DNA of 64,000 nt from positions 272,826-336,825 of the forward strand of contig JBMNLZ010000001.1 in the NCBI GenBank assembly GCA_050953065.1, in the 5' to 3' direction. A model generated the notes under the pieces. That model was not told where the DNA came from. It searched no databases and worked only from the letters and a program-made list of their open reading frames with translations. The DNA is from Bacilli bacterium (lineage in GTDB: Bacteria; Bacillota_I; Bacilli_A; ML615J-28; CAG-698). Below are positions 1 through 64,000 of the stretch, piece by piece. Numbering within the stretch: position 1 is the stretch's first letter; the number at the start of each line of letters is the position of its first letter. The position numbers and the translations under genes are program-made.

Positions 1-1245
1 AAAAGAATTTTTAATCATTTTTTTAACAGTATCTAAATTCTTACCATTATGATAGATTTTAGCTATTACTTTATCTTTCTTTACAAAATCCCCAGCATCA
101 ACTAACAATTCTACCCCTACACTTAAATCAATTTGATCTTCTTTTTTAAGTCTTCCTGCTCCTAGAAACATGCTAGCTTTTCCTATCTCTAACGCATTTA
201 AATTAGATATATAAGCATCTTTGGGACAAATTATTTCTTCAATATAACTTGCTTTTTTAAATAGATTATAATTATGTACTACCTTTGAATCACCTTTTTG
301 AAATTCAATCATTTTTTCAAACTTATTTAGTGCAGTTTTATTTGTTATAGCATCTTTAATTAACATAATTGCACTTTCTTTATCTTTAGAAGTTTTAGTC
401 ATTAAGAGAATTTGTGTGCAAATAGTCTCACATAAATGCATAAATCTAGTGTTACCATTTCCCTTTAATGTATTAATTGCTTCAAGTACTTCTAAACTAT
501 TACCAACACAACTTCCTAACGGAAGATTCATATCAGTAAGAACACAAACTACTTGCCGATTGTATCTTTTACCTATAGCCACCATTGCTTTAGCTAACTT
601 TTCTGCTTGTTCAACTGTTTTCATAAAGGCACCAATGCCTACCTTTATATCCAACAGAATATAGGGAGCACCACTTGCTATTTTTTTTGACATTATTGAA
701 GCTGCAATCAAACTGATTGAATCTATTGTTCCACTTACATCTCTTAATGCATAGAGTTTTTTATCAGCAGGAACTAAGTCACCAGTTTGGCCAATAATCG
801 AAAGTCCTACAGTATTAACTTGGTTAATAAAATCATCCTGCGTAAGTTCAGTTGTAAAATTAGGTATTGATTCTAATTTATCTATCGTACCACCCGTAAA
901 ACCTAATCCTCTACCACTCATTTTAGGAACTTTTAACCCACAAGCTGCTAAAATTGGACCTATAACTAGCGATGTCTTATCTCCAATTCCACCAGTTGAA
1001 TGCTTATCAACACATATTCCTTTTATTTTAGATAAATCTATTGTATCCCCACTTTCAACCATAGCTTTGGTTAAATAATATTCCTCGTCTTCATTCATGC
1101 CATTTATACAAATTGCCATTAAAAGGGCGCTTGCTTGATATTCAGTAATGTTCCCTAAAACATATTCATTAACAAAATAAGTAATTTCTTCTTTTGTTAA
1201 AGCGTATTTATCTTTCTTTTTGATAATGATATCGATTATATTCAT
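1..1245 (-). CDS. pdp: Pyrimidine-nucleoside (thymidine) phosphorylase, C-terminus runs off the window start
   Basis: Minus-strand translation from ATG at 1245 gives MNIIDIIIKKKDKYALTKEEI...HSTGGIGDKTS, the thymidine phosphorylase phosphate-binding signature. About 415 aa are visible of an expected ~430. The ORF track shows only a spurious plus-strand ORF here. Confidence 0.85.
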   Translation of the reverse strand, partial: MNIIDIIIKKKDKYALTKEEITYFVNEYVLGNITEYQASALLMAICINGMNEDEEYYLTKAMVESGDTIDLSKIKGICVDKHSTGGIGDKTSLVIGPILAACGLKVPKMSGRGLGFTGGTIDKLESIPNFTTELTQDDFINQVNTVGLSIIGQTGDLVPADKKLYALRDVSGTIDSISLIAASIMSKKIASGAPYILLDIKVGIGAFMKTVEQAEKLAKAMVAIGKRYNRQVVCVLTDMNLPLGSCVGNSLEVLEAINTLKGNGNTRFMHLCETICTQILLMTKTSKDKESAIMLIKDAITNKTALNKFEKMIEFQKGDSKVVHNYNLFKKASYIEEIICPKDAYISNLNALEIGKASMFLGAGRLKKEDQIDLSVGVELLVDAGDFVKKDKVIAKIYHNGKNLDTVKKMIKNSF

Positions 1246-1362
1246 ATTTCCCTCCACATTTATATTATACTATTCTTTTTAAAATCTTTAAAACCATTTT
1301 CATTTATTTTATCCTTGCTTTTTTCTATTTTGTATCTATAATTGATTTAGAGGTAGTATATT

Positions 1363-1911
1363 ATGAGAATTTGTTTTATTAGACACGGAGAAACTAATTG
1401 GAATAGTCAATCGTTAATTCAAGGTATAATTGATAACCCCTTAAATGACAATGGAATCAAACAAGCAGAAAATTTAGCCCTAGAACTTTTAAAAACGCAA
1501 ATCAAATGGGATGTTGTTTTTTCAAGTCCTTTAGCAAGAGCTTTTGATACAGCAAAAATTGTTTCAAAAAAAATTAATTATCATTCTAATATCATAATTG
1601 ATAATAATGTCATTGAAAGAGATTTTGGAAAAATCGAAGGTATGAAATTAAGTGAACAAGTTTACAATTTAATAATCTCAGAAAAAGAACCATCTTTAGA
1701 AAAAGTTGTTTCACTAAAAGAAAGAGTTATGGACTTTATACAAAAGACTTATCAAAAATATCCAAACAAAAATATTTTAGTATTTACACACTCTCATATT
1801 ATTAAAACAATTAAAAACATCTTAAATCCAAATTATTCTTTCAGAAGTTCGCTTTCCAATTGCGCTATTCTTCAAATAAAATATGATGGTTTAAAAATTA
1901 AAGAACTTTAG
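1363..1911 (+). CDS. Histidine phosphatase family protein (phosphoglycerate-mutase-like)
   Basis: N-terminal RHGETNWN catalytic motif; 182 aa. Confidence 0.7.
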   Translation: MRICFIRHGETNWNSQSLIQGIIDNPLNDNGIKQAENLALELLKTQIKWDVVFSSPLARAFDTAKIVSKKINYHSNIIIDNNVIERDFGKIEGMKLSEQVYNLIISEKEPSLEKVVSLKERVMDFIQKTYQKYPNKNILVFTHSHIIKTIKNILNPNYSFRSSLSNCAILQIKYDGLKIKEL

Positions 1912-1913
1912 AT

Positions 1914-1945
1914 ACAAAACAAACTAGTTATTGCTAGTTTGTTTT
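1914..1945. terminator. Bidirectional rho-independent terminator hairpin
   Basis: aaacaaactag-ttattg-ctagtttgttt followed by a T run, between convergent genes. Confidence 0.6.
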
Positions 1946-2745
1946 TTTAAATACTCGTTTTTTTCTAACAACATATCAGTGATTTTATCACTAATTTCAT
2001 TTGTTGTTTTTTCCTTTAATTCCTCATTTGAAATTAAATCTATAATTTCAAAGTTTACTGTCGTACGCTTGAAAGGATATTTTTTTTTCACCAAATTTGT
2101 TCCAAACAAATGAGTTACTAAAATAGGCACTTCTGCCTTTTGGGGAATTTTGAATACACCACTTTTTAAAGGTAAAAGCTCGCCACTTCTACTTCTAGTT
2201 CCTTCAGGAAAAACGCCAATATTTTCTTTGTTTTTACATCTTTTAATTGCTTCAAGCATAATTTGGGTAGCTTGACGATTATCTTTTCTATCCAAAACTA
2301 AAAAACCAGTTCTTTTTAACCACACCCCAACTATCGGTACTGACATTATTTCTTTTTTCATAATATATGCAATATCATGATTTTTTAAAGCATATATATG
2401 AATAATAGGATCCAAATTAGATAAATGATTACTAACTAGAAAAAAATTCCCAGCCTTTGATAATTTATCTAAATTTTTAGAAATAACTTTAATTCTCAAA
2501 AGAAAAACTACAAAACTACATGCCTGATGAATACAGCCATAATAAAATTTTTTATGCTTTTCATTAACTAAAAGTAAAGATAGTATGATAAATAAAAACA
2601 ATATAATAGCACAAGCGACAACTCCAGCCAACATACTCAAAGGAATTGTCCACCAAATAACATTATTATAATTAACAAATTGATAATAAATCGTAAAAAA
2701 GCATGCACAAATCGGGATAAAAAACGTAAGAAATATAATTATCAT
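1924..2745 (-). CDS. plsC: 1-acyl-sn-glycerol-3-phosphate acyltransferase (PlsC family) with hydrophobic N-terminal extension
   Basis: NHLSNLDP (HxxxxD) and FPEGTRS acyltransferase motifs; N-terminal ~75 aa hydrophobic. Confidence 0.7.
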   Translation of the reverse strand: MIIIFLTFFIPICACFFTIYYQFVNYNNVIWWTIPLSMLAGVVACAIILFLFIILSLLLVNEKHKKFYYGCIHQACSFVVFLLRIKVISKNLDKLSKAGNFFLVSNHLSNLDPIIHIYALKNHDIAYIMKKEIMSVPIVGVWLKRTGFLVLDRKDNRQATQIMLEAIKRCKNKENIGVFPEGTRSRSGELLPLKSGVFKIPQKAEVPILVTHLFGTNLVKKKYPFKRTTVNFEIIDLISNEELKEKTTNEISDKITDMLLEKNEYLKKQTSNN

Positions 2746-2748
2746 TTT

Positions 2749-3219
2749 TTATTTCCTCTCATATATACAAAAAGCCAAATCTCCTACTTCTTTTTTAGAT
2801 ATTAATTTATAATTAGCAAAGTCTATCTCTGGGAAAAAAACATCCCCCTCATATTCTTTATTTATATGAGTTATATAAAGTCTATCAGCATAAGGTAGAG
2901 CTAATTTATAAATTTGTAATCCACCAATCACAAATATTTCTTCCTCATGTTTTTGCTTAAGAAAAGAAATTAGATCATTAGTTACCTTAACTCCTGGAAA
3001 ATTAAAATCTTTATCTAAAGTTGCCACAATATTATCTCTATTAGGTAATGGCTTTTTTATTCTATCAAATATAGAATAAAAAGTTTGTTCACCCATTAAA
3101 ACTGTTTTGTTTAGAGTTGTTTGCTTGAAATAATTCAAATCTTCTGGATAATGCCACGGTAAATCATTTCCTTTTCCAATCAAATTATTTTTACCAATAG
3201 CAACTATAATTGAAATCAT
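2749..3219 (-). CDS. folA: Dihydrofolate reductase
   Basis: [24 protein letters not shown]-terminus, 156 aa; 4-bp overlap with upstream thyA. Confidence 0.9.
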
Positions 3220-4094
3220 ACAGAAACTTCTCCTTTAATAGCTGGATGATATTCATAATCCACTAATTCAAAATCATCATATTTAAAATCATCTATTGAT
3301 TTTACTTTTCTTTTAATATTCATCTTAGGTAATTTTTTTGGTTCTCTTGTTAATTGTAATTTAACTTGATCAAGATGATTTAAATAAATATGTGCATCAC
3401 CAATTGTATGAACAAATTCACCTAATTTCAAATCACATAACTGAGCAACCATCATAGTTAACAAAGAATATGATGCAATATTAAACGGAATACCTAAAAA
3501 AGCATCAGCACTTCTTTGATATAATTGGCAAGACAATTTCCCACCACTTACATAAAACTGAAATAATAAATGACATGGAGGTATAGCCATTTCTTCAATA
3601 TCAGCAGCTTGCCAACTACTAACAACTAATCTTCTTGAATCAGGATTTCTTTTAATTTCATTAATAACCCAAGCAAGTTGATCAATTTTTTTACCTTCTC
3701 CTGCAAAATTTCGCCATTGTCTTCCATAAACTGGACCTAAATCAGCATGTTTAACAGCAAATGTTGCATCATCTTTAACCTTTTGAACAAATTCTTCCAT
3801 AGTTTCATCATTATAATCTTTACTGTTTTTAAATTTTTCATAAGGCCATTCATTCCAAATTCTTACATCATTTTGCACTAAATATCTAATATTAGTATCA
3901 CCACTAATAAACCATAACAACTCATGTATAATTGCTTTTAAATACATTTTTTTAGTTGTCAATAAAGGAAAACCTTCATTCAAATCAAATCTCATTTGAT
4001 ATCCAAACGTTGATATAGTACCTGTCTTAGTTCTGTCTTCTTTTTTATAACCGTTGTCTAAAATGTGTCTTAAAAAATCTAAATATTGTTTCAT
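3216..4094 (-). CDS. thyA: Thymidylate synthase
   Basis: 292 aa; conserved ThyA blocks including PPCH and a C-terminal ...[10 protein letters not shown]-type end. Confidence 0.95.
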
Positions 4095-4149
4095 AATTAC
4101 TCCTTTGCTACTTGTTGATTATAACACAAATATTCTGTTCTTAAAAGAA

Positions 4150-4665
4150 TTATTTCAGTAAAAAATCTTTCCCTTTCATTGATTCTGGTTCAAAATTACT
4201 TAAACCAGGATAGTCTTGTTGTCTTAAAGCCTCGTAAATAGCTATTGCAGCTACATTAGATATATTTAAACTTCGCACATTATCTGTCATCGGTAATCTA
4301 ACACAGCGTTCTAAATAACGTCGTAATATTTCTTTAGGGATTCCTGTTGACTCTTTTCCGATAAAAAAATAATAGTTTATTTGAGTATCCTTTAATTTTA
4401 ATGAATGGAAATTATTCAAACCATATCTAGTAAAAAAGTAAAATTCTCCCTGATTTTTAGATAAGAAATCTTCAAAATCTTCATACACATGATAAATTAA
4501 CTTATCTATATAGTTAACACCAGATCTTTTTAATTTACTTTGATTTAAAGAAAACCCCAAAGGTTTGATTAAATGCAAAATCGAATTCGTAGCCACACAT
4601 GTTCTCATTATATTTCCAGTGTTTTGAGGTATTTCAGGTTCATATAAAACTACATTAATTGACAT
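4150..4665 (-). CDS. trmL: tRNA (cytidine/uridine-2'-O)-methyltransferase TrmL (SpoU family)
   Basis: MSINVVLYEPEIPQNTGNIMRTC N-terminus typical of TrmL; 171 aa. Confidence 0.8.
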   Translation of the reverse strand: MSINVVLYEPEIPQNTGNIMRTCVATNSILHLIKPLGFSLNQSKLKRSGVNYIDKLIYHVYEDFEDFLSKNQGEFYFFTRYGLNNFHSLKLKDTQINYYFFIGKESTGIPKEILRRYLERCVRLPMTDNVRSLNISNVAAIAIYEALRQQDYPGLSNFEPESMKGKDFLLK

Positions 4666-5557
4666 TTATTTTCCTCTTTAAGTATTCTATTGTATTATTA
4701 AACCATTCTTCATTTCTCGTGTTTTTTTCTAAAGCTATTTCTAAATGATTTTTATTAAGTAAACCTTTTTTAAAAGACAAAAAAAGCAAATTTCTAATTA
4801 TTTTTAAATAACCAATCCATTGAAATGATTTTTCTTGATATTTAGAAACAAATTCTTGCTCATTAAGACTTAATATTTCATCTAAAGTAATAACAGAATC
4901 TTCTAAAAATGATAATTCTTTTGTTCCTTTTACTACATTATTATTAAACGGGCAAACATCTTGGCAAATATCACAGCCATAATATGTATTCATTTTTTCC
5001 AGCAAATCAAACCTATTTGTTCTAGATTGATTTAAATATGAAAGGCACTTACTTCTATCATATCCATTTTCTAATGCTCCTGTAGGACAAGCTTTCACGC
5101 ATTTATCACACTTAATACATGTCTGAAAATCATAATGATCATATTTATTAAACTCATAATCAGTAAGTACTTCTCCAATTACAACATAAGTTCCATTTTT
5201 TGAAATAAGTAGATTATTTAATCCCATTATCCCTAACCCTGCTATAACAGCAAGTTTTTTTTCATCTAAAAATGATTGGTCAACTAATATCTCCGTTCTA
5301 CCAATATCGCCAATTTCAAAAAGAAATTCTGCTATCTTATTTTTTACAATCTTATGATAATCTTTCCCATAAGCAAGTTTTGCGGGCAAAAAGTCATTTT
5401 GACGACTTTTACTATCATATGAAAAAATAAAAACTATAATACTATTAACCCAATTATACTTTTCTTCCTCACAATTTTTATTTTTAAAATAATCAGTGCT
5501 GAACTTTATAATACCAAACTCATATTTATTTTTTAGTTTATTAATTTTATTAATCAT
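4655..5557 (-). CDS. queG: Epoxyqueuosine reductase QueG-like 4Fe-4S protein
   Basis: Two ferredoxin-type clusters, CIKCDKCVKACP and CDICQDVCP. Length and layout are QueG-like. Overlaps the trmL start by 11 bp. Confidence 0.55.
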   Translation of the reverse strand: MINKINKLKNKYEFGIIKFSTDYFKNKNCEEEKYNWVNSIIVFIFSYDSKSRQNDFLPAKLAYGKDYHKIVKNKIAEFLFEIGDIGRTEILVDQSFLDEKKLAVIAGLGIMGLNNLLISKNGTYVVIGEVLTDYEFNKYDHYDFQTCIKCDKCVKACPTGALENGYDRSKCLSYLNQSRTNRFDLLEKMNTYYGCDICQDVCPFNNNVVKGTKELSFLEDSVITLDEILSLNEQEFVSKYQEKSFQWIGYLKIIRNLLFLSFKKGLLNKNHLEIALEKNTRNEEWFNNTIEYLKRKINVN

Positions 5558-5558
5558 A

Positions 5559-6368
5559 TTATTCTTTTAAATTTTGTTCAATAATTTTATCAAAGTTAAT
5601 TTGACTTTCAGTTTTTAATGAAAGGAATTGTTTATATTTATATTTAATATTCAACCACTTTGTTTTTTGAAGAAAATCTTTTTTTGTTAAAGTAGTTGAA
5701 ACAATAACCTTACCTCTTCTTTTATTACTAGTTGGAGTAATAGTTATAATTTCAAATAATGCTTCAGCTGTATCTAATAAAATAGCATTGGGAAAATATT
5801 CCAAGAATTCAGTCTTTAATGCAAACAAAAATGGTGCACTTGGTATAATTAAATCTATTTCTTTTTTTTGAACCAAATGCATTATTTTCTCTACCTCTTT
5901 AAAAGTTTTAGAAGTTTTTACATTGCCATTATTTAAAGTAGATTCAATCTCATCACTTGCTAAACTTGTAAGTTGTGAATGTTTTAAAAACTTTTGATAT
6001 AGATTAGCTTCGATGATAGATTTCCTTGCTAATAATAACATTGATTTATAAGAATATTTAGCATTAACATATTGAATGATATGAGGTGCTAAAAAAACTA
6101 GTTCTTCTCTTTCTTTAAAATCTTCATAACAAAGTTCAAAAATAGTATCGCTAACTATAAAAATCATTTTAGGGTCAAAAGTATTTAAAAACTGGATTTT
6201 TTCATTTACAAAATTTAATATTTCTTCTTTCTTATAACTATCATAAGGGTAATATTCTAAGTCATTAGTATAAACAAAACTTTCATTTGGAAAGTTTTTT
6301 GTTAAAGTTTCTAGAATAAATACTCCTTCAAGCCCCATATCTAAAATACCAATTGGTTTTTTTAACAT
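5559..6368 (-). CDS. Asp/Glu-racemase-superfamily protein, apparently degenerate (both catalytic Cys replaced by Ser)
   Basis: N-terminus KPIGILDMGLEGVFILE aligns to MurI KVIGVFDSGVGGIVVLNE (9368..10129). The CNTA and GCTHF catalytic blocks are replaced by VSDTI and PSAPF. Confidence 0.45.
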   Translation of the reverse strand: MLKKPIGILDMGLEGVFILETLTKNFPNESFVYTNDLEYYPYDSYKKEEILNFVNEKIQFLNTFDPKMIFIVSDTIFELCYEDFKEREELVFLAPHIIQYVNAKYSYKSMLLLARKSIIEANLYQKFLKHSQLTSLASDEIESTLNNGNVKTSKTFKEVEKIMHLVQKKEIDLIIPSAPFLFALKTEFLEYFPNAILLDTAEALFEIITITPTSNKRRGKVIVSTTLTKKDFLQKTKWLNIKYKYKQFLSLKTESQINFDKIIEQNLKE

Positions 6369-6377
6369 TTTTTTCTC

Positions 6378-7862
6378 CTAACTAAGATATTTAATATTTA
6401 TCGTTTTTTCATTTTCAGAATAATCAATCTCTAAAGACTCTAGCAAATCTTTAATCGGAAGATAATACGTATCTTCAATTTTAATCATTTCTTCAAATCT
6501 ATAAGCAACTTTTTTATAGTTTTTTGAAAGTAAAATTAAATCTTTTGTAACAACTGGCATAATATCAAGACCATCTAAAGCTGTAAACAATGAAATATAA
6601 GTCTTGCCTTCTTTTTCAAAAATGGCTCTTGGCATCGTTAAAATTCTATCGTTAATGCTTGCTTCTAAACTGTTTTTATTAATTACAAAAGTTCTTTTAC
6701 ACCCGTGTTTCCAATACTTTTCAATTCCTTTTTCCATAAGTTTTACAAAAATATCTACAATTCCATAAGGATTATGTTTATATAATCCACCATTTGTAAA
6801 GAAACACATACCTATTTTTTGTTCGGGATTATAAAAGAAAAAACTTACTAAACCATAAGCACTTCCTGTGTGTCCTCTAAGCAATTCTTTTTCATACATA
6901 GAAAAAATTTTAATTTGAAGTCCTTTTGCTTTATAATCATCAAATTCAGTATTTATCCAATGAAATTGTTGCATCAAATCAATTGTTTTTTTATTTAAGA
7001 TTCTAACACCTTTATATACTCCACCGTTCATAAATAACTGCATTATTTTAGCTAAATCATTTAGATTAATCATTAAACCACCAGCTGGCCCCCTATAGTT
7101 TTCTCCTAAAGGAAATAAATTATATTTCCAATTAAGTAAACCCTTAATACTTAATGTAGAAACTATTTTTTCTTTTGATTTAGACATGCGATATAAAGTC
7201 GCAAAATTATCTTTATCCTTTATATCTTGGATTCTAAAACCTCCATCAATATTTAATTTTAATAAAAAATTTTCTACTACATAGTCACAAAAGTATGTTT
7301 GAGTAATTTTTTCAACAACGCATGCAAGTAGTCCGCAACCAAAATTTGAATATATAAACCTTTCACCAGGTCTAACATCAGAATATGTTGAATCAATCCA
7401 ATAAGGTCCATCATTTTTAATTAATAAATCTTTTAAAGTTGCAGGTTGATTAGTCCCATTAACTCCATTATAGCCCCTTTTAATATGATCATTTTTTGGG
7501 TCTTCATCATCAAAACCATCAGTAATACTTGAAGTTTGAGTCATCAAATGCTTAATAGTGATTTTATCATTTGGAAATTTTGGATTTCTAATTTTAAATC
7601 CAAAAATATCTGAAATATCATCATCAATAGATATTAAGCCTTTTTCAACTAGTTGCATCACACAAATTGCAACTATTATTTTTGAAATTGATGCAATTCT
7701 AGCTTTTGTATACTTATTTATTTTTTCTTTAGTTTCAATGTCTCTTACTCCAAATGATAAGTCTTCTAAAATCTTTTTATCATTAAGGACAAGCATTTGA
7801 GCACCAATCAAACTACTCTCAACACAAATTTTTTTAAATTCTTTTTTCATGTATAACTCCAC
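6378..7862 (-). CDS. Serine hydrolase of the beta-lactamase/PBP family with extra C-terminal domain
   Basis: SxxK motif ASISK in an N-terminal ~340-aa beta-lactamase fold; 494 aa. Confidence 0.7.
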   Translation of the reverse strand: MELYMKKEFKKICVESSLIGAQMLVLNDKKILEDLSFGVRDIETKEKINKYTKARIASISKIIVAICVMQLVEKGLISIDDDISDIFGFKIRNPKFPNDKITIKHLMTQTSSITDGFDDEDPKNDHIKRGYNGVNGTNQPATLKDLLIKNDGPYWIDSTYSDVRPGERFIYSNFGCGLLACVVEKITQTYFCDYVVENFLLKLNIDGGFRIQDIKDKDNFATLYRMSKSKEKIVSTLSIKGLLNWKYNLFPLGENYRGPAGGLMINLNDLAKIMQLFMNGGVYKGVRILNKKTIDLMQQFHWINTEFDDYKAKGLQIKIFSMYEKELLRGHTGSAYGLVSFFFYNPEQKIGMCFFTNGGLYKHNPYGIVDIFVKLMEKGIEKYWKHGCKRTFVINKNSLEASINDRILTMPRAIFEKEGKTYISLFTALDGLDIMPVVTKDLILLSKNYKKVAYRFEEMIKIEDTYYLPIKDLLESLEIDYSENEKTINIKYLS

Positions 7863-7962
7863 ATTGTTTACATTATACCATAATATTATCTAAAAAACTA
7901 TTTTTTAATTCCATTTTTTAACTAAAAATGTTATACTATTTTTATGTAAAGGATAAGAAAAT

Positions 7963-8802
7963 ATGAGAAAAATTGATAAATCTTTATTAATCTCTGAAAT
8001 TAAAAAACTAATATTTGAATGCGCTTTTAATATCAATCCTAAAATTATTGCTTCTCTTGAAAAATCCAAAGAAGAAGAAATTTCTCCTCTAGGTAAAAGT
8101 ACATTATCAAAAATCATAGAAAACGATATCTTAGCAAGAAAAAAAACTATTCCAATCTGTCAAGATACAGGTGTAACGGTTGTATTTTTAGAAATTGGAA
8201 TGGGCATCTGTTTTGATTATGATTTAACTGAAACAATTAACCAAGCCGTAAAAGAAGCTTACGAAGAATTTTATCTAAGGAAATCTATCGTTAAACATCC
8301 TTTAGATAGAATTAACACCCTTACTAATACTCCTTGTATAATTCATACAAAAATAGTTAACTCAAAAAATTTGAAAATAACTCTTACTATTAAAGGTGCT
8401 GGTAGCGAAAATATGAGCAAGTTAAAAATGCTTAGCCCTGCTGATGGAGATATCGGAGTTGTAAACTTTGTTTTAGAAACAATTGAAGCCAGTGGTGGTA
8501 ATGCATGCCCCCCAATGATTGTAGGTGTAGGATTAGGTGGTAATTTTGAACAAGCCGCACTACTTTCTAAAGAAGCCTTACTAAGAGATATTGATGATGA
8601 ATCATCAAACCCAATTGATAATAATTTAGAAAAGAAAATATTTGAAAAAGCAAACAAATTAGGTATTGGCCCAATGGGACTAGGTGGTAAAAGTACAGTA
8701 TTAGCAGTAAAGATAAACTCTTTCCCATGTCATATCGCCTCACTACCAGTAGCTGTAAATATCCAATGTCATGCTTCTAGAACAAAATCAATTATACTAT
8801 AA
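7963..8802 (+). CDS. Fe-S hydro-lyase alpha subunit (class I fumarate hydratase / L(+)-tartrate dehydratase alpha)
   Basis: 279 aa; CQDTGV and Cys-containing blocks typical of the FumA/TtdA N-terminal domain. Confidence 0.8.
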   Translation: MRKIDKSLLISEIKKLIFECAFNINPKIIASLEKSKEEEISPLGKSTLSKIIENDILARKKTIPICQDTGVTVVFLEIGMGICFDYDLTETINQAVKEAYEEFYLRKSIVKHPLDRINTLTNTPCIIHTKIVNSKNLKITLTIKGAGSENMSKLKMLSPADGDIGVVNFVLETIEASGGNACPPMIVGVGLGGNFEQAALLSKEALLRDIDDESSNPIDNNLEKKIFEKANKLGIGPMGLGGKSTVLAVKINSFPCHIASLPVAVNIQCHASRTKSIIL

Positions 8803-8811
8803 GGTGATAAA

Positions 8812-9363
8812 ATGAAAATAACATCTCCTCTAAAAGATTCAAAGTATTTAGATTTAAAGATAGGCGATGAAGTGCTTATCAGCGGAATTATTTATACTGC
8901 TCGTGATGCTGCACACAAAAGATTACTCGATGATATTAATAAAAATAAATCTCTTCCCTTTTCATTAAAAGACAATATTATCTATTATACTGGTCCAACA
9001 CCAACTCCGCCTAACAGACCAATTGGTTCTGCAGGTCCTACTTCTAGTTATCGTATGGATTCTTATTCTATAAAACTAATGGAACTTGGGCAAAAAATAA
9101 TGATCGGAAAAGGTCAAAGATCCAAAGAATTTAAAAAAGCATTACAAGAACATAACGCCGTTTACTTAACAACAATTGGTGGAGCAGGAGCTTTAATTTC
9201 TAATTGTATTAAATCAAGTAAAATTATTGCTTATGATGATTTACAATCAGAAGCAATTTATGAATTACATGTAGAAAACCTTCCAGCAATAGTTGTTTAT
9301 GATTCAAACGGTAATGATTTAATTGAACAAGAAATAAAAAAATATAAAAACCTTCTTAAATGA
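8812..9363 (+). CDS. Fe-S hydro-lyase beta subunit (FumA C-terminal domain / TtdB)
   Basis: 183 aa immediately downstream of the alpha subunit; conserved YYTGPTPTPP..GSAGPTSS block. Confidence 0.8.
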   Translation: MKITSPLKDSKYLDLKIGDEVLISGIIYTARDAAHKRLLDDINKNKSLPFSLKDNIIYYTGPTPTPPNRPIGSAGPTSSYRMDSYSIKLMELGQKIMIGKGQRSKEFKKALQEHNAVYLTTIGGAGALISNCIKSSKIIAYDDLQSEAIYELHVENLPAIVVYDSNGNDLIEQEIKKYKNLLK

Positions 9364-9367
9364 AGGT

Positions 9368-10129
9368 TTATTTTTTTGTTTTAAAAATATATTCTCTTTC
9401 AAACCAAGATATTTTATCCGTAATATTACTATTTTTTTTATTAGATTCAATAATTATTTTACCAAAGTTATTTGTTTCTAACATTCTTTTTCTAATTAAC
9501 GTATTCTTAACCTCATCAGCCATTACCTTACTACTAGAATATACTTTAGCCTTTGGAAAAATTTCTTGTACAAAGTCTTTTAATAATTCAAAATGTGTAC
9601 ACCCTAATATAACAGCTTTAATATCTTCCTTTTGAAATTTACTTAGTTTATCAAAAACTAATGTTTTTGCTTCTTGAGTGCTATATAAGTTTTCTTCAAC
9701 TATTTTAACAAATTCTGGAACACCTATTGAAAAAACATTGTAATCTTTTAAATAATTTTGATACGACTTAGAATTAACAGTTACATTAGTAGCAACTAAT
9801 AAAACATTACTGTTTTTTGGAAGCTCATAAACTTGTTTTGCAGTCGTTTCAATCACCCCAATTATTGGAATATCTAACTTTATATGATCACTATTTGCAG
9901 TTGCTGTATTACATGCAATCACAATCATTTTTGAATTTTTTTCATATAAATAATTACAATTTTTACTAACAATTTCTCTTACTTCTTCTTTTGTTTTTTC
10001 TCCATATGGCGAATTCTGTTCATCAGCAACATATAAAAACTCCTCGTTTGGTAGAGCTTTTACCAATTCATTTAACACTACTATCCCACCAACTCCAGAA
10101 TCAAAGACACCAATTACTTTTTTGTTCAT
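9368..10129 (-). CDS. murI: Glutamate racemase
   Basis: MNKKVIGVFDSGVGG with the CNTA and GCTHF catalytic Cys blocks. I chose the internal ATG at 10129, preceded by an AAAGGTG RBS, over the longer ORF starting at 10240. Confidence 0.85.
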   Translation of the reverse strand: MNKKVIGVFDSGVGGIVVLNELVKALPNEEFLYVADEQNSPYGEKTKEEVREIVSKNCNYLYEKNSKMIVIACNTATANSDHIKLDIPIIGVIETTAKQVYELPKNSNVLLVATNVTVNSKSYQNYLKDYNVFSIGVPEFVKIVEENLYSTQEAKTLVFDKLSKFQKEDIKAVILGCTHFELLKDFVQEIFPKAKVYSSSKVMADEVKNTLIRKRMLETNNFGKIIIESNKKNSNITDKISWFEREYIFKTKK

Positions 10130-10274
10130 AAAACACCTTTTTCTTTTATAAATTATAACACTTGTCTCTATTAAGTGCAACTTAAAAATATATTGTTTTT
10201 CCCTTTTTTTCGTTACAGTTTGTTTGACATATATTTTCATTTATATTATAATTAATGTATAAGGGGTGGCTAAA

Positions 10275-11813
10275 ATGGTGATACGAAGTTTCTTTAGAAT
10301 ATTAATAGCAATTTTAGCATTGATGGCTATTGCTGTCTTAGTTTTTATGCCTATAATGACATCATCTACAGATTTAAATACTATACTTATTGATGATAAT
10401 TTGTCTTTAATGAACCTTTTTAATTCACTAAAAGAGGTTTTTGCTAATGATAGCCAAAACTTTTTAAGTACTGTTTGGAACTATAGTTTAGTAATTATGT
10501 ATATCTTAATACCTCCTTTTATACTTTTTACAATCTTCATAAGCGCTTTAAAAGGAGTTAGAAGAAAAAGAAAAAGAGCAAAAGTTATTGGAAAATCTTT
10601 CGTCTTACTTTATTGGATAATGATTGTCTACATCCTAAGAATGACAATTGATCCAAGAACTTTTAATGTAAACTTTGGGCCACTAATTTATTTCATGACA
10701 ATCTTTTTGAAAAGTGACATTGACCAAACTGTAATAATCTTACTTCTTGGTTCAATGGGCTTATTTATATTCTTTGAACTTTTTGCAAGAGCTTTAAATA
10801 GCAGAATAGCATACGCTGCTAGTATGAAAAGTATTGAAAAGAAAAAAGCTGAAAAAACAGTTAACTTAACACCAAATAGTGATTTAGCATTTTCTGGCAA
10901 TCTTAACCCCTCTTTCAACCAGCAAAATATTGATACTTTAATCAACCCTAGTAATACTATTATATATAATAATCATCTAAAAGATGAAGACTCTCAAAGT
11001 ATAGATGAGCCTTTAGCAAAACAAAATACTGTACCTCTACAAAATAGAGTTATATATCAACAAGAATCACCTAAATGGTCTGAATTACCATCATTTAACC
11101 AACAAAAAGATACTCAATCTGATACATATCCTAGTGATTCTACAAAAGATGAAAAATATAGTGGATATTCTAATCAAAAAGAAAGCGGGCAACAACCATC
11201 TTCTTATGAACAATCTGGTCAAGCTGCAAGTTATAAAGAACCTTATGCAAAACAACCTAGTTATGATCAACAATCTCAAACTAATTATAATCAACCAAGA
11301 GATATAAACAGTAATTACGGAGCTTATAATTCGCCATCAGGTAATTATAATCAACCATATAATAGGCCTAATCAGCAATATTACGGACAACAATCTAATA
11401 ACCCTTATTATAATCAACCATATAATAGGCCTAATCAGCAATATTACGGACAACAATCTAATAACCCTTATTATAATCAACCATATAATAGGCCTAATCA
11501 ACAATATTACGGGCAAAATCCATACTATTATCAAAATCAAAATTATCCAAAAACTCCATATGAACAAGCACAAGCTCAAGCTGCTAGCAACTATAACAAT
11601 CCAGCACCATCTGAGCCAGGAATGGATGTAAAGCCAAATCCTACAGTACAAACAAATACAGTAAACTGCCCTGATTGTGGCACTATTGTTATAAAGGGTC
11701 AAAAATTCTGTAGCAACTGCGGAAAATCAATGAAACAAACTTGTCCACAATGTTCAACTGAAGTTACATCTAATAGCAAGTTTTGTAGCAATTGTGGTTT
11801 TAGGTTAAATTAA
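10275..11813 (+). CDS. Membrane protein with N-terminal TM helices, Q/N/Y/P-rich low-complexity tandem-repeat region and two C-terminal zinc-ribbon motifs
   Basis: ATG at 10275 after an AAGGGGTG RBS (the ORF track starts at GTG 10266). Four hydrophobic helices in the first ~180 aa. Three 21-aa repeats NNPYYNQPYNRPNQQYYGQQS. C-terminal CPDCG..CSNCG and CPQCS..CSNCG. Confidence 0.6.
   Translation: MVIRSFFRILIAILALMAIAVLVFMPIMTSSTDLNTILIDDNLSLMNLFNSLKEVFANDSQNFLSTVWNYSLVIMYILIPPFILFTIFISALKGVRRKRKRAKVIGKSFVLLYWIMIVYILRMTIDPRTFNVNFGPLIYFMTIFLKSDIDQTVIILLLGSMGLFIFFELFARALNSRIAYAASMKSIEKKKAEKTVNLTPNSDLAFSGNLNPSFNQQNIDTLINPSNTIIYNNHLKDEDSQSIDEPLAKQNTVPLQNRVIYQQESPKWSELPSFNQQKDTQSDTYPSDSTKDEKYSGYSNQKESGQQPSSYEQSGQAASYKEPYAKQPSYDQQSQTNYNQPRDINSNYGAYNSPSGNYNQPYNRPNQQYYGQQSNNPYYNQPYNRPNQQYYGQQSNNPYYNQPYNRPNQQYYGQNPYYYQNQNYPKTPYEQAQAQAASNYNNPAPSEPGMDVKPNPTVQTNTVNCPDCGTIVIKGQKFCSNCGKSMKQTCPQCSTEVTSNSKFCSNCGFRLN
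11347..11512 (+). repeat. 63-bp direct tandem repeat (~2.6 copies) encoding the Q/N-rich 21-aa repeat
   Basis: tataatcaaccatataataggcctaatcagcaatattacggacaacaatctaataaccctta repeated at 11347, 11410 and 11473, near-identical. Confidence 0.85.
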
Positions 11814-11821
11814 TATTTTAA

Positions 11822-11870
11822 ACAAAAATAAAAAACATTTCAAATGAAATGTTTTTTTATTTATTTTTTT
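11822..11870. terminator. Bidirectional terminator between convergent genes
   Basis: aaaaacatttc-aaatg-gaaatgttttt hairpin flanked by A/T runs. Confidence 0.65.
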
Positions 11871-12310
11871 AACCTTTTTAAGAAGAACAATAAAACCCTT
11901 CTACAAAAGAAAAGTCTTCTCCATAATTTCTCTTTAAATTTATATTTTTTATTAGAATCTACAATAATAGTTTCGTCCTTTTTAATAATTTCTGTAACAT
12001 AGCCTAAAATTTCTTCTTCAAAAACTTTTTCTTTTACTAATAAAGCATCACCACTAACCACATAATGATGCTTTTTCTTTTTCATTATCCTATGAATTAT
12101 AAAATTATTCTTTTTATATAAAATAATATCTCCAGCTTTGAGAAAGTTATTTTTCTTTTCAATAACAATTTGATCTTTTCCATCTAACAAAAACGGAAAC
12201 ATGCTACTTCCTGATACAGTTATTATAATCTTATTATTGTTATTTAATGCTTCAATCATAATTTCTGAAATATCAGTAATTTTAACTTTCTTTATATTAT
12301 TATCTTTCAT
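11861..12310 (-). CDS. S26-family (SipW/archaeal-type-like) signal-peptidase homolog lacking obvious membrane anchor
   Basis: SGSSMFP catalytic-Ser box and a downstream IIHRIMK block like the VHRV His box of ER/archaeal-type SPases. 149 aa, no N-terminal hydrophobic segment. Last gene of the rSAM operon. Confidence 0.55.
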   Translation of the reverse strand: MKDNNIKKVKITDISEIMIEALNNNNKIIITVSGSSMFPFLLDGKDQIVIEKKNNFLKAGDIILYKKNNFIIHRIMKKKKHHYVVSGDALLVKEKVFEEEILGYVTEIIKKDETIIVDSNKKYKFKEKLWRRLFFCRRVLLFFLKRLKK

Positions 12311-12312
12311 AA

Positions 12313-12576
12313 TTATTCTAGAAAATTATTTTCCTTTAAAATTTTTATAAATTCTTTAACATCATTTGCTGCTTCTTCTTTAGAAATTTCATACTCATCA
12401 CATAATATTTTTACTAAATCTTCCTCGCTTTTTTCTTCGTTTAATGATTCCCAAAGAATTTTTGCAGACTCATTTAAAGAAATCATGCCATTAAAGTTAA
12501 CAGCAGCATCTTTAATTGGTATTACAACATACTCACCTACAACTTCTCTTAAAACAAAATCTTTTTTTATTTTCAT
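12313..12576 (-). CDS. PqqD-family peptide chaperone (RiPP recognition element)
   Basis: 87 aa; VLREVVGEYVVIP...NESAKILWESL...EEDLVKIL..YEIS.EEA..DV.EFIKIL profile typical of PqqD/RRE. Confidence 0.7.
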   Translation of the reverse strand: MKIKKDFVLREVVGEYVVIPIKDAAVNFNGMISLNESAKILWESLNEEKSEEDLVKILCDEYEISKEEAANDVKEFIKILKENNFLE

Positions 12577-13427
12577 ATTTTTTCTCCAAATATTTTATTG
12601 TATACTAATTTAACAGCCTCTCTTGAAATATTGCATTCCAAACGATAAAATTTGACTATTTTAGCAAGTCTATTAATCTTATCAATAATCATGTCATTTT
12701 TATTTATATCATCACTTTTTATAAAATTATTAAATATATTTTTCAACATTTCTTTTGAACTTAAATCAAAAATCATATTATGCTTAGCTTGTTCTAAGAA
12801 AACAATTGCTTTTAATGGAACTTTTAAATCAGCATTTAAATTGGTTTTACCACTCCAAGGCGAGCCAATTACATATGCCCTTTCTCCAACAACTTCTATT
12901 ATAGGTTTATCATCATTAATGATAGTAACTCTATCATCAAATTCCATTTTCCAAAGATTAGAATGTGTTGATTTTCCAGTACCCGAAGGTGCAGAAAAGA
13001 TTATTCCAAAATTATCAAAAGCAATAGCAGAGCCATGAACAACTATTAAGTTATTATCTAATAAAAATTCATTAACTAACATTGAAATCAAATTATATTC
13101 TTTTATTTCTAAATCAGCAAGATCTTTTTTGAAATAAGCTCTCACATCTTTATCATTATAAAAATACTCAATCTTTAAAATAGTTTGATTATTTTTATCT
13201 TTAAACACTAATATTTTATCACAAATATCTGTTTTACATAAAATTCTATCATTAAACTCTTTATAAACTTCAAAATCTTTCAACTGTATCTCATCCACAT
13301 ATAAAGTAGAAATTTTATAATGAGCTTTTAAATCATCCAAAACTTGATATTTAGTAAGTCTTTCATTTAATATTTTTGACTCTACATTTAAATCAAAAAT
13401 AATATTCGCTATTTTAATTTTTACCAT
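12573..13427 (-). CDS. HPr-kinase C-terminal-domain-like P-loop protein (HprK-related kinase)
   Basis: VVHGSAIAFDNFGIIFSAPSGTGKST resembles the HprK LVHG...GDSGVGKSE P-loop region. 284 aa. 4-bp overlap with pqqD-like gene, 14-bp overlap with rSAM gene. Confidence 0.55.
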   Translation of the reverse strand: MVKIKIANIIFDLNVESKILNERLTKYQVLDDLKAHYKISTLYVDEIQLKDFEVYKEFNDRILCKTDICDKILVFKDKNNQTILKIEYFYNDKDVRAYFKKDLADLEIKEYNLISMLVNEFLLDNNLIVVHGSAIAFDNFGIIFSAPSGTGKSTHSNLWKMEFDDRVTIINDDKPIIEVVGERAYVIGSPWSGKTNLNADLKVPLKAIVFLEQAKHNMIFDLSSKEMLKNIFNNFIKSDDINKNDMIIDKINRLAKIVKFYRLECNISREAVKLVYNKIFGEKI

Positions 13428-14448
13428 TTTTATTAATAAACCTCATTCGTGCACATTCACGCAAGTAATCACTACATTTTTCTATATTACCTTCAGAATA
13501 TAATTTAGCTGGACAAACATAACAAAAATCATTAAGTTCACATTCTTTACAATCATTACATTTTTTTGATTGTGAAACTGTTTCTTTTAGTTGTAACCAA
13601 GCAAATTCAAAATTATTCTTTAAAATATCAATTCTTGGAAAATCGAATAAACTACAAATAGACATTTTCCCTTCCCAGTTCACAAAAAAAGCACTTTTAC
13701 CAGCAGAACAATTAAAACCATTAACTGTATCAACAAAAGCTTTTTCATAAAAAATATTTGCTTTTTCTTCAAACTTTTTTTGATATTTAAACAATTGTTC
13801 AGCAGATAATCGCTCTACTTCTTTTAAATTAGTACATGTTCTTCTAGGAGCTACATATAAAGAATTTTCTATTGGCAAATTCAAACTTAACATTAAGTTT
13901 AATAAATCATCTAAATTTTCGAAAGTTTCATAAATAGGAATAGTTCTTAAAACAATATTAAGATTAGCCAGTTTAAGTTTTTCTATATTCGCTATTACTC
14001 TGGAAAAGCCTTCTTTATAACCACATATTTTTTCATACATCTTTTCATTATAACCATATATAGTTATTGCAATGTATTCTGGAGGTCTTTTTTTTAATCT
14101 TTCTATTATGTTATTTGTTAGTAAAGTACCATTAGTATATAAAACAATCTTAATCCCTAAGTCATACACCTTTTCATATAAATCCATAAAATCTTTTCTT
14201 AAAAAAATTTCACCACCAGTAAAAACAACAAAAAGCATACCTAAAGATTTAGCCTGATTTATAATATTATACCAGTCATCATTACTTAACTCTTTAGTTT
14301 TATTAAGTGTATGAACATAACACATTTTGCAATTCATATTGCAATTAGCGGTTATTTCAAATTCACCAGCAATAGGAATTTTTTTTACAGCAGCTTTATT
14401 AAGAAGATTAATTTTATACTCGTTATAATAATTCACTTTATACCTCAT
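13414..14448 (-). CDS. Radical SAM enzyme with C-terminal SPASM domain (peptide/protein-modifying maturase family)
   Basis: CNMNCKMCY CxxxCxxC motif near the N-terminus. C-terminal Cys-rich block CNDCKECELNDFCYVCP (SPASM). 344 aa. No fused N-terminal RRE. Confidence 0.8.
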   Translation of the reverse strand: MRYKVNYYNEYKINLLNKAAVKKIPIAGEFEITANCNMNCKMCYVHTLNKTKELSNDDWYNIINQAKSLGMLFVVFTGGEIFLRKDFMDLYEKVYDLGIKIVLYTNGTLLTNNIIERLKKRPPEYIAITIYGYNEKMYEKICGYKEGFSRVIANIEKLKLANLNIVLRTIPIYETFENLDDLLNLMLSLNLPIENSLYVAPRRTCTNLKEVERLSAEQLFKYQKKFEEKANIFYEKAFVDTVNGFNCSAGKSAFFVNWEGKMSICSLFDFPRIDILKNNFEFAWLQLKETVSQSKKCNDCKECELNDFCYVCPAKLYSEGNIEKCSDYLRECARMRFINKNGKN

Positions 14449-14561
14449 CCATATAGATATATATTACCACAATATTATTAGTTTGTCAGTTATTTTTAAA
14501 ATATATTGATTTATAAGGTCTTTTTAGTTAAAATATATATGTTATAAGAATAGGAGATTTT

Positions 14562-15725
14562 ATGAAAGTACTAGGCCTAATAATGGAAATTAATCCTCTT
14601 CATAATGGTCATATATATTTTATAAACCAAGCTAAAGCATTAACTAATCCTGATTTTACAATAGTTGTTATGAGTTCTAATTTTACTATGCGTGGTGAAA
14701 CCATGATTATGAATAAATTTGCACGTACTGAACTCCTATTAGCAAATGGAGCTGATTTAGTTTTTGAGTTACCTTTTTTAAGTGCTGTGAATAGTGCTGA
14801 TCTTTTCGGACTAAATGCTATTAGTATTCTTAAAAATCTTCAAACAACACATATTGCGTTTGGAGCAGAACTTAGTGACTTAAGTAAATTAAAAACTATT
14901 TCAAATCTTTTAAAATCTAAAAAATTTAATTCTGAAATTCAAAACTTTTTAAAACTAGGAAACTCCTATGCAAGCAGCGCGCTTAAAACATTAACTTTAT
15001 TAACTAAAGATAAAGAAATAATTACAAATTTTGCATTACCAAATAACACTCTAGCAATTCAATATATAAGCGCTGCTGATAAGTTAAACTATCCATTAGA
15101 TTTTTTTCCTATTAAAAGAATCGGTAATAATTACTACGATAAAAATATTACTAGTAAAATAGCTAGCGCTACTGCTATTAGAGAACTCATCAAAAATAAA
15201 GAACCAATTAATAAATTTGTTCCTAATGATGTTGCAAACTATCCATTTAAAGATTTTGATTTAATAGAAGATAAATTGTTTCACCTTTTAAAATTTACAT
15301 TCGTAAATAAAACATGTGAAGAAATTGCAAATATTTATGGAGTTGAAGAGGGACTTGAAAATAGAATACTATCTGCATTAAAGGAAAGTTCTAATTATTC
15401 TTCTTTTATGGAAAAAGTAATAAGTAAAAGATACAGTTATTTTAGGATTCAAAGAACTATTCTACATATTTTACTTAATACTCCAAAACAATTACAAAAT
15501 AAATCTAACTATTATTTAAGAATGCTAGGTTCTAATGATGCTGGCTTAAAATATATTAGTTCATTACCTAAAGAGGTTAAAAAAAATATAATTACAAGTT
15601 TTAAAAATATACAAAACAATGTAGTAGTTGACTTTGAAATAAAAGCAACTAAACTTTATGACTTATTAACAAACAGTGAAAATATCATTGAAGAATACAA
15701 GATTCCAATTAAGAAAGGAGAATAA
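14562..15725 (+). CDS. tmcAL: tRNA(Met) cytidine acetate ligase (YlbM/TmcAL family nucleotidyltransferase)
   Basis: MKVLGLIMEINPLHNGHIYFINQAK closely parallels B. subtilis YlbM [20 protein letters not shown]; HxGH motif; 387 aa. Confidence 0.75.
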   Translation: MKVLGLIMEINPLHNGHIYFINQAKALTNPDFTIVVMSSNFTMRGETMIMNKFARTELLLANGADLVFELPFLSAVNSADLFGLNAISILKNLQTTHIAFGAELSDLSKLKTISNLLKSKKFNSEIQNFLKLGNSYASSALKTLTLLTKDKEIITNFALPNNTLAIQYISAADKLNYPLDFFPIKRIGNNYYDKNITSKIASATAIRELIKNKEPINKFVPNDVANYPFKDFDLIEDKLFHLLKFTFVNKTCEEIANIYGVEEGLENRILSALKESSNYSSFMEKVISKRYSYFRIQRTILHILLNTPKQLQNKSNYYLRMLGSNDAGLKYISSLPKEVKKNIITSFKNIQNNVVVDFEIKATKLYDLLTNSENIIEEYKIPIKKGE

Positions 15726-15726
15726 A

Positions 15727-16728
15727 ATGTCAATTGATTTAATTAAACAAAAAATAGGAGTATTATTAGATGATTCACTTGGTAAGAATTTACTTGAAAC
15801 AGGTGGAATTAAACATGTAGGTATTGATGAAGAAAAAAGTGTTGTAGTCTTAGTTGTAGCAATTGGAAAAAAAGACCCAGAACTAGAAAAAAAACTACGT
15901 AGAGAAATTGCAAAAATAATAAAAATAGATTTAAAATATACAGGTTTAAAACTAGAAATTGAAGAATTTAGAAAAATAGATAGTATTACTAAAAGTAAAA
16001 CTAAATTTATTATCATAGCATCAGGTAAAGGTGGTGTTGGAAAATCTACCGTTACTGCCAACATTGCATATGCTTTGGCAAAAAAAGGTAAAAAAGTGGG
16101 CATTATTGATGCAGATATTTATGGTTCTAGTATTCCTACATTATTAGATTATAATGTAAAAGAAGCTAAAATTGAAGTAAATAACAATAGGAAAATTATT
16201 CCATTTATGAAAAACAATATTGAGTTTATTTCAACTGAGTTTTTTGCTGAAGTTGGTGCTCCTATTTTATGGCGTGGTGCGATGGTTAGTTCTATGATAA
16301 ATAGTTTATTTTATGATGTTGCTTGGAATAAGGATTTAGATTATATGATTATTGATATGCCACCAGGCACAGGTGATGCTACTTTAGACTTAAAAAATAT
16401 TATCCCACAAAGCAATGTCATAATAGTTACTACACCTCATATCTCTGCTTCTCATGTAGCTATAAAAGCGGGCTATGCTGCCAAAGAACTTAAACACACA
16501 GTTGTCGGTGTAATTGAAAATATGTCATACTATTTAAATAAATCTACTGGTGAAAAAGATTATATTTTTGGAAAAGGCAAAGGTGAAGAACTTGCTAAAA
16601 AATTAAATGTAAGTTTATTGGCTGAAATTCCAATTAATCTACCTGCCAAAAATACTGGATTATATGAAGATAATGAATTTATTGGTCAAATTTTTAATGA
16701 CATCGCTAATAAAATTATATCTAAATAG
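15727..16728 (+). CDS. mrp: Mrp/ApbC-family iron-sulfur cluster carrier ATPase
   Basis: GKGGVGKST P-loop and the Mrp signature region. I chose the ATG at 15727 after an AAGGAG RBS; the longer ORF from 15676 overlaps tmcAL. Confidence 0.85.
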   Translation: MSIDLIKQKIGVLLDDSLGKNLLETGGIKHVGIDEEKSVVVLVVAIGKKDPELEKKLRREIAKIIKIDLKYTGLKLEIEEFRKIDSITKSKTKFIIIASGKGGVGKSTVTANIAYALAKKGKKVGIIDADIYGSSIPTLLDYNVKEAKIEVNNNRKIIPFMKNNIEFISTEFFAEVGAPILWRGAMVSSMINSLFYDVAWNKDLDYMIIDMPPGTGDATLDLKNIIPQSNVIIVTTPHISASHVAIKAGYAAKELKHTVVGVIENMSYYLNKSTGEKDYIFGKGKGEELAKKLNVSLLAEIPINLPAKNTGLYEDNEFIGQIFNDIANKIISK

Positions 16729-16735
16729 TAAAAAA

Positions 16736-16772
16736 AGATAAAACCTCATAACGAGGTTTTATCTTTTTTTTT
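16736..16772. terminator. Bidirectional terminator
   Basis: aaagataaaacctc-ataac-gaggttttatcttt followed by T9. Confidence 0.7.
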
Positions 16773-16773
16773 A

Positions 16774-17067
16774 TTACTCTTCTAAATCAGAATCTTCTTC
16801 ATTTTCAAAAGATTCTAAAACTTCTTCAATCATTGCCCACTCTTCATCGGTAGTTACTTCATTTAATTCACCAATTTCACCTTCTAACGGTACAAAAGAA
16901 GCTGCATAGACTTCTATTTCCTCTTCTTCTAAACTTCCAGTCGGATAAAAAAGTACATAACTTTTTTTAAACTCCTCGCTTTCAAAAGTAAACAGTATGT
17001 CACACAAAATCTCATTTCCTTTATCATCAACATAAGTTAATTGATTTTCTTTTAATTTATTTTCCAT
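16774..17067 (-). CDS. DUF1292-family acidic small protein (YrzB-like)
   Basis: 97 aa, acidic C-terminus. Sits downstream of ruvX/alaS as in Bacillus yrrK-yrzB. Confidence 0.65.
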   Translation of the reverse strand: MENKLKENQLTYVDDKGNEILCDILFTFESEEFKKSYVLFYPTGSLEEEEIEVYAASFVPLEGEIGELNEVTTDEEWAMIEEVLESFENEEDSDLEE

Positions 17068-17068
17068 T

Positions 17069-17500
17069 TTATATTCCTTTCTTAAATTTATTTGAATCTA
17101 AATATCCTTGTAAAATAATAGTCGCAGCTAATTTATCAACATTTTTTTTTCTTTTTTGTCTACTCATATCAGCACTTAACATTGTCCTATTAGCAATTAC
17201 AGATGTTAATCTTTCATCAATTAAATGAACTTTTAAGTTTGTTTCTGCTTCTAGTACTCCTTTAAACTCTAAGATATAATCACATTGAAAACCTGTTGAG
17301 CCATCCATGTTTTTTGGAAAACCCAAAACTATTTCTTTAATTTGATGTTCCTTAATTAGTTCTTTAACAAATCCTAAGGCTTGCTTTAAATCTTTTTCAT
17401 CGATTCTATAAGTTCCAATTGGATTAGCAATAACTCCTAACATATCACTAATTGCAACTCCTAAAGTTTTTGTTCCTAGATCCAATCCTAAAATTTTCAT
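17069..17500 (-). CDS. ruvX: Holliday-junction-resolvase-like putative pre-16S rRNA nuclease RuvX/YqgF
   Basis: MKILGLDLGTKTLGVAISD N-terminus; 143 aa; 4-bp overlap with alaS. Confidence 0.85.
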   Translation of the reverse strand: MKILGLDLGTKTLGVAISDMLGVIANPIGTYRIDEKDLKQALGFVKELIKEHQIKEIVLGFPKNMDGSTGFQCDYILEFKGVLEAETNLKVHLIDERLTSVIANRTMLSADMSRQKRKKNVDKLAATIILQGYLDSNKFKKGI

Positions 17501-20202
17501 ATTTTTTCCTCAATTTCTTTCTTAACTTCTTCTAATGCCTGTTTTACCATATTAACATTTTTACCACCTGCTTGAGCAAAATCAGGACGTCCACCACCAT
17601 TGCCACCACAAATAATAGCAGCTTTTTTAACAAGTAATCCTGCATTTAAAGAAGAAACTTTATTTTTGCAAATAAATATAACTTTGTCTTCTACTATACT
17701 TCCAACAAAAACAACACTTTCTTTTAAATAATCACTTAATCTATCCACTAAATCTTTTAATACTTCAATATTAACATCTTTTACATCAAAAATACATACT
17801 TTTTTATTATTTATTTCTTCTACATATTCTAAATACTTATCAATTGACTCACTATTTTTTTCTTGTAGTGCTTTTTGATATTTTTTTGAAATCTCTTTAC
17901 TCTCATCTCGTAAAGCATTCAGATAATTTCTCATAGCAATTATTCTACTATAGCTTTGTTCATCACTTTTTACTTTAGATAAATCAAATTTTAATTCAAT
18001 ACCATTTAATTTTGCTTCTTCAACTAAATTTTCACCTTTTTTAAGTAAATCTTCAATTTCACTATTAATATTATAAAGTCTTTCATTCAACTCTTTTTCT
18101 ATTTGGCTACTAGTAGCTGCTTCAATTCTAAATATCCCAGATCCCTTAGCTTCAATTGAAGTAATTGCAAATCTTTCTATTTCTTTAGTATTTGAAACAT
18201 GAGTCCCGCCACATAATTCTTTACTAAATACAGTATCAACTACTCTTACAATGTCACCATACTTTTCACCAAAAACTGCTTGAACACCTTCTTTTTTCGC
18301 TGCTTCTAAAGACATTTCTTTTACTAAAACATCACTTGATTTTAAAATTTCTTTATTAACAAGTTTTTCAACTTCAAGAATTTGATTTTCATTTGGTAAT
18401 TCAAAATTATTAAAATCAAATCTTAGATTACTAGCATTAACATTTGAACCATGTTGATAAACATGTGTACCTATAATTTGTCTTAATGATTCATTTAATA
18501 AGTGGGTAGCAGTATGATTTTTAGCTATTTTTTCTCGATATTTTTTATCTATTTTTAAAATAACTTGCTGTCCAACAGTTAATACTCCATCATTAATTTC
18601 AACTAAAGATGCATGTTGCATATTAGGTAATTTTATAGTATCAGTTACTTCATATGTATTAGTATTTGAAATTACTAGTCCTTTATCGCCAACTTGCCCA
18701 CCTGATTCTGCATAAAAAACTGTTGGTGAAAATAATACCAAAGCACTTTCATCTGCTTTACTAACTGATTTTCCATTTACAAAAATAGCAACTACCTTAG
18801 ATTCACATTCAAAATTATCATAACCAATAAATTCTGTTTCTTTATGAAAATTCAAAATTTCTTCATTTTGGACATTCATTGATTGATTATCACTTCTAGC
18901 CATTCTAGCTCTTTCTTTTTGTTTCTCTAATTCTTCTTTGAATCCTTTCAAATCGACTTCAAAATTATATTCACTAGCTAACTCTACAGTTAATTCAATT
19001 GGAAAACCAAATGTATCATATAGTAAAAACGCTGTTTCTTTAGCAATAACTTTATTTTTATCTTTTGAATGATTATTTATATATTCCAATAGTTTTTTTT
19101 CACCTAACTCAAGCGTTAATAAAAACTTTTCTTCTTCTTGTTTAATTATTTTTGTTACATTTTCTTCGTTCAAAGCTAAATCACTATAAAAAACTTTCAT
19201 ATTTTCAACTACAACATTAACAAGTTCATATAAAAAAGCTTTTTTAATTCCTAAATTTTTTCCAAATCTAACCGCTCTTCTTAACAATCTTCTTAAAACA
19301 TATCCACGGCCTTCATTAGAAAGAGTCGCCCCATCACTAACTGCAAAAACTACACTTCTAACATGATCAGCTATAACCTTAAAAGCCATTTGACCTGTAT
19401 ATTTAACTGAAGAAATTTCTTCAGTTTTTCTAATTATTGGCATAAATAAATCTGTATCATAATTAGTTTCTACTTCTTGTAAGACGCAAGCCATTCTTTC
19501 AAGCCCCATACCTGTATCAATATTTTTACTAGGTAATTCAGGATATTCACTTCTTTCTTTTCCAGGAATAGAATTGTATTGACTAAATACTATATTCCAT
19601 ATTTCAATATATCTTTCATTTTCTATATCTTTTTCAATTAACTCTTTACCTAGTTTTTCAGGATCATATTTTTCACCACGATCATAAAAAATTTCCGTAC
19701 AAGGTCCACAAGGTCCTTCTCCAATTTCCCAAAAATTTTGACTTAATCTAATAATATGATTTGGAGAAACTCCTAATTCAACCCATCTTTCAAAAGAGGC
19801 ATCATCTGTTGGATATATTGTAAAATACAATTTATTTATATCAAAAGCAAAATATTTAGAAGATGTTAGAATTTCAATAGCAAATTCTAATGCTTCTTCT
19901 CTAAAATAATCTCCAACTGAAAAATTACCAAGCATCTCAAAAAAAGTATGATGCCTAGCCGTTTTTCCAACATTTTCAATATCATTGGTTCTAATTGATT
20001 TTTGGGCATTAACCATTCTTCTATTATTTGGAATTTCACGTCCATCAAAAAACTTTTTTAAGGGTGCAACTCCAGCATTAATCCATAATAAAGTGGGATC
20101 ATTATGTGGAACTAAAGAAGCACTTGGTATTACTTCATGATTTTTACTGGCAAAAAAATCTAACCACATTTGTCTAATTTCATAACTCATTAATTTTTTC
20201 AT
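17497..20202 (-). CDS. alaS: Alanine--tRNA ligase
   Basis: ~900 aa with class-II AlaS blocks and the C-terminal GGGRPDFAQAGG. I chose the second ATG (20202). The first ATG (20214) lies inside the GGAGG RBS in ATGGAGGAAAACATG. Confidence 0.95.
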   Translation of the reverse strand: MKKLMSYEIRQMWLDFFASKNHEVIPSASLVPHNDPTLLWINAGVAPLKKFFDGREIPNNRRMVNAQKSIRTNDIENVGKTARHHTFFEMLGNFSVGDYFREEALEFAIEILTSSKYFAFDINKLYFTIYPTDDASFERWVELGVSPNHIIRLSQNFWEIGEGPCGPCTEIFYDRGEKYDPEKLGKELIEKDIENERYIEIWNIVFSQYNSIPGKERSEYPELPSKNIDTGMGLERMACVLQEVETNYDTDLFMPIIRKTEEISSVKYTGQMAFKVIADHVRSVVFAVSDGATLSNEGRGYVLRRLLRRAVRFGKNLGIKKAFLYELVNVVVENMKVFYSDLALNEENVTKIIKQEEEKFLLTLELGEKKLLEYINNHSKDKNKVIAKETAFLLYDTFGFPIELTVELASEYNFEVDLKGFKEELEKQKERARMARSDNQSMNVQNEEILNFHKETEFIGYDNFECESKVVAIFVNGKSVSKADESALVLFSPTVFYAESGGQVGDKGLVISNTNTYEVTDTIKLPNMQHASLVEINDGVLTVGQQVILKIDKKYREKIAKNHTATHLLNESLRQIIGTHVYQHGSNVNASNLRFDFNNFELPNENQILEVEKLVNKEILKSSDVLVKEMSLEAAKKEGVQAVFGEKYGDIVRVVDTVFSKELCGGTHVSNTKEIERFAITSIEAKGSGIFRIEAATSSQIEKELNERLYNINSEIEDLLKKGENLVEEAKLNGIELKFDLSKVKSDEQSYSRIIAMRNYLNALRDESKEISKKYQKALQEKNSESIDKYLEYVEEINNKKVCIFDVKDVNIEVLKDLVDRLSDYLKESVVFVGSIVEDKVIFICKNKVSSLNAGLLVKKAAIICGGNGGGRPDFAQAGGKNVNMVKQALEEVKKEIEEKI

Positions 20203-20214
20203 GTTTTCCTCCAT

Positions 20215-20425
20215 TTAAAAAATTCCTATATTAAAAAATATAGGAACGAAATTCTCGCGGTACCATCCTATTTCATAGTAAACTATGCAACTCAATTAAA
20301 TTTAACGCATTTTTACGTGAATTTTTTAAAAATTCATACTCCAAAGTAGCTTTCAATGTTATTGTTTAAGATTTTTCACCAACCAATCTCTCTCTTTTAA
20401 AAACAAATTAACATTTACTCATCTT
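20215..20425 (-). promoter_or_regulatory. T-box riboswitch leader for alaS (Ala specifier)
   Basis: The minus-strand RNA carries the conserved T-box core GGATGGTACCGCG (complement of 20256..20268). A terminator hairpin at 20223..20246 is followed by a U run, then the RBS. The putative specifier region has AAAGCUACU with GCU (Ala), and an AGAGA box lies upstream. Confidence 0.75.
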
Positions 20426-20438
20426 TATCACAGTATTA

Positions 20439-22103
20439 TTAAATTATATTTAAAACCGGAATTACTATCGGTTTCTTTTTAAGTCCCGAATATATTTCTT
20501 TTGATATATCATCAGCTAATAAATTAGTTAATGATTTAATATCAATTCTTGCTTTACGCAAATATGTTTTAATTCTTTTTTCAATAATTAAAGATATACG
20601 TGTAAATATAGTTTCAGTATCAGTTGTAATACCTCTTGAAACAATTTTTGGTTTAGATATTAATTCTCTACTCAAATCATCAACTACAATCGTAACTATA
20701 ATAACTCCATTTTGAGATAATAATTCTCTATCTCTAATAACAACTTCATTTATATCGCCAATTATAGAACCATCAATAAGTACATCACCAACTGAAATTT
20801 GTTGTTTTGTAGGTTGTAAATTTCCATTTTGGAAAGTTATTAATTCACCATTTTCTAAAATTAATACTTTATTTTCATTGTATCCAACTTCTAAAGCTAT
20901 ATTTTTTTGAACATATTGATGACGAAATTCTCCTACAATCGGAATTATATATTTCGGATTAAGCATACCATATAACAATTTTAAATCTTCACTATCAGCA
21001 TGAGAACTTTTTAGCATTTGTTTTTTAATGATTGTTACATGTTTACTTTTTTGGCTCAATAAATCAACAGCTTTACTCGCTAATTTTTCAGTTCCAGGAA
21101 CTACTTTGTTCATTATAACAACAGTATCTTCTTGATTAATTTTAATTAGTCTATCATATCCTTTACACATTCTTTGAAGCATATAAAAAGGTTCATGTCT
21201 AATCCCTGTTACTATAACTACCAAATCATCAAAATCATTTTGATTTTTATCAGTAATATATTTTAAATTGATTAATTTATCTTCTGGAATTTTTAAATAA
21301 TCGTTATTCATTGCTATATTAATATGTTTTTGAACTTTTCTACCTATAATGGCAACTCTACGATTATTTTTAACACTAATATCAATTATCTTTTGAATTC
21401 TATCCAAATCACTAGAAAAGGCTGAAAAAATCACCCTTTTTGATTTTTTTAAGATTTCAGAAACTGTATGCAGTAATGGATAATCATTATGAACTCTATC
21501 AATATTATTAACACCTAAACTACCAGCACACAAAACTAAAACATCATCGTTTGCTATCTCAGTTATTTTATGCATAGAAGTTCTATATCTTTTATCTTGG
21601 TGTGCATCAAAGTTAAAATTAGGCACATAAACTAATGATCCATCTTGCGTTTTAATGTTAATACCAACACATTCAGGAATACTATGACTAACATTAAAAA
21701 ATGAAACTATAATAGAACCAAATTTTAATTCTTTATCTTCATTAATCCTATATAATCTAAATTTTGAAATATCCATTTGGGCTTCAGTTAACAAATCCTC
21801 TAATACACACATTGTAAAATGTGTAGCAAATACTCCAACATCTAGAGTCTTTAAAAGTTCAGGAATTGCTCCAACATGATCATCATGTCCATGAGTTAAA
21901 AAAATTCCTTGAACTCTTTCTTTGTTTTCAATTAAATAGGTAATATTTGGTATAACAGCATCTATGCCTAATAATTCTACACTCGGATACTTTAAGCCGC
22001 CATCTAAAACAAATATCTTATCATCAATTTCAACAAGATACATATTTTTGCCGTTTTCTCCTAGTCCTCCTAAAGCTCCAAATTTAATACTACTCATATA
22101 CAA
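20439..22103 (-). CDS. rnj: Ribonuclease J
   Basis: IKFGALGGLGENGKNMY..HGHDDH metallo-beta-lactamase/beta-CASP blocks; 554 aa. Confidence 0.9.
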   Translation of the reverse strand: MYMSSIKFGALGGLGENGKNMYLVEIDDKIFVLDGGLKYPSVELLGIDAVIPNITYLIENKERVQGIFLTHGHDDHVGAIPELLKTLDVGVFATHFTMCVLEDLLTEAQMDISKFRLYRINEDKELKFGSIIVSFFNVSHSIPECVGINIKTQDGSLVYVPNFNFDAHQDKRYRTSMHKITEIANDDVLVLCAGSLGVNNIDRVHNDYPLLHTVSEILKKSKRVIFSAFSSDLDRIQKIIDISVKNNRRVAIIGRKVQKHINIAMNNDYLKIPEDKLINLKYITDKNQNDFDDLVVIVTGIRHEPFYMLQRMCKGYDRLIKINQEDTVVIMNKVVPGTEKLASKAVDLLSQKSKHVTIIKKQMLKSSHADSEDLKLLYGMLNPKYIIPIVGEFRHQYVQKNIALEVGYNENKVLILENGELITFQNGNLQPTKQQISVGDVLIDGSIIGDINEVVIRDRELLSQNGVIIVTIVVDDLSRELISKPKIVSRGITTDTETIFTRISLIIEKRIKTYLRKARIDIKSLTNLLADDISKEIYSGLKKKPIVIPVLNII

Positions 22104-22148
22104 ACCACCTTGTCTATTATACCATATTATTTATTCTTAACAACTAAT

Positions 22149-22865
22149 TTATTCCTCATCTTCTACATTATGATAGACATTTTGAACATCTTCTGATTCT
22201 TCAAGCATTTCAATTAATCTATCAAATTTTTCACGATTCTCTTCATCTAATTTTACATAAGTACTAGGTAGTTTTGTTATTTCACAAGTAAGGAAATCCT
22301 CAACACCTAAATCTTGAAAAACTTTTTGCACATTATTAAAATCTTTTGGATCTGCATAAACAAAAACACCTTCATCAGTGGTTTCAATATCTTGAACATC
22401 ACAGTCATTTTCTAACAAAGCATCTAAAACTTGCTCTTCTTCTAAGTTTTCAGCTCCTATAATTGCAACAGTATCAAACATATATGAGACACAACCGTTG
22501 ACACCAAGTGAACCTCCGTTTTTAGTAAAAGCTGCTCTAACCTCGCTTGCAGTTCTATTTAAATTATTTGTTAAGCATTCTACCATAACTGCTGAACCTT
22601 GCACTCCATACCCCTCATATGTAATTTCACTATATTCTTCGCCTTTTCCACCTTTAGCTTTTTCAATTGCTCTATCTATAATTTCTTTAGGTACTTTATA
22701 AGTTTTAGATTTATCAATTATCATTTGTAAGTTTCTATTAATACTTGGATCTGGTTCTGGCTTCGCAGCAACATATATTTCAAGACCAAATTTAGCTAGT
22801 ATTTTACTTCTATTTGCATCTTTTGCAGCCTTTTGATATTTTATATTATTCCATTTTCTTCCCAT
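22149..22865 (-). CDS. yebC: YebC/PmpR-family probable transcriptional regulator
   Basis: MGRKWNNIKYQKAAKDANRSK YebC N-terminus. ATG at 22865 after a GAGGT RBS; the ORF track starts at an upstream GTG (22877). Confidence 0.85.
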   Translation of the reverse strand: MGRKWNNIKYQKAAKDANRSKILAKFGLEIYVAAKPEPDPSINRNLQMIIDKSKTYKVPKEIIDRAIEKAKGGKGEEYSEITYEGYGVQGSAVMVECLTNNLNRTASEVRAAFTKNGGSLGVNGCVSYMFDTVAIIGAENLEEEQVLDALLENDCDVQDIETTDEGVFVYADPKDFNNVQKVFQDLGVEDFLTCEITKLPSTYVKLDEENREKFDRLIEMLEESEDVQNVYHNVEDEE

Positions 22866-22880
22866 ATGTAACCTCACATT

Positions 22881-24032
22881 TTAATTATTTTTAAAAAGTT
22901 TTTTTAATTCTTCTACTTTATCTAATTTTTCCCATGACACATCTAAATCTATTCTTCCCATATGCCCATATGCAGCCAATTTCTTATAAATTGGTTTTCT
23001 TAAATTTAGATATTCAATAATGCCTTTTGGAGTTAATGGAAAAACTTTCTTTACTACTTTTATAATTTCATCTTCAGAAATTTTAGAAGTACCATAAGTA
23101 TTTAAATAAATTGAAGTTGGTTCACTGACTCCTATTACATAACTTAAACCTATTTCAGCTTTTTTGCAAATTCCTGTTGCTACAATATTTTTTGCAATAT
23201 ATCTAGCCATATAGGCAGCACTTCTATCTACTTTTGAAGGATCTTTTCCAGAAAAAGCTCCGCCTCCATGATGAGCAAATCCACCATAAGTATCAACAAT
23301 TATTTTTCTACCAGTTAATCCTGAATCAGCCTTTGGTCCACCCAAAACAAATCTACCTGTTTCATTAATAAACATTTTTGTTTTTGTATCAACTAGATTT
23401 TTTGGTAAAACTTTATCAATAACTTCTTTTTTTACAAAACTTTTTAGCTCTTCATTACTTACATCTGCACTATGTTGTGTAGAAACAACAACATTATCAA
23501 TTCTAATTGCCTCTTTCTTTTCATTATATTCAACAGTAACTTGCGATTTACCATCTGGTCTTAAAAAATCAACAAGTTTCTCTTTTCTAACTTGAGCAAG
23601 TCTTTTTGCTAGTTTATGTGATAAAACTAGTGGTAAAGGCATATATTCTTCTGTTTCATTAGTAGCATATCCAAACATTAACCCTTGATCTCCAGCACCT
23701 TGGTCATCTTTAACTCCCATTGCGATATCAGGTGATTGCTCATCAATGCTAACTAAAACAGCTAAATCGTCCCCATTAAATCCAAACTCTGGATTATCAT
23801 ATCCGATTTCTTTAACTGTATCTCTTACAATTTTTTGAATATCTACATAAGTTGAAGTAGTAATTTCCCCCATTACTAAAACTAAACCTGTAGTAGCACA
23901 AACCTCGCATGCCACATGTGCATTAGGATCTTGTTCAATAATATAATCTAAAATGCTATCAGCAATTTGGTCACACACCTTATCAGGATGACCTTCAGTA
24001 ACAGATTCAGAAGTATATAATTTATTACTCAT
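22881..24032 (-). CDS. metK: S-adenosylmethionine synthase
   Basis: [19 protein letters not shown] and [16 protein letters not shown] signatures; 383 aa. Confidence 0.95.
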
Positions 24033-24034
24033 AT

Positions 24035-25603
24035 CTATCTCCTCTTTCTTGTTTTAGCTTCTTCAATAGTTACAAACCTTCCCTTATAAGGGGTTGTAGA
24101 AAAACCACGTAAAACTTTATCAGCATTATCTGATGGTGTATCAAAAAAACTAAAATTATCTTGTAAACAAACATCATTTATTTCATTTTTAGGTAATTTA
24201 GTTACTTTAGAAATATATTCTATTAAATCTTTTTTACTAAATCTATCCTTTTTCCCTAAACCAAGAAAAAATCTTGTACTTTTATTTAAAGATGATTTAG
24301 AAGTTTTTTCAACTTCTTCTTCAACATCAGTTAATTGCATTAAAATTAAACCTTTTATTAATTCAAAAACATTATCTGGTTCAATTTGATTAATTATTTT
24401 TTCTACATAAAGGGAATTCTTATTATATGTATTTTTTTCTAAAGCTTTTTCAATTAATTTATTTACCCTAACATTAATTACACTCTCAATGCTTGGAACT
24501 TCCATTTTTTGTATTTCAGTTTTTGAAAAGGCTAAAATACTTTTCATTAAATACTTTTCATCTCTTTTAACCAACATAATAGCAAGGCCTGACTTTTTAG
24601 CTCTTCCAGTTCTTCCTATTCTATGTACATAATATTCTGGATCAGTTGGTACATCATAATTAAATACAACATCTACATCATCAATATCTAAACCTCTTGC
24701 AGCTACATCAGATGCTACCAAAATATTAACAAGTCCTTTTCTAAAGCGATGCATAACTCTATCTCTTTGCATCTGTTTCATATCACCATGCAAAGAATCT
24801 ACTAGGTACCCTCTAAATTGCAATTTAGATGATACTTCATCTACATCTTTTTTTGTATTACAAAAAACCATAACTAACTTATAATCATTAATATCAATAA
24901 TTCTTGAAATTACTTCTATTTTATCTTTTTCACTGACTTCTATATACCTTTGTTTAATTGTTGGAACAGTTAAATCAGATTTACTAATTCTAATAGAAAA
25001 AGGATTTTTTAAAATTGTTTTTGCAATATTTTCTATTTCTTTAGAAATTGTAGCAGAAAAAAGCATTTTTTGTTCTACATTATGCATTTCTTCAAAAATC
25101 AATTCTAAATCTTCTTTAAATCCCATATTTAACATTTCATCAGCTTCATCTAAAACAAGAATTTTAACCTTACCAAGTTTAATTGTTCTTCTTCTTAAAT
25201 GATCTAACAGTCTACCAGGAGTAGCAACAATTATCCTTGGTTTTTTCTTTAGATTTTTTATTTGTATATCAATAAGTTCGCCACCATAAATTGCTAGTGC
25301 AGTATATGTTTTAAAGAAAAGCGCTATTTCGTTTATTTCTCCTGCAACTTGCACTGCTAATTCCCTTGTTGGAACCAAAACAATACTTTGAATATCATAA
25401 TTATCAAAATCTATTTTTTGTAAAATAGGAATTGCAAAAGCACATGTTTTCCCAGTTCCTGTTGGTGATTGGATAATTAAATCTCTATTATTAATAGCTA
25501 AAGGAATAACTTCTTCTTGAACTTCAGTCATTTCAAGAAAACCTTTCTTTTCTATTCCTTTTAAAATTTCAGTTTTTATTGTTAAATTATTAAATATTTC
25601 CAT
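24035..25603 (-). CDS. DEAD-box ATP-dependent RNA helicase (CshA-like)
   Basis: Q motif, PTRELA, DEAD (VLDEADEM), SAT and HRIGRTGR motifs; 522 aa. Confidence 0.9.
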
Positions 25604-25623
25604 TTTGTCTCATTTCTATTTTT

Positions 25624-26964
25624 TTATTTTCCAGATACTTGCAAAGATTTAAACTTTATTGAAGGGGCACCAAAACTATTGTAAGAAAACTTTAAATCAT
25701 TGGCTACATCTAAGTCATTTTTTATTATCTTGAAAAAATTACCTGAGACAACAATCAAATTCACTGGTTTTTTTATTTCTCCATCAACAATATGAAAACC
25801 AGAAGACTGCAAACTAAAATCTCCTGAAACACAGTTAACACCAGCATGTAAACCAGCTATTTTTGTAATCAGTAAACCATTTTTTGTTTCTTTGATTATT
25901 TGATCTAAACTTTTTTCTCCAGGTCCAATAAACAAATTATAATTTCCAATACCAATACCACTACCTTTTTTAACACCATTTCCAGTAGATTTAGTCTTAA
26001 AATACTTAGCTGACTTTAAATTATGTAACAATGTCAATAATTTACCATTCTCAATAATGCTTTTTTTATAAGTAGCTACTCCTTCATCATCAAATGAATC
26101 ATTGAATATTGCATTTTTATGAAAAGGGTCTTCAATTATATTAACCTTTTCATTTGCAATAACTTGGCCTATTTTATCACTTAGTTGAGTCGCTTTTTCC
26201 ATAGCTTCTTCTCCAGAAAAAACAGGAGAAAAAGCTGCAAGCAAATCAATCATTGTTTTGTTTTCAAAAATTACATCATAATCGTTAGAATCAACAGGTA
26301 ACGCACTTAACATCGCAACTGCTCTATCTACAACATTCTTGCTTAATTTTTCAATATCAAACTTTGAAAAATCTTTTTGAACATCAATATCAAAATAACT
26401 TTGCGTTTGCTTATCTTCCTTTGCCACCACTTGTACAGCTAGGCCAGCAAATTCATATTTTTTGTTTAAATTTAAGCCTTTAGAATTAACAATTGAAATT
26501 TCCACTTGAGCCTCATCATAACTACAATGTGGTATATGTATTATTCTTTCATCTAATTTTTTTATTTTTTTTTCTAAAGCTAATAAAATATTAATTTTTT
26601 CTTCAGTAGAAATGTTATCAAAAACACCATAACTATCTATAACTTTATTGTATTCACTACTTCCTTCAAATATTTCTGATTCTTTTTTAGTTGTTAAAGA
26701 TGAAGCATTATCTTTTAATTGCTTAATGATTTGTTTAGGCGATTGATTCATTTTTTCGCAATTTAAATATGCCATTTTACCATTAAATATACCTCTAATT
26801 GTATAATTAGATAAATTGCTTACTTCATTTTTTTCTACTTCTTCTTGGAAAACAAGAATATTCATTTTTTTAGATATGGAAGAATATATTTCTAAATCAC
26901 TAAAACCTTGTTTTAGTCCTTCTTTTATTAATTTATCATATTTCATTTTAACTACCTCTGCCAC
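25624..26964 (-). CDS. TldD/PmbA-family metalloprotease subunit (PmbA/TldE-like)
   Basis: 446 aa, PmbA_TldD fold blocks, no HExxxH. Overlaps the upstream tldD-like gene by 17 bp. Confidence 0.75.
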   Translation of the reverse strand: MAEVVKMKYDKLIKEGLKQGFSDLEIYSSISKKMNILVFQEEVEKNEVSNLSNYTIRGIFNGKMAYLNCEKMNQSPKQIIKQLKDNASSLTTKKESEIFEGSSEYNKVIDSYGVFDNISTEEKINILLALEKKIKKLDERIIHIPHCSYDEAQVEISIVNSKGLNLNKKYEFAGLAVQVVAKEDKQTQSYFDIDVQKDFSKFDIEKLSKNVVDRAVAMLSALPVDSNDYDVIFENKTMIDLLAAFSPVFSGEEAMEKATQLSDKIGQVIANEKVNIIEDPFHKNAIFNDSFDDEGVATYKKSIIENGKLLTLLHNLKSAKYFKTKSTGNGVKKGSGIGIGNYNLFIGPGEKSLDQIIKETKNGLLITKIAGLHAGVNCVSGDFSLQSSGFHIVDGEIKKPVNLIVVSGNFFKIIKNDLDVANDLKFSYNSFGAPSIKFKSLQVSGK

Positions 26965-28333
26965 CTACTGTCATATCTCTAACACGAATAGTAGGCTGGC
27001 CAACACAAACTGGTATATTCCCACTACTTGCACCACAAATTCCATACCCAAATTCTAAGTTATCAGCAATCATATCAATGTTAAGTAACACACTTTTTCC
27101 ACTTCCGACTAAAGTTGCTCCTCTTACAGGTTTTGTTATTTTACCATTTTCAATAATATAACCTTCACTAACGCTAAAGTTAAACTCTCCAGTTGAAGGA
27201 TCTACACTACCGCCTCCCATAGTTTTCGCAAAAAAGCCATTTTTTGTTTTTGATATTATTTCTTCAAATGTATTTTTTCCAGGCATAAAAAATGTATTAG
27301 TCATTCTTGCAGTTGGCAAATATTTATATGAAGCACGTCTTCCAGACCCAGTAATTTGATGATTCATTTTAGCACTATTTTTATAATCTACTAAATAGCT
27401 TTTTAAAATTCCGTTTTCAATTAAAACAGTTCTTTTAGCTTTAGCACCCTCATCATCAATATTATTAGAACCCCATTGGTTAACTATAGTCCCATCATCA
27501 ACTGCAGTAACAATATCGCTAGCTATTTTTTCACCTATCATATTGGAAAAAACAGAAGCATTTTTTGAAACAAGTTCTGCTTCTAAAGAATGAACACAAG
27601 CTTCGTGCAATAAAACGCCTCCAAAAGCATTATGAATAACAACATCCATCACTCCACCTTTAATTTCATCTGCATGTAGAATTGTTATTACACTTTCAGC
27701 GACTTTTCTACCTAAGGCTTCCAAATCCTCATTTTTAAATATTTCATACCCACATGCTCCTGCAATAGAATCACCAGCAATTTGCATCGTTTCTTCATTA
27801 GAAGCAATAGCTGTACAAAAAATTCTTGCTAAAACTCTTTCATCTTTAATATATTTTCCGTTTGTATTAGCAATCGTAACACCTTGAACTTTATCAAAAA
27901 GTTTAATAGAAACTTTTGAAATTTCTTCACTGTAATTTTTACAAGCATCATGTGTTTGTTGCATATAAGATATTTTTTTAGAAATATCTATTTTATCAGG
28001 AAACATTATTGTTTTATGAATATTTTCATTTTTTTCTAAAACCAATTTTACTTTTTCAATATTTTCCTTTTTTTCTAAACTTGTTGTTATTTTTTCAATA
28101 AGGTTAACTAAATTATTATAAGATATATCATTAGTATATCCATAATATTCACTTTCCCCTTTAATTACTCTAATGCCTACACCATAAACATAACTAGTGA
28201 CAATGTTTTCGACTTCTCCACAAATAAATTCATAGTTGTTAGATTTAGTATCTTCTAAAAAAAATTCAGCAAAATCGCAGCCTTTTTTTATACATAAATT
28301 TAGAAGTTTATTCAATTTTGCTTTTGAAATCAT
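26948..28333 (-). CDS. tldD: TldD-like metalloprotease subunit
   Basis: 461 aa; HEACVH (HExxxH) zinc motif present. Confidence 0.8.
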   Translation of the reverse strand: MISKAKLNKLLNLCIKKGCDFAEFFLEDTKSNNYEFICGEVENIVTSYVYGVGIRVIKGESEYYGYTNDISYNNLVNLIEKITTSLEKKENIEKVKLVLEKNENIHKTIMFPDKIDISKKISYMQQTHDACKNYSEEISKVSIKLFDKVQGVTIANTNGKYIKDERVLARIFCTAIASNEETMQIAGDSIAGACGYEIFKNEDLEALGRKVAESVITILHADEIKGGVMDVVIHNAFGGVLLHEACVHSLEAELVSKNASVFSNMIGEKIASDIVTAVDDGTIVNQWGSNNIDDEGAKAKRTVLIENGILKSYLVDYKNSAKMNHQITGSGRRASYKYLPTARMTNTFFMPGKNTFEEIISKTKNGFFAKTMGGGSVDPSTGEFNFSVSEGYIIENGKITKPVRGATLVGSGKSVLLNIDMIADNLEFGYGICGASSGNIPVCVGQPTIRVRDMTVGGRGS

Positions 28334-28346
28334 AAATTGCCTCCAA

Positions 28347-29780
28347 TTAAAGCCAAGTTAAACTTTGTTTTAATCTATTAATCGATTCTTCTTTTCCTAA
28401 AATATCAGCCATTTCAACAGATCCACCTGGTGTAACTAAAGATGCAGTTAAAGCAATTCTTAACGCAGTATAAACAGCACCTGTTTTATACTGCAACTTA
28501 AGAGCAGTATCTGTAATCACTTTATGTAAATTTTCTTCATTCCATTCTTTAAGATTTTTAAATTTATCAATTGATTCAATAATAATTGCTTTTGCTACAG
28601 TTGGATTTAATTTCATTTTAGGAATATCATACCAAGATGGATCAATTTGTGAAAACTCATTAATAAATTTTACTTTTTCATCTATTTCACTAAATATTTC
28701 TATTCTATTTTTTAATAAAACAGCAAACTTTCTATAATCATACTTGCCTTTAATACTTGATGACTCAAAATAAGGAAGAGCAAGATTATAAAACTTTTCA
28801 AAATCCATTTCTTTTATATATTCGCCATTAAGCCACTTCATTTTATTTTCATCAAATATACTACTTGATTTACTTAATCTATTAATACTAAAACTTTCAA
28901 TTAATTCAGATAAAGTGAATTTCTCTTTGTTTTCTTCAGGACTCCAGCCTAATAAAGAAATATAATTAATAATAGCTTCAGGCAAATATCCTTTTTTTAC
29001 AAAATCATCAAAGTTGGCATCACCATATCTTTTACTTAATTTTCTAGTTTCATCTTTCATTATCGGAGTTAAATGAATATATTTTGGAATTTCCCAGCCA
29101 AAAGCTTTATATAATAAATTATATTTAGGCGTGCTACTTAAATATTCATTTCCTCTTATTACATGAGTAATCCCCATTAAATGATCATCTACTACATTAG
29201 CAAAATTATAAGTAGGCATTCCATCTGATTTAAGTAATATATTATCTTCTAATTCATTATTAGGAATACTTATTAATCCAAACACCATATCAGTAAATTC
29301 ACTGATTCCTTCAGTTGGCATATTTTGTCTAATTACATATTTCTCGCCTTTAGAAAGTTTTTCTTTTACTTCTTCTTCAGTTAATTTCAAACAATGTTTA
29401 TCATATTTTTTAATTCCTGATGCATCAGCTAGTGAATCTAATCTTTCTTTTGAACAAAAACAATAATAAGCAGCTTTCTTTTCAATTAAAATCTTAGCAT
29501 ATTTATCATAAATTTCTTTTCTTTCACTTTGAATATAAGGTCCAAAATCTCCACCTTCATTAGGTCCTTCATCAAATTCAATGCCTGCAGTTTTCAATGT
29601 ATTATATATTACTTCAACTGCTCCAGGAACATAACGTTCTAAATCTGTATCTTCAATTCTTAAAATAAATTGTCCATTATTTTGTTTAGCAAATAAGTAT
29701 GCATATAAAGCAGATCTTAAGTTGCCAACATGCATAAACCCAGTTGGACTAGGCGCAAATCTCGTTCTTACTTTTTCCAT
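28347..29780 (-). CDS. gltX: Glutamate--tRNA ligase
   Basis: RFAPSPTGFMHVGN (HIGH-class) and KLSKR (KMSKS) motifs; 477 aa. Confidence 0.95.
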   Translation of the reverse strand: MEKVRTRFAPSPTGFMHVGNLRSALYAYLFAKQNNGQFILRIEDTDLERYVPGAVEVIYNTLKTAGIEFDEGPNEGGDFGPYIQSERKEIYDKYAKILIEKKAAYYCFCSKERLDSLADASGIKKYDKHCLKLTEEEVKEKLSKGEKYVIRQNMPTEGISEFTDMVFGLISIPNNELEDNILLKSDGMPTYNFANVVDDHLMGITHVIRGNEYLSSTPKYNLLYKAFGWEIPKYIHLTPIMKDETRKLSKRYGDANFDDFVKKGYLPEAIINYISLLGWSPEENKEKFTLSELIESFSINRLSKSSSIFDENKMKWLNGEYIKEMDFEKFYNLALPYFESSSIKGKYDYRKFAVLLKNRIEIFSEIDEKVKFINEFSQIDPSWYDIPKMKLNPTVAKAIIIESIDKFKNLKEWNEENLHKVITDTALKLQYKTGAVYTALRIALTASLVTPGGSVEMADILGKEESINRLKQSLTWL

Positions 29781-29815
29781 ATATTCTCCTTTATGCTTGA
29801 AAAAATCTCTTATTT

Positions 29816-31552
29816 CTAAGAGATTTTAAAGCTTTTGAACTTTTTAACTTTACTCTTTTGATTCAGTTGATTGTATAGAGAATTTTTATTTTTCTCTAGT
29901 TCTCCAATTTCGCCGTATTCAGAAATTTTTCCATTTTCTAATATAATAAGTTTATCACATTGATTTAATTGTGATATGTTATTAGATAAAATTATAAATA
30001 TCTTATTTTTTAATTTTAATACTTCATCTATTATTTTTTCATTTTCTGGTAAGTCACAAGCATTATCTAAAAGTATAATTTTACTATCTTTATAAAGACC
30101 GTTTGCTAAAACTATTCTTTGTTTAATAATTGGATCTAAATTTTCATCAATTACAGTATCACCAGCATCTGGCAAGTTTAATACATAATCTTTTAAACCA
30201 CTTCTATTTAACGCATCATTATATTTATAATCATCAAATTCATAAGGGAAAATGATATTATTAATAATTGATGTTCTGAAGATTTCACTTTCAGTTGTAA
30301 CTGAAGCCATAATATCTCTTAAATAAAATGTATTAATTTTAGTAATATCACAATTGTTAATCAAAATAGAACCACTTCTTGGAACAGCTAATTTAGTAAG
30401 CAAATTAAATATCGTTGTTTTTCCACTTAATGAATCACCATAGATACCTAGTTTTTGGCCTTTTTGTATTTCAAAATTAATATTTTGAAGTTTGAAATCC
30501 TTATTTAAATAATGAAAATACACATCTTTAAATTTAATACTATAAATTTCATCAAGTGATTCGATATTTTCAAATTTACTTTCAGATTTAAAGGCGAAGA
30601 TTTCATCTAAATTTGTAATAGATGTAGCAATTACAGCTGGTGAGATTCTTGTAGTAAGTAAATTTTTAAATGAAGTAAAAACTTTTGGAATTAAAAATAT
30701 ACATAAAACCAAACTACCAATTGTTAATTTTAATCCCACTGGATCTGCAATTACAATCCAAACACCTATTGATATATTGATTGCTAAAACAAGCCCTACA
30801 AACAAATCACTTATATACTGTTTATTAATCTTATAAAACAAACTATTTTGTCTTTTCATTTTAGCATTTTTTTCATTCCAACTTTTAAAGTTCTCCTCTT
30901 CAAATTTAATACAATTTCTTAACTTTATAGTTTTAACCTTTTCTAAAGTTTCATTCATCAAAAATTGCCCTTGATTCATAACTTCTTTTACTTTAGGTTG
31001 ACTTCTTTTATAAAGTTTTTGAAAAGCTTTTATTAAAGCATAATAAACTGGCAATGTACAAAAAACAACTAAAGCTATTAAAGGATTAGAAATCAGTAAT
31101 GCTATTAATAAGAAAATTAATGATATAGAATTACTAAAGAAATTCAAAACATTGTTAGTAATATAAGTATCACCAATTTTACTAGCATCGCTGTTCATTC
31201 TTTTAATAATTTCTTTAGAAGTCATTTTTTCAATTTCAAACAATTCAGCTCTTAATACTGTTGAATATAAATTTTCTCTTAAATATTGAGTTACATAATT
31301 TCCTAAAATTATATTATTATTTTGATTAACACTATTTAAAATAAAAGATATAACACTAGACAAAGAAAGCATTATGATCCAAAAAACTAATAAATCAAAA
31401 TCTTTATTTGGAATAACATTATCAATAATAACTTTTATTATCCATAAACTAAAAATTAAAAGCAAAGATGATAAGATAACCATTAAAACAAGAAATATTA
31501 TTGAACGAAGTTTATTGCTAAACGCTTGCTTAATAAGATTTTTAGTATTCAT
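29816..31552 (-). CDS. ABC exporter half-transporter (TMD-NBD fusion) with degenerate ATPase catalytic motifs
   Basis: 578 aa, six N-terminal TM helices. Walker A GDSLSGKTT is intact. The signature is LDPIIKQR instead of LSGGQ, Walker B is ILLDNA instead of DE, the H-loop His is replaced (LSNNIS), and no Q-loop Gln is evident. Confidence 0.75.
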   Translation of the reverse strand: MNTKNLIKQAFSNKLRSIIFLVLMVILSSLLLIFSLWIIKVIIDNVIPNKDFDLLVFWIIMLSLSSVISFILNSVNQNNNIILGNYVTQYLRENLYSTVLRAELFEIEKMTSKEIIKRMNSDASKIGDTYITNNVLNFFSNSISLIFLLIALLISNPLIALVVFCTLPVYYALIKAFQKLYKRSQPKVKEVMNQGQFLMNETLEKVKTIKLRNCIKFEEENFKSWNEKNAKMKRQNSLFYKINKQYISDLFVGLVLAINISIGVWIVIADPVGLKLTIGSLVLCIFLIPKVFTSFKNLLTTRISPAVIATSITNLDEIFAFKSESKFENIESLDEIYSIKFKDVYFHYLNKDFKLQNINFEIQKGQKLGIYGDSLSGKTTIFNLLTKLAVPRSGSILINNCDITKINTFYLRDIMASVTTESEIFRTSIINNIIFPYEFDDYKYNDALNRSGLKDYVLNLPDAGDTVIDENLDPIIKQRIVLANGLYKDSKIILLDNACDLPENEKIIDEVLKLKNKIFIILSNNISQLNQCDKLIILENGKISEYGEIGELEKNKNSLYNQLNQKSKVKKFKSFKIS

Positions 31553-31646
31553 ATATGCCTCCTTTCATAACTAACTAAGTTTAACTTATTATACCATAAA
31601 GTATTAAAAAAAACTATATTTTATATGAATAATATTTTAAAAATAT

Positions 31647-31675
31647 TTGACTATTATTAAAATTCAATGTATAAT
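31647..31675 (+). promoter_or_regulatory. Sigma-A-type promoter driving the FMN riboswitch
   Basis: TTGACT (31647..31652), 17-bp spacer, TATAAT (31670..31675). Confidence 0.7.
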
Positions 31676-31682
31676 GACTTAA

Positions 31683-31846
31683 AGAAGTCTTCAGGGTGAG
31701 GTGTAATTCCTAACCGGCGGTAAAGTCCGCGAGCTGTAAAGCAGATTTGGTGTAATTCCAAAACCGACAGTAAAGTCTGGATGAAAGAAGATTTTATGCT
31801 TTTTTTGCATGCTTTCACCCTAGAATTTCTAGGGTGTTTTTATATT
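31683..31846 (+). promoter_or_regulatory. FMN riboswitch (RFN element) with intrinsic terminator expression platform
   Basis: CAGGGTGAGGTGTAATTCCTAACCGGCGGTAAAGTCCGCGAGC ... ACCGACAGTAAAGTCTGGATGAAAGAAG matches the RFN consensus (compare B. subtilis ribD leader GGGTGAAATTCCCGACCGGCGGTAGTAAAGCAC...GCCGACAGTGAAAGTCTGGATGGGAGAAG). The terminator is caccctagaa/ttctagggtg plus U5 at 31815..31842. Confidence 0.85.
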
Positions 31847-31859
31847 CAAGGAGGATTAT

Positions 31860-32975
31860 ATGATTTTAAAAATCGATTGGGCCATTTTTTTTAATAAAAA
31901 CTTATCCAGTATAATCGCAGGAATTGGACTTTTTCTAGTTTTAATTGCTGTAATTTTAAATTTTTTTCAAAACAAATGTTCTAAAAAATCAAAAATTTCT
32001 TTAATAACTACCATTGTAATAGGAACTCTTCTAGTAATTACTGGTATTGTTACAAATAAAAAATGGGCAGAAATCTTAGCATATTTGGGAGTAATTTTAT
32101 CAATCTTAGGATTTATAGCTTTAATGGTAAATATTTTTAAAACTACAAGAGAAAAAATAAAAATTATCCTATCTATGGTTGTTTTATTGTTAGGTCTTTT
32201 TTCGTTAATTCTTGGTTTATTTAATATTGAAAAATACTTGCTTGTTTTAAGTGTCTTCGGTGTTCTTCTATTAATTTCATGCTTAATTAGTTATTTTATA
32301 ATATACGATGAAAGAAAAGAAATCTCAAAATTTCAAACTAAAAATATAGCTGTGGTTGGTATTTTAGGAGCTTTAGGTGTTATATCTATGCTAATAGGTA
32401 TTCCAATTATGCCTGTTCTGGGTTTTGATTTTCTAAAACTAGATTTTTGTTTAGTTGTTCTAGTATGTGTTTTATTACTTTTTGATTTTAAAACTGCTGT
32501 TGCTGTTGCTTTTGTTTCAAATTTAATAGATGGATTATTAAAACCTGGTGTAATTTATTTATTAGACCAAGGTATAAACTTTGTTGCTAGCACTCTATTT
32601 TTAATACCAATTTACTTCTTAGTTGCATACACTAAAAAAAGAATCAATTCAGAAATAACACATAAAAACATTCTAACAATTTTATTTTGTGCAATTTCAA
32701 CCATATCTACTACTATTCTTATGATATTTATTAATTATTTTGTTGTAATACCTATTTATGATAATGCTACAGGTAACGCTATTTCAACTGGATTGTTGCA
32801 AATAAATAACAATAAATTCCTTGCTACAATCATGATTTTTGGTACTTTTAATATAATAAAATGGACTTGTGTATCTATTGTTATTTCCCTTATTTATAAT
32901 AGATTTATTAAATTTAAAAAATCTATTTGTTATGAAGAGTTATTAGCTGAAGAACTTGAAAAAAGTATTCTTTAA
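31860..32975 (+). CDS. ribU: Riboflavin ECF-transporter S-component (RibU-like) fused to an N-terminal ~170-aa multi-TM extension
   Basis: The C-terminal ~200 aa (NIAVVGILGALGV...FLKLDFCLVVLVCVLLLF...) resemble RibU/YpaA (YLKIDFSDVPAIIAILIYG). It is preceded by ~5 extra hydrophobic helices. Strong AAGGAGG RBS at 31849. Downstream of the FMN riboswitch. Confidence 0.6.
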   Translation: MILKIDWAIFFNKNLSSIIAGIGLFLVLIAVILNFFQNKCSKKSKISLITTIVIGTLLVITGIVTNKKWAEILAYLGVILSILGFIALMVNIFKTTREKIKIILSMVVLLLGLFSLILGLFNIEKYLLVLSVFGVLLLISCLISYFIIYDERKEISKFQTKNIAVVGILGALGVISMLIGIPIMPVLGFDFLKLDFCLVVLVCVLLLFDFKTAVAVAFVSNLIDGLLKPGVIYLLDQGINFVASTLFLIPIYFLVAYTKKRINSEITHKNILTILFCAISTISTTILMIFINYFVVIPIYDNATGNAISTGLLQINNNKFLATIMIFGTFNIIKWTCVSIVISLIYNRFIKFKKSICYEELLAEELEKSIL

Positions 32976-33014
32976 ATCTTGTTAGTAACCGCTTTAATGT
33001 GATATACTAATATT

Positions 33015-33776
33015 ATGAAAAAAAGAATTTGGGAATTAGATTTTTTAAGATCACTTGCTTTTATATTAATGGTTTTTGATCACTTCACTTTTGATTTAGC
33101 AATCCTTGAAACTACTATCTGGTGGGAATATGATCCACATTTTCTAACTGGTTTATGCAACTTTGCTATAACATACAGAGATAGTGACTTTTCAATGTTT
33201 ATTAGAATTGCTTTTATTTCTGGAGTTTTTATCTTTATATCAGGAATTTGCGGAAATCTATCTAGAAACAATTTCAAAAGAGGTATCAAATTAGGTATAA
33301 TTGCTATTTTATTAACTGTTATTACATTTATATTTAGCAAAATATCTGGAATAGATATTACTATATGGTTTGGAATTTTACATCTTTTAAGTGTTGGAAT
33401 GTTATTAACTCCATTATTTATGAAAATACCTAAAATAGCAAATATTATAATAGCTGTTGTTATAACTGGTTTAGGGATATTCTTTGGAACTATTGTAGCT
33501 TATGAAAATATTCCAAAAATATTAATGATTTTCAATTTTAAAACAGTTTCATCAGCTGACTATTATCCGATTTTTCCTTTTCTTGGAATTTATATAATAG
33601 GATTATTAGTAGGAAGTATTGTTTATAAAAATAAAGAATCACTTTTCCCTAACACAGAAACAAAGTATATATCACCACTTCTTTTTATTGGTAGACATAG
33701 TTTAATTTTCTATTTTGTACACCAAATAATATTGTTTGTTATTATATACGCTTTAGGATTATTATTTATAATATAA
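33015..33776 (+). CDS. DUF1624 / HGSNAT-like acyltransferase-family membrane protein
   Basis: MKKRIWELDFLRSLAFILMVFDHF N-terminus typical of DUF1624; 253 aa, polytopic. Confidence 0.55.
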   Translation: MKKRIWELDFLRSLAFILMVFDHFTFDLAILETTIWWEYDPHFLTGLCNFAITYRDSDFSMFIRIAFISGVFIFISGICGNLSRNNFKRGIKLGIIAILLTVITFIFSKISGIDITIWFGILHLLSVGMLLTPLFMKIPKIANIIIAVVITGLGIFFGTIVAYENIPKILMIFNFKTVSSADYYPIFPFLGIYIIGLLVGSIVYKNKESLFPNTETKYISPLLFIGRHSLIFYFVHQIILFVIIYALGLLFII

Positions 33777-33777
33777 A

Positions 33778-33806
33778 AACTCTATTTTATGAAATAGAGT
33801 TTTTAT
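33778..33806. terminator. Bidirectional terminator
   Basis: aaactctattt-tatgaa-aaatagagttt hairpin with flanking T/A runs, between convergent genes. Confidence 0.65.
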
Positions 33807-35031
33807 TTTCTTCTAAATATTTTATTATACTTTTTTTATTATTTTTTAATTCATTACTAATAACTTTATCAAGAAGTTTTTCTTTTACTGTTTGAATCTC
33901 TCTTTTTTTATAACCTATTTCTTTTAAATCATTACCATCTATCTTAAGAGAATCCATTGAATAACATATTTTTTTTCTTTCAATCTTTTTTATAGTTTTT
34001 AAAATTTTATTTAAAAATATAACGTCTTCAAGTTTTTCGGAAAAATAATATTTAGATTTAATAATTTTATTTAATATATTATAGCCATATTTATTCAATA
34101 GTTTTTTTAATGTTATTTCATCATTATCAATCTTTATAAATATATTTTCCATTATTAATAAAATTTCATAAATATTTTTTTTAGAAAAACAAAGTTCTTT
34201 TAATTTTTCCTCTACTCTATTTAAATCATTTTTTTGATAACCAAACATCAAATTTAAAAAGATTGCTATTCTAATTATATAATCATCTGCTTCTTTTAAC
34301 TTTTCTTTATTAACACTTTTTATATTTTCTAAAAAATCATCTACGTTTATATCTTGAATACCATTAAATATAAATGCGAATATTTCAAAATATTCTTCTA
34401 CAACTTTAGAATAATCACCAAATGTTAACATTTTAATCAATTCATCTCTAACTCTTTCTTTTGAAATGTTTTTAACCAAATGGTAATTATTAAGAATTCC
34501 TTTTTTTGTTTCTTCTTCGATTTTAAAATCTAGGTTTACTGAAAATCTTAAAGCTCTCATAATTCTTAAAGCATCTTCTTCAAACCTTGAATTTGAATTA
34601 CCTACAGTTTTAATATTTTTTTGATTGATATCATTTAGCCCATTAAAATAATCAATGAATTCTTTATTATAAGCTATGGCATTCATTGTAAAATCTCTTC
34701 TACTTAAGTCTTCTTTTAAGTCTTTTAAAAACTCTACTTTATCTGGATGGCGATTATCTGAATAGTTATTTTCTATTCTATAGGTAGTTACTTGGACTTC
34801 GTTTTTATTAATATAAATAGAGATTGTACCATGTTTTTCCCCATAATTAAACAATTTATATTTTTTAAATATTTCCTTAATCTCACTAGGTAAAGCAGAG
34901 GTTGTTAAATCATAGTCAATGGGTTTTTTACCCATTAAAAAATCCCTACAAGCGCCACCTACAATATATGCTTCATGATTATTATTTTCAATTTTTTTAA
35001 TTATTTTTTTTATATATCCTGGAACTTTCAT
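33787..35031 (-). CDS. cca: CCA-adding tRNA nucleotidyltransferase
   Basis: IVGGACRDFLMGKKPIDYDLTT polymerase-beta head motif; 414 aa. Confidence 0.8.
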   Translation of the reverse strand: MKVPGYIKKIIKKIENNNHEAYIVGGACRDFLMGKKPIDYDLTTSALPSEIKEIFKKYKLFNYGEKHGTISIYINKNEVQVTTYRIENNYSDNRHPDKVEFLKDLKEDLSRRDFTMNAIAYNKEFIDYFNGLNDINQKNIKTVGNSNSRFEEDALRIMRALRFSVNLDFKIEEETKKGILNNYHLVKNISKERVRDELIKMLTFGDYSKVVEEYFEIFAFIFNGIQDINVDDFLENIKSVNKEKLKEADDYIIRIAIFLNLMFGYQKNDLNRVEEKLKELCFSKKNIYEILLIMENIFIKIDNDEITLKKLLNKYGYNILNKIIKSKYYFSEKLEDVIFLNKILKTIKKIERKKICYSMDSLKIDGNDLKEIGYKKREIQTVKEKLLDKVISNELKNNKKSIIKYLEENKNSIS

Positions 35032-35107
35032 TTTATACCTCTATTTAATTATATCATAACTTAATTAATAATTAATATATATTTTAAAAGAGAAATTATT
35101 TTTTTTA

Positions 35108-35136
35108 TTGATTTATAAGGAAATATTTGTTATAAT
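35108..35136 (+). promoter_or_regulatory. Promoter for tRNA-Gly
   Basis: TTGATT, 17 bp, TATAAT (35131..35136), 11 bp upstream of the tRNA 5' end. Confidence 0.6.
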
Positions 35137-35147
35137 GTTAATACATT

Positions 35148-35222
35148 GCAGGTATAGTATAAAGGCTATTATGCCGCCTTGCCATGGCGAAGATGCGAGT
35201 TCGATTCTCGTTACCTGCTCCA
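35148..35222 (+). tRNA. tRNA-Gly (anticodon GCC) with genomically encoded CCA
   Basis: Acceptor stem GCAGGTA/TACCTGC; anticodon loop TTGCCAT; T-arm GAGTTCGATTCTC; 3' TCCA. The ORF-track ORF 35108..35299 overlapping it is spurious. Confidence 0.85.
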
Positions 35223-35257
35223 AAGCATATAAGTTTATCATTGATAACTTTTTTATT

Positions 35258-35298
35258 AAAAAATCTCTAAATGAAAATTTAGAGATTTTTATTTTTTA
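35258..35298. terminator. Terminator after tRNA-Gly, also serving the convergent LRR gene
   Basis: aaatctctaaa-tgaaaatt-tttagagattt hairpin followed by T run. Confidence 0.7.
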
Positions 35299-35317
35299 AA
35301 ATAATATTATATTTCTA

Positions 35318-36397
35318 TTATCCGGTATAGCCCCAAACAACTGGTCTATTATCAGGATTCCAATTGCTATCCCAGCCACTTGGTTGACTAGTAGCTTTTG
35401 CATTTATACTTAAATTAGCACAATCCCAAAAAACATAATTTCCCATAGTTTCTACCTGTTTTGGAATAATGATTGTTTCTAAACTACTACAATTAGTAAA
35501 TGCGTACATTGCTATACTAGTAACAGTGTCTGGAATCACTACACTTGTTAGACTATTGCACCCCCTAAATAAAGCAAATTCTATATTTGTTATACCTTCT
35601 GGAAGCGTTATACTTTCTATACTACTACATCCATAAAAAGCGCTAGTTCCAATACTAGTAACTCCTGATGGAATTGTAATGCTAGTTAAATTAGCACAAT
35701 TATAAAATAAAGAATTTCCTAAACTTTTAATATTATCTGAAAGTGTAACACTTTCTAATCTTTTACAAAGTTTAAAAACATTAGTTCCAAGTGTAGTAAC
35801 ACTATTAGGAAGTGTAACACTAGTTAAATTAACACAACCATCAAAGGCATAGTCTTCTATACTAGTAACAGTGTTTGGAATAGTAATACTAGATAAACTT
35901 TCACATTGATTAAACGCAAAACTTCTTATACTTGTAACCCCTTCTGGAATTTCAATACTAGTAAGACTAGCACATCCAATAAATAATCCAATTTCAATAG
36001 TATCAATAGTATTAGGAAGTGTAACTGTTGTTAAACCCATGCAAGAATTAAAAACATATCTGCTTATTTTCCCTACTCCATTTTCAATATTAACAGTTTT
36101 TAATTTAGCACAAAAATCAAAAGCATACTCACCTATACTCACAACACTTGAAGGAATTTTAATGCTTGTTAATTTAGATTCAGCAAACGCTCTTGCTGCT
36201 ATACCTGTGACACTAATGTTCTCATAGCTTGAAGGGATTTTAATTCTTCCACTTTCACCAGTATAACCAACCACCTCATAAGTTTCATCTTCTTTTAATT
36301 TAAAAACAACACCTTCATAACCTTCTTCTTCTTCAAAACACGATGTCAACAATAGCAGTGCAAAAACTATTATTAAAATATTAAATATTTTTTTCAT
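35318..36397 (-). CDS. BspA-type leucine-rich-repeat surface lipoprotein (small paralog)
   Basis: Signal peptide plus lipobox LLLTSC; repeated ~23-aa LRR units (..LTSITIP.SVTSIG..AF..C..L..); C-terminus NRPVVWGYTG shared with the two giant paralogs. Confidence 0.8.
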   Translation of the reverse strand: MKKIFNILIIVFALLLLTSCFEEEEGYEGVVFKLKEDETYEVVGYTGESGRIKIPSSYENISVTGIAARAFAESKLTSIKIPSSVVSIGEYAFDFCAKLKTVNIENGVGKISRYVFNSCMGLTTVTLPNTIDTIEIGLFIGCASLTSIEIPEGVTSIRSFAFNQCESLSSITIPNTVTSIEDYAFDGCVNLTSVTLPNSVTTLGTNVFKLCKRLESVTLSDNIKSLGNSLFYNCANLTSITIPSGVTSIGTSAFYGCSSIESITLPEGITNIEFALFRGCNSLTSVVIPDTVTSIAMYAFTNCSSLETIIIPKQVETMGNYVFWDCANLSINAKATSQPSGWDSNWNPDNRPVVWGYTG

Positions 36398-36490
36398 TTT
36401 CCTACACTCTCTTTCTCTTATCTAATCTTTCATAAAAAGATCTCTTTATAATATTATATAACAAAAAACAAAATCTAACAAGATAATTAG

Positions 36491-36535
36491 AAAAAGTCTC
36501 TAAATATTTATTATTTCAGAGACTTTTCTTTTTTT
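36491..36535 (-). terminator. Terminator of the 1882-aa LRR gene
   Basis: aaaagtctc...gagactttt stem followed by a T run in the minus-strand sense. Confidence 0.5.
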
Positions 36536-36574
36536 ATTTTACTTTATTAAGTTATAAAACTAAAACATTAATTA

Positions 36575-39500
36575 TTACCCAGTATATCCCCAAACTACCG
36601 GTCTATTATCAGGATTCCAATTAGCATTCCAAGTAGTTGGTCGATCTGTTGCTTCAGCATAAATTGTTAAATTTGTACAACCAGCAAAAACTCCACTAAA
36701 CATGTTGGTAACATTTGCTGGAATTATAATGCTTGCTAAACCTGTACATCCAGAAAATGCATAATCACCTATAGTTGTAATATTTGTTGAAATTGTAATG
36801 CTTGTTAGAATTGTACAATTAGCAAAAGCACTTGAAGCTATAGTTGTAACAGGATATGTTTCTATTGTAGAAGGTATTGTTACAGCACCGGAAACACCTG
36901 TATAACCAGTTATTACTACACTATAAGTAGAATCTATTAGAGAAACTCCATACTCTATTCCACTAGCAGTAACATCATTACTTACATACCCCCAAACAAT
37001 TGGTCTATTGTCTACATTCCAAAGACTCTCCCAGCCTGCTGGTTTACTTTCTGCTTTAGCATATATCGTTAAACTACTACATCCGTAAAAAGCACGATAA
37101 CCTATACTTGTAACACTTGTTGGAATTGTTATGCTTGCAAGTTTTGAACAGTTATAAAAGACATGCTGACCAATACTTGTAACACTTGTAGGGATTGTGA
37201 TACTTGTAAGATTTGCACATTCACTAAATGACGAACTGTTTATTGTTGTAACAGTTGAAGGAATTATAACGCTTGTTAGGCTATTACAAAATCTAAAGCA
37301 ATCAAAGCCTATACTTAGTAATCCTTCTGTCATTATTACGCTTGATAAACTTGAACAAGATTCAAAAGCAGAACGACCAATACTTGTGATGCTTGAAGGA
37401 ATTGTGATACTTATTAAATTAGTACAATTAGCAAAAGCCCAATTACCTATCGTTTTAACAGAATAGTTTTCTATTATACTTGGTATTTCCACTTCAGTAG
37501 AAACGCCTTCATAAGTAGTTATTATTACACTATATGTAGAATTAACTTTAGAAATTCCATATTCTAATCCACCAGCAGTAACTCCATGACTAATATATCC
37601 CCAGACAACTGCATTGTGTCCCGAATCCCAAGATTCATGCCAATTTGTTGGTTTTTCTTCTGCTACAACATAAATAGGCATACCAGGACAATCCCAAAAA
37701 ACAGAATGATCCATATGTGTTACACTATTTGGAATTATTACCCTTTCTAGTCTTGTACATCCTTTGAATGCACCATAGTCGATTGTAGTAACAGTATTTG
37801 GAATTGTAACAGTTGTTATGAAATAACAACTTTCAAATGCAGTTTCACCTATGCTTAATAATCCTTCTGGAAGTGGCATGCTTGTTAAACCACTACAACC
37901 TGCAAATGCTCTTCTACCTATACTTGTAATACTTGGCATTGTAATACTTGTTAAACCACAGTTAAAGAAAGTGTAGTCTTCTATACTTGTAACTCCAGTT
38001 GGAATTGTGACACCTGTTAAACTACAACAATTATAAAAAGCATATGAACCTATACTAGTAACTGTATCAGGAATTGTTACTCCTGTTATATTACAATTTC
38101 TAAAAGCAGAATTAGTTATGCTTTTAACATTAAATCCAGCAATTGTTTCTGGTATTAAAACTGTAGTCGCCCCACCTACATAACCATATATTGCTACACT
38201 GTAGTTAGAATTTATTAATATAATTCCATATTTTAAACCATTATTAGTAACTCCACTAGCAACATAACCAAAAACAACTGGTCTATTATCTACATTCCAA
38301 TTTATATGCCATCCTAATGTTTTAGCATTTGATCTAGCAAAAATTGTTAAACTACTACAACCTTTAAATGCATTTGCTCCTATTGTAACAACACTTGAAG
38401 GAATTGTAATGCTTGTTAAAGTGTCACAATCTTCAAAAGCAGATGCAGCTATACTAGTAATTGCTTTACCTAAATATTTTTCTGCAATATATACATCTAA
38501 AGATTCCCCAGCATAACCAGTAACCTCATATGTATCATCTTCTTTTAATGTGAAAGCTAGTCCTTCTGTTGAAGCATTTTCTTCCCATTTAGCAAATAGT
38601 GTATAACTCGCTAAAACTCCCATTGTATAACTTGCTTCATCTAAATATTCTACACTTCCACCTTGAGTTGTACTCCAACCAATAAAGCTATAACCTGGTT
38701 TAACAAATGTATTTTCAGGAAGGTAGATAGAATCATCTGTTTTTACCAACACATTACTCATTTGACCTAAGCCGCTATTAGCATTAAATGATAAAGTATT
38801 TTGATTAGCTTCCCATTTAGCAAAAAGCGTATAATTTTCTAAAACTCCCATCGTATATTTTGCTTCATCAAGATATTCTACATTACCATTTTCAGTTGTA
38901 GCCCAACCTATAAAAGTATAACCAGCTTTAGTAAATGTATTTTTTGGAAGATAGATATAATTATCTGTTTTAATTTGCACACTATTCATTTCACCTGTTC
39001 CAGTATTAGCATTAAACGATAATGTGTTTTGTTTAGCTTCCCATTTAGCAAAAAGCGTATAATTATCTAAAACACTAATTGTATAATTAGCTTCATCAAG
39101 ATATTCTACATTTCCAGTTTCAGTTGTAGCCCAACCTATAAATGTATAACCAGCTTTAGTAAATGTATTTTTTGGAAGTTTTATAGTTTGTTTTACATCT
39201 ATTGTAATACCTCCCATTTCTCCTGTTCCACCATTTGAATCAAAAGAAATTACATATCCTTGCCTTCTACTAATTACTGCTTTATATATAGCACTTTCAC
39301 TACCCTTTGTAACTTTGATATATGCAGTATTATCCCCGACTGCAAGTTCTATTGATTTTGAAACAATTTTATTTGTTGCTTCTATATCACTGTATAATTC
39401 CCAAGTTGCTAAAGGATGAACTATAATATAATTAATAAATGAGAATGTTGTAGTAAAATGTGAGACTTCAAAAGATAAATTTGTTCCATCAATTTCAAAT

Positions 39501-42223
39501 TCTTTTGCAAAAAGTATATAGTCCCAAATAACTGGCCTTGTACTAGAATTCCAATCATTATTCCAAGTATCAGGTTTGCTTGCTACTTCACAATAAATTG
39601 TTAGCCTATCACAATAAGCAAAGGCAGCAGCATTTATATTAGTAACACTTGCAGGAATAATTATCCTTTTTAAACTATCACATTGCCAAAAAGCCTGACT
39701 TCCTATACTTGTAAGAGTTGAAGGAAGTGTTATGCTTTCTAAGCTACGGCACCATGTAAAAGTAGAACTTTCAATTCTTTCTATTCCTTCTGGAATTACA
39801 ATACTTTTTAAGTAACAACTCATAAATGCAGCACTACCTATACTTGTTAATCCTTCTGGAAGTGTTATATTTGATAAAAGAGTACAATCTCCAAAAGCAT
39901 AGTCTCCTATACTTGTAACTGTATCTGGAATATTAATACTCCTTAATTTGTCGCATCCATAAAAAGCAAATTTACCAATACTAGTAATTCCTTCTGGAAG
40001 TGTTACATTTGTTAGGCTAGAACGCCCATTAAACGCAGATGAAGCTAAAATTTTAACTGGGTAGCCTTCAATTTTACTTGGTATCACCAGTTCAGCTTCT
40101 GTTCCTTGATAACCAGTTATTACCACGCTATATGTAGAATCTATTAGAGAAAGAGCGTACTCTATTCCATTAGGAGTTACATCATTACTAACATATCCAA
40201 AAACAACTGGACTACAATTTACCCCCCATTGCTTATATATATCCCATCCATCAGCCCAATCAGCAGGTTTACTTTCAGCCTTAGCATAAATTTTTAAACT
40301 TGTATAATTCTTAAAAGCTCCAACTCCAATATTTACAACTGTTTCTGGAATTATAATGCTTTTTAAATTAGTGCATCCCACAAAAGTCTCAGCACCAATA
40401 CTAGTAACATTTGCTGGTATTGTTATATTTGTTAGAGTTGTACAATCTTTAAAAGCTGAACTACCTAAATTTGTAACAGGATAATCTTCAATTGTTTCTG
40501 GAATAACTACTTCGCTTAAATCACCAGTATACCCTGTTATTACTACACTGTATTTAGAATCTATTAAAGAAACCGCATATTCTATTCCATCAAGAGTTAC
40601 ACTATGACTTACATATCCCATAACAACTGGTATACTATCAAGAATTGTTGCACTACGCCATGATTCAGGTTTTTCTTCTGCTTCAGCATAAATTACAGCA
40701 TTTGTACATCCATGAAAAGCTCCATAATACAATCTTGGAGTTCCTAAAATAAAAATACTTTTTAAATTGCTACAACCAGTAAAAACATTCATACTAATGC
40801 TTGTTACACTCTTAGGAAATGTTAAACTTGTTAAACCTATACAGCCTTTAAAAGCATCTGATCCTATAGTTGTAAGACTTTCTGGAAACGTAATATTTGT
40901 TAATTGGCTACAACTTTCAAAAACCCAGCCACCTATAGTAACAAGATTTGGAGAAAATGTTATAGATGTTAAGTTTTCACAATTCTTAAAAGCACCATTA
41001 CCTATACCTATAATACTAGATGAAAGTGTGATACTAGTTAAGATACTACAATTTTGAAAAGCCGTTATGCCAATACTTCTTATTGGTTTTCCTTCATGTT
41101 TTCTACCAATATAAACATCATTTAATGTTCCTTCATAACCAATAACTTCATATGTATCATCTTCTTTTAAAGCAAATATTAGTCCTTCTGTTGAAGGTTT
41201 AGTCCACTGTGCATATAAAGTGTAGCTTCCTTCTGTTCCCATAGTATAGTTTGCTTCATCTAAGTATTCATCAATACCTTCAGCACTTGTACTCCAACAA
41301 TCAAACGTGAACCCTTCTTTTGTAAAAGTATTGGCTGGAAGAGTTATAGTTTCATCAGTTTTCACTAAAATACTATACGCATCACCTAATCCACCATTTG
41401 GATCAAAAAATAATGTATTTTCATTTGCTTGCCAGATTGCTTTAATAACTATATTACCTCTAACATCAATAGGGAAAACAATTTCTACACCTCTAGAATC
41501 TTTCCACCCTTTAAACTCATATCCTTCTTTAATTGGTTCTTCTGCTGGAAGATTAAATTGTTCTCCTTCTTCTACATATTGAGATTCCATTACCTCTCCA
41601 CCATCTGTATCAAAAGAAATCTCATACATTGCTAATCTTGTAATCAAAACCCAATACCTTCGACTTTGATCATCCTTTGAAACTTCAATATGGAATTGAT
41701 TCATTCCAACTGCAAGATCAACTGTTTTTGAAGCAATCGCTTCATTTCCAAAATCAGAATACAAAGCCCAAGTTATAGAAGGCTTAACAGTAATCTTATC
41801 AACTAATGAAAATGTTTCAGTTGAATTTGGAACTGTAATAGACAAATCCATCTCATTGATTTCAAATCCTGCAGCACTTACAATTTTTAAATCTTCATAA
41901 GTTACATTTGATTTCCATTTTGCATAAACCGTAATATCACTATTAATAGGTTCTCCTAAAAGTGAATTTTCACTAAAACTTTTACGGAAAGTATTGTTAT
42001 CTTTATACCACCCATCAAACTGATATCCTTCTTTTTCTGGATCATCAGGCAAATTAATACTTTCATTTCCATTTGTTTTTATAGATGAAACCTCACTTCC
42101 ACCATTACTATCAAAATGAATTGTATACTTTGCATCTTGACCACATGCTACTAATAAAAAACTTATTAGTATAAATAATACAAACAAAATTCTTTTAATT
42201 TTAATCATATTTATCCCTCTCAA
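36575..42223 (-). CDS. Giant surface lipoprotein: Listeria-Bacteroides (Flg_new) repeats plus multiple BspA-type LRR blocks
   Basis: 1882 aa. Signal peptide/lipobox LLVACGQD. N-terminal GYQFDGWYKD and GYTFIGWATTE..VEYLDEANYT Flg_new-type repeats. Long LRR arrays. C-terminus NRPVVWGYTG. Confidence 0.8.
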   Translation of the reverse strand: MRGINMIKIKRILFVLFILISFLLVACGQDAKYTIHFDSNGGSEVSSIKTNGNESINLPDDPEKEGYQFDGWYKDNNTFRKSFSENSLLGEPINSDITVYAKWKSNVTYEDLKIVSAAGFEINEMDLSITVPNSTETFSLVDKITVKPSITWALYSDFGNEAIASKTVDLAVGMNQFHIEVSKDDQSRRYWVLITRLAMYEISFDTDGGEVMESQYVEEGEQFNLPAEEPIKEGYEFKGWKDSRGVEIVFPIDVRGNIVIKAIWQANENTLFFDPNGGLGDAYSILVKTDETITLPANTFTKEGFTFDCWSTSAEGIDEYLDEANYTMGTEGSYTLYAQWTKPSTEGLIFALKEDDTYEVIGYEGTLNDVYIGRKHEGKPIRSIGITAFQNCSILTSITLSSSIIGIGNGAFKNCENLTSITFSPNLVTIGGWVFESCSQLTNITFPESLTTIGSDAFKGCIGLTSLTFPKSVTSISMNVFTGCSNLKSIFILGTPRLYYGAFHGCTNAVIYAEAEEKPESWRSATILDSIPVVMGYVSHSVTLDGIEYAVSLIDSKYSVVITGYTGDLSEVVIPETIEDYPVTNLGSSAFKDCTTLTNITIPANVTSIGAETFVGCTNLKSIIIPETVVNIGVGAFKNYTSLKIYAKAESKPADWADGWDIYKQWGVNCSPVVFGYVSNDVTPNGIEYALSLIDSTYSVVITGYQGTEAELVIPSKIEGYPVKILASSAFNGRSSLTNVTLPEGITSIGKFAFYGCDKLRSINIPDTVTSIGDYAFGDCTLLSNITLPEGLTSIGSAAFMSCYLKSIVIPEGIERIESSTFTWCRSLESITLPSTLTSIGSQAFWQCDSLKRIIIPASVTNINAAAFAYCDRLTIYCEVASKPDTWNNDWNSSTRPVIWDYILFAKEFEIDGTNLSFEVSHFTTTFSFINYIIVHPLATWELYSDIEATNKIVSKSIELAVGDNTAYIKVTKGSESAIYKAVISRRQGYVISFDSNGGTGEMGGITIDVKQTIKLPKNTFTKAGYTFIGWATTETGNVEYLDEANYTISVLDNYTLFAKWEAKQNTLSFNANTGTGEMNSVQIKTDNYIYLPKNTFTKAGYTFIGWATTENGNVEYLDEAKYTMGVLENYTLFAKWEANQNTLSFNANSGLGQMSNVLVKTDDSIYLPENTFVKPGYSFIGWSTTQGGSVEYLDEASYTMGVLASYTLFAKWEENASTEGLAFTLKEDDTYEVTGYAGESLDVYIAEKYLGKAITSIAASAFEDCDTLTSITIPSSVVTIGANAFKGCSSLTIFARSNAKTLGWHINWNVDNRPVVFGYVASGVTNNGLKYGIILINSNYSVAIYGYVGGATTVLIPETIAGFNVKSITNSAFRNCNITGVTIPDTVTSIGSYAFYNCCSLTGVTIPTGVTSIEDYTFFNCGLTSITMPSITSIGRRAFAGCSGLTSMPLPEGLLSIGETAFESCYFITTVTIPNTVTTIDYGAFKGCTRLERVIIPNSVTHMDHSVFWDCPGMPIYVVAEEKPTNWHESWDSGHNAVVWGYISHGVTAGGLEYGISKVNSTYSVIITTYEGVSTEVEIPSIIENYSVKTIGNWAFANCTNLISITIPSSITSIGRSAFESCSSLSSVIMTEGLLSIGFDCFRFCNSLTSVIIPSTVTTINSSSFSECANLTSITIPTSVTSIGQHVFYNCSKLASITIPTSVTSIGYRAFYGCSSLTIYAKAESKPAGWESLWNVDNRPIVWGYVSNDVTASGIEYGVSLIDSTYSVVITGYTGVSGAVTIPSTIETYPVTTIASSAFANCTILTSITISTNITTIGDYAFSGCTGLASIIIPANVTNMFSGVFAGCTNLTIYAEATDRPTTWNANWNPDNRPVVWGYTG

Positions 42224-42261
42224 TCTATATTATTATTATACAACAAAAATAGTTAATACAC

Positions 42262-42312
42262 AACAAGAAAAAGGAAGTAGATTGTCTAACTTCCTTTAAC
42301 CTTTTTTTCTAA
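42262..42312 (-). terminator. Terminator of the 2825-aa LRR gene
   Basis: aaaggaagtagattgtctaacttccttt hairpin plus T-rich tract. Confidence 0.6.
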
Positions 42313-42357
42313 AAAATACTATTTTATTGTGTTAATATTTTTAGTAAATATATTATA

Positions 42358-45300
42358 TTATCCTGTATAACCCCAAACAACTGGTCTGTTATCTGGATTC
42401 CAACCATCAACCCAACCTTCTGGTTTGCTTTCTGCTATAGCATTAATTGTTAGGCTACTACAACCTTTAAATGCATAATAGCCAATATTTGTAACGCTTG
42501 AAGGAATTGTGATACTTGTTAAAGCAGAACAGTTTCTAAAAGCATATGCAGCTATAGTTGTAACTGTATAGCCCCCAATTGTTCCAGGGATTTCTACATC
42601 CGTTAAGCTTCCTTCAAACCCTATTATTATTACACTATAGTTAGAATCTATACAAGTAGTTACATATTTAATTCCATCAGGAGTAACACCATTATTTACA
42701 CATCCCCAAACAACTGGTCTAGAGCTTGGATTCCAACCATCAGCCCAACCTGCTGGTTTACTTTCAGCCTCAGCATAAATTGTTAGACTATTACATTTAT
42801 AAAAAGCACGATTATTTATACTTGAAACACTTGATGGAATATAGATGTTTGTTAGGCTTGTACATCCTGAAAAGGCTTCATAACCTATATATGTAATATT
42901 TGTTGGAATTATGACATTTCCTAAATTAGTACAGTTAAGAAACATAAATTCATTTAAATCTGTAATACCTGTTGGAAGTATGATACTTTCTAAACTAGAA
43001 CAATTAGCAAAAGCAAATGATCCAATACTTGTAATTCCTGTTGAAAGTGTAATGCTTGTTAAATCATAACAATGAGTAAAAGCATTTACGCCAACACTAG
43101 TAACACTATTTGGAAGTGTGATACTTGTTAAACTTTGACAATGAGCAAAAGCACATACACCAATACTTGTAATTCCCGTTGGAAGTGTGATACTTGTTAA
43201 TTCCAAGCAGTTATAAAAAGCTCCATATTTTAACTCTGTTGTATTTGTTATTATTACAGTTTTAAGTGATGTTGGAATATAATATGTACTAGATGAACTA
43301 GATGAATAATATTGTCTTGTACTACTTCCACCTGTGTATGAAGTAGTTCCAAAGATATATCCAAATAAAGCATTGCCTTCTATTGCTTCTCTACTTGCTC
43401 CAACAAATGGTAATGAAATTGATGTTAAACTACTACAGCCAGAAAAAGCATGTGATTCTATACTTGTAACACTATTTGGAACTGTGATACTTGTTAAAGC
43501 AGAACAGTTTCTAAAAGCATATGCAGCTATAGTTGTAACTGTATAACCCCCAATTGTTCCAGGGATTTCTACATCCGTTAAGCTTCCTTCAAACCCTATT
43601 ATTATTACACTATAGTTAGAATCTATACAAGTAGTTACATATTTAATTCCATCAGGAGTAACACCATTATTTACACATCCCCAAACAACTGGTCTGTTAT
43701 TTGGATTCCAATATTTTTCATATTCATCTTCAAACCATCCTTCAGGCTTGCTTTCAGCCTCAGCATATATTGTTAAAATACTACATCCCTGAAAAACATA
43801 AAAATATATACTTGTAACACTTGATGGAATATAGATGCTTGTTAGGTTTGTACATCCTGAAAAAGCTTCATAACCTATATGTGTAATATTTGTTGGAATT
43901 ATGACATTTCCTAAACTATGACAGCCAGCAAAAGTATAGTCATTTAAATTTGTAATACCTGTTGGAAGTATGATACTTGTTAAACAATAACAATCATAAA
44001 AAGCACTTGCGCCAATACTTGTAATACCTGTTGGAAGTGTGATACTTGTTAAATTAGAACAATAAGCAAAAGCATTTGTACCAATACTTGTAACACTATT
44101 TGGAAGTGTGATACTTGTAAGTTGTGTACATCTTGAAAAAGCATCATTGCCTATACTTGTAATACCTGTTTGAAGTGTGATGCTTGTTAAGCCACTACAG
44201 CAATGAAAAACATAATTGCCTATACTTGTAACGCTTGATGGAATTGAAATAGTGGAAATTTGTGTACATCCTGAAAAAGCATGATCACCTATAGATAAAA
44301 GACTTGTTGGAAGAGTAATACTTGTTAGTTGTGTTTTTCCTGAAAAGGCTGAAAAAGCTATAGTTGTAACAGGATGACCTTCAATTGTTTCTGGTATTAC
44401 AACTTCATTTTCAATTCCTTGATAACCTGTTATTATCACACTATAATTAGAATCTATTAACGTAATTGCATATTCTAATCCACTAGCAGTAACACTATTA
44501 CTTACATAGCCCCAAACAACTGGTCTACTACTTGAGTTCCAATTATCATGCCAACCTTCTGGTTTGCTTTCTGCTGCTGCATATATTGTTAAACTACTGC
44601 AACCTGAAAAAGCATGCTCACCTATATATGTAACGCCTATCGGAATTGAAATACTTGTTAAACTATTACAGTTAGAAAAAGTACATTCACCTATATTTGT
44701 CATACCTGATGGAAGTGTGATGCTTGTTAAATTCGTAAGGTCAGCAAAAACAGCATAAGTAGTTGTTGTAACAGGATAACTTTCTATTGTTTCTGGTATT
44801 ATTATTTCATTTGCAGTTCCTGTATACCTTGCAATTGTTATACCATAAGTAGAACCTATCAGTGAAACTCCATATTCATAATCTCCAAAAACACCATGAC
44901 TTACATGGCCCCAAACAACTGGTCTGTTATTTGGATTCCAATCACCATATACCCAGTCAATTGCCCAACCTTCTGGTTTACTTTCTGCTTCAGCATAAAT
45001 TATTAAATTATTACAATTTTGAAAAACGCGATTTCCTATATTTGTAACACTTATTGGAATTACTATGCTTGGAAGTTGTGTACAACCAGTAAAAGAATAT
45101 TTTTCTAAATGTGTAACAGTATTTGGAATTGTAACACTTGTTAAATTAGTACAACCCATAAAAACATTTTGTCCTATGCTTGTAACACCCGATGGAATTG
45201 TAACACTTGTTAAAGTTGTGTTTTGACAAAAAGTATTCAATTCTATTTTTTTAATAGGATATGTTTCTATTGTTTCTGGTATTATTACTTCGCTTGCAAC

Positions 45301-48300
45301 TCCTTGATAGCCTGTTATTATTACACTGTAATTAGAAGCTATACAAGAAATCGCATACTTTAATCCAGCTTCCGTAACACCACTACTTACATAACCCCAA
45401 ACAATAGGTCTAGCACCACGATTCCACCAAAAAGCGTAACCACCTTGAGCGCTTTCAGCTTCAATAAATAGTACCAAATTATTACAATGATAGAAAGCTT
45501 CACTTCCTATATTTGTAACGATTATAGGAATTGTGATGCTTGTTAAATTATTACATCTAAAGAAAGCGTAAGCAGGTATGCTTGTTGTATCTGTTAAAAT
45601 TACACTTCTTAATGATGTTGGCACATAATATGTAATCTCTGGATAATAAACTGAATAACATTGACTTGTTGGAGTTCCTCCTGTATATGGAGTAGTTCCA
45701 AATATATATCCAAATAAAGTATCTCCGTTTACTGCTGATTTACTTGCTCCAATAAATGGAATTGTTATTTCTATCAAACCACTACATCCAGAAAAAGCAT
45801 GTGATTCTATACTTGTAACACTATTTGGAACTGTGATACTTGTTAAAGATGTAGAATTATAAAAGGCACCTGAAGCTATAGTTCTAACAGGATAGGTTTC
45901 TATTATTCCTGGGATTTCTAATTCATTTGCAACTCCCTGATAGCCTGTTATTACTACACTATAACTAGATCCTATCAAAGAAACTCCATATTCTATTCCA
46001 CCATCAGTTACACCATTACTTACATAGCCCCAAACAACTGGCCTATTACTTGGATTCCAACCATCAACCCAACCTACTGGTTTATTTTCTACTTCTGCAT
46101 AAATTGTTAAAATACTACATCCTTGAAAAGCAGCATTATTAATAGTTGTAACTTCTTCTAGAATTGTGATACTTGTTAAAGATGTAGAATTATAAAAGGC
46201 ACCTGAAGCTATAGTTGTAACTGGATAGTTTTCTATTGTTTCTGGTATTACTACTTCATTTGCAACTCCCTGATAGCCTGTTATTACTACACTATAATTA
46301 GATCCTATCAAAGAAACCCCGTATTTTATTCCACCATCAGTTACACCATTACTTACATAGCCCCAAACAACTGGCCTATTACTTGGATTCCAACCATCAA
46401 CCCATCCTGCTGGTTTATTTTCTACTTCTGCATAAATTGTTAAAATACTACAGCCTTGAAAAGCAGCATTATTGATAGTTGTAACTTCTTCTAGAATTGT
46501 GATATATATTAAACCACTACAATTACGGAAAGCAGCCTCACCAATAGTTGTAAGACTTTCTGGTATTATAATATTTGTTAGATTACTACAATTATAAAAA
46601 GCACCATAGCCCAATGTTGTTGCATTTGTTATAGTTACAGTCCTTAATAATGATGGAATATAATATTTAATAGATGAACTAGCTGCATAGTATTGCGTTG
46701 TACTAGTTCCACCCGCATATCCAAAAGTACCAAAAACATATCCAAATAAAGCATTAGCTCCTGTTGCAGATTTACTTGCTCCAGCAAATGGTAATGAAAT
46801 TTCTGTTAAACCACTACAGCCAGAAAAAGCATGTGAACCAATATTTGTAACACTTGAAGGAACTGTTATGCTTGTTAGGCTACTACAATTTCTAAATGCT
46901 GAATCTCCAATAGTTATAGCACCTGTTGGTATTGTAAGATTTTCTAAAAGCACACAACCTCCAAATGCACAATTACCTATACTTTCAAGATTTGTTGGAA
47001 TTATAATACTTTCCAATTTAATACAACCAAAGAATGTATAACCTTTTATACTTGTAACACCATTTGGAAGAGTAATACTTGTTAAAGCTGAACATTCTCT
47101 AAATGCTCCTTCTCCAAGACTAGTAAGGTTTGAAGGAATCGTTATGCCTGTTAAGCTACTACAAAGATAGAAAGCAGATGCATCTATGCTTATCACACCC
47201 TCTGGAATTGTGATGTTTGTTAAATTAGTACAACCATAACAAACAAACGAACCTATACTTGTAACAGTATTTGGAATTGTTATGCTTGTTAATCTTGCGC
47301 AACCCCTAAAAGTAGCATCGCTAAGCGCTGTAATAGAACCTGAAATTGTTATACTTGTTAAATTATTACAATTATAAAAAGCACCATATCTTAAATTTTC
47401 AACATTTGTTATTACAACAGTTTTTAACAATATCGGAATATAATAATTAGCATATGAACTAGTTGTATAATATTGAGTTGTTTTAACTCCGCCAGTATAT
47501 GAAGTAGATCCAAAGATATAACCAAATAAAGAACTTGATCCTGTTGCAGAACTACTTTCTCCTACAAATGGTAATGAAATTTCTATCAAACCACTGCATC
47601 CAGAAAAAGCATGTGAACCTATATTTGTAACACTCGTTGGAACTGTTATACTTGTTAGGCTTGTACAACCCATAAAAGCAAAACTACTTATACTAGTGAT
47701 ATTTGTTGGAATTATTATACTTTCTAAACCTGTACAATTTTTAAAGACAGAATCGCCTAAATTCGTAATACCTGTTGGAAGAGTTATGCTTATTATACCT
47801 GTGCAACCCATAAATACAGAATTACCCATCTCTGTGATACTTGAAGGAATTATAATACTTGTTAAATTACTACATCCATAAAAAGCACCATAAGAAACAG
47901 TTGTTATATCTGTTATCGTTACTGTTGTTAGTGAAGTTGGAATGTAATATACACTATAAAAATCAGGTCCATAATATTGAGCTGTACTAGTTCCACCAGT
48001 ATAAGGACTCGTTCCAAAAATATAACCAAATAAGCCAGCCTCTGCTACTCCACCTCTACATTGCCCTAAAAATGGTAATGAGATTGTTGTTAAATTACTA
48101 CAACCTGAAAAAGCACCTTCTTCTATGATTGTAATACTTGAAGGAATTATGATACTTGTTCCTTTATAATTATTGAAAGATAAAGCAGTTAAGGTTGTTA
48201 AATTACTTCCATCAGCAAAAACTATTTCAGCTGTTACATCAGCAAAAGCCTCTTCACCAATGCTTGTAATACTTTTTGAAATGGAGATACTTGTTAGACT

Positions 48301-50835
48301 ACTACAACCTGAAAAAGCAGAATCTCCAATACTTGTAATAGCTTTACCCCTATATAGATTTTCAATTACTACCGTTAAAGATTCCCCTTCATAACCAGTA
48401 ACCTCATATGTATCATCTTCTTTTAATGTAAAGACTAATCCTGATGTTGAAGGTTTTTCTACCCATTTAGCGAAAAGTTGATAATCAGCTAAAGCACCCA
48501 TTGTATAGCTTCCCTCATCTAAAAATTCAACATCCCCTGTCTCAGTTGTACTCCAACCTGCAAATAGATAATATGTTCTAGTGAAGGTATTCTTTGGTAA
48601 AGTTATAGTTTCATTAGTTCTTACTAAAATACTTCCCATATTTCCTTCTCCACCATTTGAATTAAATGATAGAGTATTTTGATTAGCTTCCCATCTAGCT
48701 TCATAAGTTAATGCAATTGCTGGCATTATGAATTGATATGTTGCTAAATTAGATATAAGAGTATTATTATTATCATACCAGCCTATAAATGTATAACCAG
48801 TATTAGTTGTTGCTGTTATTGTTACTTGATCTTTATATGTTATTTTTCCACTACCTGTTACACTTCCAGCAGCCTCATCACTTAATGTTAAGTTTAATTG
48901 ATAACTTTCAATTTCCCATTTTGCTTGATAACTTACAGCTCTTGCTGGCATTGTAAATGTATAGATAGTTAAATCAGATACCAAAGTATCATTTTCATCA
49001 TACCAACCTGCAAAACTATATCCTATGTTTGTTGTAACTGTTATTGTTACTGAACTATTATATTCTTTTAATCCAGCACCATCTACACTTCCAGCATCCT
49101 CATCACTTAATGTTAGACTTAATTGATAACTTTCATAGCCCCATCTAGCTTCATAAGTTAATGCAATTGCTGGCATTATGAATTGATATGTTGCTAAATT
49201 AGATATAAGAGTATTATTATTATCATACCAGCCTATAAATGTATAACCAGTATTAGTTGTTGCTGTTATTGTTACTTGATCTTTATATGTTATTTTTCCA
49301 CTACCTGTTACACTTCCAGCAGCCTCATCACTTAATGTTAAGTTTAATTGATAACTTTCAATTTCCCATTTTGCTTGATAACTTACAGCTCTTGCTGGCA
49401 TTGTAAATGTATAGATAGTTAAATCAGATACCAAAGTATCATTTTCATCATACCAACCTGCAAAACTATATCCTATGTTTGTTGTAACTGTTATTGTTAC
49501 TGAACTATTATATTCTTTTAATCCAGCACCATCTACACTTCCAGCATCCTCATCACTTAATGTTAGACTTAATTGATAACTTTCATAGCCCCATCTAGCT
49601 TCATAAGTTAATGCAATTGCTGGCATTATGAATTGATATGTTGCTAAATTAGATATAAGAGTATTATTATTATCATACCAGCCTATAAATGTATAACCAG
49701 TATTAGTTGTTGCTGTTATTGTTACTTGATCTTTATATGTTATTTTTCCACTACCTGTTACACTTCCAGCAGCCTCATCACTTAATGTTAAGTTTAATTG
49801 ATAACTTTCAATTTCCCATTTTGCTTGATAACTTACAGCTCTTGCTGGCATTGTAAATGTATAGATAGTTAAATCAGATACCAAAGTATCATTTTCATCA
49901 TACCAACCTGCAAAACTATATCCTATGTTTGTTGTAACTGTTATTGTTACTGAACTATTATATTCTTTTAATCCAGCACCATCTACACTTCCAGCAGCCT
50001 CATCACTTAATGTTAAGCTTAATTGATAACTTTCAATTTCCCACTTTGCATATAAAGTATAACTTTCTTGTGCTCCCATTGTATAATTTGCTTTATCAAA
50101 ATATTCTACACTTCCATCTTCAGTTGTAGACCAACCAATAAATTTATATCCAGTTCTTATAAATTCATTTCCTGGAAGAGTGATAGTTTCATTAGTAGCA
50201 ACTAAAACATTATCCATTTCACCTTCTCCAGTATTTGCATTAAATACTAAAGTATTTTGGTTAGCTTCCCACTTAGCGTAAAGTGTATAATTATCTAAAA
50301 CATCAATTGTATAGTTTGCTTCATCTAAATATTCTACATCACCATCTGATGTTATACTCCAACCTGTAAATGTATAACCTTCTTTTGTAAATGTATTTTT
50401 TGGAAGTGTAATAGATGTATTTGCTTCTACAGCAACACTATTCATCTCTCCACTTCCACCATTTGCACTAAACTCAATTTGGTAAAGCTGTAATCTTTTA
50501 ATCGTAACTGTATATATTTTACTTGCTTTGCCTTTTCCAACTTTAATATATACCGTGTTATCTCCTTCTAAAAGCTCTACTGTTTTTGAAACAATTTCAT
50601 TTGTAGCAGACAAATCACTATATAAATCCCAAATCGCTAAAGGACTAACAGTGATTTGATTAATAAATGAATATGTTGTAGTAGAATTTGGCACTTCAAC
50701 ATACATATTCGTTCCATCCATTTCAAATCCTATAGCATCAATTATGCCTATGAATTTTTCTTCCTTATCACACGCAACTAATAAGAAACTTATTAGCGCC
50801 AAAAATATAAAAAAGATTTTTCTAACTCTTCTCAT
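42358..50835 (-). CDS. Giant surface lipoprotein (2825 aa): Ig-like/Flg_new repeats, 3 perfect 150-aa repeats, extensive BspA-type LRR arrays
   Basis: Signal peptide/lipobox LLVACDKE; same module types and the same NRPVVWGYTG C-terminus as the neighbouring paralogs; uninterrupted 8.5-kb ORF. Confidence 0.8.
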   Translation of the reverse strand: MRRVRKIFFIFLALISFLLVACDKEEKFIGIIDAIGFEMDGTNMYVEVPNSTTTYSFINQITVSPLAIWDLYSDLSATNEIVSKTVELLEGDNTVYIKVGKGKASKIYTVTIKRLQLYQIEFSANGGSGEMNSVAVEANTSITLPKNTFTKEGYTFTGWSITSDGDVEYLDEANYTIDVLDNYTLYAKWEANQNTLVFNANTGEGEMDNVLVATNETITLPGNEFIRTGYKFIGWSTTEDGSVEYFDKANYTMGAQESYTLYAKWEIESYQLSLTLSDEAAGSVDGAGLKEYNSSVTITVTTNIGYSFAGWYDENDTLVSDLTIYTFTMPARAVSYQAKWEIESYQLNLTLSDEAAGSVTGSGKITYKDQVTITATTNTGYTFIGWYDNNNTLISNLATYQFIMPAIALTYEARWGYESYQLSLTLSDEDAGSVDGAGLKEYNSSVTITVTTNIGYSFAGWYDENDTLVSDLTIYTFTMPARAVSYQAKWEIESYQLNLTLSDEAAGSVTGSGKITYKDQVTITATTNTGYTFIGWYDNNNTLISNLATYQFIMPAIALTYEARWGYESYQLSLTLSDEDAGSVDGAGLKEYNSSVTITVTTNIGYSFAGWYDENDTLVSDLTIYTFTMPARAVSYQAKWEIESYQLNLTLSDEAAGSVTGSGKITYKDQVTITATTNTGYTFIGWYDNNNTLISNLATYQFIMPAIALTYEARWEANQNTLSFNSNGGEGNMGSILVRTNETITLPKNTFTRTYYLFAGWSTTETGDVEFLDEGSYTMGALADYQLFAKWVEKPSTSGLVFTLKEDDTYEVTGYEGESLTVVIENLYRGKAITSIGDSAFSGCSSLTSISISKSITSIGEEAFADVTAEIVFADGSNLTTLTALSFNNYKGTSIIIPSSITIIEEGAFSGCSNLTTISLPFLGQCRGGVAEAGLFGYIFGTSPYTGGTSTAQYYGPDFYSVYYIPTSLTTVTITDITTVSYGAFYGCSNLTSIIIPSSITEMGNSVFMGCTGIISITLPTGITNLGDSVFKNCTGLESIIIPTNITSISSFAFMGCTSLTSITVPTSVTNIGSHAFSGCSGLIEISLPFVGESSSATGSSSLFGYIFGSTSYTGGVKTTQYYTTSSYANYYIPILLKTVVITNVENLRYGAFYNCNNLTSITISGSITALSDATFRGCARLTSITIPNTVTSIGSFVCYGCTNLTNITIPEGVISIDASAFYLCSSLTGITIPSNLTSLGEGAFRECSALTSITLPNGVTSIKGYTFFGCIKLESIIIPTNLESIGNCAFGGCVLLENLTIPTGAITIGDSAFRNCSSLTSITVPSSVTNIGSHAFSGCSGLTEISLPFAGASKSATGANALFGYVFGTFGYAGGTSTTQYYAASSSIKYYIPSLLRTVTITNATTLGYGAFYNCSNLTNIIIPESLTTIGEAAFRNCSGLIYITILEEVTTINNAAFQGCSILTIYAEVENKPAGWVDGWNPSNRPVVWGYVSNGVTDGGIKYGVSLIGSNYSVVITGYQGVANEVVIPETIENYPVTTIASGAFYNSTSLTSITILEEVTTINNAAFQGCSILTIYAEVENKPVGWVDGWNPSNRPVVWGYVSNGVTDGGIEYGVSLIGSSYSVVITGYQGVANELEIPGIIETYPVRTIASGAFYNSTSLTSITVPNSVTSIESHAFSGCSGLIEITIPFIGASKSAVNGDTLFGYIFGTTPYTGGTPTSQCYSVYYPEITYYVPTSLRSVILTDTTSIPAYAFFRCNNLTSITIPIIVTNIGSEAFYHCNNLVLFIEAESAQGGYAFWWNRGARPIVWGYVSSGVTEAGLKYAISCIASNYSVIITGYQGVASEVIIPETIETYPIKKIELNTFCQNTTLTSVTIPSGVTSIGQNVFMGCTNLTSVTIPNTVTHLEKYSFTGCTQLPSIVIPISVTNIGNRVFQNCNNLIIYAEAESKPEGWAIDWVYGDWNPNNRPVVWGHVSHGVFGDYEYGVSLIGSTYGITIARYTGTANEIIIPETIESYPVTTTTYAVFADLTNLTSITLPSGMTNIGECTFSNCNSLTSISIPIGVTYIGEHAFSGCSSLTIYAAAESKPEGWHDNWNSSSRPVVWGYVSNSVTASGLEYAITLIDSNYSVIITGYQGIENEVVIPETIEGHPVTTIAFSAFSGKTQLTSITLPTSLLSIGDHAFSGCTQISTISIPSSVTSIGNYVFHCCSGLTSITLQTGITSIGNDAFSRCTQLTSITLPNSVTSIGTNAFAYCSNLTSITLPTGITSIGASAFYDCYCLTSIILPTGITNLNDYTFAGCHSLGNVIIPTNITHIGYEAFSGCTNLTSIYIPSSVTSIYFYVFQGCSILTIYAEAESKPEGWFEDEYEKYWNPNNRPVVWGCVNNGVTPDGIKYVTTCIDSNYSVIIIGFEGSLTDVEIPGTIGGYTVTTIAAYAFRNCSALTSITVPNSVTSIESHAFSGCSSLTSISLPFVGASREAIEGNALFGYIFGTTSYTGGSSTRQYYSSSSSSTYYIPTSLKTVIITNTTELKYGAFYNCLELTSITLPTGITSIGVCAFAHCQSLTSITLPNSVTSVGVNAFTHCYDLTSITLSTGITSIGSFAFANCSSLESIILPTGITDLNEFMFLNCTNLGNVIIPTNITYIGYEAFSGCTSLTNIYIPSSVSSINNRAFYKCNSLTIYAEAESKPAGWADGWNPSSRPVVWGCVNNGVTPDGIKYVTTCIDSNYSVIIIGFEGSLTDVEIPGTIGGYTVTTIAAYAFRNCSALTSITIPSSVTNIGYYAFKGCSSLTINAIAESKPEGWVDGWNPDNRPVVWGYTG
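45836..46510 (-). repeat. Near-perfect in-frame 336-bp tandem duplication inside the 2825-aa gene
   Basis: tgttaaagatgtagaattataaaaggcacctgaagctatagtt... at 45841 and again at 46177; the 112-aa unit ..LEEVTTINNAAFQGCSILTIYAEVENKP.GWVDGWNPSNRPVVWGYVSNGVTDGGI.YGVSLIGS.. occurs twice in the protein. Confidence 0.85.
48691..50040 (-). repeat. Perfect in-frame 450-bp tandem repeat x3 inside the 2825-aa gene
   Basis: ccatctagcttcataagttaatgcaattgctggc... recurs at 48691, 49141 and 49591 with essentially identical sequence (150-aa unit SYQLSLTLSDE..TYEARW). Confidence 0.9.
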
Positions 50836-50940
50836 TTTCTTTTACCCCCACTATCTTACTACTCTATTATATAATAAACACCCCCCTTAAACAAGAAAAT
50901 ATTTTTTATATAGTAGGATTATGTATATTCCTTTCATTAG

Positions 50941-50980
50941 AAAAAGCCACTAAATAAATAATTATTTAGTAGCTTTTTAC
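50941..50980 (-). terminator. Terminator of the ssb-like gene
   Basis: aaaagccactaaataa-ataa-ttatttagtagctttt hairpin. Confidence 0.6.
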
Positions 50981-51012
50981 TTGATTTGTTACTATTTGAT
51001 TGCGCATTGGAT

Positions 51013-51357
51013 TTATAATTCTTCTGTTTGACTACTCGTTTTTAAATTAATATAAGTAACTCTTTCACCAATCATTTCAATAGTTTTATACTTTTGATCA
51101 TTGATTTCAAGATACTTCATATTTAATCTTCCCTTAACACCTATGGTTGAACCTTTTTTTACCAAAGATGCCATTGACTCAACAATACCTTCCCATAAAA
51201 CAACTGGTATAAAATCAGTTTCATATTCTCCAGTTTCTGCACTTTTAAAAGGTCTAATTACGGCTAATGTAATAGTAGCTACTTTTCTGCCATCACTGGT
51301 AGTATTAACTTTAATATCATCAGTTGTTCTACCTACTAAAATAACATTGTTAATAAT
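51013..51357 (-). CDS. ssb: Short single-stranded-DNA-binding protein (SsbB-like, no acidic C-terminal tail); start codon uncertain (no in-frame ATG; ATT after strong RBS)
   Basis: Minus-strand translation is IINNVILVGRTTDDIKVNTTSDGRKVATITLAVIRPF..ETDFIPVVLWEG..KKGSTIGVKGRLN..., a clear SSB OB-fold (compare B. subtilis SsbA/SsbB). It is bounded upstream by TAA. An AAAGGAGGAG RBS lies 7 nt before the first ATT. Not in the ORF track because it lacks an ATG. Confidence 0.55.
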   Translation of the reverse strand: MINNVILVGRTTDDIKVNTTSDGRKVATITLAVIRPFKSAETGEYETDFIPVVLWEGIVESMASLVKKGSTIGVKGRLNMKYLEINDQKYKTIEMIGERVTYINLKTSSQTEEL

Positions 51358-51596
51358 TTTATCTCCTCCTTTATATCTTTATCACCGGTGTATTCAATAT
51401 TAACAAAATTAGCTCTTATTTACAAACTAGCTTTATAGTAAAAAAAATACGTTTGTAAAAAGAATTTTACTGAAAACAGTAAAATTCTTATTTCTTTCTA
51501 ATTCAAATTAGCTTTTTTAAACTTTTTATATAAAACTTTTCTTAATAAGTATAAAGCAATTAATTTTGAAATATTTTTTGCTACTTTTTTTATAAA

Positions 51597-51632
51597 AAAA
51601 CCGTTTAGTTTCCTAAACGGTTTTAATACATT
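51597..51632 (-). terminator. Terminator of the Big_2/amidase gene
   Basis: aaaccgtttag-tttcc-taaacggttt followed by a T run on the minus strand. Confidence 0.7.
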
Positions 51633-51633
51633 T

Positions 51634-54600
51634 TTATGGATTAGTAATTTGTGTTCCATCTTTTCTTCCAGTTACAACTGATGCAACTGAACTTGGAATT
51701 GTTGCTGTATAAGTCTTAGAAGCTGAAACACCATCTTTTGAAACTGTTATAGTATAACTAACGCTCAAGTTGCTGCTTGGTCTTTTAATAACATGACCAT
51801 AATTATCTAAATATGAAGTATTAGAAGATTGGAAACTAATCTTATATCCACTATATTTTGTAGCATATTCATATTCTGCTTGAGCCATCTTAACATATAC
51901 ACGAGTCCATAATCCTGATTCTCTTAATTCTTGAGGACAATTTTTATAACTGAAGTTATAATGTTGTTTTACAGATCCTAAACCTTTACTCCTCATTGAA
52001 CTCCATCTTGAAATAATTTGAGGAAGAAGTTTACATGTTCTATGCCAAGTTAAGAACATATCATTTCCTTGGTTTTGACACATTTCAATACCAATTGCAT
52101 AACTGTTACCACTGTATAATCCACTTACAGTGTTTCCTGCATGCCATGCAGTACTGTTTTCAGGACAAACTCTATAAATTGTACTTCCTTGGTCTACTAC
52201 ATAGTGAATTGAAACACCACTTGATCTAGCTAAGAATTTTGCATTAGCATATGCATTCGCACCTAGACTATTATTACCAGTATTATGAATTGTAATATAA
52301 TATCTTCCTGGAGCTGTTGAATGCCAACGATAGAATGATGATGTATTAACAGTACTTGAACCAAAGTAGAAATAGTTAACACTACCTAAAACTGTTTCAG
52401 TCTTAGTTGTATTTCCATAAGTGTAAACATATTGACATAAAGTTGTACTTACTCTATATTTTTCTAAGAAAGTAAATACTGCAGAGTGAGCACCCGGAGT
52501 TGGAGTTCCACCACCGCCTCCTTCAACCGTTAAAGTAATTGAACCTGTTCCTTTAGAAGCATGAGTTACAGTAATTGTAGCAGAACCTGCTGCTAAAGCT
52601 GAAATTGTTCCATAACTTGAAACTGTTGCTACACTAGAATTACTTGATGAGAAAGTACATTCTGTTCTAGAAACTGCTGTTCCAGAAGAATCTCTTACAT
52701 ATAATTGATATCCTGATGCTCCAATTGACATTGATGCACTTGGATCAGCCGTAATTGTTAATGAACCACCACTTGGAGGAGGAGTTGTTCCACCACCAGA
52801 ACCAATTGTTAAAGTAATATTACCAGATCCTTTTGAAGGATGAACTACTGTTATAACTGCAGTACCGTTTGCAAGTGCTGAAATTGTTCCATAACTTGAA
52901 ACTGTTGCTACACTAGAGTTACTTGAAGAGAAAGTACATTCCAGACGAGATATGCTAGCACCACTTGAGTCACTGATATAAAGTTGATATCCACTAGCAC
53001 CAACTGCAATTGAACCTGTTGGGCTTTGTGTTACTGTTAAAGTACCCGCAGGAACTGCAGTTACAGTTACCGCACAAGTACCTTTTACTGATGTATTAGC
53101 AACTGAAGTTGCTGTAATTGTTGCTGTACCAGCTGCAACACCTGTAATTACTCCACCAGATACAGTTGCAACTGCTGTATTACTACTACTCCAAGTAACA
53201 CTTGTATTACTAGCATTACTTACAGTAGCTGTGATTGTTTTATTAGTACCAACTGATAAACTAGTTGATGATGCAGACATAGTGATAGTTGGTGTAGGAG
53301 CTGCAGTTACAGTTACTGTTGCTTGAGCTTGAACTGAATTATCAGCATTAAGTTTTGCAATAATTGTTGCAGTTCCAGCTGCAATTCCTGTTACCTTACC
53401 AGTAGCATCAACTGTTGCTACTGCAGTATTTCCACTTGACCATACGATAGATTTATCTGTTAATGATGCTGCAAATACTGTAGCCGCTATTGTTTGACTA
53501 GCCCCAGTTAAAATATTCATTGTTGTAGGGTTTAATGTAATTGATTTTTGATCTGTTACTGTTACTTGATGAGTAGCAAGTATTGTACTACTAACAAGTG
53601 AAGTTGCAGTAATTGTTGCATTTCCAGGTGCAACTCCTGTTACTCTACCATTTGCATCAACTGTTGCAATACTACTATTACTTGAAGTCCATGTAACAGC
53701 ACTACTTGCTCCTACTGGATATGCTACTGCTTGTAAAACGATATTTTGTCCATAACTAACTGAAGTTGCTCCAGTTATTGTAATTCCTTGTGGTAATGGA
53801 AGTACAGTTACTGAAAAACTTGATGTTTTTTCAGAATCACCTACTAAAGTAGCTGTTATTAAAGCTGCTCCACCACTAACTCCAGTTACCCAACCATTAG
53901 CATCAACTGTTGCAACACTACTATTGCTTGATGAAAAAGTAAAACTAGCTGGTTCATTAGAAGGCTCATAAGTAACACTTAACTTAATTTTATTTCCTTC
54001 TAATACTTCATTAGCACCAGAAAGTTTAATTGAAGTAATTGGACTAGCTGAAGTACTTTCTTCTTTAATTGCTATATAAAACTCACCATATACACTTTGA
54101 TCACTTGCAAGAGTTGCTTGAATTTTTACAACACCTTCTGATACACCAGTTACAATACCAGCATTGTTAACTGTTGCTTTAGTTATATCACTTGAAGTCC
54201 AAATTAAGTTTGATAATTCACCTTTATCTGGTGTTGCAGTTAAAACTGTAGATTCAGAAATATTAACAAAGCTACTTCCGCTAATTGTTAAAACAGATGG
54301 TTTAACAACACTAGTCGGTTTATTTCTTACAGTTACATTAATTTGAGTAAAACTATTGCTAGCTACAGCTGATATAGTTGTAGAACCAGCTGCTTTTGCT
54401 GTAAGTGAACCATCTACATCAACAATTGCTACACTATTATTACTAGAAACCCAAATTATTTCACCTAGGAATTCAATACCATTAGCTAATAATTGTAAAT
54501 TAACTACATCATCAACTTCGATATTCAAATTTCCATTAGAAATTACTAAATTAACATTTTCAGGATCTCCTTCAATAGGAGGAAGTTGATTATCCCCTCC

Positions 54601-54945
54601 ACCATCATTTCCATCACCAGATTTAATAACTTCTACAGTTAATCTTAATTTAGTACCATTATCTACTAATGTTACATACAAATAACCAAGTCCTGGTGAT
54701 ACAGGAGTAATAACACCATTGTTATTAACCGTAAATATACTTAAGTTTGATGACTCATAACTTAATTGTGGCATTTCTATTCCCGTTACAACAGGATTAA
54801 CTACATAGAAATCTTCCATTTCTACTTGAATAACAGTTTCTTTTACCGTAATTGTAGGTGTTACTTGATTACAACCACTAACAAAAAAAACTCCCAATAA
54901 TACTACAAAAAATAATAAAATCTTTTTCATAAATCGTTTGTACAA
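51634..54945 (-). CDS. Secreted multi-Big_2 (bacterial Ig-like) domain protein with C-terminal N-acetylmuramoyl-L-alanine amidase (Amidase_2/PGRP) domain
   Basis: Signal peptide plus GC lipobox-like site. At least six ~85-aa Big_2-like repeats (..SSN.SVATVDA.G.VTGV..G.A.ITAT..). The C-terminal region ...STAWHAGN...YAIGIEMCQNQGND matches the Amidase_2 zinc-amidase fold. 1103 aa. Confidence 0.75.
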   Translation of the reverse strand: MYKRFMKKILLFFVVLLGVFFVSGCNQVTPTITVKETVIQVEMEDFYVVNPVVTGIEMPQLSYESSNLSIFTVNNNGVITPVSPGLGYLYVTLVDNGTKLRLTVEVIKSGDGNDGGGDNQLPPIEGDPENVNLVISNGNLNIEVDDVVNLQLLANGIEFLGEIIWVSSNNSVAIVDVDGSLTAKAAGSTTISAVASNSFTQINVTVRNKPTSVVKPSVLTISGSSFVNISESTVLTATPDKGELSNLIWTSSDITKATVNNAGIVTGVSEGVVKIQATLASDQSVYGEFYIAIKEESTSASPITSIKLSGANEVLEGNKIKLSVTYEPSNEPASFTFSSSNSSVATVDANGWVTGVSGGAALITATLVGDSEKTSSFSVTVLPLPQGITITGATSVSYGQNIVLQAVAYPVGASSAVTWTSSNSSIATVDANGRVTGVAPGNATITATSLVSSTILATHQVTVTDQKSITLNPTTMNILTGASQTIAATVFAASLTDKSIVWSSGNTAVATVDATGKVTGIAAGTATIIAKLNADNSVQAQATVTVTAAPTPTITMSASSTSLSVGTNKTITATVSNASNTSVTWSSSNTAVATVSGGVITGVAAGTATITATSVANTSVKGTCAVTVTAVPAGTLTVTQSPTGSIAVGASGYQLYISDSSGASISRLECTFSSSNSSVATVSSYGTISALANGTAVITVVHPSKGSGNITLTIGSGGGTTPPPSGGSLTITADPSASMSIGASGYQLYVRDSSGTAVSRTECTFSSSNSSVATVSSYGTISALAAGSATITVTHASKGTGSITLTVEGGGGGTPTPGAHSAVFTFLEKYRVSTTLCQYVYTYGNTTKTETVLGSVNYFYFGSSTVNTSSFYRWHSTAPGRYYITIHNTGNNSLGANAYANAKFLARSSGVSIHYVVDQGSTIYRVCPENSTAWHAGNTVSGLYSGNSYAIGIEMCQNQGNDMFLTWHRTCKLLPQIISRWSSMRSKGLGSVKQHYNFSYKNCPQELRESGLWTRVYVKMAQAEYEYATKYSGYKISFQSSNTSYLDNYGHVIKRPSSNLSVSYTITVSKDGVSASKTYTATIPSSVASVVTGRKDGTQITNP

Positions 54946-55099
54946 TTATCCTAATTGTACATTCTCCTTTCATTTATATTTTTTTTAAAAAAGATATGTC
55001 AATAAAAAATGTGCTATACATATACATTATAACACATTTTTTAAATCATTCTATATGGAAAAAATCTCGCTTAAGAAATAGTTAAGACATAAAAAAAAA

Positions 55100-56380
55100 T
55101 CATTTTGGATAAATTACATAATTTGTAAAAGTATTTTTATCTATTGATTTAATAGCTTTTTTTATCATTTCTAAATCTATTTTTTCAAGTTTTTCTAGAT
55201 TTTCAAAATATTCAGTTTCTTTAAAACAATTTTCTGCTAAGTTATTAGCAATACTTCCTACATTTCCTAAACTTCTTATTTCACTACCTACTAATGCTTT
55301 TTTATAAATAAGAAATTCGTCTTCGCTAATTTCATTAATGTTTATTTCATTAATTTTCTTATAAATATAATCAACAAACTCTAACGGTTTATAAGAAGAT
55401 GCTTCAAAAATTACAAACCTATAATCATCATAACTATAAACATTAAAATCAAATTCTTTGCTGACTAATTCTAAATCTAACATTTCTTGCCAATTATCTG
55501 AAATTTTTGAAAAATAATGCGATAAAATTATACTATATACTTTTTTAAAAATAAATTCATCAACACTATTAGCAAAATCTGGCATTAGTTTAAATGAAAC
55601 AGCAACTTTTGGCATTATAATTTCCATGTTTTTATTATCATTTTCTTTATTAACCTTTGAAGCATATTCATATTTTTCAATTATTTTAGTTATTGTTGAT
55701 TTAGAAAAGCTCTTTTTTGCTTGATTGTTTTTTATTATTTCTAAAACTTTTTCTTTATCAACATTCCCAACAATAATTAACTCCATATTTTTAGGAGTAT
55801 AAAAAGAGGTAAATGCTTCTTTTAAGATTTCTAAAGTAATTTTATTTATTGATTCAATCGTCCCACCAATCTCATAATTTACATAAGCATCTTGATATAA
55901 ATTATTTACAACACCATTTATAAGATTATCAATTGGATTATCAAGACTCATTTTTAACTCTTCTTCAATAATCCCCTTCTCTTCTTCTACATCTATATCT
56001 AAACAATCTAATGTATAAACTAAATCAAGTAATAGATTTAAATTTTTTTCAAAATTTGAAACTGTATTAAAATAATACACTGTACTATCATAACTAGTAT
56101 ATGCATTAGCATTTGCACCTTGTTTTGAAAAAATTTCCATGGCATCAACTTTATTTTTCATTTGGAACATCAAATGTTCTAAAAAATGAGCCGTCCCATG
56201 TGGTAATACAATTTTTTCTTGATTTTTATAATATTCTAGATTTTTAGCACCAAAGTTAATACAAAGATAAGCATATTTTTTCTTAGCATTTATTTGTGGT
56301 GAAATCTTAACAGTTAATCCATTATCTAGTTGTCCTATATAAAGTTTTTCTTCAATTCTTTTATATTCTTTTAGAATCAT
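55100..56380 (-). CDS. M16-family zinc peptidase (active-site HxxEH present)
   Basis: HGTAHFLEHLMF inverzincin motif; 426 aa. Confidence 0.8.
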   Translation of the reverse strand: MILKEYKRIEEKLYIGQLDNGLTVKISPQINAKKKYAYLCINFGAKNLEYYKNQEKIVLPHGTAHFLEHLMFQMKNKVDAMEIFSKQGANANAYTSYDSTVYYFNTVSNFEKNLNLLLDLVYTLDCLDIDVEEEKGIIEEELKMSLDNPIDNLINGVVNNLYQDAYVNYEIGGTIESINKITLEILKEAFTSFYTPKNMELIIVGNVDKEKVLEIIKNNQAKKSFSKSTITKIIEKYEYASKVNKENDNKNMEIIMPKVAVSFKLMPDFANSVDEFIFKKVYSIILSHYFSKISDNWQEMLDLELVSKEFDFNVYSYDDYRFVIFEASSYKPLEFVDYIYKKINEININEISEDEFLIYKKALVGSEIRSLGNVGSIANNLAENCFKETEYFENLEKLEKIDLEMIKKAIKSIDKNTFTNYVIYPK

Positions 56381-56381
56381 A

Positions 56382-57641
56382 TTATTTTCCCTCTAATAAA
56401 AACTCACTATCAAATACTATATTATTTGCAATTCTAACAACATCTTCTTTTTTAATATCTTTTATAATTTTTATTTTTTCTTTAATTGAATTATTATCAT
56501 TTAAAAAATATTGCATTTCATAAAACATCCTAATTCTAGATATATTATCGCTTAATGAATTTAGCTGACTTAATAAACAATGTTTAGCTTTATTTAATGC
56601 TTCTTTTGAAATATTTCCTTTTTTTATTTTTTCAAGTTCTGCTTCAATCAACTTTCTTGCTTTTGAGGTATTTACACTAGCAAGACCTGCATAAACAAGC
56701 ATAATATGATATGAAAAATCAATATTTACATCAATATCATAAACTAAAGAATTTTTTTCTCTTACAACTTCAAATAATTTTGAAAATGGACCACTTCCAT
56801 AAATCAATAAAAAACTTAGTGCTGCATATTTATCTTTATCATTAAAATTAATATTTTGAACTCGATACCCTCGCATTAAAATACTTTGTTCAAAATTTTT
56901 TTTCTCTACAACTTTCTGATTTTCTATAACTTTTATTTCATTTTCAATTTCAAAAGGAACATTTAACTTAACTTTATTATAGATTCCTATTTCTTGGACG
57001 ATCTTTTGTACTTTTTTAAAAGTATAATCTCCCGTAATAAAAATACTAATTTCTTCTGTTTTAAACATCTCTAAATAAAACTGATATAAACTTTCAGAAG
57101 AGATTGCTTCTACTGTTTCTAAACTACCATAAGGTTTAACACTTAATAGAGTATCTTTCCCCATTAAATCAATAATACTATCAAGTGCATATATTTCTTT
57201 ATTATCATAACGACTAATAATTTTTTCTATTTCTAATCTTTTAGCTTCATCAAAAACTTTTTGATTAAATTTAGAATTTTCAATATTTGGATATAAAATA
57301 AACTCTTTCATATAATTAATAACATCACTAGTTAAATCTGCCTTAATTGGTCCTTTTTTAATGAAACTACATGAAAAAGATGTTATATTCATTTTATATT
57401 GTATATTAGAAGAAACTTTAAAAGAAGCTGCATACATTTTATATCTTTCTAATAAGGCTTCTTTTTTTGTTTTGTATTTACTGCAACCTTCTTTTAATAT
57501 CCTATTAAGTAAAATTCTATAACTTGCATTTTCCTTATTAAATTCACCTTTAAAAGCAATTTTAATCGAATTAGTTTTATATTTATTAGTTTTTAAAAAA
57601 ATAACATCTGTGTTATTAATTGTTTCTTTATATATTTTCAT
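56382..57641 (-). CDS. M16-family peptidase-like subunit lacking the HxxEH motif (non-catalytic partner)
   Basis: 419 aa with the M16 fold but no HxxEH; adjacent to and co-oriented with the active subunit (YmfF/YmfH- or AlbE/AlbF-like pairing). Confidence 0.7.
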   Translation of the reverse strand: MKIYKETINNTDVIFLKTNKYKTNSIKIAFKGEFNKENASYRILLNRILKEGCSKYKTKKEALLERYKMYAASFKVSSNIQYKMNITSFSCSFIKKGPIKADLTSDVINYMKEFILYPNIENSKFNQKVFDEAKRLEIEKIISRYDNKEIYALDSIIDLMGKDTLLSVKPYGSLETVEAISSESLYQFYLEMFKTEEISIFITGDYTFKKVQKIVQEIGIYNKVKLNVPFEIENEIKVIENQKVVEKKNFEQSILMRGYRVQNINFNDKDKYAALSFLLIYGSGPFSKLFEVVREKNSLVYDIDVNIDFSYHIMLVYAGLASVNTSKARKLIEAELEKIKKGNISKEALNKAKHCLLSQLNSLSDNISRIRMFYEMQYFLNDNNSIKEKIKIIKDIKKEDVVRIANNIVFDSEFLLEGK

Positions 57642-57659
57642 TTCTACTCCTTACAACAA

Positions 57660-57683
57660 AAAAAGTGGTTGCCCACTTTTTAT
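57660..57683 (-). terminator. Terminator of the deoC-deoD transcript
   Basis: aaaagtgg-ttgc-ccactttt plus a T run; the ORF-track ORF 57669..57905 here is spurious. Confidence 0.65.
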
Positions 57684-58390
57684 ATAGACTCTAATGCAAT
57701 TTTAATCATTTTATTAAAAGAAGTTTGTCTTTCTAAAGCTGAAGTTGCTTTTTTTGTTACTAAAGAATCTGAAACAGTTAAAATACAAGCGGCTTTTTTA
57801 TTTAATTTAATTGCATTTGCAAATAAAGCAAAAGATTCCATTTCAACTGCTAAGCAATTCTTCTTTTTAAATATTTCTCTAGCAAAGTCCTTATCATCTC
57901 TATAGAAAACATCTGATGAATGAATAAGCCCTGTATGTAATTTAAAATTTAATGCTTTAGCACTATTTATTAACTTTTCATTTAAATCTTTACTAGCATA
58001 TAAAATATCATTCTTTAGATTAAAAGCAGCCCTAGCAAAAGTAGATTCACTGTAAGCACCATCCACTAAAATAACATCATAAAGATCTAAATCTGGAGAA
58101 TATGCCCCACAAGAACCAACTCTAATGATGTTTTCAACATCATAAAATTTAAATAATTCGTATGAATAAATTCCAATACTTGGCATCCCCATCCCAGACC
58201 CCATAATACTAACCTTTTTACCATTATAATATCCAGTATAAGCAAGCATATTGCGTGTTGAATTAATTAAAACAACATCAGTTAAAAATGTTTCTGCAAT
58301 ATGTTTAGCTCTTAATGGATCTCCTGGCATTAAAACAGTTTTACCAAAAGCATCTTTTTTAATTGCTTCAATATGAGGTGTTGGAATCAT
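57680..58390 (-). CDS. deoD: Purine nucleoside phosphorylase (DeoD type)
   Basis: MIPTPHIEA..GDPLRAK..MGSGMGMPS DeoD blocks; 236 aa. Confidence 0.9.
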   Translation of the reverse strand: MIPTPHIEAIKKDAFGKTVLMPGDPLRAKHIAETFLTDVVLINSTRNMLAYTGYYNGKKVSIMGSGMGMPSIGIYSYELFKFYDVENIIRVGSCGAYSPDLDLYDVILVDGAYSESTFARAAFNLKNDILYASKDLNEKLINSAKALNFKLHTGLIHSSDVFYRDDKDFAREIFKKKNCLAVEMESFALFANAIKLNKKAACILTVSDSLVTKKATSALERQTSFNKMIKIALESI

Positions 58391-58392
58391 AT

Positions 58393-59049
58393 TTAAACTC
58401 CTTTTTTTAATTCTTCGATTATTACTACTCCATTACTAGTACCAATTCTATTAGCACCTACTTTTATAAAGTTTAAAAAATCAGATGCACATCTTATCCC
58501 ACCACTTGCTTTTACACTCATTTCACTACTAATATTAGCACGCATAAGCTTTACATCTTCTATTGTAGCACCTGATGTCCCAAAACCAGTTGAAGTCTTT
58601 ACAAACAAAGCTCCAGCTAGAGTAGCTGCTCTACAAACCAATATTTTTTGTTCTTCGTTTAAATAACAAGTTTCAAAGATTACTTTTACTATTCTACCAG
58701 CTGCAGCTTCTACTACAGCCTTTATTTCTTGATATAAATAATCAAAATCATTTTCTCTTGCTTTACCAATATTAATGACCATATCTATCTCATCAGATCC
58801 TAAACTAATAGCTTCCATTGTTGCTATTTGTTTAGTAGCGATAGTATCAGCCCCTAGCGGAAAACCAATTACTGTACAAACTAATACATCTGTATCCATA
58901 AGTTCAGCTTTAGCAGTTTCTATATAACAAGGGTTAACACAAACACTCATAAAGTTATATTGTTTTGCTTCCTTACAAAGCTTTATAATGTCTTCTGTTG
59001 TTGCAGTAGCTTTTAATAGTGTATGGTCAATATATTTTGAATATTCCAT
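58393..59049 (-). CDS. deoC: Deoxyribose-phosphate aldolase
   Basis: IDHTLLK ... VCVNP ... KASGGIR Schiff-base-Lys blocks; 218 aa. Confidence 0.9.
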   Translation of the reverse strand: MEYSKYIDHTLLKATATTEDIIKLCKEAKQYNFMSVCVNPCYIETAKAELMDTDVLVCTVIGFPLGADTIATKQIATMEAISLGSDEIDMVINIGKARENDFDYLYQEIKAVVEAAAGRIVKVIFETCYLNEEQKILVCRAATLAGALFVKTSTGFGTSGATIEDVKLMRANISSEMSVKASGGIRCASDFLNFIKVGANRIGTSNGVVIIEELKKGV

Positions 59050-59050
59050 T

Positions 59051-59917
59051 TTATTCTTGAATCCTATCTACGATATCACATAATCTAATTTTTTTAAATT
59101 GGTCAATATTCATCATATATTTTCTAATCTTTTTAAGATTTTTACCAGCTTTAATCGCTGCCTTTCTTTTCATTATATATAAATCAGGAAGATGAGCTTC
59201 TACTTTATCAATATATTTTGAAAAGTTTCTAAAGAAATCTTCACTTCTTATAATATATGGAATACTACCTTCTTCTAGAATATATATATAATCTACATAT
59301 GGTGGAAATAAAACTGCTTCTCCTACTTTCCAAATACAACTCATACTTGCTTCATTAGTATTAATATCAACAATTGGATTAACTAAATTTACTTCTACTT
59401 GGTCTTTATAATAGTCTTGCAAATTAGCAACCGATCTTTGGTACTTACAAACAATACTTAATTTATCAAAATCATAAGTATATTTACCTTGATATCCAAA
59501 TTGTTTAATTGAAGCACTTCTAATGCGTTCAAACAATACTAATAAATGAGTGATATTAAAAGGAGAAATATCATCATAGGTTTCATGATAAACTGACAGT
59601 TGAAACATATTACACAATCTTTGAGCAACACCTAGAACTTCTTGCGCTAAAAACCTAGGAATTAAGACAGGCATTTCAAGCGAAAAGTTTAAATTAATAT
59701 ATTTTGGACTTAATCTATAGATTTGATTAATCCTAGATTTTTTAGTTAATATAAAGCGATAAGAAAATTTAAATTCTTCATCAGCATACTTTATACTAAA
59801 AGCATCTTCTTCTTCGAAAAATCTATAATTAGGATTATTCGAAAAAAAATCCATAATCTTTTCTAAATCAAGTTTATCTAAACTACTTTCTCTAAAAAAA
59901 TGAAGTACAACCGGCAT
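59051..59917 (-). CDS. Uncharacterized 288-aa protein; its start (59917) overlaps the end of ileS by 1 bp
   Basis: No recognisable motif. It occupies the slot just downstream of ileS in the yggS-sepF-yggT-ileS cluster; its start overlaps the ileS stop. Confidence 0.4.
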   Translation of the reverse strand: MPVVLHFFRESSLDKLDLEKIMDFFSNNPNYRFFEEEDAFSIKYADEEFKFSYRFILTKKSRINQIYRLSPKYINLNFSLEMPVLIPRFLAQEVLGVAQRLCNMFQLSVYHETYDDISPFNITHLLVLFERIRSASIKQFGYQGKYTYDFDKLSIVCKYQRSVANLQDYYKDQVEVNLVNPIVDINTNEASMSCIWKVGEAVLFPPYVDYIYILEEGSIPYIIRSEDFFRNFSKYIDKVEAHLPDLYIMKRKAAIKAGKNLKKIRKYMMNIDQFKKIRLCDIVDRIQE

Positions 59918-62658
59918 TATTTTACCTCCAAACTCTCAACTACTTTATTACATCTTTCGCAAAGACCTTTATCATTAACTTTATCTACTACTTGCCAACA
60001 ACGATCACATATAATTCCTTCTCTTGCAGTAACTAAAATTGTTCCACTATCAAATTCTTCACCTTGAATTGATTCATCAGTCAAAACAAATTCTGAAACT
60101 ATAAAGACTGTTTTAAAGTCTACCTTTAAAGATTTAAATAAATCTTTAACTTCTAAAGAAGGCTTCATAACAATCTTAGCACTCATTGACTTACCAATAA
60201 CTTTCTCATTTCTAGCATTTTCAAGTGCTTTTAAGATATCATCTCTTACTTCCATAAAACTAGAATATTTTTTTATTAATTCATTTTGATTAGAATACTT
60301 ATTCACCTTAGGCATACGTAATAAATATGCACTTTCAAAACTAACATTATTCATATGAGACAATACTTCATCAGTTGTGTGAGGAATAAGCGGTGTTAAT
60401 AATCTTATTAAACTATCTAATGTTTTATATAAAACTGTTTGAATACTTCTTCTTTCAAAATTATCAAATTTTTCAATATATAAAATATCTTTTATAAAGT
60501 CTAAATAAAAGGCTGATAAATCATTTGAAATAAATGAAGTGATTAGTCTAAATACTTCGTTAAATTCATACTTATCATATGATGATAAAACTTTTTCAAT
60601 TAATTGATTAAGTTTACACATCATAAATTGATCAATTTCAGGCAATTTATTATAATCTACTTTATCTTTTTCATTATCATAATCAAATAGATTACCAAGT
60701 AAAAATCTAAATGTATTTCTAATTTTTCTATATGATTCTGCAGTTTGTTGGATTAATTCTTTTGAAATTCTAACATCTGCAGTATATTCAACACTTGAAG
60801 CCCAAAGTCTTAAAATATCAGCTCCAAATTGATTACAAATTAATTCAGGACTTACTGAGTTTCCTAAAGATTTACTCATCTTTCTACCTTGGCCATCTAA
60901 CACAAAGCCATGAGTTAAAGTCCCCTTATATGGAGCAATCCCATTTAATGCAACACTAATGATTAAACTTGAGTTAAACCAACCTCTATATTGGTCAGAC
61001 CCTTCAATATATAAATCAGCCGGATAACTTAAGCCCTCTTCTACTAAAACTGCTTGGCTACTTGATCCTGAATCAAACCAAACATCCATTGTATCAACTT
61101 CTTTTGTAAAAAAGCCATTTGGACTATGAGGATTAGTATAGCCCTTTGGTAATAAATCTTTAGCTTCTTTTTCATACCAAACAGAAGATCCTTCTTTTCT
61201 AAAAATTTCACTAACATGATTAATAATATCTTCATCTAAAATAGGAGTATTATCTTCAGCATAAAAGATTGGAATTGGTACTCCCCAAACTCTTTGGCGA
61301 GAAATACACCAATCTTTTCTGTCTTTAATCATATTACTAATACGTAGTTCACCCCATTTAGGAATCCATTCTACATTTTTAATAGCTTCTAAAAGTTCTT
61401 CTTTGATAGTGTCAATTGATGCAAACCATTGATCAGTCGCCCTAAAGATAACTGGTTTTTTAGTACGCCAATCATGAGGATAACTGTGAGTTATTGTTTC
61501 AAGATGTAATAGCGAATTATTGGCTTTCAAATCTTCAACAACTTGATTATTCGCTACTTCATAAAATAAGCCTTCATAACCTAAAGATTCTTCTGTCATA
61601 TAACCTTTTGAATCAACTGGACATAAAATTTCTAAATTATATGCTTTAGCTACAACAAAGTCATCTTCACCATGCCCTGGAGCAGTATGAACAAGCCCTG
61701 TTCCACTTTCCTTAGTAACGTGTTCACCTAAAATTACTAAACCTTTTCTTTTATTTAAAGAATGCTCATAAGTAATGTATTCTAAATCTACACCTTTAAC
61801 TTTCTTTAAAACTTCATATTCTAAAATACCTAACTTTTTAACAACTTCTTCTAACAAATCACAACCAATAACTAAAATTCTATTACTAGTTTTAATAACT
61901 GCATACTCAAATTCAGGATGAACTGAGATTGCAAGGTTAGCAGGTATTGTCCAAGGAGTTGTTGTCCAAATTAATAATTCAGCATTACTTGGTAAAACAC
62001 CTTTTGAATCTAGCACTTTAAAAGCAACATAAATTGAACTAGAATTTTTATCATGATATTCAATTTCAGCTTCAGCTAAAGCAGATTCACTTGATGGAGA
62101 CCAAAAAACTGGTTTTAATCCTTTAAAGATTAAATTTTTTTTGACCATTTTACCAAATACTTTTATTTGAACTGCTTCATAATTTTTATCTAGTGTTAAA
62201 TAAGGTTTATTCCACCTACCTAAAATACCTAATCTTTTAAATTGTTCTTTTTGAATTGCAATTTGTTTAAAAGCATATTCTTCGCATAATTTTCTAAACT
62301 CTACAACACTAATTTCTTTTCTATTTATTTTAGAGTTTTTTGTTAGGGCAGTTTCAATCGGTAGTCCATGTGTATCCCAACCAGGAACATATGGTGCATA
62401 AAAACCTCTCATTGTTTTATACCTAACAATAAAATCTTTTATAATTTTATTTAAGGCATGTCCTTCATGAATACTTCCATTAGCATATGGAGGTCCATCA
62501 TGTAAAACAAAAGGAGTATTTCCTTTGTTTTGTTCTAATGCCTTTTCATAAAGATTTATCTCATCCCATTTTTTTTCAAGTTCTGGCTCTTTACTTGGAA
62601 GATTAGCTTTCATGCTAAAGTCAGTTTTCATCATTAGTAAAGTATCTTTATAATCCAT
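59917..62658 (-). CDS. ileS: Isoleucine--tRNA ligase
   Basis: [11 protein letters not shown] (HIGH) and KMSKS motifs, and a C-terminal CDRCW..CERC zinc finger; 913 aa. Confidence 0.95.
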
Positions 62659-62668
62659 TTTAAACTCC

Positions 62669-62929
62669 TTAAAATATTAAAAACAATAAACTTGATGCAC
62701 CTAATATGGTCCCATAAACACCCAAACCAATATAAGTGCCTAAATCAATAAAGGAAATAACAATTTTTCCTTTAAAAAAATCTAGATAGAAACTACCTAA
62801 ATTTACAATAAACTTAAAAAATTTAACTTCAGTAATTATAGGAAACCAATAAGATAAAAAAGTTATCGCTAAAACTCCTGAGTAAACATATAATAAAGTA
62901 TTAATAACAAAATATATCCAAAACAGCAT
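62669..62929 (-). CDS. YggT-family small membrane protein (YlmG-like)
   Basis: 86 aa with two hydrophobic segments; position between sepF and ileS as in the B. subtilis ylm cluster. Confidence 0.55.
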
Positions 62930-63276
62930 TATTTTGAATCCTTAGCATATTGTCTTAAAGATCCATCCTCAAACTCTTCTTTTCTTGCAAAAAGATATAT
63001 TTTTTCATCCATCTTAATATAATCACCATCAGATGCAAAAACTACTCCTGTTAAAAAGGCCAAAATTTCATTAGCTCTTCTATTATTTACTTTTTCTAAA
63101 CCTACTAAGACAGGAAAACCAGCTAGTATATTTTTACCGATTTTAAATAATTCTGCATCAGAATCATCTTGAATGAAAAAGTAATTCATTTTTTCATAAG
63201 AAGTCATTATACCCTTACTTCTAGTATTCTTATATTCATTAAACTTCATTTTTTTAGTTTTTTTAAATAGTCCCAT
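62929..63276 (-). CDS. sepF: Cell division protein SepF
   Basis: 115 aa; the DUF552 core ...KIGKNILAGFPVLVGLEKVNNRRANEILAFLTGVVFASDGDYIKMDEKIYLFA matches SepF. Confidence 0.75.
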   Translation of the reverse strand: MGLFKKTKKMKFNEYKNTRSKGIMTSYEKMNYFFIQDDSDAELFKIGKNILAGFPVLVGLEKVNNRRANEILAFLTGVVFASDGDYIKMDEKIYLFARKEEFEDGSLRQYAKDSK

Positions 63277-63285
63277 TATCTTCTC

Positions 63286-63933
63286 CTATTTTAAAAATAT
63301 TCTTCCAAGTCTTATATGAGTTGCTCCTTGTTCTATAGCTATCTTATAATCATTTGACATTCCCATTGATAGATAATGACAAGGTGCATATTCTAAATTC
63401 ATTTCTTCTATTTCTTCTTTAACTAATCTCATTTGTTCGAATGAATTTGCTATTAGATTAATATCATAAGTCATTTGTGCAATACACATTAATCCAACTA
63501 CTCTAATATTAGGATATTTTGCTAAAGATTTAACAAATCCTTTTACTTTATTAATTGGGATTCCTGATTTATTTGGTTCCTCAGATATATTAACTTGAAT
63601 AAAACAATCAAGTGGTTCTGTTAATCTTTTATCAAGTTCTATTGCTAGAGAAATTCTATCTAAAGAATGCAAACAAGAAATTTTATTTACTATCTCTTTT
63701 ATTTTTCTAGATTGTAAAACTCCAAAGAAGTGCCATTTAACACCTAGGTCTTTTAAAGCTTCATATTTTTCTAAAAACATATCAGTTCTATTTTCACCAA
63801 AATCTTTAATTCCACAAGCAACCAATTCTTTAGCCTCATCAACTGACATATATTTAGTAGCTGCTATTATTTTAACATCTGGGTAATCTTTTAAAGATTC
63901 TAATACTTTGTCTACATTATTCTTAATAGTCAT
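63286..63933 (-). CDS. yggS: YggS/PLPHP-family pyridoxal-phosphate homeostasis protein (YlmE-like)
   Basis: IAATKYMSVDEAKELVACGIKDFGENR with Lys in ATK; alanine-racemase-N fold; 215 aa. Confidence 0.85.
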   Translation of the reverse strand: MTIKNNVDKVLESLKDYPDVKIIAATKYMSVDEAKELVACGIKDFGENRTDMFLEKYEALKDLGVKWHFFGVLQSRKIKEIVNKISCLHSLDRISLAIELDKRLTEPLDCFIQVNISEEPNKSGIPINKVKGFVKSLAKYPNIRVVGLMCIAQMTYDINLIANSFEQMRLVKEEIEEMNLEYAPCHYLSMGMSNDYKIAIEQGATHIRLGRIFLK

Positions 63934-64000
63934 TTTAATCTATACTCTCTTTCTTTATCCATAAAACTTAATAATTATCTATTAATTATTATAGCATTTT

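Follow-up and report, generated by a model that had tools for sequence, protein, structure and literature searches.

What substrate do the four proteins of a minus-strand operon act upon, and where is it encoded, when no precursor peptide gene lies beside them? The question is raised by a locus in the 64,000-nt stretch of Bacilli DNA analysed here in full (the window), in which genes for a radical-SAM (rSAM) enzyme, an HPr-kinase-like protein, a stand-alone RRE and a SipW-like peptidase follow one another. Several of the names used below are those of the linear polyphosphorylated peptide (LPP) family of Bacillota, LppA/K/B/S/D/N (Popov et al., Nat Commun 2026; PMC13381572).

Organization of the operon

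ORF calling on the window returns the four minus-strand ORFs of the operon, at the same coordinates as in an earlier sequence-only reading of this DNA. The junctions are overlaps of 14 nt (rSAM/kinase) and 4 nt, and the last pair is 2 nt apart. The features are as follows.

11826..11862, no strand assigned: AT-rich hairpin between the convergent stop codons with A and T runs on its flanks (by fold energy)
11861..12310, minus strand: anchor-less SipW/archaeal-type (SpI-like, S26B) Ser peptidase, a putative LppS-like leader peptidase; 149 aa, PF00717
12313..12576, minus strand: stand-alone PqqD-fold RRE of the lasso-B1/LppB type; 87 aa, PF05402
12573..13427, minus strand: ScmC-family (PF27840) P-loop protein with PEPCK/HprK fold, a putative LppK-like peptide Ser kinase; 284 aa
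13414..14448, minus strand: radical-SAM/SPASM-type enzyme; 344 aa by longest ORF, PF04055
14461..14489, minus strand: promoter-like site CTGACA-17 nt-(TG)TAATAT between divergent genes, in their 113-bp spacer (consensus match)

The hairpin at ~11826-11862 folds on both strands (plus, -10.9 kcal/mol with z -3.5; minus, -12.8 kcal/mol with z -4.1), and is probably the bidirectional intrinsic terminator that had been proposed at the downstream end. It is absent from the output of a consensus terminator scan because it has fewer than three G-C pairs and the scan needs at least three. The proposed upstream promoter is present as a TGACA/TAATAT-type match, although such matches are no more frequent in this AT-rich region than expected by chance (22 observed, 23.7 expected). 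The operon lies between a gene of the HIGH_NTase1 family and one for a zinc-ribbon membrane protein. The latter, the plus-strand neighbour downstream, codes for a Q/N-rich double-zinc-ribbon protein that is not obviously housekeeping, and the description of both neighbours as housekeeping genes therefore needs amending on this side. The intergenic spaces around the operon are 47 bp and 113 bp, and other gaps in the window contain a T-box, an FMN riboswitch and a tRNA.

The radical-SAM enzyme

The rSAM protein matches PF04055 at 1.1e-24 and has the CX3CX2C motif C36x3C40x2C43, followed by cysteines C247, C265, C300, C303, C309, C312, C325 and C332. Six of these downstream cysteines are invariant or nearly so among 34 homologues, and alignment A1 conserves C36/C40/C43 together with C247, C265, C300, C303, C309 and C312. 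The auxiliary-cluster spacing is C247-x12-G-x4-C265, C300x2C303x5C309x2C312 and C325/C332; the SPASM portion is thus CX2CX5CX2C instead of the canonical CX3C, and the Pfam SPASM model PF13186 has no match at 0.01 or better. There is no fused RRE, the motif already beginning at residue 36. The predicted CxxxCxxC motif, C-terminal SPASM Cys cluster and lack of a fused RRE are all borne out. A GTG at 14436 is the more likely start, giving 340 aa; it has GAGG 7 nt upstream, and a database copy (P0001) is also 340 aa.

The top solved relative is the thioether-forming SkfB (1.2e-34), then SuiB, PqqE, anSME and CteB. Equivalog-level identity is not reached, every NCBIfam equivalog score being far under its cut-off. 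Similarity to SkfB and the conserved Cys in the precursors of relatives (see below) are the two indications that the enzyme may form a thioether.

The kinase-like protein, RRE and peptidase

NCBIfam matches of all four operon proteins score under the curated cut-offs, and this applies to the best match of the kinase-like protein, ScmC at 1.4e-7 (HprK_rel_B 7e-4). Its database homologues carry PF27840, and residues invariant in the homologue alignment include H131-G-S133, the P-loop G151-K-S-T154 and N171-D-D-K-P175. The AF2 model has a pLDDT of 93.5, and a Foldseek search with it against the PDB returns PEPCK (2e-6) and HprK/P (6e-6) at probability 1.0, consistent with the HPr-kinase-like P-loop protein that had been predicted.

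The RRE protein matches PF05402 at 8.8e-18, as anticipated for a stand-alone PqqD-type RRE, and its top NCBIfam match is lasso_PqqD_Bac. Against the PDB its profile matches TbiB1 (1e-9), TfuB1 (9e-8), PbaB1 (1.4e-7) and LppB (9x8z; 5.8e-7), with true PqqD at 0.03; LppB is not its specifically closest match. Residues D72 and F76 appear to align with D70 and F74 of LppB, which contact the leader Tyr and Pro.

The peptidase matches PF00717 (4.6e-6), with TIGR02228 (sigpep_I_arch) the top NCBIfam match at 2.6e-9 (score 37.1 vs a cut-off of 51.85). S36 (G-S-S36-M), H73-R74 and G87-D88 are invariant in close homologues, and the motifs G-x-S-M-x-P, LHR and GD are kept in 26 cassette-linked homologues. 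No hydrophobic segment is found at the N-terminus, which is hydrophilic and predicted to be helical, and the C-terminus is a basic amphipathic helix; the AF2 model is of low confidence (pLDDT 46.5). The protein is thus the SipW-like S26 peptidase with Ser box and HR His box but no anchor that had been described. In its missing N-terminal anchor and sub-threshold TIGR02228 score it differs from a housekeeping SipW type I signal peptidase.

Related loci and their precursors

A genome scan identified at least 556 relatives of the rSAM protein, and we inspected the neighbourhoods of the best 80 of these; a metagenome scan added 7 loci. Many of the relatives among the matches listed are from gut and rumen Clostridia, and the nearest relatives of the cassette are Bacilli and Izemoplasmatales MAGs. 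Co-occurrence was counted with our own HMMs on 86 non-duplicate related loci. The ScmC kinase gene adjoins the rSAM gene in 73 of the 86, the PqqD RRE gene adjoins it in 68, and there are an S24 peptidase in 25, NTP_transf_5 in 22 and an ABC exporter in 25. The cassette genes recur together in metagenome and genome loci alike, in varying order.

A precursor leader was detected in 52 of the 86 loci, and one HMM iteration adds further precursors. The family has 41 distinct leaders with the consensus MKKxYxKPxhxxExFxLxxxIA, followed by Cys-containing cores, and the precursor genes adjoin the enzymes. Lack of a precursor is therefore not a property of the family, as the earlier reading might have implied, since the gene-neighbourhood search places a YxKP-leader, Cys-containing precursor beside the enzymes of related cassettes. 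Short Bacilli-type precursors have a conserved Ser ~19 residues past the leader Tyr, Clostridia-type precursors have Ser as the C-terminal residue, and some relatives' 'precursors' are long (80-150 aa). Three of the seven metagenome-scan loci (L100, L104 and L106) have the order rSAM-kinase-RRE-peptidase-(NTP_transf_5)-precursor. In the nearest precursor-bearing relatives (L010, L104 and L106) the gene order is that of the window, then NTP_transf_5, the precursor and a large secreted protein.

There are several departures from this arrangement. A leader match is missing in ~15% of full-length related loci (L024, L035, L053, L063, L081, L084 and L085), and the L101 precursor has no cassette within 6 kb. 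One long ORF in L081 contains both a peptidase domain and an ABC transporter by our own ORF and HMM assignment, which fits a role in leader cleavage plus export. The rSAM and kinase genes of L091 appear to be split, in an assembly with a coverage of only about 2x.

Search for a precursor in the window

Two HMMs trained on precursor leaders from related loci give no match when run over all six reading frames of the window (best E 0.86-1.6). No precursor is evident among the intergenic small ORFs of the 64 kb, where a relaxed [YW]xxP scan is also empty; the small ORFs of the gaps all lack both a [YW]xxP motif and a Cys-containing tail, the 47-bp and 113-bp spaces around the operon contain no ORF of 14 aa or more, and no window protein has the [YW]xxP motif close to its N-terminus. 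The absence of a precursor gene in or near the operon, noted previously, therefore extends to the whole window, and the DNA retrieved for close relatives, up to about 16 kb, contains none either. Also missing from the 64 kb are an NTP_transf_5 homologue, a dedicated exporter and any homologue of the large secreted protein encoded after the precursor in other loci of the family. The sole ABC exporter in the window (29816-31552) is a generic one ~15 kb away, with an E value of 1e-33 vs 1e-115 or lower for the cassette-linked exporters.

Selection and synteny

Close relatives have identical synteny and intact genes, with amino-acid identities of 75% for the rSAM protein and 64-77% for the peptidase. 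Purifying selection acts on each of the four genes (dN/dS 0.07-0.26). Individual values against close relatives are 0.15 for rSAM, 0.26 for the kinase, 0.07-0.08 for the RRE, the lowest of the four, and 0.15-0.18 for the peptidase, with neighbouring housekeeping genes at 0.08-0.14. In the window, and likewise in three or more diverged relatives (dS about 0.5-1.6), each of the four ORFs is intact and keeps its catalytic motifs. The adjacent zinc-ribbon membrane protein is linked to the cassette in close relatives only, i.e. by synteny alone.

A proposed pathway and its alternatives

The likening of this gene set to RiPP machinery stands, as do the four domain assignments. We propose that the operon is probably the enzyme core of a RiPP pathway, an rSAM-containing relative of the Bacillota LPP and paeninodin-type lasso systems. 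The mechanism is assembled from the related loci and from analogy with characterised homologues, and we infer each of its chemical steps, and the location of the precursor, in this way. The stand-alone RRE would bind a short precursor through a [Y/W]xKP motif in its leader. The HprK/ScmC-type kinase would phosphorylate a core Ser, with the Ser ~19 residues after the leader Tyr (Bacilli-type) and the C-terminal Ser (Clostridia-type) as candidate sites. The rSAM/SPASM enzyme would cross-link the conserved Cys of the core, with a thioether as the likeliest bond, and the anchor-less SipW-type peptidase would remove the leader on presentation by the RRE. In the lineage of the window, the operon has lost, or never had, an adjacent precursor, NTP_transf_5 and dedicated exporter. 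There is no linked precursor and yet the genes are under purifying selection; we therefore regard as the likeliest substrate a peptide with a YxxP leader whose gene lies in another part of the genome.

The cassette lies in a conserved housekeeping neighbourhood of several related organisms and is kept by purifying selection there despite having no precursor, exporter or NTP-transferase, and this could also reflect recruitment of the enzymes to a non-canonical substrate, either a full-length protein, for instance one of the surface or the membrane, or a peptide lacking the family leader. This would explain the absence of a linked precursor, and the size of the substrate may be flexible because the 'precursors' of some relatives reach 80-150 aa. 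We nonetheless consider recruitment unlikely: the most conserved gene is that of the RRE, which apparently keeps the leader-contact Asp and Phe of LppB and so argues for a classical YxxP leader, the motif is near the N-terminus in no window protein, and the adjacent zinc-ribbon membrane protein is tied to the cassette by the synteny of close relatives alone. A related speculation, which we judge quite unlikely, is that the cassette was domesticated in a low-GC Bacilli housekeeping neighbourhood, for radical cross-linking, phosphorylation and trimming at the protein level of a substrate unlike the family's precursors (e.g. a full-length cellular or surface protein) and not for natural-product synthesis. 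Another history would be that the operon is a productless remnant of a larger cluster (rSAM-kinase-RRE-peptidase-NTP_transf_5-precursor-secreted protein) whose distal part was deleted. The shared gene order of L010, L104 and L106, which continues into just these genes, is consistent with this, as are the terminator directly after the peptidase gene in the window and the apparent split of the rSAM and kinase genes in L091 (again at about 2x coverage). However, decay should bring dN/dS near 1 with frameshifts, whereas the observed values resemble those of neighbouring housekeeping genes and the four ORFs and their catalytic motifs are intact across the diverged relatives, which makes a remnant rather improbable.

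It is very unlikely that a precursor in the window has escaped the leader profiles and ORF scans through divergence or small size. The full-length related loci without a leader match suggest that such precursors exist in the family, but the spaces around the operon hold no ORF of 14 aa or more, other gaps are taken up by the T-box, FMN riboswitch and tRNA, and the small ORFs of the gaps have neither [YW]xxP nor a Cys-containing tail. The remaining alternative, a redox-cofactor pathway of PQQ/mycofactocin type in which an rSAM-SPASM enzyme and a discrete PqqD act on a tiny cofactor precursor, is extremely unlikely. The similarity in its favour is weak and sub-threshold, with the rSAM protein scoring 82 bits to PqqE and 66.5 to MftC and the RRE 30 to PqqD, against far higher equivalog cut-offs (381, 265 and 46 bits respectively). 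With the RRE profile, lasso B1 proteins and LppB (1e-9 to 6e-7) match better than true PqqD (0.03) by more than 4 orders of magnitude, contrary to the PQQ/mycofactocin logic first suggested for the operon; no PqqA/B/C or MftA/B/D-F gene flanks it; and the precursors of relatives contain Cys, have lasso-like leaders and are exporter-linked.

This analysis connects the LPP class described in 2026 with a larger and apparently undescribed sister family, in which the kinase/RRE/SipW-peptidase module is joined by an rSAM/SPASM enzyme and Cys-containing precursors. Its predicted products, cross-linked and phosphorylated peptides, would be a new chemotype, and concrete precursor sequences and a leader consensus are now in hand. 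The copy in the window shows an enzyme set that persists for long under purifying selection without a linked precursor, exporter or NTP-transferase, and standard genome-mining tools may overlook loci of this kind if they depend on a precursor close by.

Comparison with known systems

Sactipeptide and ranthipeptide maturases (SkfB, CteB and AlbA-type) share with the rSAM protein the CX3CX2C core, the C-terminal auxiliary-cluster Cys and the SkfB match at 1.2e-34, and conserved Cys are also present in the precursors of the related loci. In the window, however, the RRE is a separate protein and not an N-terminal fusion, no Cys-rich precursor is adjacent, the rSAM gene shares its operon with those of a kinase-like protein and a SipW-type peptidase, and the SkfB and StsB NCBIfam scores are far under cut-off. 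The SynChlorMet (SCM) cassette, defined in silico by TIGRFAMs/NCBIfam (TIGR04249/04250/04251), likewise combines a ScmC-family protein with rSAM/SPASM enzymes (ScmE and ScmF), but it has two of these where the window has one, and the taxa differ. The scores are far from SCM equivalog level (ScmC 31.2 bits vs 125, ScmE 72.8 vs 400, ScmF 51.1 vs 400), and our literature search found no publication on this cassette.

Firmicutes lasso peptides are tailored by HprK-type kinases and nucleotidyltransferases (PMC7533575). Paeninodin/pseudomycoidin-type clusters (A, B1, B2, C and D with an HprK-like kinase and a nucleotidyltransferase) resemble the rSAM family in the B1-type RRE, the [Y/W]xxP leader logic and an HprK-like kinase for Ser (a putative one in the rSAM family), and an NTP-transferase and ABC exporter are also common to both. 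Lasso kinases modify a C-terminal Ser, the residue with which the Clostridia-type precursors end. The analogy with lasso-peptide kinases drawn earlier is supported. In place of the Asn-synthetase-like cyclase (C) and transglutaminase-like B2, the rSAM cassette has the rSAM/SPASM enzyme and the SpI-like peptidase; none of the four operon genes has the C or B2 domains of a lasso peptide cluster.

The LPP core consists of the SpI-like LppS, the RRE LppB, the HprK-like LppK, NTP_transf_5 and an MsbA-like pump; LppK polyphosphorylates core Ser3, LppS (triad S29/H68/D93) cleaves only upon leader presentation by LppB, the leader logo is YxxPxVLxHQxIxFETxxS, and the ScmC model TIGR04249 detects 67 LPP kinases (PMC13381572). 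By sequence and structural model, the window has a comparable set: an anchor-less SipW-type peptidase with S36/H73/D88 as the likely counterparts of the LppS Ser/His/Asp triad, a discrete RRE of the lasso-B1/LppB type, and an HprK-like putative kinase matched by TIGR04249 (under cut-off) with invariant P-loop, HGS and NDDKP. Relatives of the cassette add NTP_transf_5, an MsbA-like ABC exporter, sometimes a Metallophos phosphatase, and a YxxP-leader precursor. The differences are that the copy in the window has no precursor, NTP_transf_5 or exporter, that the leader of its relatives is YxKPxhxxExFxLxxxIA with conserved Cys in the cores, and that the window has a translationally coupled rSAM/SPASM enzyme, whose gene overlaps that of the kinase by 14 nt. 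A cluster of LPP type is expected to give a linear product, with phosphorylation the sole core modification and no cyclase or cross-linking enzyme, an expectation with which the rSAM/SPASM gene is at odds. A radical-SAM partner is not mentioned in the LPP paper or its supplements (PMC13381572). The combination had been thought to have no characterised counterpart; an HprK-like kinase, a discrete RRE and a SipW-type leader peptidase in fact occur together in the experimentally characterised LPP family (PMC13381572), to which the operon adds only the rSAM enzyme.

Organization of the cassette

ORF calling places the four genes of the cassette exactly where a sequence-only reading had put them, and they are indeed the sole minus-strand unit between two plus-strand genes. 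The genes, their neighbors and the candidate signals are as follows:

14448..13414, minus strand: rSAM gene (longest ORF, 344 aa)
13427..12573, minus strand: kinase-like gene (ORF, 284 aa)
12576..12313, minus strand: RRE gene (ORF, 87 aa)
12310..11861, minus strand: peptidase gene (ORF, 149 aa)
14562..15725, plus strand: HIGH_NTase1-family gene, neighbor of the cassette
10266..11813, plus strand: gene for a Q/N/Y-rich double-zinc-ribbon membrane protein, convergent neighbor of the cassette
~11826-11862, both strands: AT-rich hairpin between the stop codons of the peptidase and zinc-ribbon genes
14489..14461, minus strand: promoter-like site CTGACA-17-(TG)TAATAT, a consensus match

The rSAM and kinase genes overlap by 14 nt and the kinase and RRE genes by 4 nt, and 2 nt separate the RRE gene from the peptidase gene. 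The annotated ATG of the rSAM gene (14448) lacks a ribosome-binding site, and the in-frame GTG at 14436 is more probably the start, because it is preceded by GAGG and fits a 340-aa database copy. The hairpin folds at -10.9 and -12.8 kcal/mol on the two strands (z -3.5 and -4.1), and sites resembling the promoter-like sequence occur at chance frequency in window DNA. The GC content of the cassette (0.22-0.25) is slightly under the window mean of 0.283 but inside the range of the window, and gives no signal of horizontal transfer.

The cassette proteins

The rSAM protein matches PF04055 (1.1e-24), and an alignment of 34 homologues has invariant cysteines at C36/C40/C43, C247, C265, C303, C309 and C312 and 90% conservation at C300, with C325 and C332 downstream of C312. 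Together these positions make up a complete SPASM-type cysteine complement. The Pfam SPASM model gives no score on the protein, in which the cysteine spacing is CX2CX5CX2C, and no NCBIfam equivalog model comes near its cut-off. When its profile was compared with solved structures the closest was the thioether-forming SkfB (1.2e-34), followed by SuiB, PqqE, anSME and CteB.

The best match for the 284-aa kinase-like protein is TIGR04249 (ScmC), and it is a member of the ScmC family, PF27840, a search for which gave at least 7,600 matches. An H-G-S motif, a GKST P-loop and an N-D-D-K-P motif are invariant in its alignment, and its AF2 model (pLDDT 93.5) matches PEP carboxykinases and HPr kinase/phosphorylases (E 2e-6 to 6e-6, probability 1.0).

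The 87-aa protein is a PqqD-fold RRE (8.8e-18). A profile built from RREs linked to cassettes scores 1e-9 to 6e-7 against lasso B1 proteins and LppB, an RRE of the linear polyphosphorylated peptide (LPP) family of RiPPs, and far worse, at 0.03, against true PqqD. In LppB, D70 and F74 contact the leader Tyr and Pro, and in our reading of the alignments D72 and F76 of the window RRE appear to align with them, which points to a classical YxxP leader in its substrate. The 149-aa peptidase has motifs of the archaeal/SipW type (G-x-S36-M-x-P, H73-R and G-D88); close homologues show no variation in these, and 26 homologues linked to cassettes conserve them as well. The protein has no N-terminal anchor. 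A phmmer search with the peptidase against PDB sequences gave no match, and an AF2 model built from 7 close homologues (pLDDT 46.5) is too poor for use of the fold.

The same genes in other genomes

A scan of genome contigs identified at least 556 rSAM relatives. Among the matches listed, the closest are from a Bacilli MAG (40%) and Izemoplasmatales MAGs (38%, 33%), and the others are mostly from Oscillospiraceae, Lachnospiraceae, Ruminococcus and related Clostridia. The rSAM homologues are accompanied by the same gene set, in varying order, in loci from metagenomes and from genomes. Neighbors were counted in 86 non-duplicate loci with HMMs built in this analysis, and ScmC is beside the rSAM gene in 73, PqqD in 68, the peptidase in 25, an NTP_transf_5 gene in 22 and an ABC exporter in 25.

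Two rSAM genes are present in loci L040 and L069, and two complete cassettes in L022, L064 and L080. By our ORF calling and HMM assignment, the peptidase domain in L081 (4787-6982) is N-terminal in a 731-aa ORF that also holds an ABC transporter. Such an arrangement parallels the bacteriocin exporters that contain a peptidase, except that the peptidase here is a serine enzyme of another fold. Locus L003 (6415-13586 and 15180-17083) has a variant cluster, in which a precursor of 125 aa with the leader WEKP is accompanied by the peptidase, an ABC exporter, NTP_transf_5 and a Metallophos phosphatase; the cluster adjoins IS21-type transposase genes and a resolvase, with another ScmC gene and a leader-like ORF of 130 aa in the vicinity. 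In L091 (1555-3359), from a relative with 78% identity, the rSAM gene is split into two ORFs and so is the kinase gene; sequencing error and pseudogenization are indistinguishable there at an assembly coverage of only ~2x.

A precursor family in related loci

A conserved family of precursor peptides adjoins the cassette enzymes in related loci. The 41 distinct leaders share the consensus MKKxYxKPxhxxExFxLxxxIA, and the cores are of two types. Bacilli-type precursors (34-53 aa in total) have short acidic cores with a single conserved Cys, and Clostridia-type precursors have Cys-rich cores of 50-110 aa, usually ending ...CYHxP....F(N/T)S. Those of L023, L027, L031, L042, L045-L055 and others are 75-110 aa long with 4-6 Cys, and this C-terminal motif is conserved in them, with Ser as the final residue. 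No NCBIfam or Pfam model describes these peptides, the sole match being a weak one to the StsA sactipeptide leader (E 0.03).

When metagenomes were scanned with the short precursors, seven additional loci came to light, and in three of the seven the order is rSAM-kinase-RRE-peptidase-(NTP_transf_5)-precursor. On the 73.5-kb contig of another locus, L101, the precursor (5980-6120; MEKKFNNSNEIYEKPIVEIIEFTIEENIALSGNFGSGAICTEGLEE) has no rSAM, kinase, RRE or peptidase gene within 6 kb. This orphan precursor is the mirror image of the precursor-less cassette in the window, and shows that linkage of precursor and cassette is not obligatory.

Downstream of the precursor, every Bacilli-type locus has a gene for a large secreted protein, homologous between the loci; in all but L104 it is directly adjacent to the precursor. 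The conserved part of the protein is the N-terminal ~340 aa (25-52% identity).

Genes for the large secreted protein in Bacilli-type loci
L001 10628-12820; L010 4209-6539; L100 2748-3764
L101 6126-8582; L102 882-1961; L103 1620-1991
L104 8754-9638; L105 1182-2126; L106 6141-7175

Because this pairing is constant, and is kept even in L101 despite the absence of a maturase cassette, we suggest that the peptide and the secreted protein are functionally linked.

The window copy

No leader-like peptide was found with HMMs in the six-frame translation of the 64-kb window (best E 0.86-1.6), and a regular expression and two HMMs, applied to the six-frame window, all gaps and the loci of close relatives, recovered no precursor under E 0.36. 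The intergenic gaps of the window contain no plausible small ORF; three of them are occupied by a T-box, an FMN riboswitch and a tRNA. The 64 kb also lacks an NTP_transf_5 gene, an exporter of the cassette type and any homologue of the N-terminal domain of the precursor-linked secreted protein. Features of the window outside the cassette include:

20239-20440, minus strand: T-box leader (126.5 bits), upstream of alaS (17497-20214)
31683-31796, plus strand: FMN riboswitch (120.7 bits), upstream of a gene for a 371-aa membrane protein (31860-32975)
36575-42223, 42358-50835 and 51634-54945, minus strand: three very large proteins in a row (1882, 2825 and 1103 aa)

The three large proteins have lipoprotein-like N-termini, and GC in their region reaches 0.37, above the rest of the window. 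As homologues of the secreted protein they were rejected, since only Big_2-type domains match and the N-terminal 340 aa are unmatched. The convergent neighbor (10266-11813) is a 515-aa membrane protein with two C-terminal zinc ribbons and a Q/N/Y/P-rich region encoded by a tandem repeat (11344-11520; 63-bp unit, 2.8 copies, 97% matches). It is conserved beside the cassette in close relatives only, and for this reason we reject it for now as the substrate.

Several relatives (rSAM 75%, peptidase 64-77% identity) have an arrangement identical to the window, with the shared order alaS-ruvX-DUF1292-Mrp-HIGH_NTase1-[rSAM-kinase-RRE-peptidase]-zinc-ribbon protein-murI-fumarase, and there is no leader match in the stretches fetched from them. 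All four cassette genes are intact across these genomes, with dN/dS of 0.15 for the rSAM gene, 0.26 for the kinase, 0.07-0.08 for the RRE and 0.15-0.18 for the peptidase (dS 0.5-1.6), values that match those of the flanking housekeeping genes (0.08-0.14). Hence the cassette is not in decay; selection maintains it.

A proposed pathway

We propose that the RRE would bind the YxKP leader of the precursor and that the kinase would then phosphorylate a Ser in the core. The short precursors have a conserved Ser 19 residues past the leader Tyr, where Ser3 of the LPPs is 18 past it, and the Clostridia-type precursors have a terminal Ser, as do substrates of paeninodin-type kinases. The rSAM/SPASM enzyme would cross-link the conserved Cys, by analogy with SkfB most likely as a thioether, and the SipW-type peptidase would cut off the leader. 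For the window lineage, the gene that encodes the substrate would most likely be elsewhere in the genome.

Relationship to known systems

The operon lacks the defining features of a SynChlorMet cassette, of the PQQ or mycofactocin pathway and of a lasso cluster. The closer comparison is with the LPP family of Bacillota (Popov et al., Nat Commun 2026; PMC13381572), which has an SpI-like (SipW-type) leader peptidase (LppS), a discrete RRE (LppB), an HprK-like kinase (LppK), an NTP_transf_5 protein (LppN), an MsbA-like pump and a precursor with a YxxP leader. LppK polyphosphorylates Ser3 of the core, LppS (S29/H68/D93) cuts after T-1 only with the leader presented by LppB, and TIGR04249 detected 67 of the LPP kinases (PMC13381572). 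Three of the four window genes (kinase, RRE and peptidase) correspond to this LPP core, so the claim of the sequence-only reading that no characterized system has this combination no longer stands; its description of the operon is confirmed, and its interpretation as a precursor-less RiPP-like pathway is supported in part. The difference lies in the rSAM partner, of which there is no mention in the LPP paper or its supplements (PMC13381572), and literature searches (ScmC, SynChlorMet, and kinase or peptidase with radical SAM) found no description of an rSAM-containing system. We conclude that the window operon is an LPP/lasso-like RiPP module augmented by an rSAM enzyme, and that the form seen here, which has no linked precursor, is a conserved one.

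What the first reader, a model, noticed from the sequence alone, without database searches (positions are those of the whole stretch)
35318..50835. Tandem array of three BspA-type LRR lipoproteins sharing a conserved NRPVVWGYTG C-terminus and Flg_new modules
Three same-strand genes of 359, 1882 and 2825 aa occupy ~15.5 kb. Each has a lipoprotein signal peptide and arrays of ~23-aa LRR units. The 1882- and 2825-aa genes also carry Listeria-Bacteroides-type repeats (GYTFIGW...EYLDEANYT). All three end with the same ~12-aa motif (W(N/D)..NRPVVWGYTG), and the DNA at the three stop codons is also similar. This looks like a paralogous surface-protein family diversifying by module shuffling, which is typical of adhesin or antigenic-variation loci. 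The conserved C-terminal motif may be a sorting, anchoring or processing signal.
Basis: partly seen in the sequence, partly recalled or inferred. Interest (0 to 1): 0.55.

Follow-up and report, generated by a model that had tools for sequence, protein, structure and literature searches.

The report
Modular BspA-type LRR lipoprotein gene array
Three neighbouring genes encode very large, membrane-anchored leucine-rich-repeat surface proteins of a well-known type, and the "special" shared tail is the normal end-cap of every repeat module, so the locus is real but ordinary.

Summary
Three minus-strand genes (359, 1877/1882 and 2825 aa) each have a lipobox signal peptide and 23-aa BspA-type LRRs (Pfam LRR_5). 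The two large ones also carry Flg_new/Flg_new_2 repeats. All three end in NPDNRPVVWGYTG.

The motif is not specific to the C-terminus. It occurs 16 times in the three proteins, 13 of them internal, always at the end of an LRR module. Internally it is followed by a conserved linker and the N-cap of the next module. Many unrelated LRR_5 proteins in public data also end in ...KPxGWxxxWNxxxRPVVWGYxx. AlphaFold2 places it as an ordered part of the LRR fold (pLDDT 96-98). It is therefore a structural C-cap. No sorting-signal feature is present: no TM tail and no matching CTERM model.

A related genome (about 92% nt identity) shows that the locus does vary. It has one fewer Flg_new repeat, possibly one fewer LRR module, a diverged last module and two extra paralogous genes. 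This supports diversification by modules. No dedicated phase- or antigenic-variation switch was found.

Verdict: new members of a known kind, in an uncultured low-GC "Bacilli"/Acholeplasmataceae-like MAG that NCBI already annotates as "leucine-rich repeat protein". Low to moderate interest.

The parts
35318..36397 (-). Gene A, 359 aa. Lipoprotein signal (MKKIFNILIIVFALLLLTS|C), one LRR_5 module with N-cap (VVFKLKEDETYEVVGYTG) and C-cap, ends NPDNRPVVWGYTG*.
   Evidence: LRR_5 E 3.8e-106. AF2 pLDDT 95.1. Foldseek top hits 4gt6, 4fs7, 4h09, 6mlx.
36575..42208 (-). Gene B, 1877 aa from ATG 42208 (the ORF list starts at TTG 42223, giving 1882 aa). Order of parts: lipobox LLVA|C; an N-terminal block of three Flg_new repeats interrupted by a beta-sandwich segment that has no Pfam match; 3 LRR modules; a second sandwich plus 3 Flg_new (228-nt units); 4 more LRR modules.
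   Evidence: Exact match to NCBI MGI6710098.1 'leucine-rich repeat protein'.
42358..50835 (-). Gene C, 2825 aa. Order of parts: lipobox LLVA|C; a cadherin-like sandwich (weak Pfam match); 2 Flg_new; 6 Flg_new_2; 1 Flg_new (nt ~48466-50766); then 8 LRR modules (nt 42361-48468). Several LRRs carry ~45-aa insertions (SLPFxGxS...YYIP).
   Evidence: Exact match to NCBI MGI6710099.1.
35327..35380 (-). Terminal C-cap of gene A (SGWDSNWNPDNRPVVWGY, then TG and stop).
   Evidence: pLDDT 96-98, strand 353-355.
36584..36637 (-). Terminal C-cap of gene B. The six internal caps of B lie at 40613-40666, 40193-40246, 39518-39571, 38264-38317, 37595-37648 and 36986-37039.
42367..42420 (-). Terminal C-cap of gene C. 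The seven internal caps of C lie at 46357-46410, 46024-46077, 45391-45444, 44905-44958, 44506-44559, 43675-43728 and 42700-42753.
48690..50035 (.). Tandem repeat, 450 nt x 3.0 at 99% identity. Each unit encodes a pair of Flg_new_2 domains. This is a recent in-frame expansion.
45828..46504 (.). Tandem repeat, 333 nt x 2.0 at 95%. Each unit encodes C-cap, linker, N-cap and two LRRs, i.e. one 111-aa mini-module. An independent JGI contig breaks here, at window position 46397.
38581..39178 (.). Tandem repeat, 228 nt x 2.6 at 84%: the Flg_new units in the middle of B. The window has 3 copies; the related locus L038 has 2.
43486..43695 (-). Direct repeat copy 1, ~200 nt at 99-100% identity to 42511-42720. 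It encodes ...RPVVWGCVNNGVTPDGIKYVTTCIDSNYSVIIIGFEGSLTDVEIPGTIGGYTVTTIAAYAFRNCSALTSIT (cap, linker, N-cap junction). The two copies bracket a 975-nt LRR module that is absent from L038.
42511..42720 (-). Direct repeat copy 2 of the cap-linker-N-cap junction.
42266..42295 (-). Hairpin plus T-run downstream of gene C (GGAAGT...ACTTCC TTTTTC). Similar hairpins follow B (~36489-36527) and A (~35257-35288). Promoter-like TTGTTx/TATAAT pairs precede each gene (A: 36481-36453). I read the three genes as separate transcription units.
   Evidence: Read directly from the sequence. Promoter match for A. The consensus terminator scan did not list these AT-rich hairpins, so this is my reading, not a tool call.

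Best explanation
This is a tandem array of three independently transcribed genes for BspA/TpLRR-type (Pfam LRR_5) cell-surface lipoproteins. The host is an uncultured low-GC Bacilli/Acholeplasmataceae-like bacterium.

How each protein is most likely built and placed:
- It is exported by Sec, and the lipobox cysteine is acylated, so the N-terminus is tethered to the membrane (inferred from the sequence pattern).
- In the two large proteins, a stalk of beta-sandwich and Flg_new/Flg_new_2 (internalin B-repeat-like) domains follows.
- The stalk carries a string of 7 or 8 self-contained LRR modules. These are the likely ligand-binding (adhesin or co-aggregation) surfaces, by analogy with BspA, LrrA, PcpA and internalins. 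This function is inferred, not shown.

How each LRR module is built:
- N-cap: a beta-hairpin, ...YSVxITGYxG....IPxxI.
- Body: 2 to about 25 LRRs of 23 aa.
- C-cap: C..LTIYAEAESKPxGW...WN..NRPVVWGY.

The 'conserved C-terminus' is simply this C-cap, seen where the last module ends the protein. Inside a protein, the same cap runs straight into the linker and N-cap of the next module.

Because the cap-linker-N-cap junctions are the most conserved stretches, up to 200 nt identical within gene C, they offer in-frame homology for unequal recombination. That adds, removes or swaps whole modules. Together with tandem duplication of the Flg_new units, this is how the family diversifies between strains.
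For: Anatomy:
- Genes, lipoboxes and domains.
- 16 caps, 13 of them internal, each at a module end; a shared junction consensus.

The cap is widespread:
- The consensus of 32 LRR_5 proteins from unrelated metagenomes ends LTIYCEAxSxPxGWxxxWNxxxxPVVWGYxxx.
- About 25 of 120 homologues (regex plus by-eye count) and 10 of 150 representatives stop 2-8 residues after the cap.
- Multi-cap giants exist elsewhere: P0261 has 5 caps and ends WGYTGE; P0311 has 6 caps and ends WGYKG.
- 320,407 representative clusters match a 110-aa mini-module.

The cap is a structural element:
- AF2 model of gene A: pLDDT 95.1; the last 30 residues score 96-98 and include strands 330-333 and 353-355.
- AF2 model of a junction: pLDDT ~90 continuously through the internal cap (strand 97-99) and into the linker hairpins (101-129); pTM 0.73.
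- Fold matches are LRR_5 crystal structures: 4gt6, 4fs7, 4h09, TpLRR 6mlx, PcpA 4cp6.

The cap is under protein-level constraint:
- 4-7 synonymous and 0 non-synonymous differences in the last 14 codons of the three genes. Upstream codons and downstream DNA diverge.

The locus varies between genomes:
- L038 is ~92% nt identical, with 2 rather than 3 Flg_new units, a last B module at 73%, two extra lipobox paralogues ending VVWGYTG(E), and one 975-nt module missing.
- In the window that module is bracketed by ~200-nt 99-100% repeats of the junction.

Context:
- Flanks are housekeeping genes: CCA-adding enzyme, tRNA-Gly, YfmH/YfmF, DeoD/DeoC, IleRS.
- Expanded, variable BspA-like families are already described in Mollicutes (PMC4206474, PMC5476646) and in Trichomonas (PMC2843621).
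Against: - No binding partner, expression or surface localisation is shown. The adhesin role is by analogy only.
- Lipoprotein status rests on the lipobox pattern. No dedicated predictor or experiment was available.
- All seven gene termini seen in the two strains read VVWGYTG(E), while internal caps read VVWGY[VI][SAN]. This small positional difference (T-G then stop) is not explained by 'cap' alone.
- In the second AF2 model, the terminal cap of the mini-module has low confidence (pLDDT 28-48). The alignment there is shallow, with 12 rows that are mostly misaligned at those columns.
- The missing 975-nt module in L038 could be an assembly collapse across the 200-nt perfect repeat. L038 is a 3.3x SPAdes contig with several frameshifts.
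- The copy number of the 99%-identical 450-nt repeat in the window itself is not independently verified. The independent identical contigs stop at window position 46397.
Confidence: 0.8

Rival explanations
1. The invariant terminal ...VVWGYTG-COOH is a true C-terminal recognition tag for sorting, anchoring, processing or partner docking. It would be used by this lineage in addition to its structural role.
For: - All 3 termini in the window, and all 4 readable termini in L038, end VVWGYTG(E), including the divergent paralogues D and E whose upstream cap residues differ.
- Internal caps never have T-G after WGY.
- The terminal codons differ only synonymously.
Against: - The same element occurs 13 times internally.
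- Unrelated proteins end WGYKG, WGYNE, WGYKES, WGVKK and so on, so the residues after WGY are not conserved across lineages.
- There is no hydrophobic helix or basic tail as in LPXTG, PEP-CTERM or GlyGly-CTERM signals.
- No T9SS CTD is present, and no NCBIfam or Pfam sorting model matches.
- No sortase-like gene lies among the window genes I scanned. ORFs 22149-28333 were not scanned.
- The residues are predicted ordered, not as a free tail.
Confidence: 0.07
2. The array is a dedicated antigenic- or phase-variation locus, with high-frequency programmed switching as in the Mycoplasma vsp/vlp/vsa families or the (CA)n-controlled BspA-like genes of Ca. M. girerdii.
For: - It is a family of surface lipoproteins in a Mollicutes-like organism.
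- Near-perfect tandem repeats are present: 450 nt x3 at 99% and 333 nt x2 at 95%.
- Gene and module content differ in a ~92%-identical relative.
- BspA-like genes are phase-variable in Ca. M. girerdii (PMC5476646).
- A G6 tract sits in the 17-nt spacer of the promoter-like site of gene C.
Against: - G6 occurs 3 times in the window against 2.7 expected.
- There are no dinucleotide repeats or homopolymers of 8 or more in or just upstream of the genes' 5' ends.
- No inverted repeats bracket the promoters.
- No recombinase or invertase gene is nearby.
- Two other samples carry a 100% identical sequence over 11.7 kb.
- All three genes are intact, each with its own promoter-like site and terminator hairpin.
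Confidence: 0.12
3. Part of the apparent architecture is a short-read or MAG assembly artefact of highly repetitive DNA. This would affect the sizes of genes B and C, the repeat copy numbers, and the differences from L038.
For: - Independent contigs break inside the repeats: the JGI contig ends at window 46397, and a Logan contig ends in the Flg_new repeats.
- Sister-species contigs end just downstream of the amidase gene, where an array would be expected.
- L038 has 3.3x coverage and several frameshifts.
- The 975-nt difference is flanked by 200-nt perfect repeats.
Against: - Window positions 34733-46397 are reproduced base for base in an independent JGI assembly.
- The ORFs are uninterrupted for 5.6 and 8.5 kb in a 27% GC genome.
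- The repeats at 84-85% identity, and the extra genes D and E, cannot arise by collapse.
Confidence: 0.1

Closest known systems
BspA of Tannerella forsythia, LrrA of Treponema denticola and TpLRR of T. pallidum (Pfam LRR_5 / PS50505 TpLRR proteins)
   Same: - The same 23-aa BspA-type LRR (LRR_5 E down to 0).
- The same fold: Foldseek matches to TpLRR 6mlx and to the structural-genomics LRR_5 proteins 4gt6, 4fs7 and 4h09.
- These are surface-exposed proteins implicated in adhesion and co-aggregation (PMC4206474 summarises the evidence).
   Different: - BspA carries Big_2 domains and a T9SS C-terminal domain and sits on a diderm surface. Here the anchor is an N-terminal lipobox, the accessory domains are Flg_new/Flg_new_2, and up to 8 separately capped LRR modules are concatenated.
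- None of the solved LRR_5 chains aligns with the cap motif by sequence.
Expanded BspA-like families of 'Ca. Mycoplasma girerdii' (26-28 genes) and Trichomonas vaginalis (TvBspA, 911 genes)
   Same: - A multi-copy, length-variable LRR_5 surface-protein family in a Mollicutes-type genome.
- Repeat number differs between paralogues and between isolates.
- Assemblies break in these genes (PMC4206474, PMC5476646, PMC2843621).
   Different: - The girerdii proteins mostly have a C-terminal TM domain, and several are switched by (CA)n tracts. Here the anchor is a lipobox, there is no TM domain and no simple-sequence switch.
- Only 3 genes are seen in this window, or 4 in L038.
Listeria internalins (LRR plus B-repeats; Flg_new PF09479 / InlB B-repeat PF18998)
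   Same: The same design logic: an LRR binding domain combined with Flg_new-type beta-repeat spacers on a surface protein. Flg_new scores E 5e-69 and 5e-56; Flg_new_2 scores 4e-85.
   Different: - Internalins use the 22-aa classical LRR with an Ig-like inter-repeat region, and are anchored by LPXTG or GW modules at the C-terminus.
- Here the LRRs are LRR_5, the order is stalk first and LRRs last, and the anchor is N-terminal.
Streptococcal LRR_5 surface proteins HupY/LrrG and PcpA
   Same: - The best NCBIfam similarity is to HupY/LrrG, far below its cut-off.
- PcpA 4cp6 is a fold match.
- These are Gram-positive LRR_5 surface adhesins or antigens.
   Different: Scores are far below the equivalog cut-off (103-341 bits against 1250). 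I recall (not tested here) that the anchoring differs too: LPXTG for LrrG and choline-binding repeats for PcpA. These are not orthologues.

Membership tests
BspA-type LRR proteins (Pfam PF13306 LRR_5) | Significant match to the LRR_5 profile above the gathering score; 23-aa repeat period. | tested here: met
   350, 669 and 1025 bits against a 27.7-bit cut-off. 69-nt period.
BspA-type LRR proteins (Pfam PF13306 LRR_5) | LRR_5 solenoid fold as in the solved members. | tested here: met
   AF2 pLDDT 95.1. Foldseek prob 1.0 to 4gt6, 4fs7, 4h09, 6mlx and 4cp6.
Listeria-Bacteroides repeat proteins (PF09479 Flg_new / TIGR02543; PF18998 Flg_new_2) | Profile match above cut-off. | tested here: met
   Genes B and C only: Flg_new 229 and 187 bits; Flg_new_2 62 and 280 bits; TIGR02543 113 and 117 bits. 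Gene A has none.
Bacterial lipoproteins (Lgt/Lsp substrates; PROSITE PS51257-type lipobox) | A K/R in the first residues, a hydrophobic h-region, and [LVI][ASTVI][GAS]C with the Cys at about position 15-35. | tested here: met
   The pattern is satisfied in all three: LLTS-C20, LLVA-C22, LLVA-C22. The rule is recalled from established knowledge. No LipoP/SignalP run and no biochemical proof.
C-terminal sorting signals (LPXTG/sortase, PEP-CTERM, GlyGly-CTERM, T9SS CTD and similar) | A signature motif followed by a hydrophobic helix and a basic tail, or a ~80-aa T9SS CTD; and a cognate sorting enzyme. | tested here: not met
   The proteins stop 2 residues after WGY, with no hydrophobic tail. No PF18962 and no NCBIfam CTERM model matches. 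No sortase among the window genes I scanned. The whole genome was not available.
Mollicute variable surface lipoprotein systems (vsp/vlp/vsa type, or SSR-switched BspA-like genes) | A switching device: a promoter or 5' homopolymer or dinucleotide tract, or invertible DNA with a site-specific recombinase. | tested here: not met
   No SSRs beyond G6 at the chance rate. No flanking inverted repeats. No recombinase nearby. Population-level read data are not testable with these tools.
HupY/LrrG adhesin (NF047961) and Gli349 (NF045861) | Whole-protein score above the curated equivalog cut-off. | tested here: not met
   103-341 bits against 1250; 56-164 bits against 1750.

The most novel reading that the evidence does not exclude
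The cap-linker-N-cap junction may be more than a structural joint. It could be a selected, reusable 'splice site' for in-frame module exchange within and between the paralogous genes, making a combinatorial surface-variation system built on LRR cassettes. The invariant terminal VVWGYTG-COOH could additionally be recognised by an unknown partner. The cap itself is a widespread LRR_5 end-capping motif with no Pfam model and no solved structure found by sequence.
Probability: 0.1. Interest if true: 0.5.

Novelty: new member of a known kind. Interest (0 to 1): 0.25.

Why it matters
Mostly as a correction. A motif that looks like a private C-terminal signal when only protein ends are compared is in fact the generic end-cap of a capped LRR_5 module.

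There is a modest annotation gain. The N-cap (YSVxITGYxG..IP) and C-cap (IYAEAESKPxGW...WN..NRPVVWGY) are not covered by Pfam LRR_5, and no solved structure matches them by sequence. Yet they delimit modules in very many giant surface proteins. A profile for them would let multi-module LRR_5 proteins be parsed automatically.

For the organism, the array marks a strain-variable set of surface adhesin candidates in an uncultured Acholeplasmataceae-like lineage.

Tried and rejected
- **Sorting-signal reading.** Rejected, because of the internal copies, the wide distribution, the ordered structure prediction and the absence of any CTERM model.
- **Gene conversion as the cause of the shared 3' ends.** Rejected. 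All differences in the last 14 codons are synonymous, and the flanking DNA diverges.
- **Phase-variation devices.** I searched for a G6 excess, SSRs, inverted repeats and recombinases and found none.
- **Close relatives in GTDB species representatives and JGI metagenomes, using the flanking CCA-adding enzyme.** Only hits of 48% identity or less, with no usable synteny.
- **Sister species (IleRS 84%).** The contigs conserve the IleRS...YfmH...Big_2-amidase block but end ~190 bp past the amidase gene, so the array could not be compared there.
- **Exact-protein look-ups.** They returned only contigs 100% identical to the window, or fragments truncated at a contig end.
- **Model coordinates.** They are not exposed, so burial of the cap tryptophans could not be measured.
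- **Terminator scan.** The consensus scan did not pick up the AT-rich hairpins after each gene. I read them by eye.
Full report
**1. What is there**

Three ORFs lie head to tail on the minus strand:
- 35318-36397 (359 aa)
- 36575-42223 (1882 aa from TTG)
- 42358-50835 (2825 aa)

For the second gene, the ATG at 42208 gives the 1877-aa product that NCBI holds as MGI6710098.1. The third gene is MGI6710099.1. Both are annotated 'MAG: leucine-rich repeat protein [Bacilli bacterium]' on a 343,980-bp contig.

Each product starts with a basic n-region, a hydrophobic stretch and a lipobox: LLTS|C20, LLVA|C22 and LLVA|C22.

Pfam results:
- LRR_5, the BspA type, at E 4e-106, 1e-204 and 0.
- Flg_new and Flg_new_2 (Listeria-Bacteroides / InlB B-repeat) only in the two large proteins.

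The DNA repeat period of the LRRs is 69 nt, or 23 aa. All three proteins end in WNPDNRPVVWGYTG. The descriptive part of the finding is therefore correct.

**2. The motif is the end of every LRR module, not of every protein**

A pattern scan finds the same element, consensus C..LTIYAEAESKPxGW...WN..NRPVVWGY, 16 times:
- once in gene A,
- 7 times in gene B,
- 8 times in gene C.

Thirteen copies are internal. Twelve of these are followed within a few residues by a conserved linker and N-cap, VSNGVTxxGIEYGVSLIDSxYSVVITGYxG....IPxTI, which opens the next LRR module. The thirteenth is followed by the sandwich/Flg_new block in the middle of B.

The large proteins are thus strings of self-contained, capped LRR modules of 2 to about 25 repeats, placed distal to a stalk of beta-sandwich and Flg_new domains.

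The same cap ends unrelated proteins:
- The consensus of 32 aligned LRR_5 homologues from diverse metagenomes ends LTIYCEAxSxPxGWxxxWNxxxxPVVWGYxxx.
- About 25 of the 120 best homologues stop 2-5 residues after it, with tails such as WGYVS, WGYKAG, WGYTGEA, WGYKKN and WGVKK. This count combines a regex with reading the listed tails by eye.
- Among the 150 best representatives of a search that matched 320,407 clusters, 27 carry the cap, 10 of them at the very end. Some are multi-cap proteins: P0261 has 5 caps and ends WGYTGE; P0311 has 6 caps and ends WGYKG.

**3. Structure**

AlphaFold2 on gene A, with a 32-row alignment, gives pLDDT 95.1 and pTM 0.87. The last 30 residues score 96-98. They contribute two further strands (330-333 and 353-355) after the last regular LRR.

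Foldseek matches are the LRR_5 crystal structures 4gt6, 4fs7 and 4h09, TpLRR 6mlx and PcpA 4cp6.

A second model covers an internal junction, gene C residues 2612-2825. It keeps pLDDT near 90 through the internal cap and straight on into three linker/N-cap strands, with pTM 0.73. Its terminal 20 residues are poorly predicted. I attribute that to the shallow alignment, which is misaligned at those columns.

Neither Pfam nor any PDB sequence matches the cap or junction peptide. The motif is a widespread capping element that has not been modelled.

**4. Constraint, not conversion**

In the last 14 codons the three genes differ at 4, 5 and 7 positions. All of these differences are synonymous. The preceding codons are only ~60% identical, and nothing beyond TAATA is shared after the stop. 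The identity of the tails therefore reflects purifying selection on a structural element rather than recent copying of DNA.

**5. No sorting signal and no switching device**

There is no hydrophobic or basic tail, no T9SS CTD, and no NCBIfam C-terminal sorting model.

The neighbouring genes I scanned are housekeeping genes:
- an ABC transporter, an ECF component, an acyltransferase, the CCA-adding enzyme and tRNA-Gly on one side;
- an SSB, a Big_2-amidase lipoprotein, YfmH/YfmF, DeoD, DeoC and IleRS on the other.

None is a sortase or recombinase. ORFs 22149-28333 were not scanned.

Further checks:
- G6 tracts occur at the chance rate.
- No other simple-sequence tracts lie in or before the genes.
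- No inverted repeats bracket the promoter-like sites.
- By my reading, each gene has its own TTGTTx/TATAAT promoter-like pair and a hairpin plus T-run after the stop.

**6. Variation between genomes**

Two other assemblies (JGI 3300060804 and Logan SRR31061296) are 100% identical to the window. They end inside the repeats.

ENA contig ERZ2647956 NODE_4547 (L038) is ~92% identical over the 3' third of C and most of B. It differs in four ways:
- The mid-B Flg_new array has 2 units instead of 3. These are 228-nt units at 84% identity, so the difference cannot be a collapse.
- The last module of B is only 73% identical.
- Two additional lipobox genes follow B, of 1018 and 860 aa. They are 36-42% identical to the window proteins and end NNQVVWGYTGE and GGTVVWGYTG. 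After them comes rpsB rather than gene A, tRNA-Gly and the CCA enzyme.
- One 975-nt LRR module of C is absent.

In the window that module is bracketed by ~200-nt direct repeats, 99-100% identical, that encode exactly the cap-linker-N-cap junction. This is what unequal in-frame recombination at module joints would produce. However, L038 is a 3.3x short-read contig, so an assembly collapse across the same repeat cannot be excluded.

Inside the window, a 450-nt unit (two Flg_new_2 domains) is present 3 times at 99%. A 333-nt unit (one mini-module) is present twice at 95%.

**7. Organism**

GC content is ~27% and the standard genetic code applies. The best named IleRS relatives are 'Bacilli bacterium' at 84% and 'Acholeplasmataceae bacterium' at 64-68%. 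GTDB species representatives hold no close relative of the flanking CCA enzyme.

I do not assert that the organism lacks a wall. The window also encodes an Amidase_2 lipoprotein, a Glu-racemase-like protein and a PF00144 protein.

**8. Comparison with known systems and verdict**

The proteins meet the definitions of LRR_5, Flg_new and (by pattern) lipoproteins. They fail the tests for C-terminal sorting signals, for SSR- or invertase-switched variable lipoprotein systems, and for the HupY/LrrG and Gli349 equivalogs.

Expanded, length-variable BspA-like families that break assemblies are already described in Ca. Mycoplasma girerdii and in Trichomonas (PMC4206474, PMC5476646, PMC2843621).

This is a new member of a known kind. 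The 'paralogous modular surface family' reading is supported. The 'C-terminal signal' reading is not.

One residual oddity remains. All seven termini in the two strains read VVWGYTG(E), whereas internal caps read VVWGY[VI][SAN]. I give ~7% to a terminal-specific role.

Noticed in passing
window 51634-54930 (-), and L020 11263-14568 / L021 11291-14587: Immediately upstream of the array is a 1098-aa lipoprotein (lipobox FVSG|C). It has ~8 Big_2 domains and a C-terminal N-acetylmuramoyl-L-alanine amidase (Amidase_2). It is conserved, with the same flanks, in a sister species whose IleRS is 84% identical. A surface-tethered peptidoglycan amidase in an Acholeplasmataceae-like organism is curious. 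Possible roles are wall turnover if a wall exists, or an attack on or scavenging from neighbouring cells.
   Followed up: partly
window 51040-51357 (-): A small SSB-family gene (PF00436, E 1e-19) lies between the amidase gene and gene C. It has a good AAGGAGG ribosome-binding site but no ATG, GTG or TTG start; the frame opens at ATT ATT AAC. The ORF list therefore missed it, and a spurious 100-aa plus-strand ORF (51101-51403) is listed instead.
   Followed up: partly
L020 / L021 ends; window 46397; P0392: Short-read contigs from several samples end at or inside this array: just downstream of the amidase gene (L020/L021), in the 333-nt duplication, and in the Flg_new repeats. The family is probably under-represented or truncated in MAGs.
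   Followed up: partly
L038 9020-14755 and 14965-15069: The related strain carries two further lipobox LRR_5/Flg_new genes (1018 and 860 aa), and then rpsB. rpsB is not in the 64-kb window. The downstream flank of the array therefore differs between the two genomes, by rearrangement or by a different insertion point.
   Followed up: partly
window genes C (aa ~880-1440, 1650-1790, 2460-2560): Some LRRs of gene C carry a recurring ~45-aa insertion (SLPFxGxS....LFGYIFGT..YTGG..T.QYY.....YYIP.SL). It forms a distinct sub-repeat inside the solenoid. The DNA repeat families D8 and D9 correspond to it. Its function is unknown.
   Followed up: no
window 6378-7862 (-), 9368-10240 (-): A PF00144 (beta-lactamase/PBP-like) protein and an Asp/Glu-racemase-family protein are encoded in the same window. 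These are possible hints that this 'Acholeplasmataceae-like' lineage handles D-amino acids or peptidoglycan.
   Followed up: no
window 10266-11813 (+): A 515-aa protein whose only recognisable features are C-terminal zinc-ribbon / double-zinc-ribbon motifs. The rest has no Pfam match.
   Followed up: no
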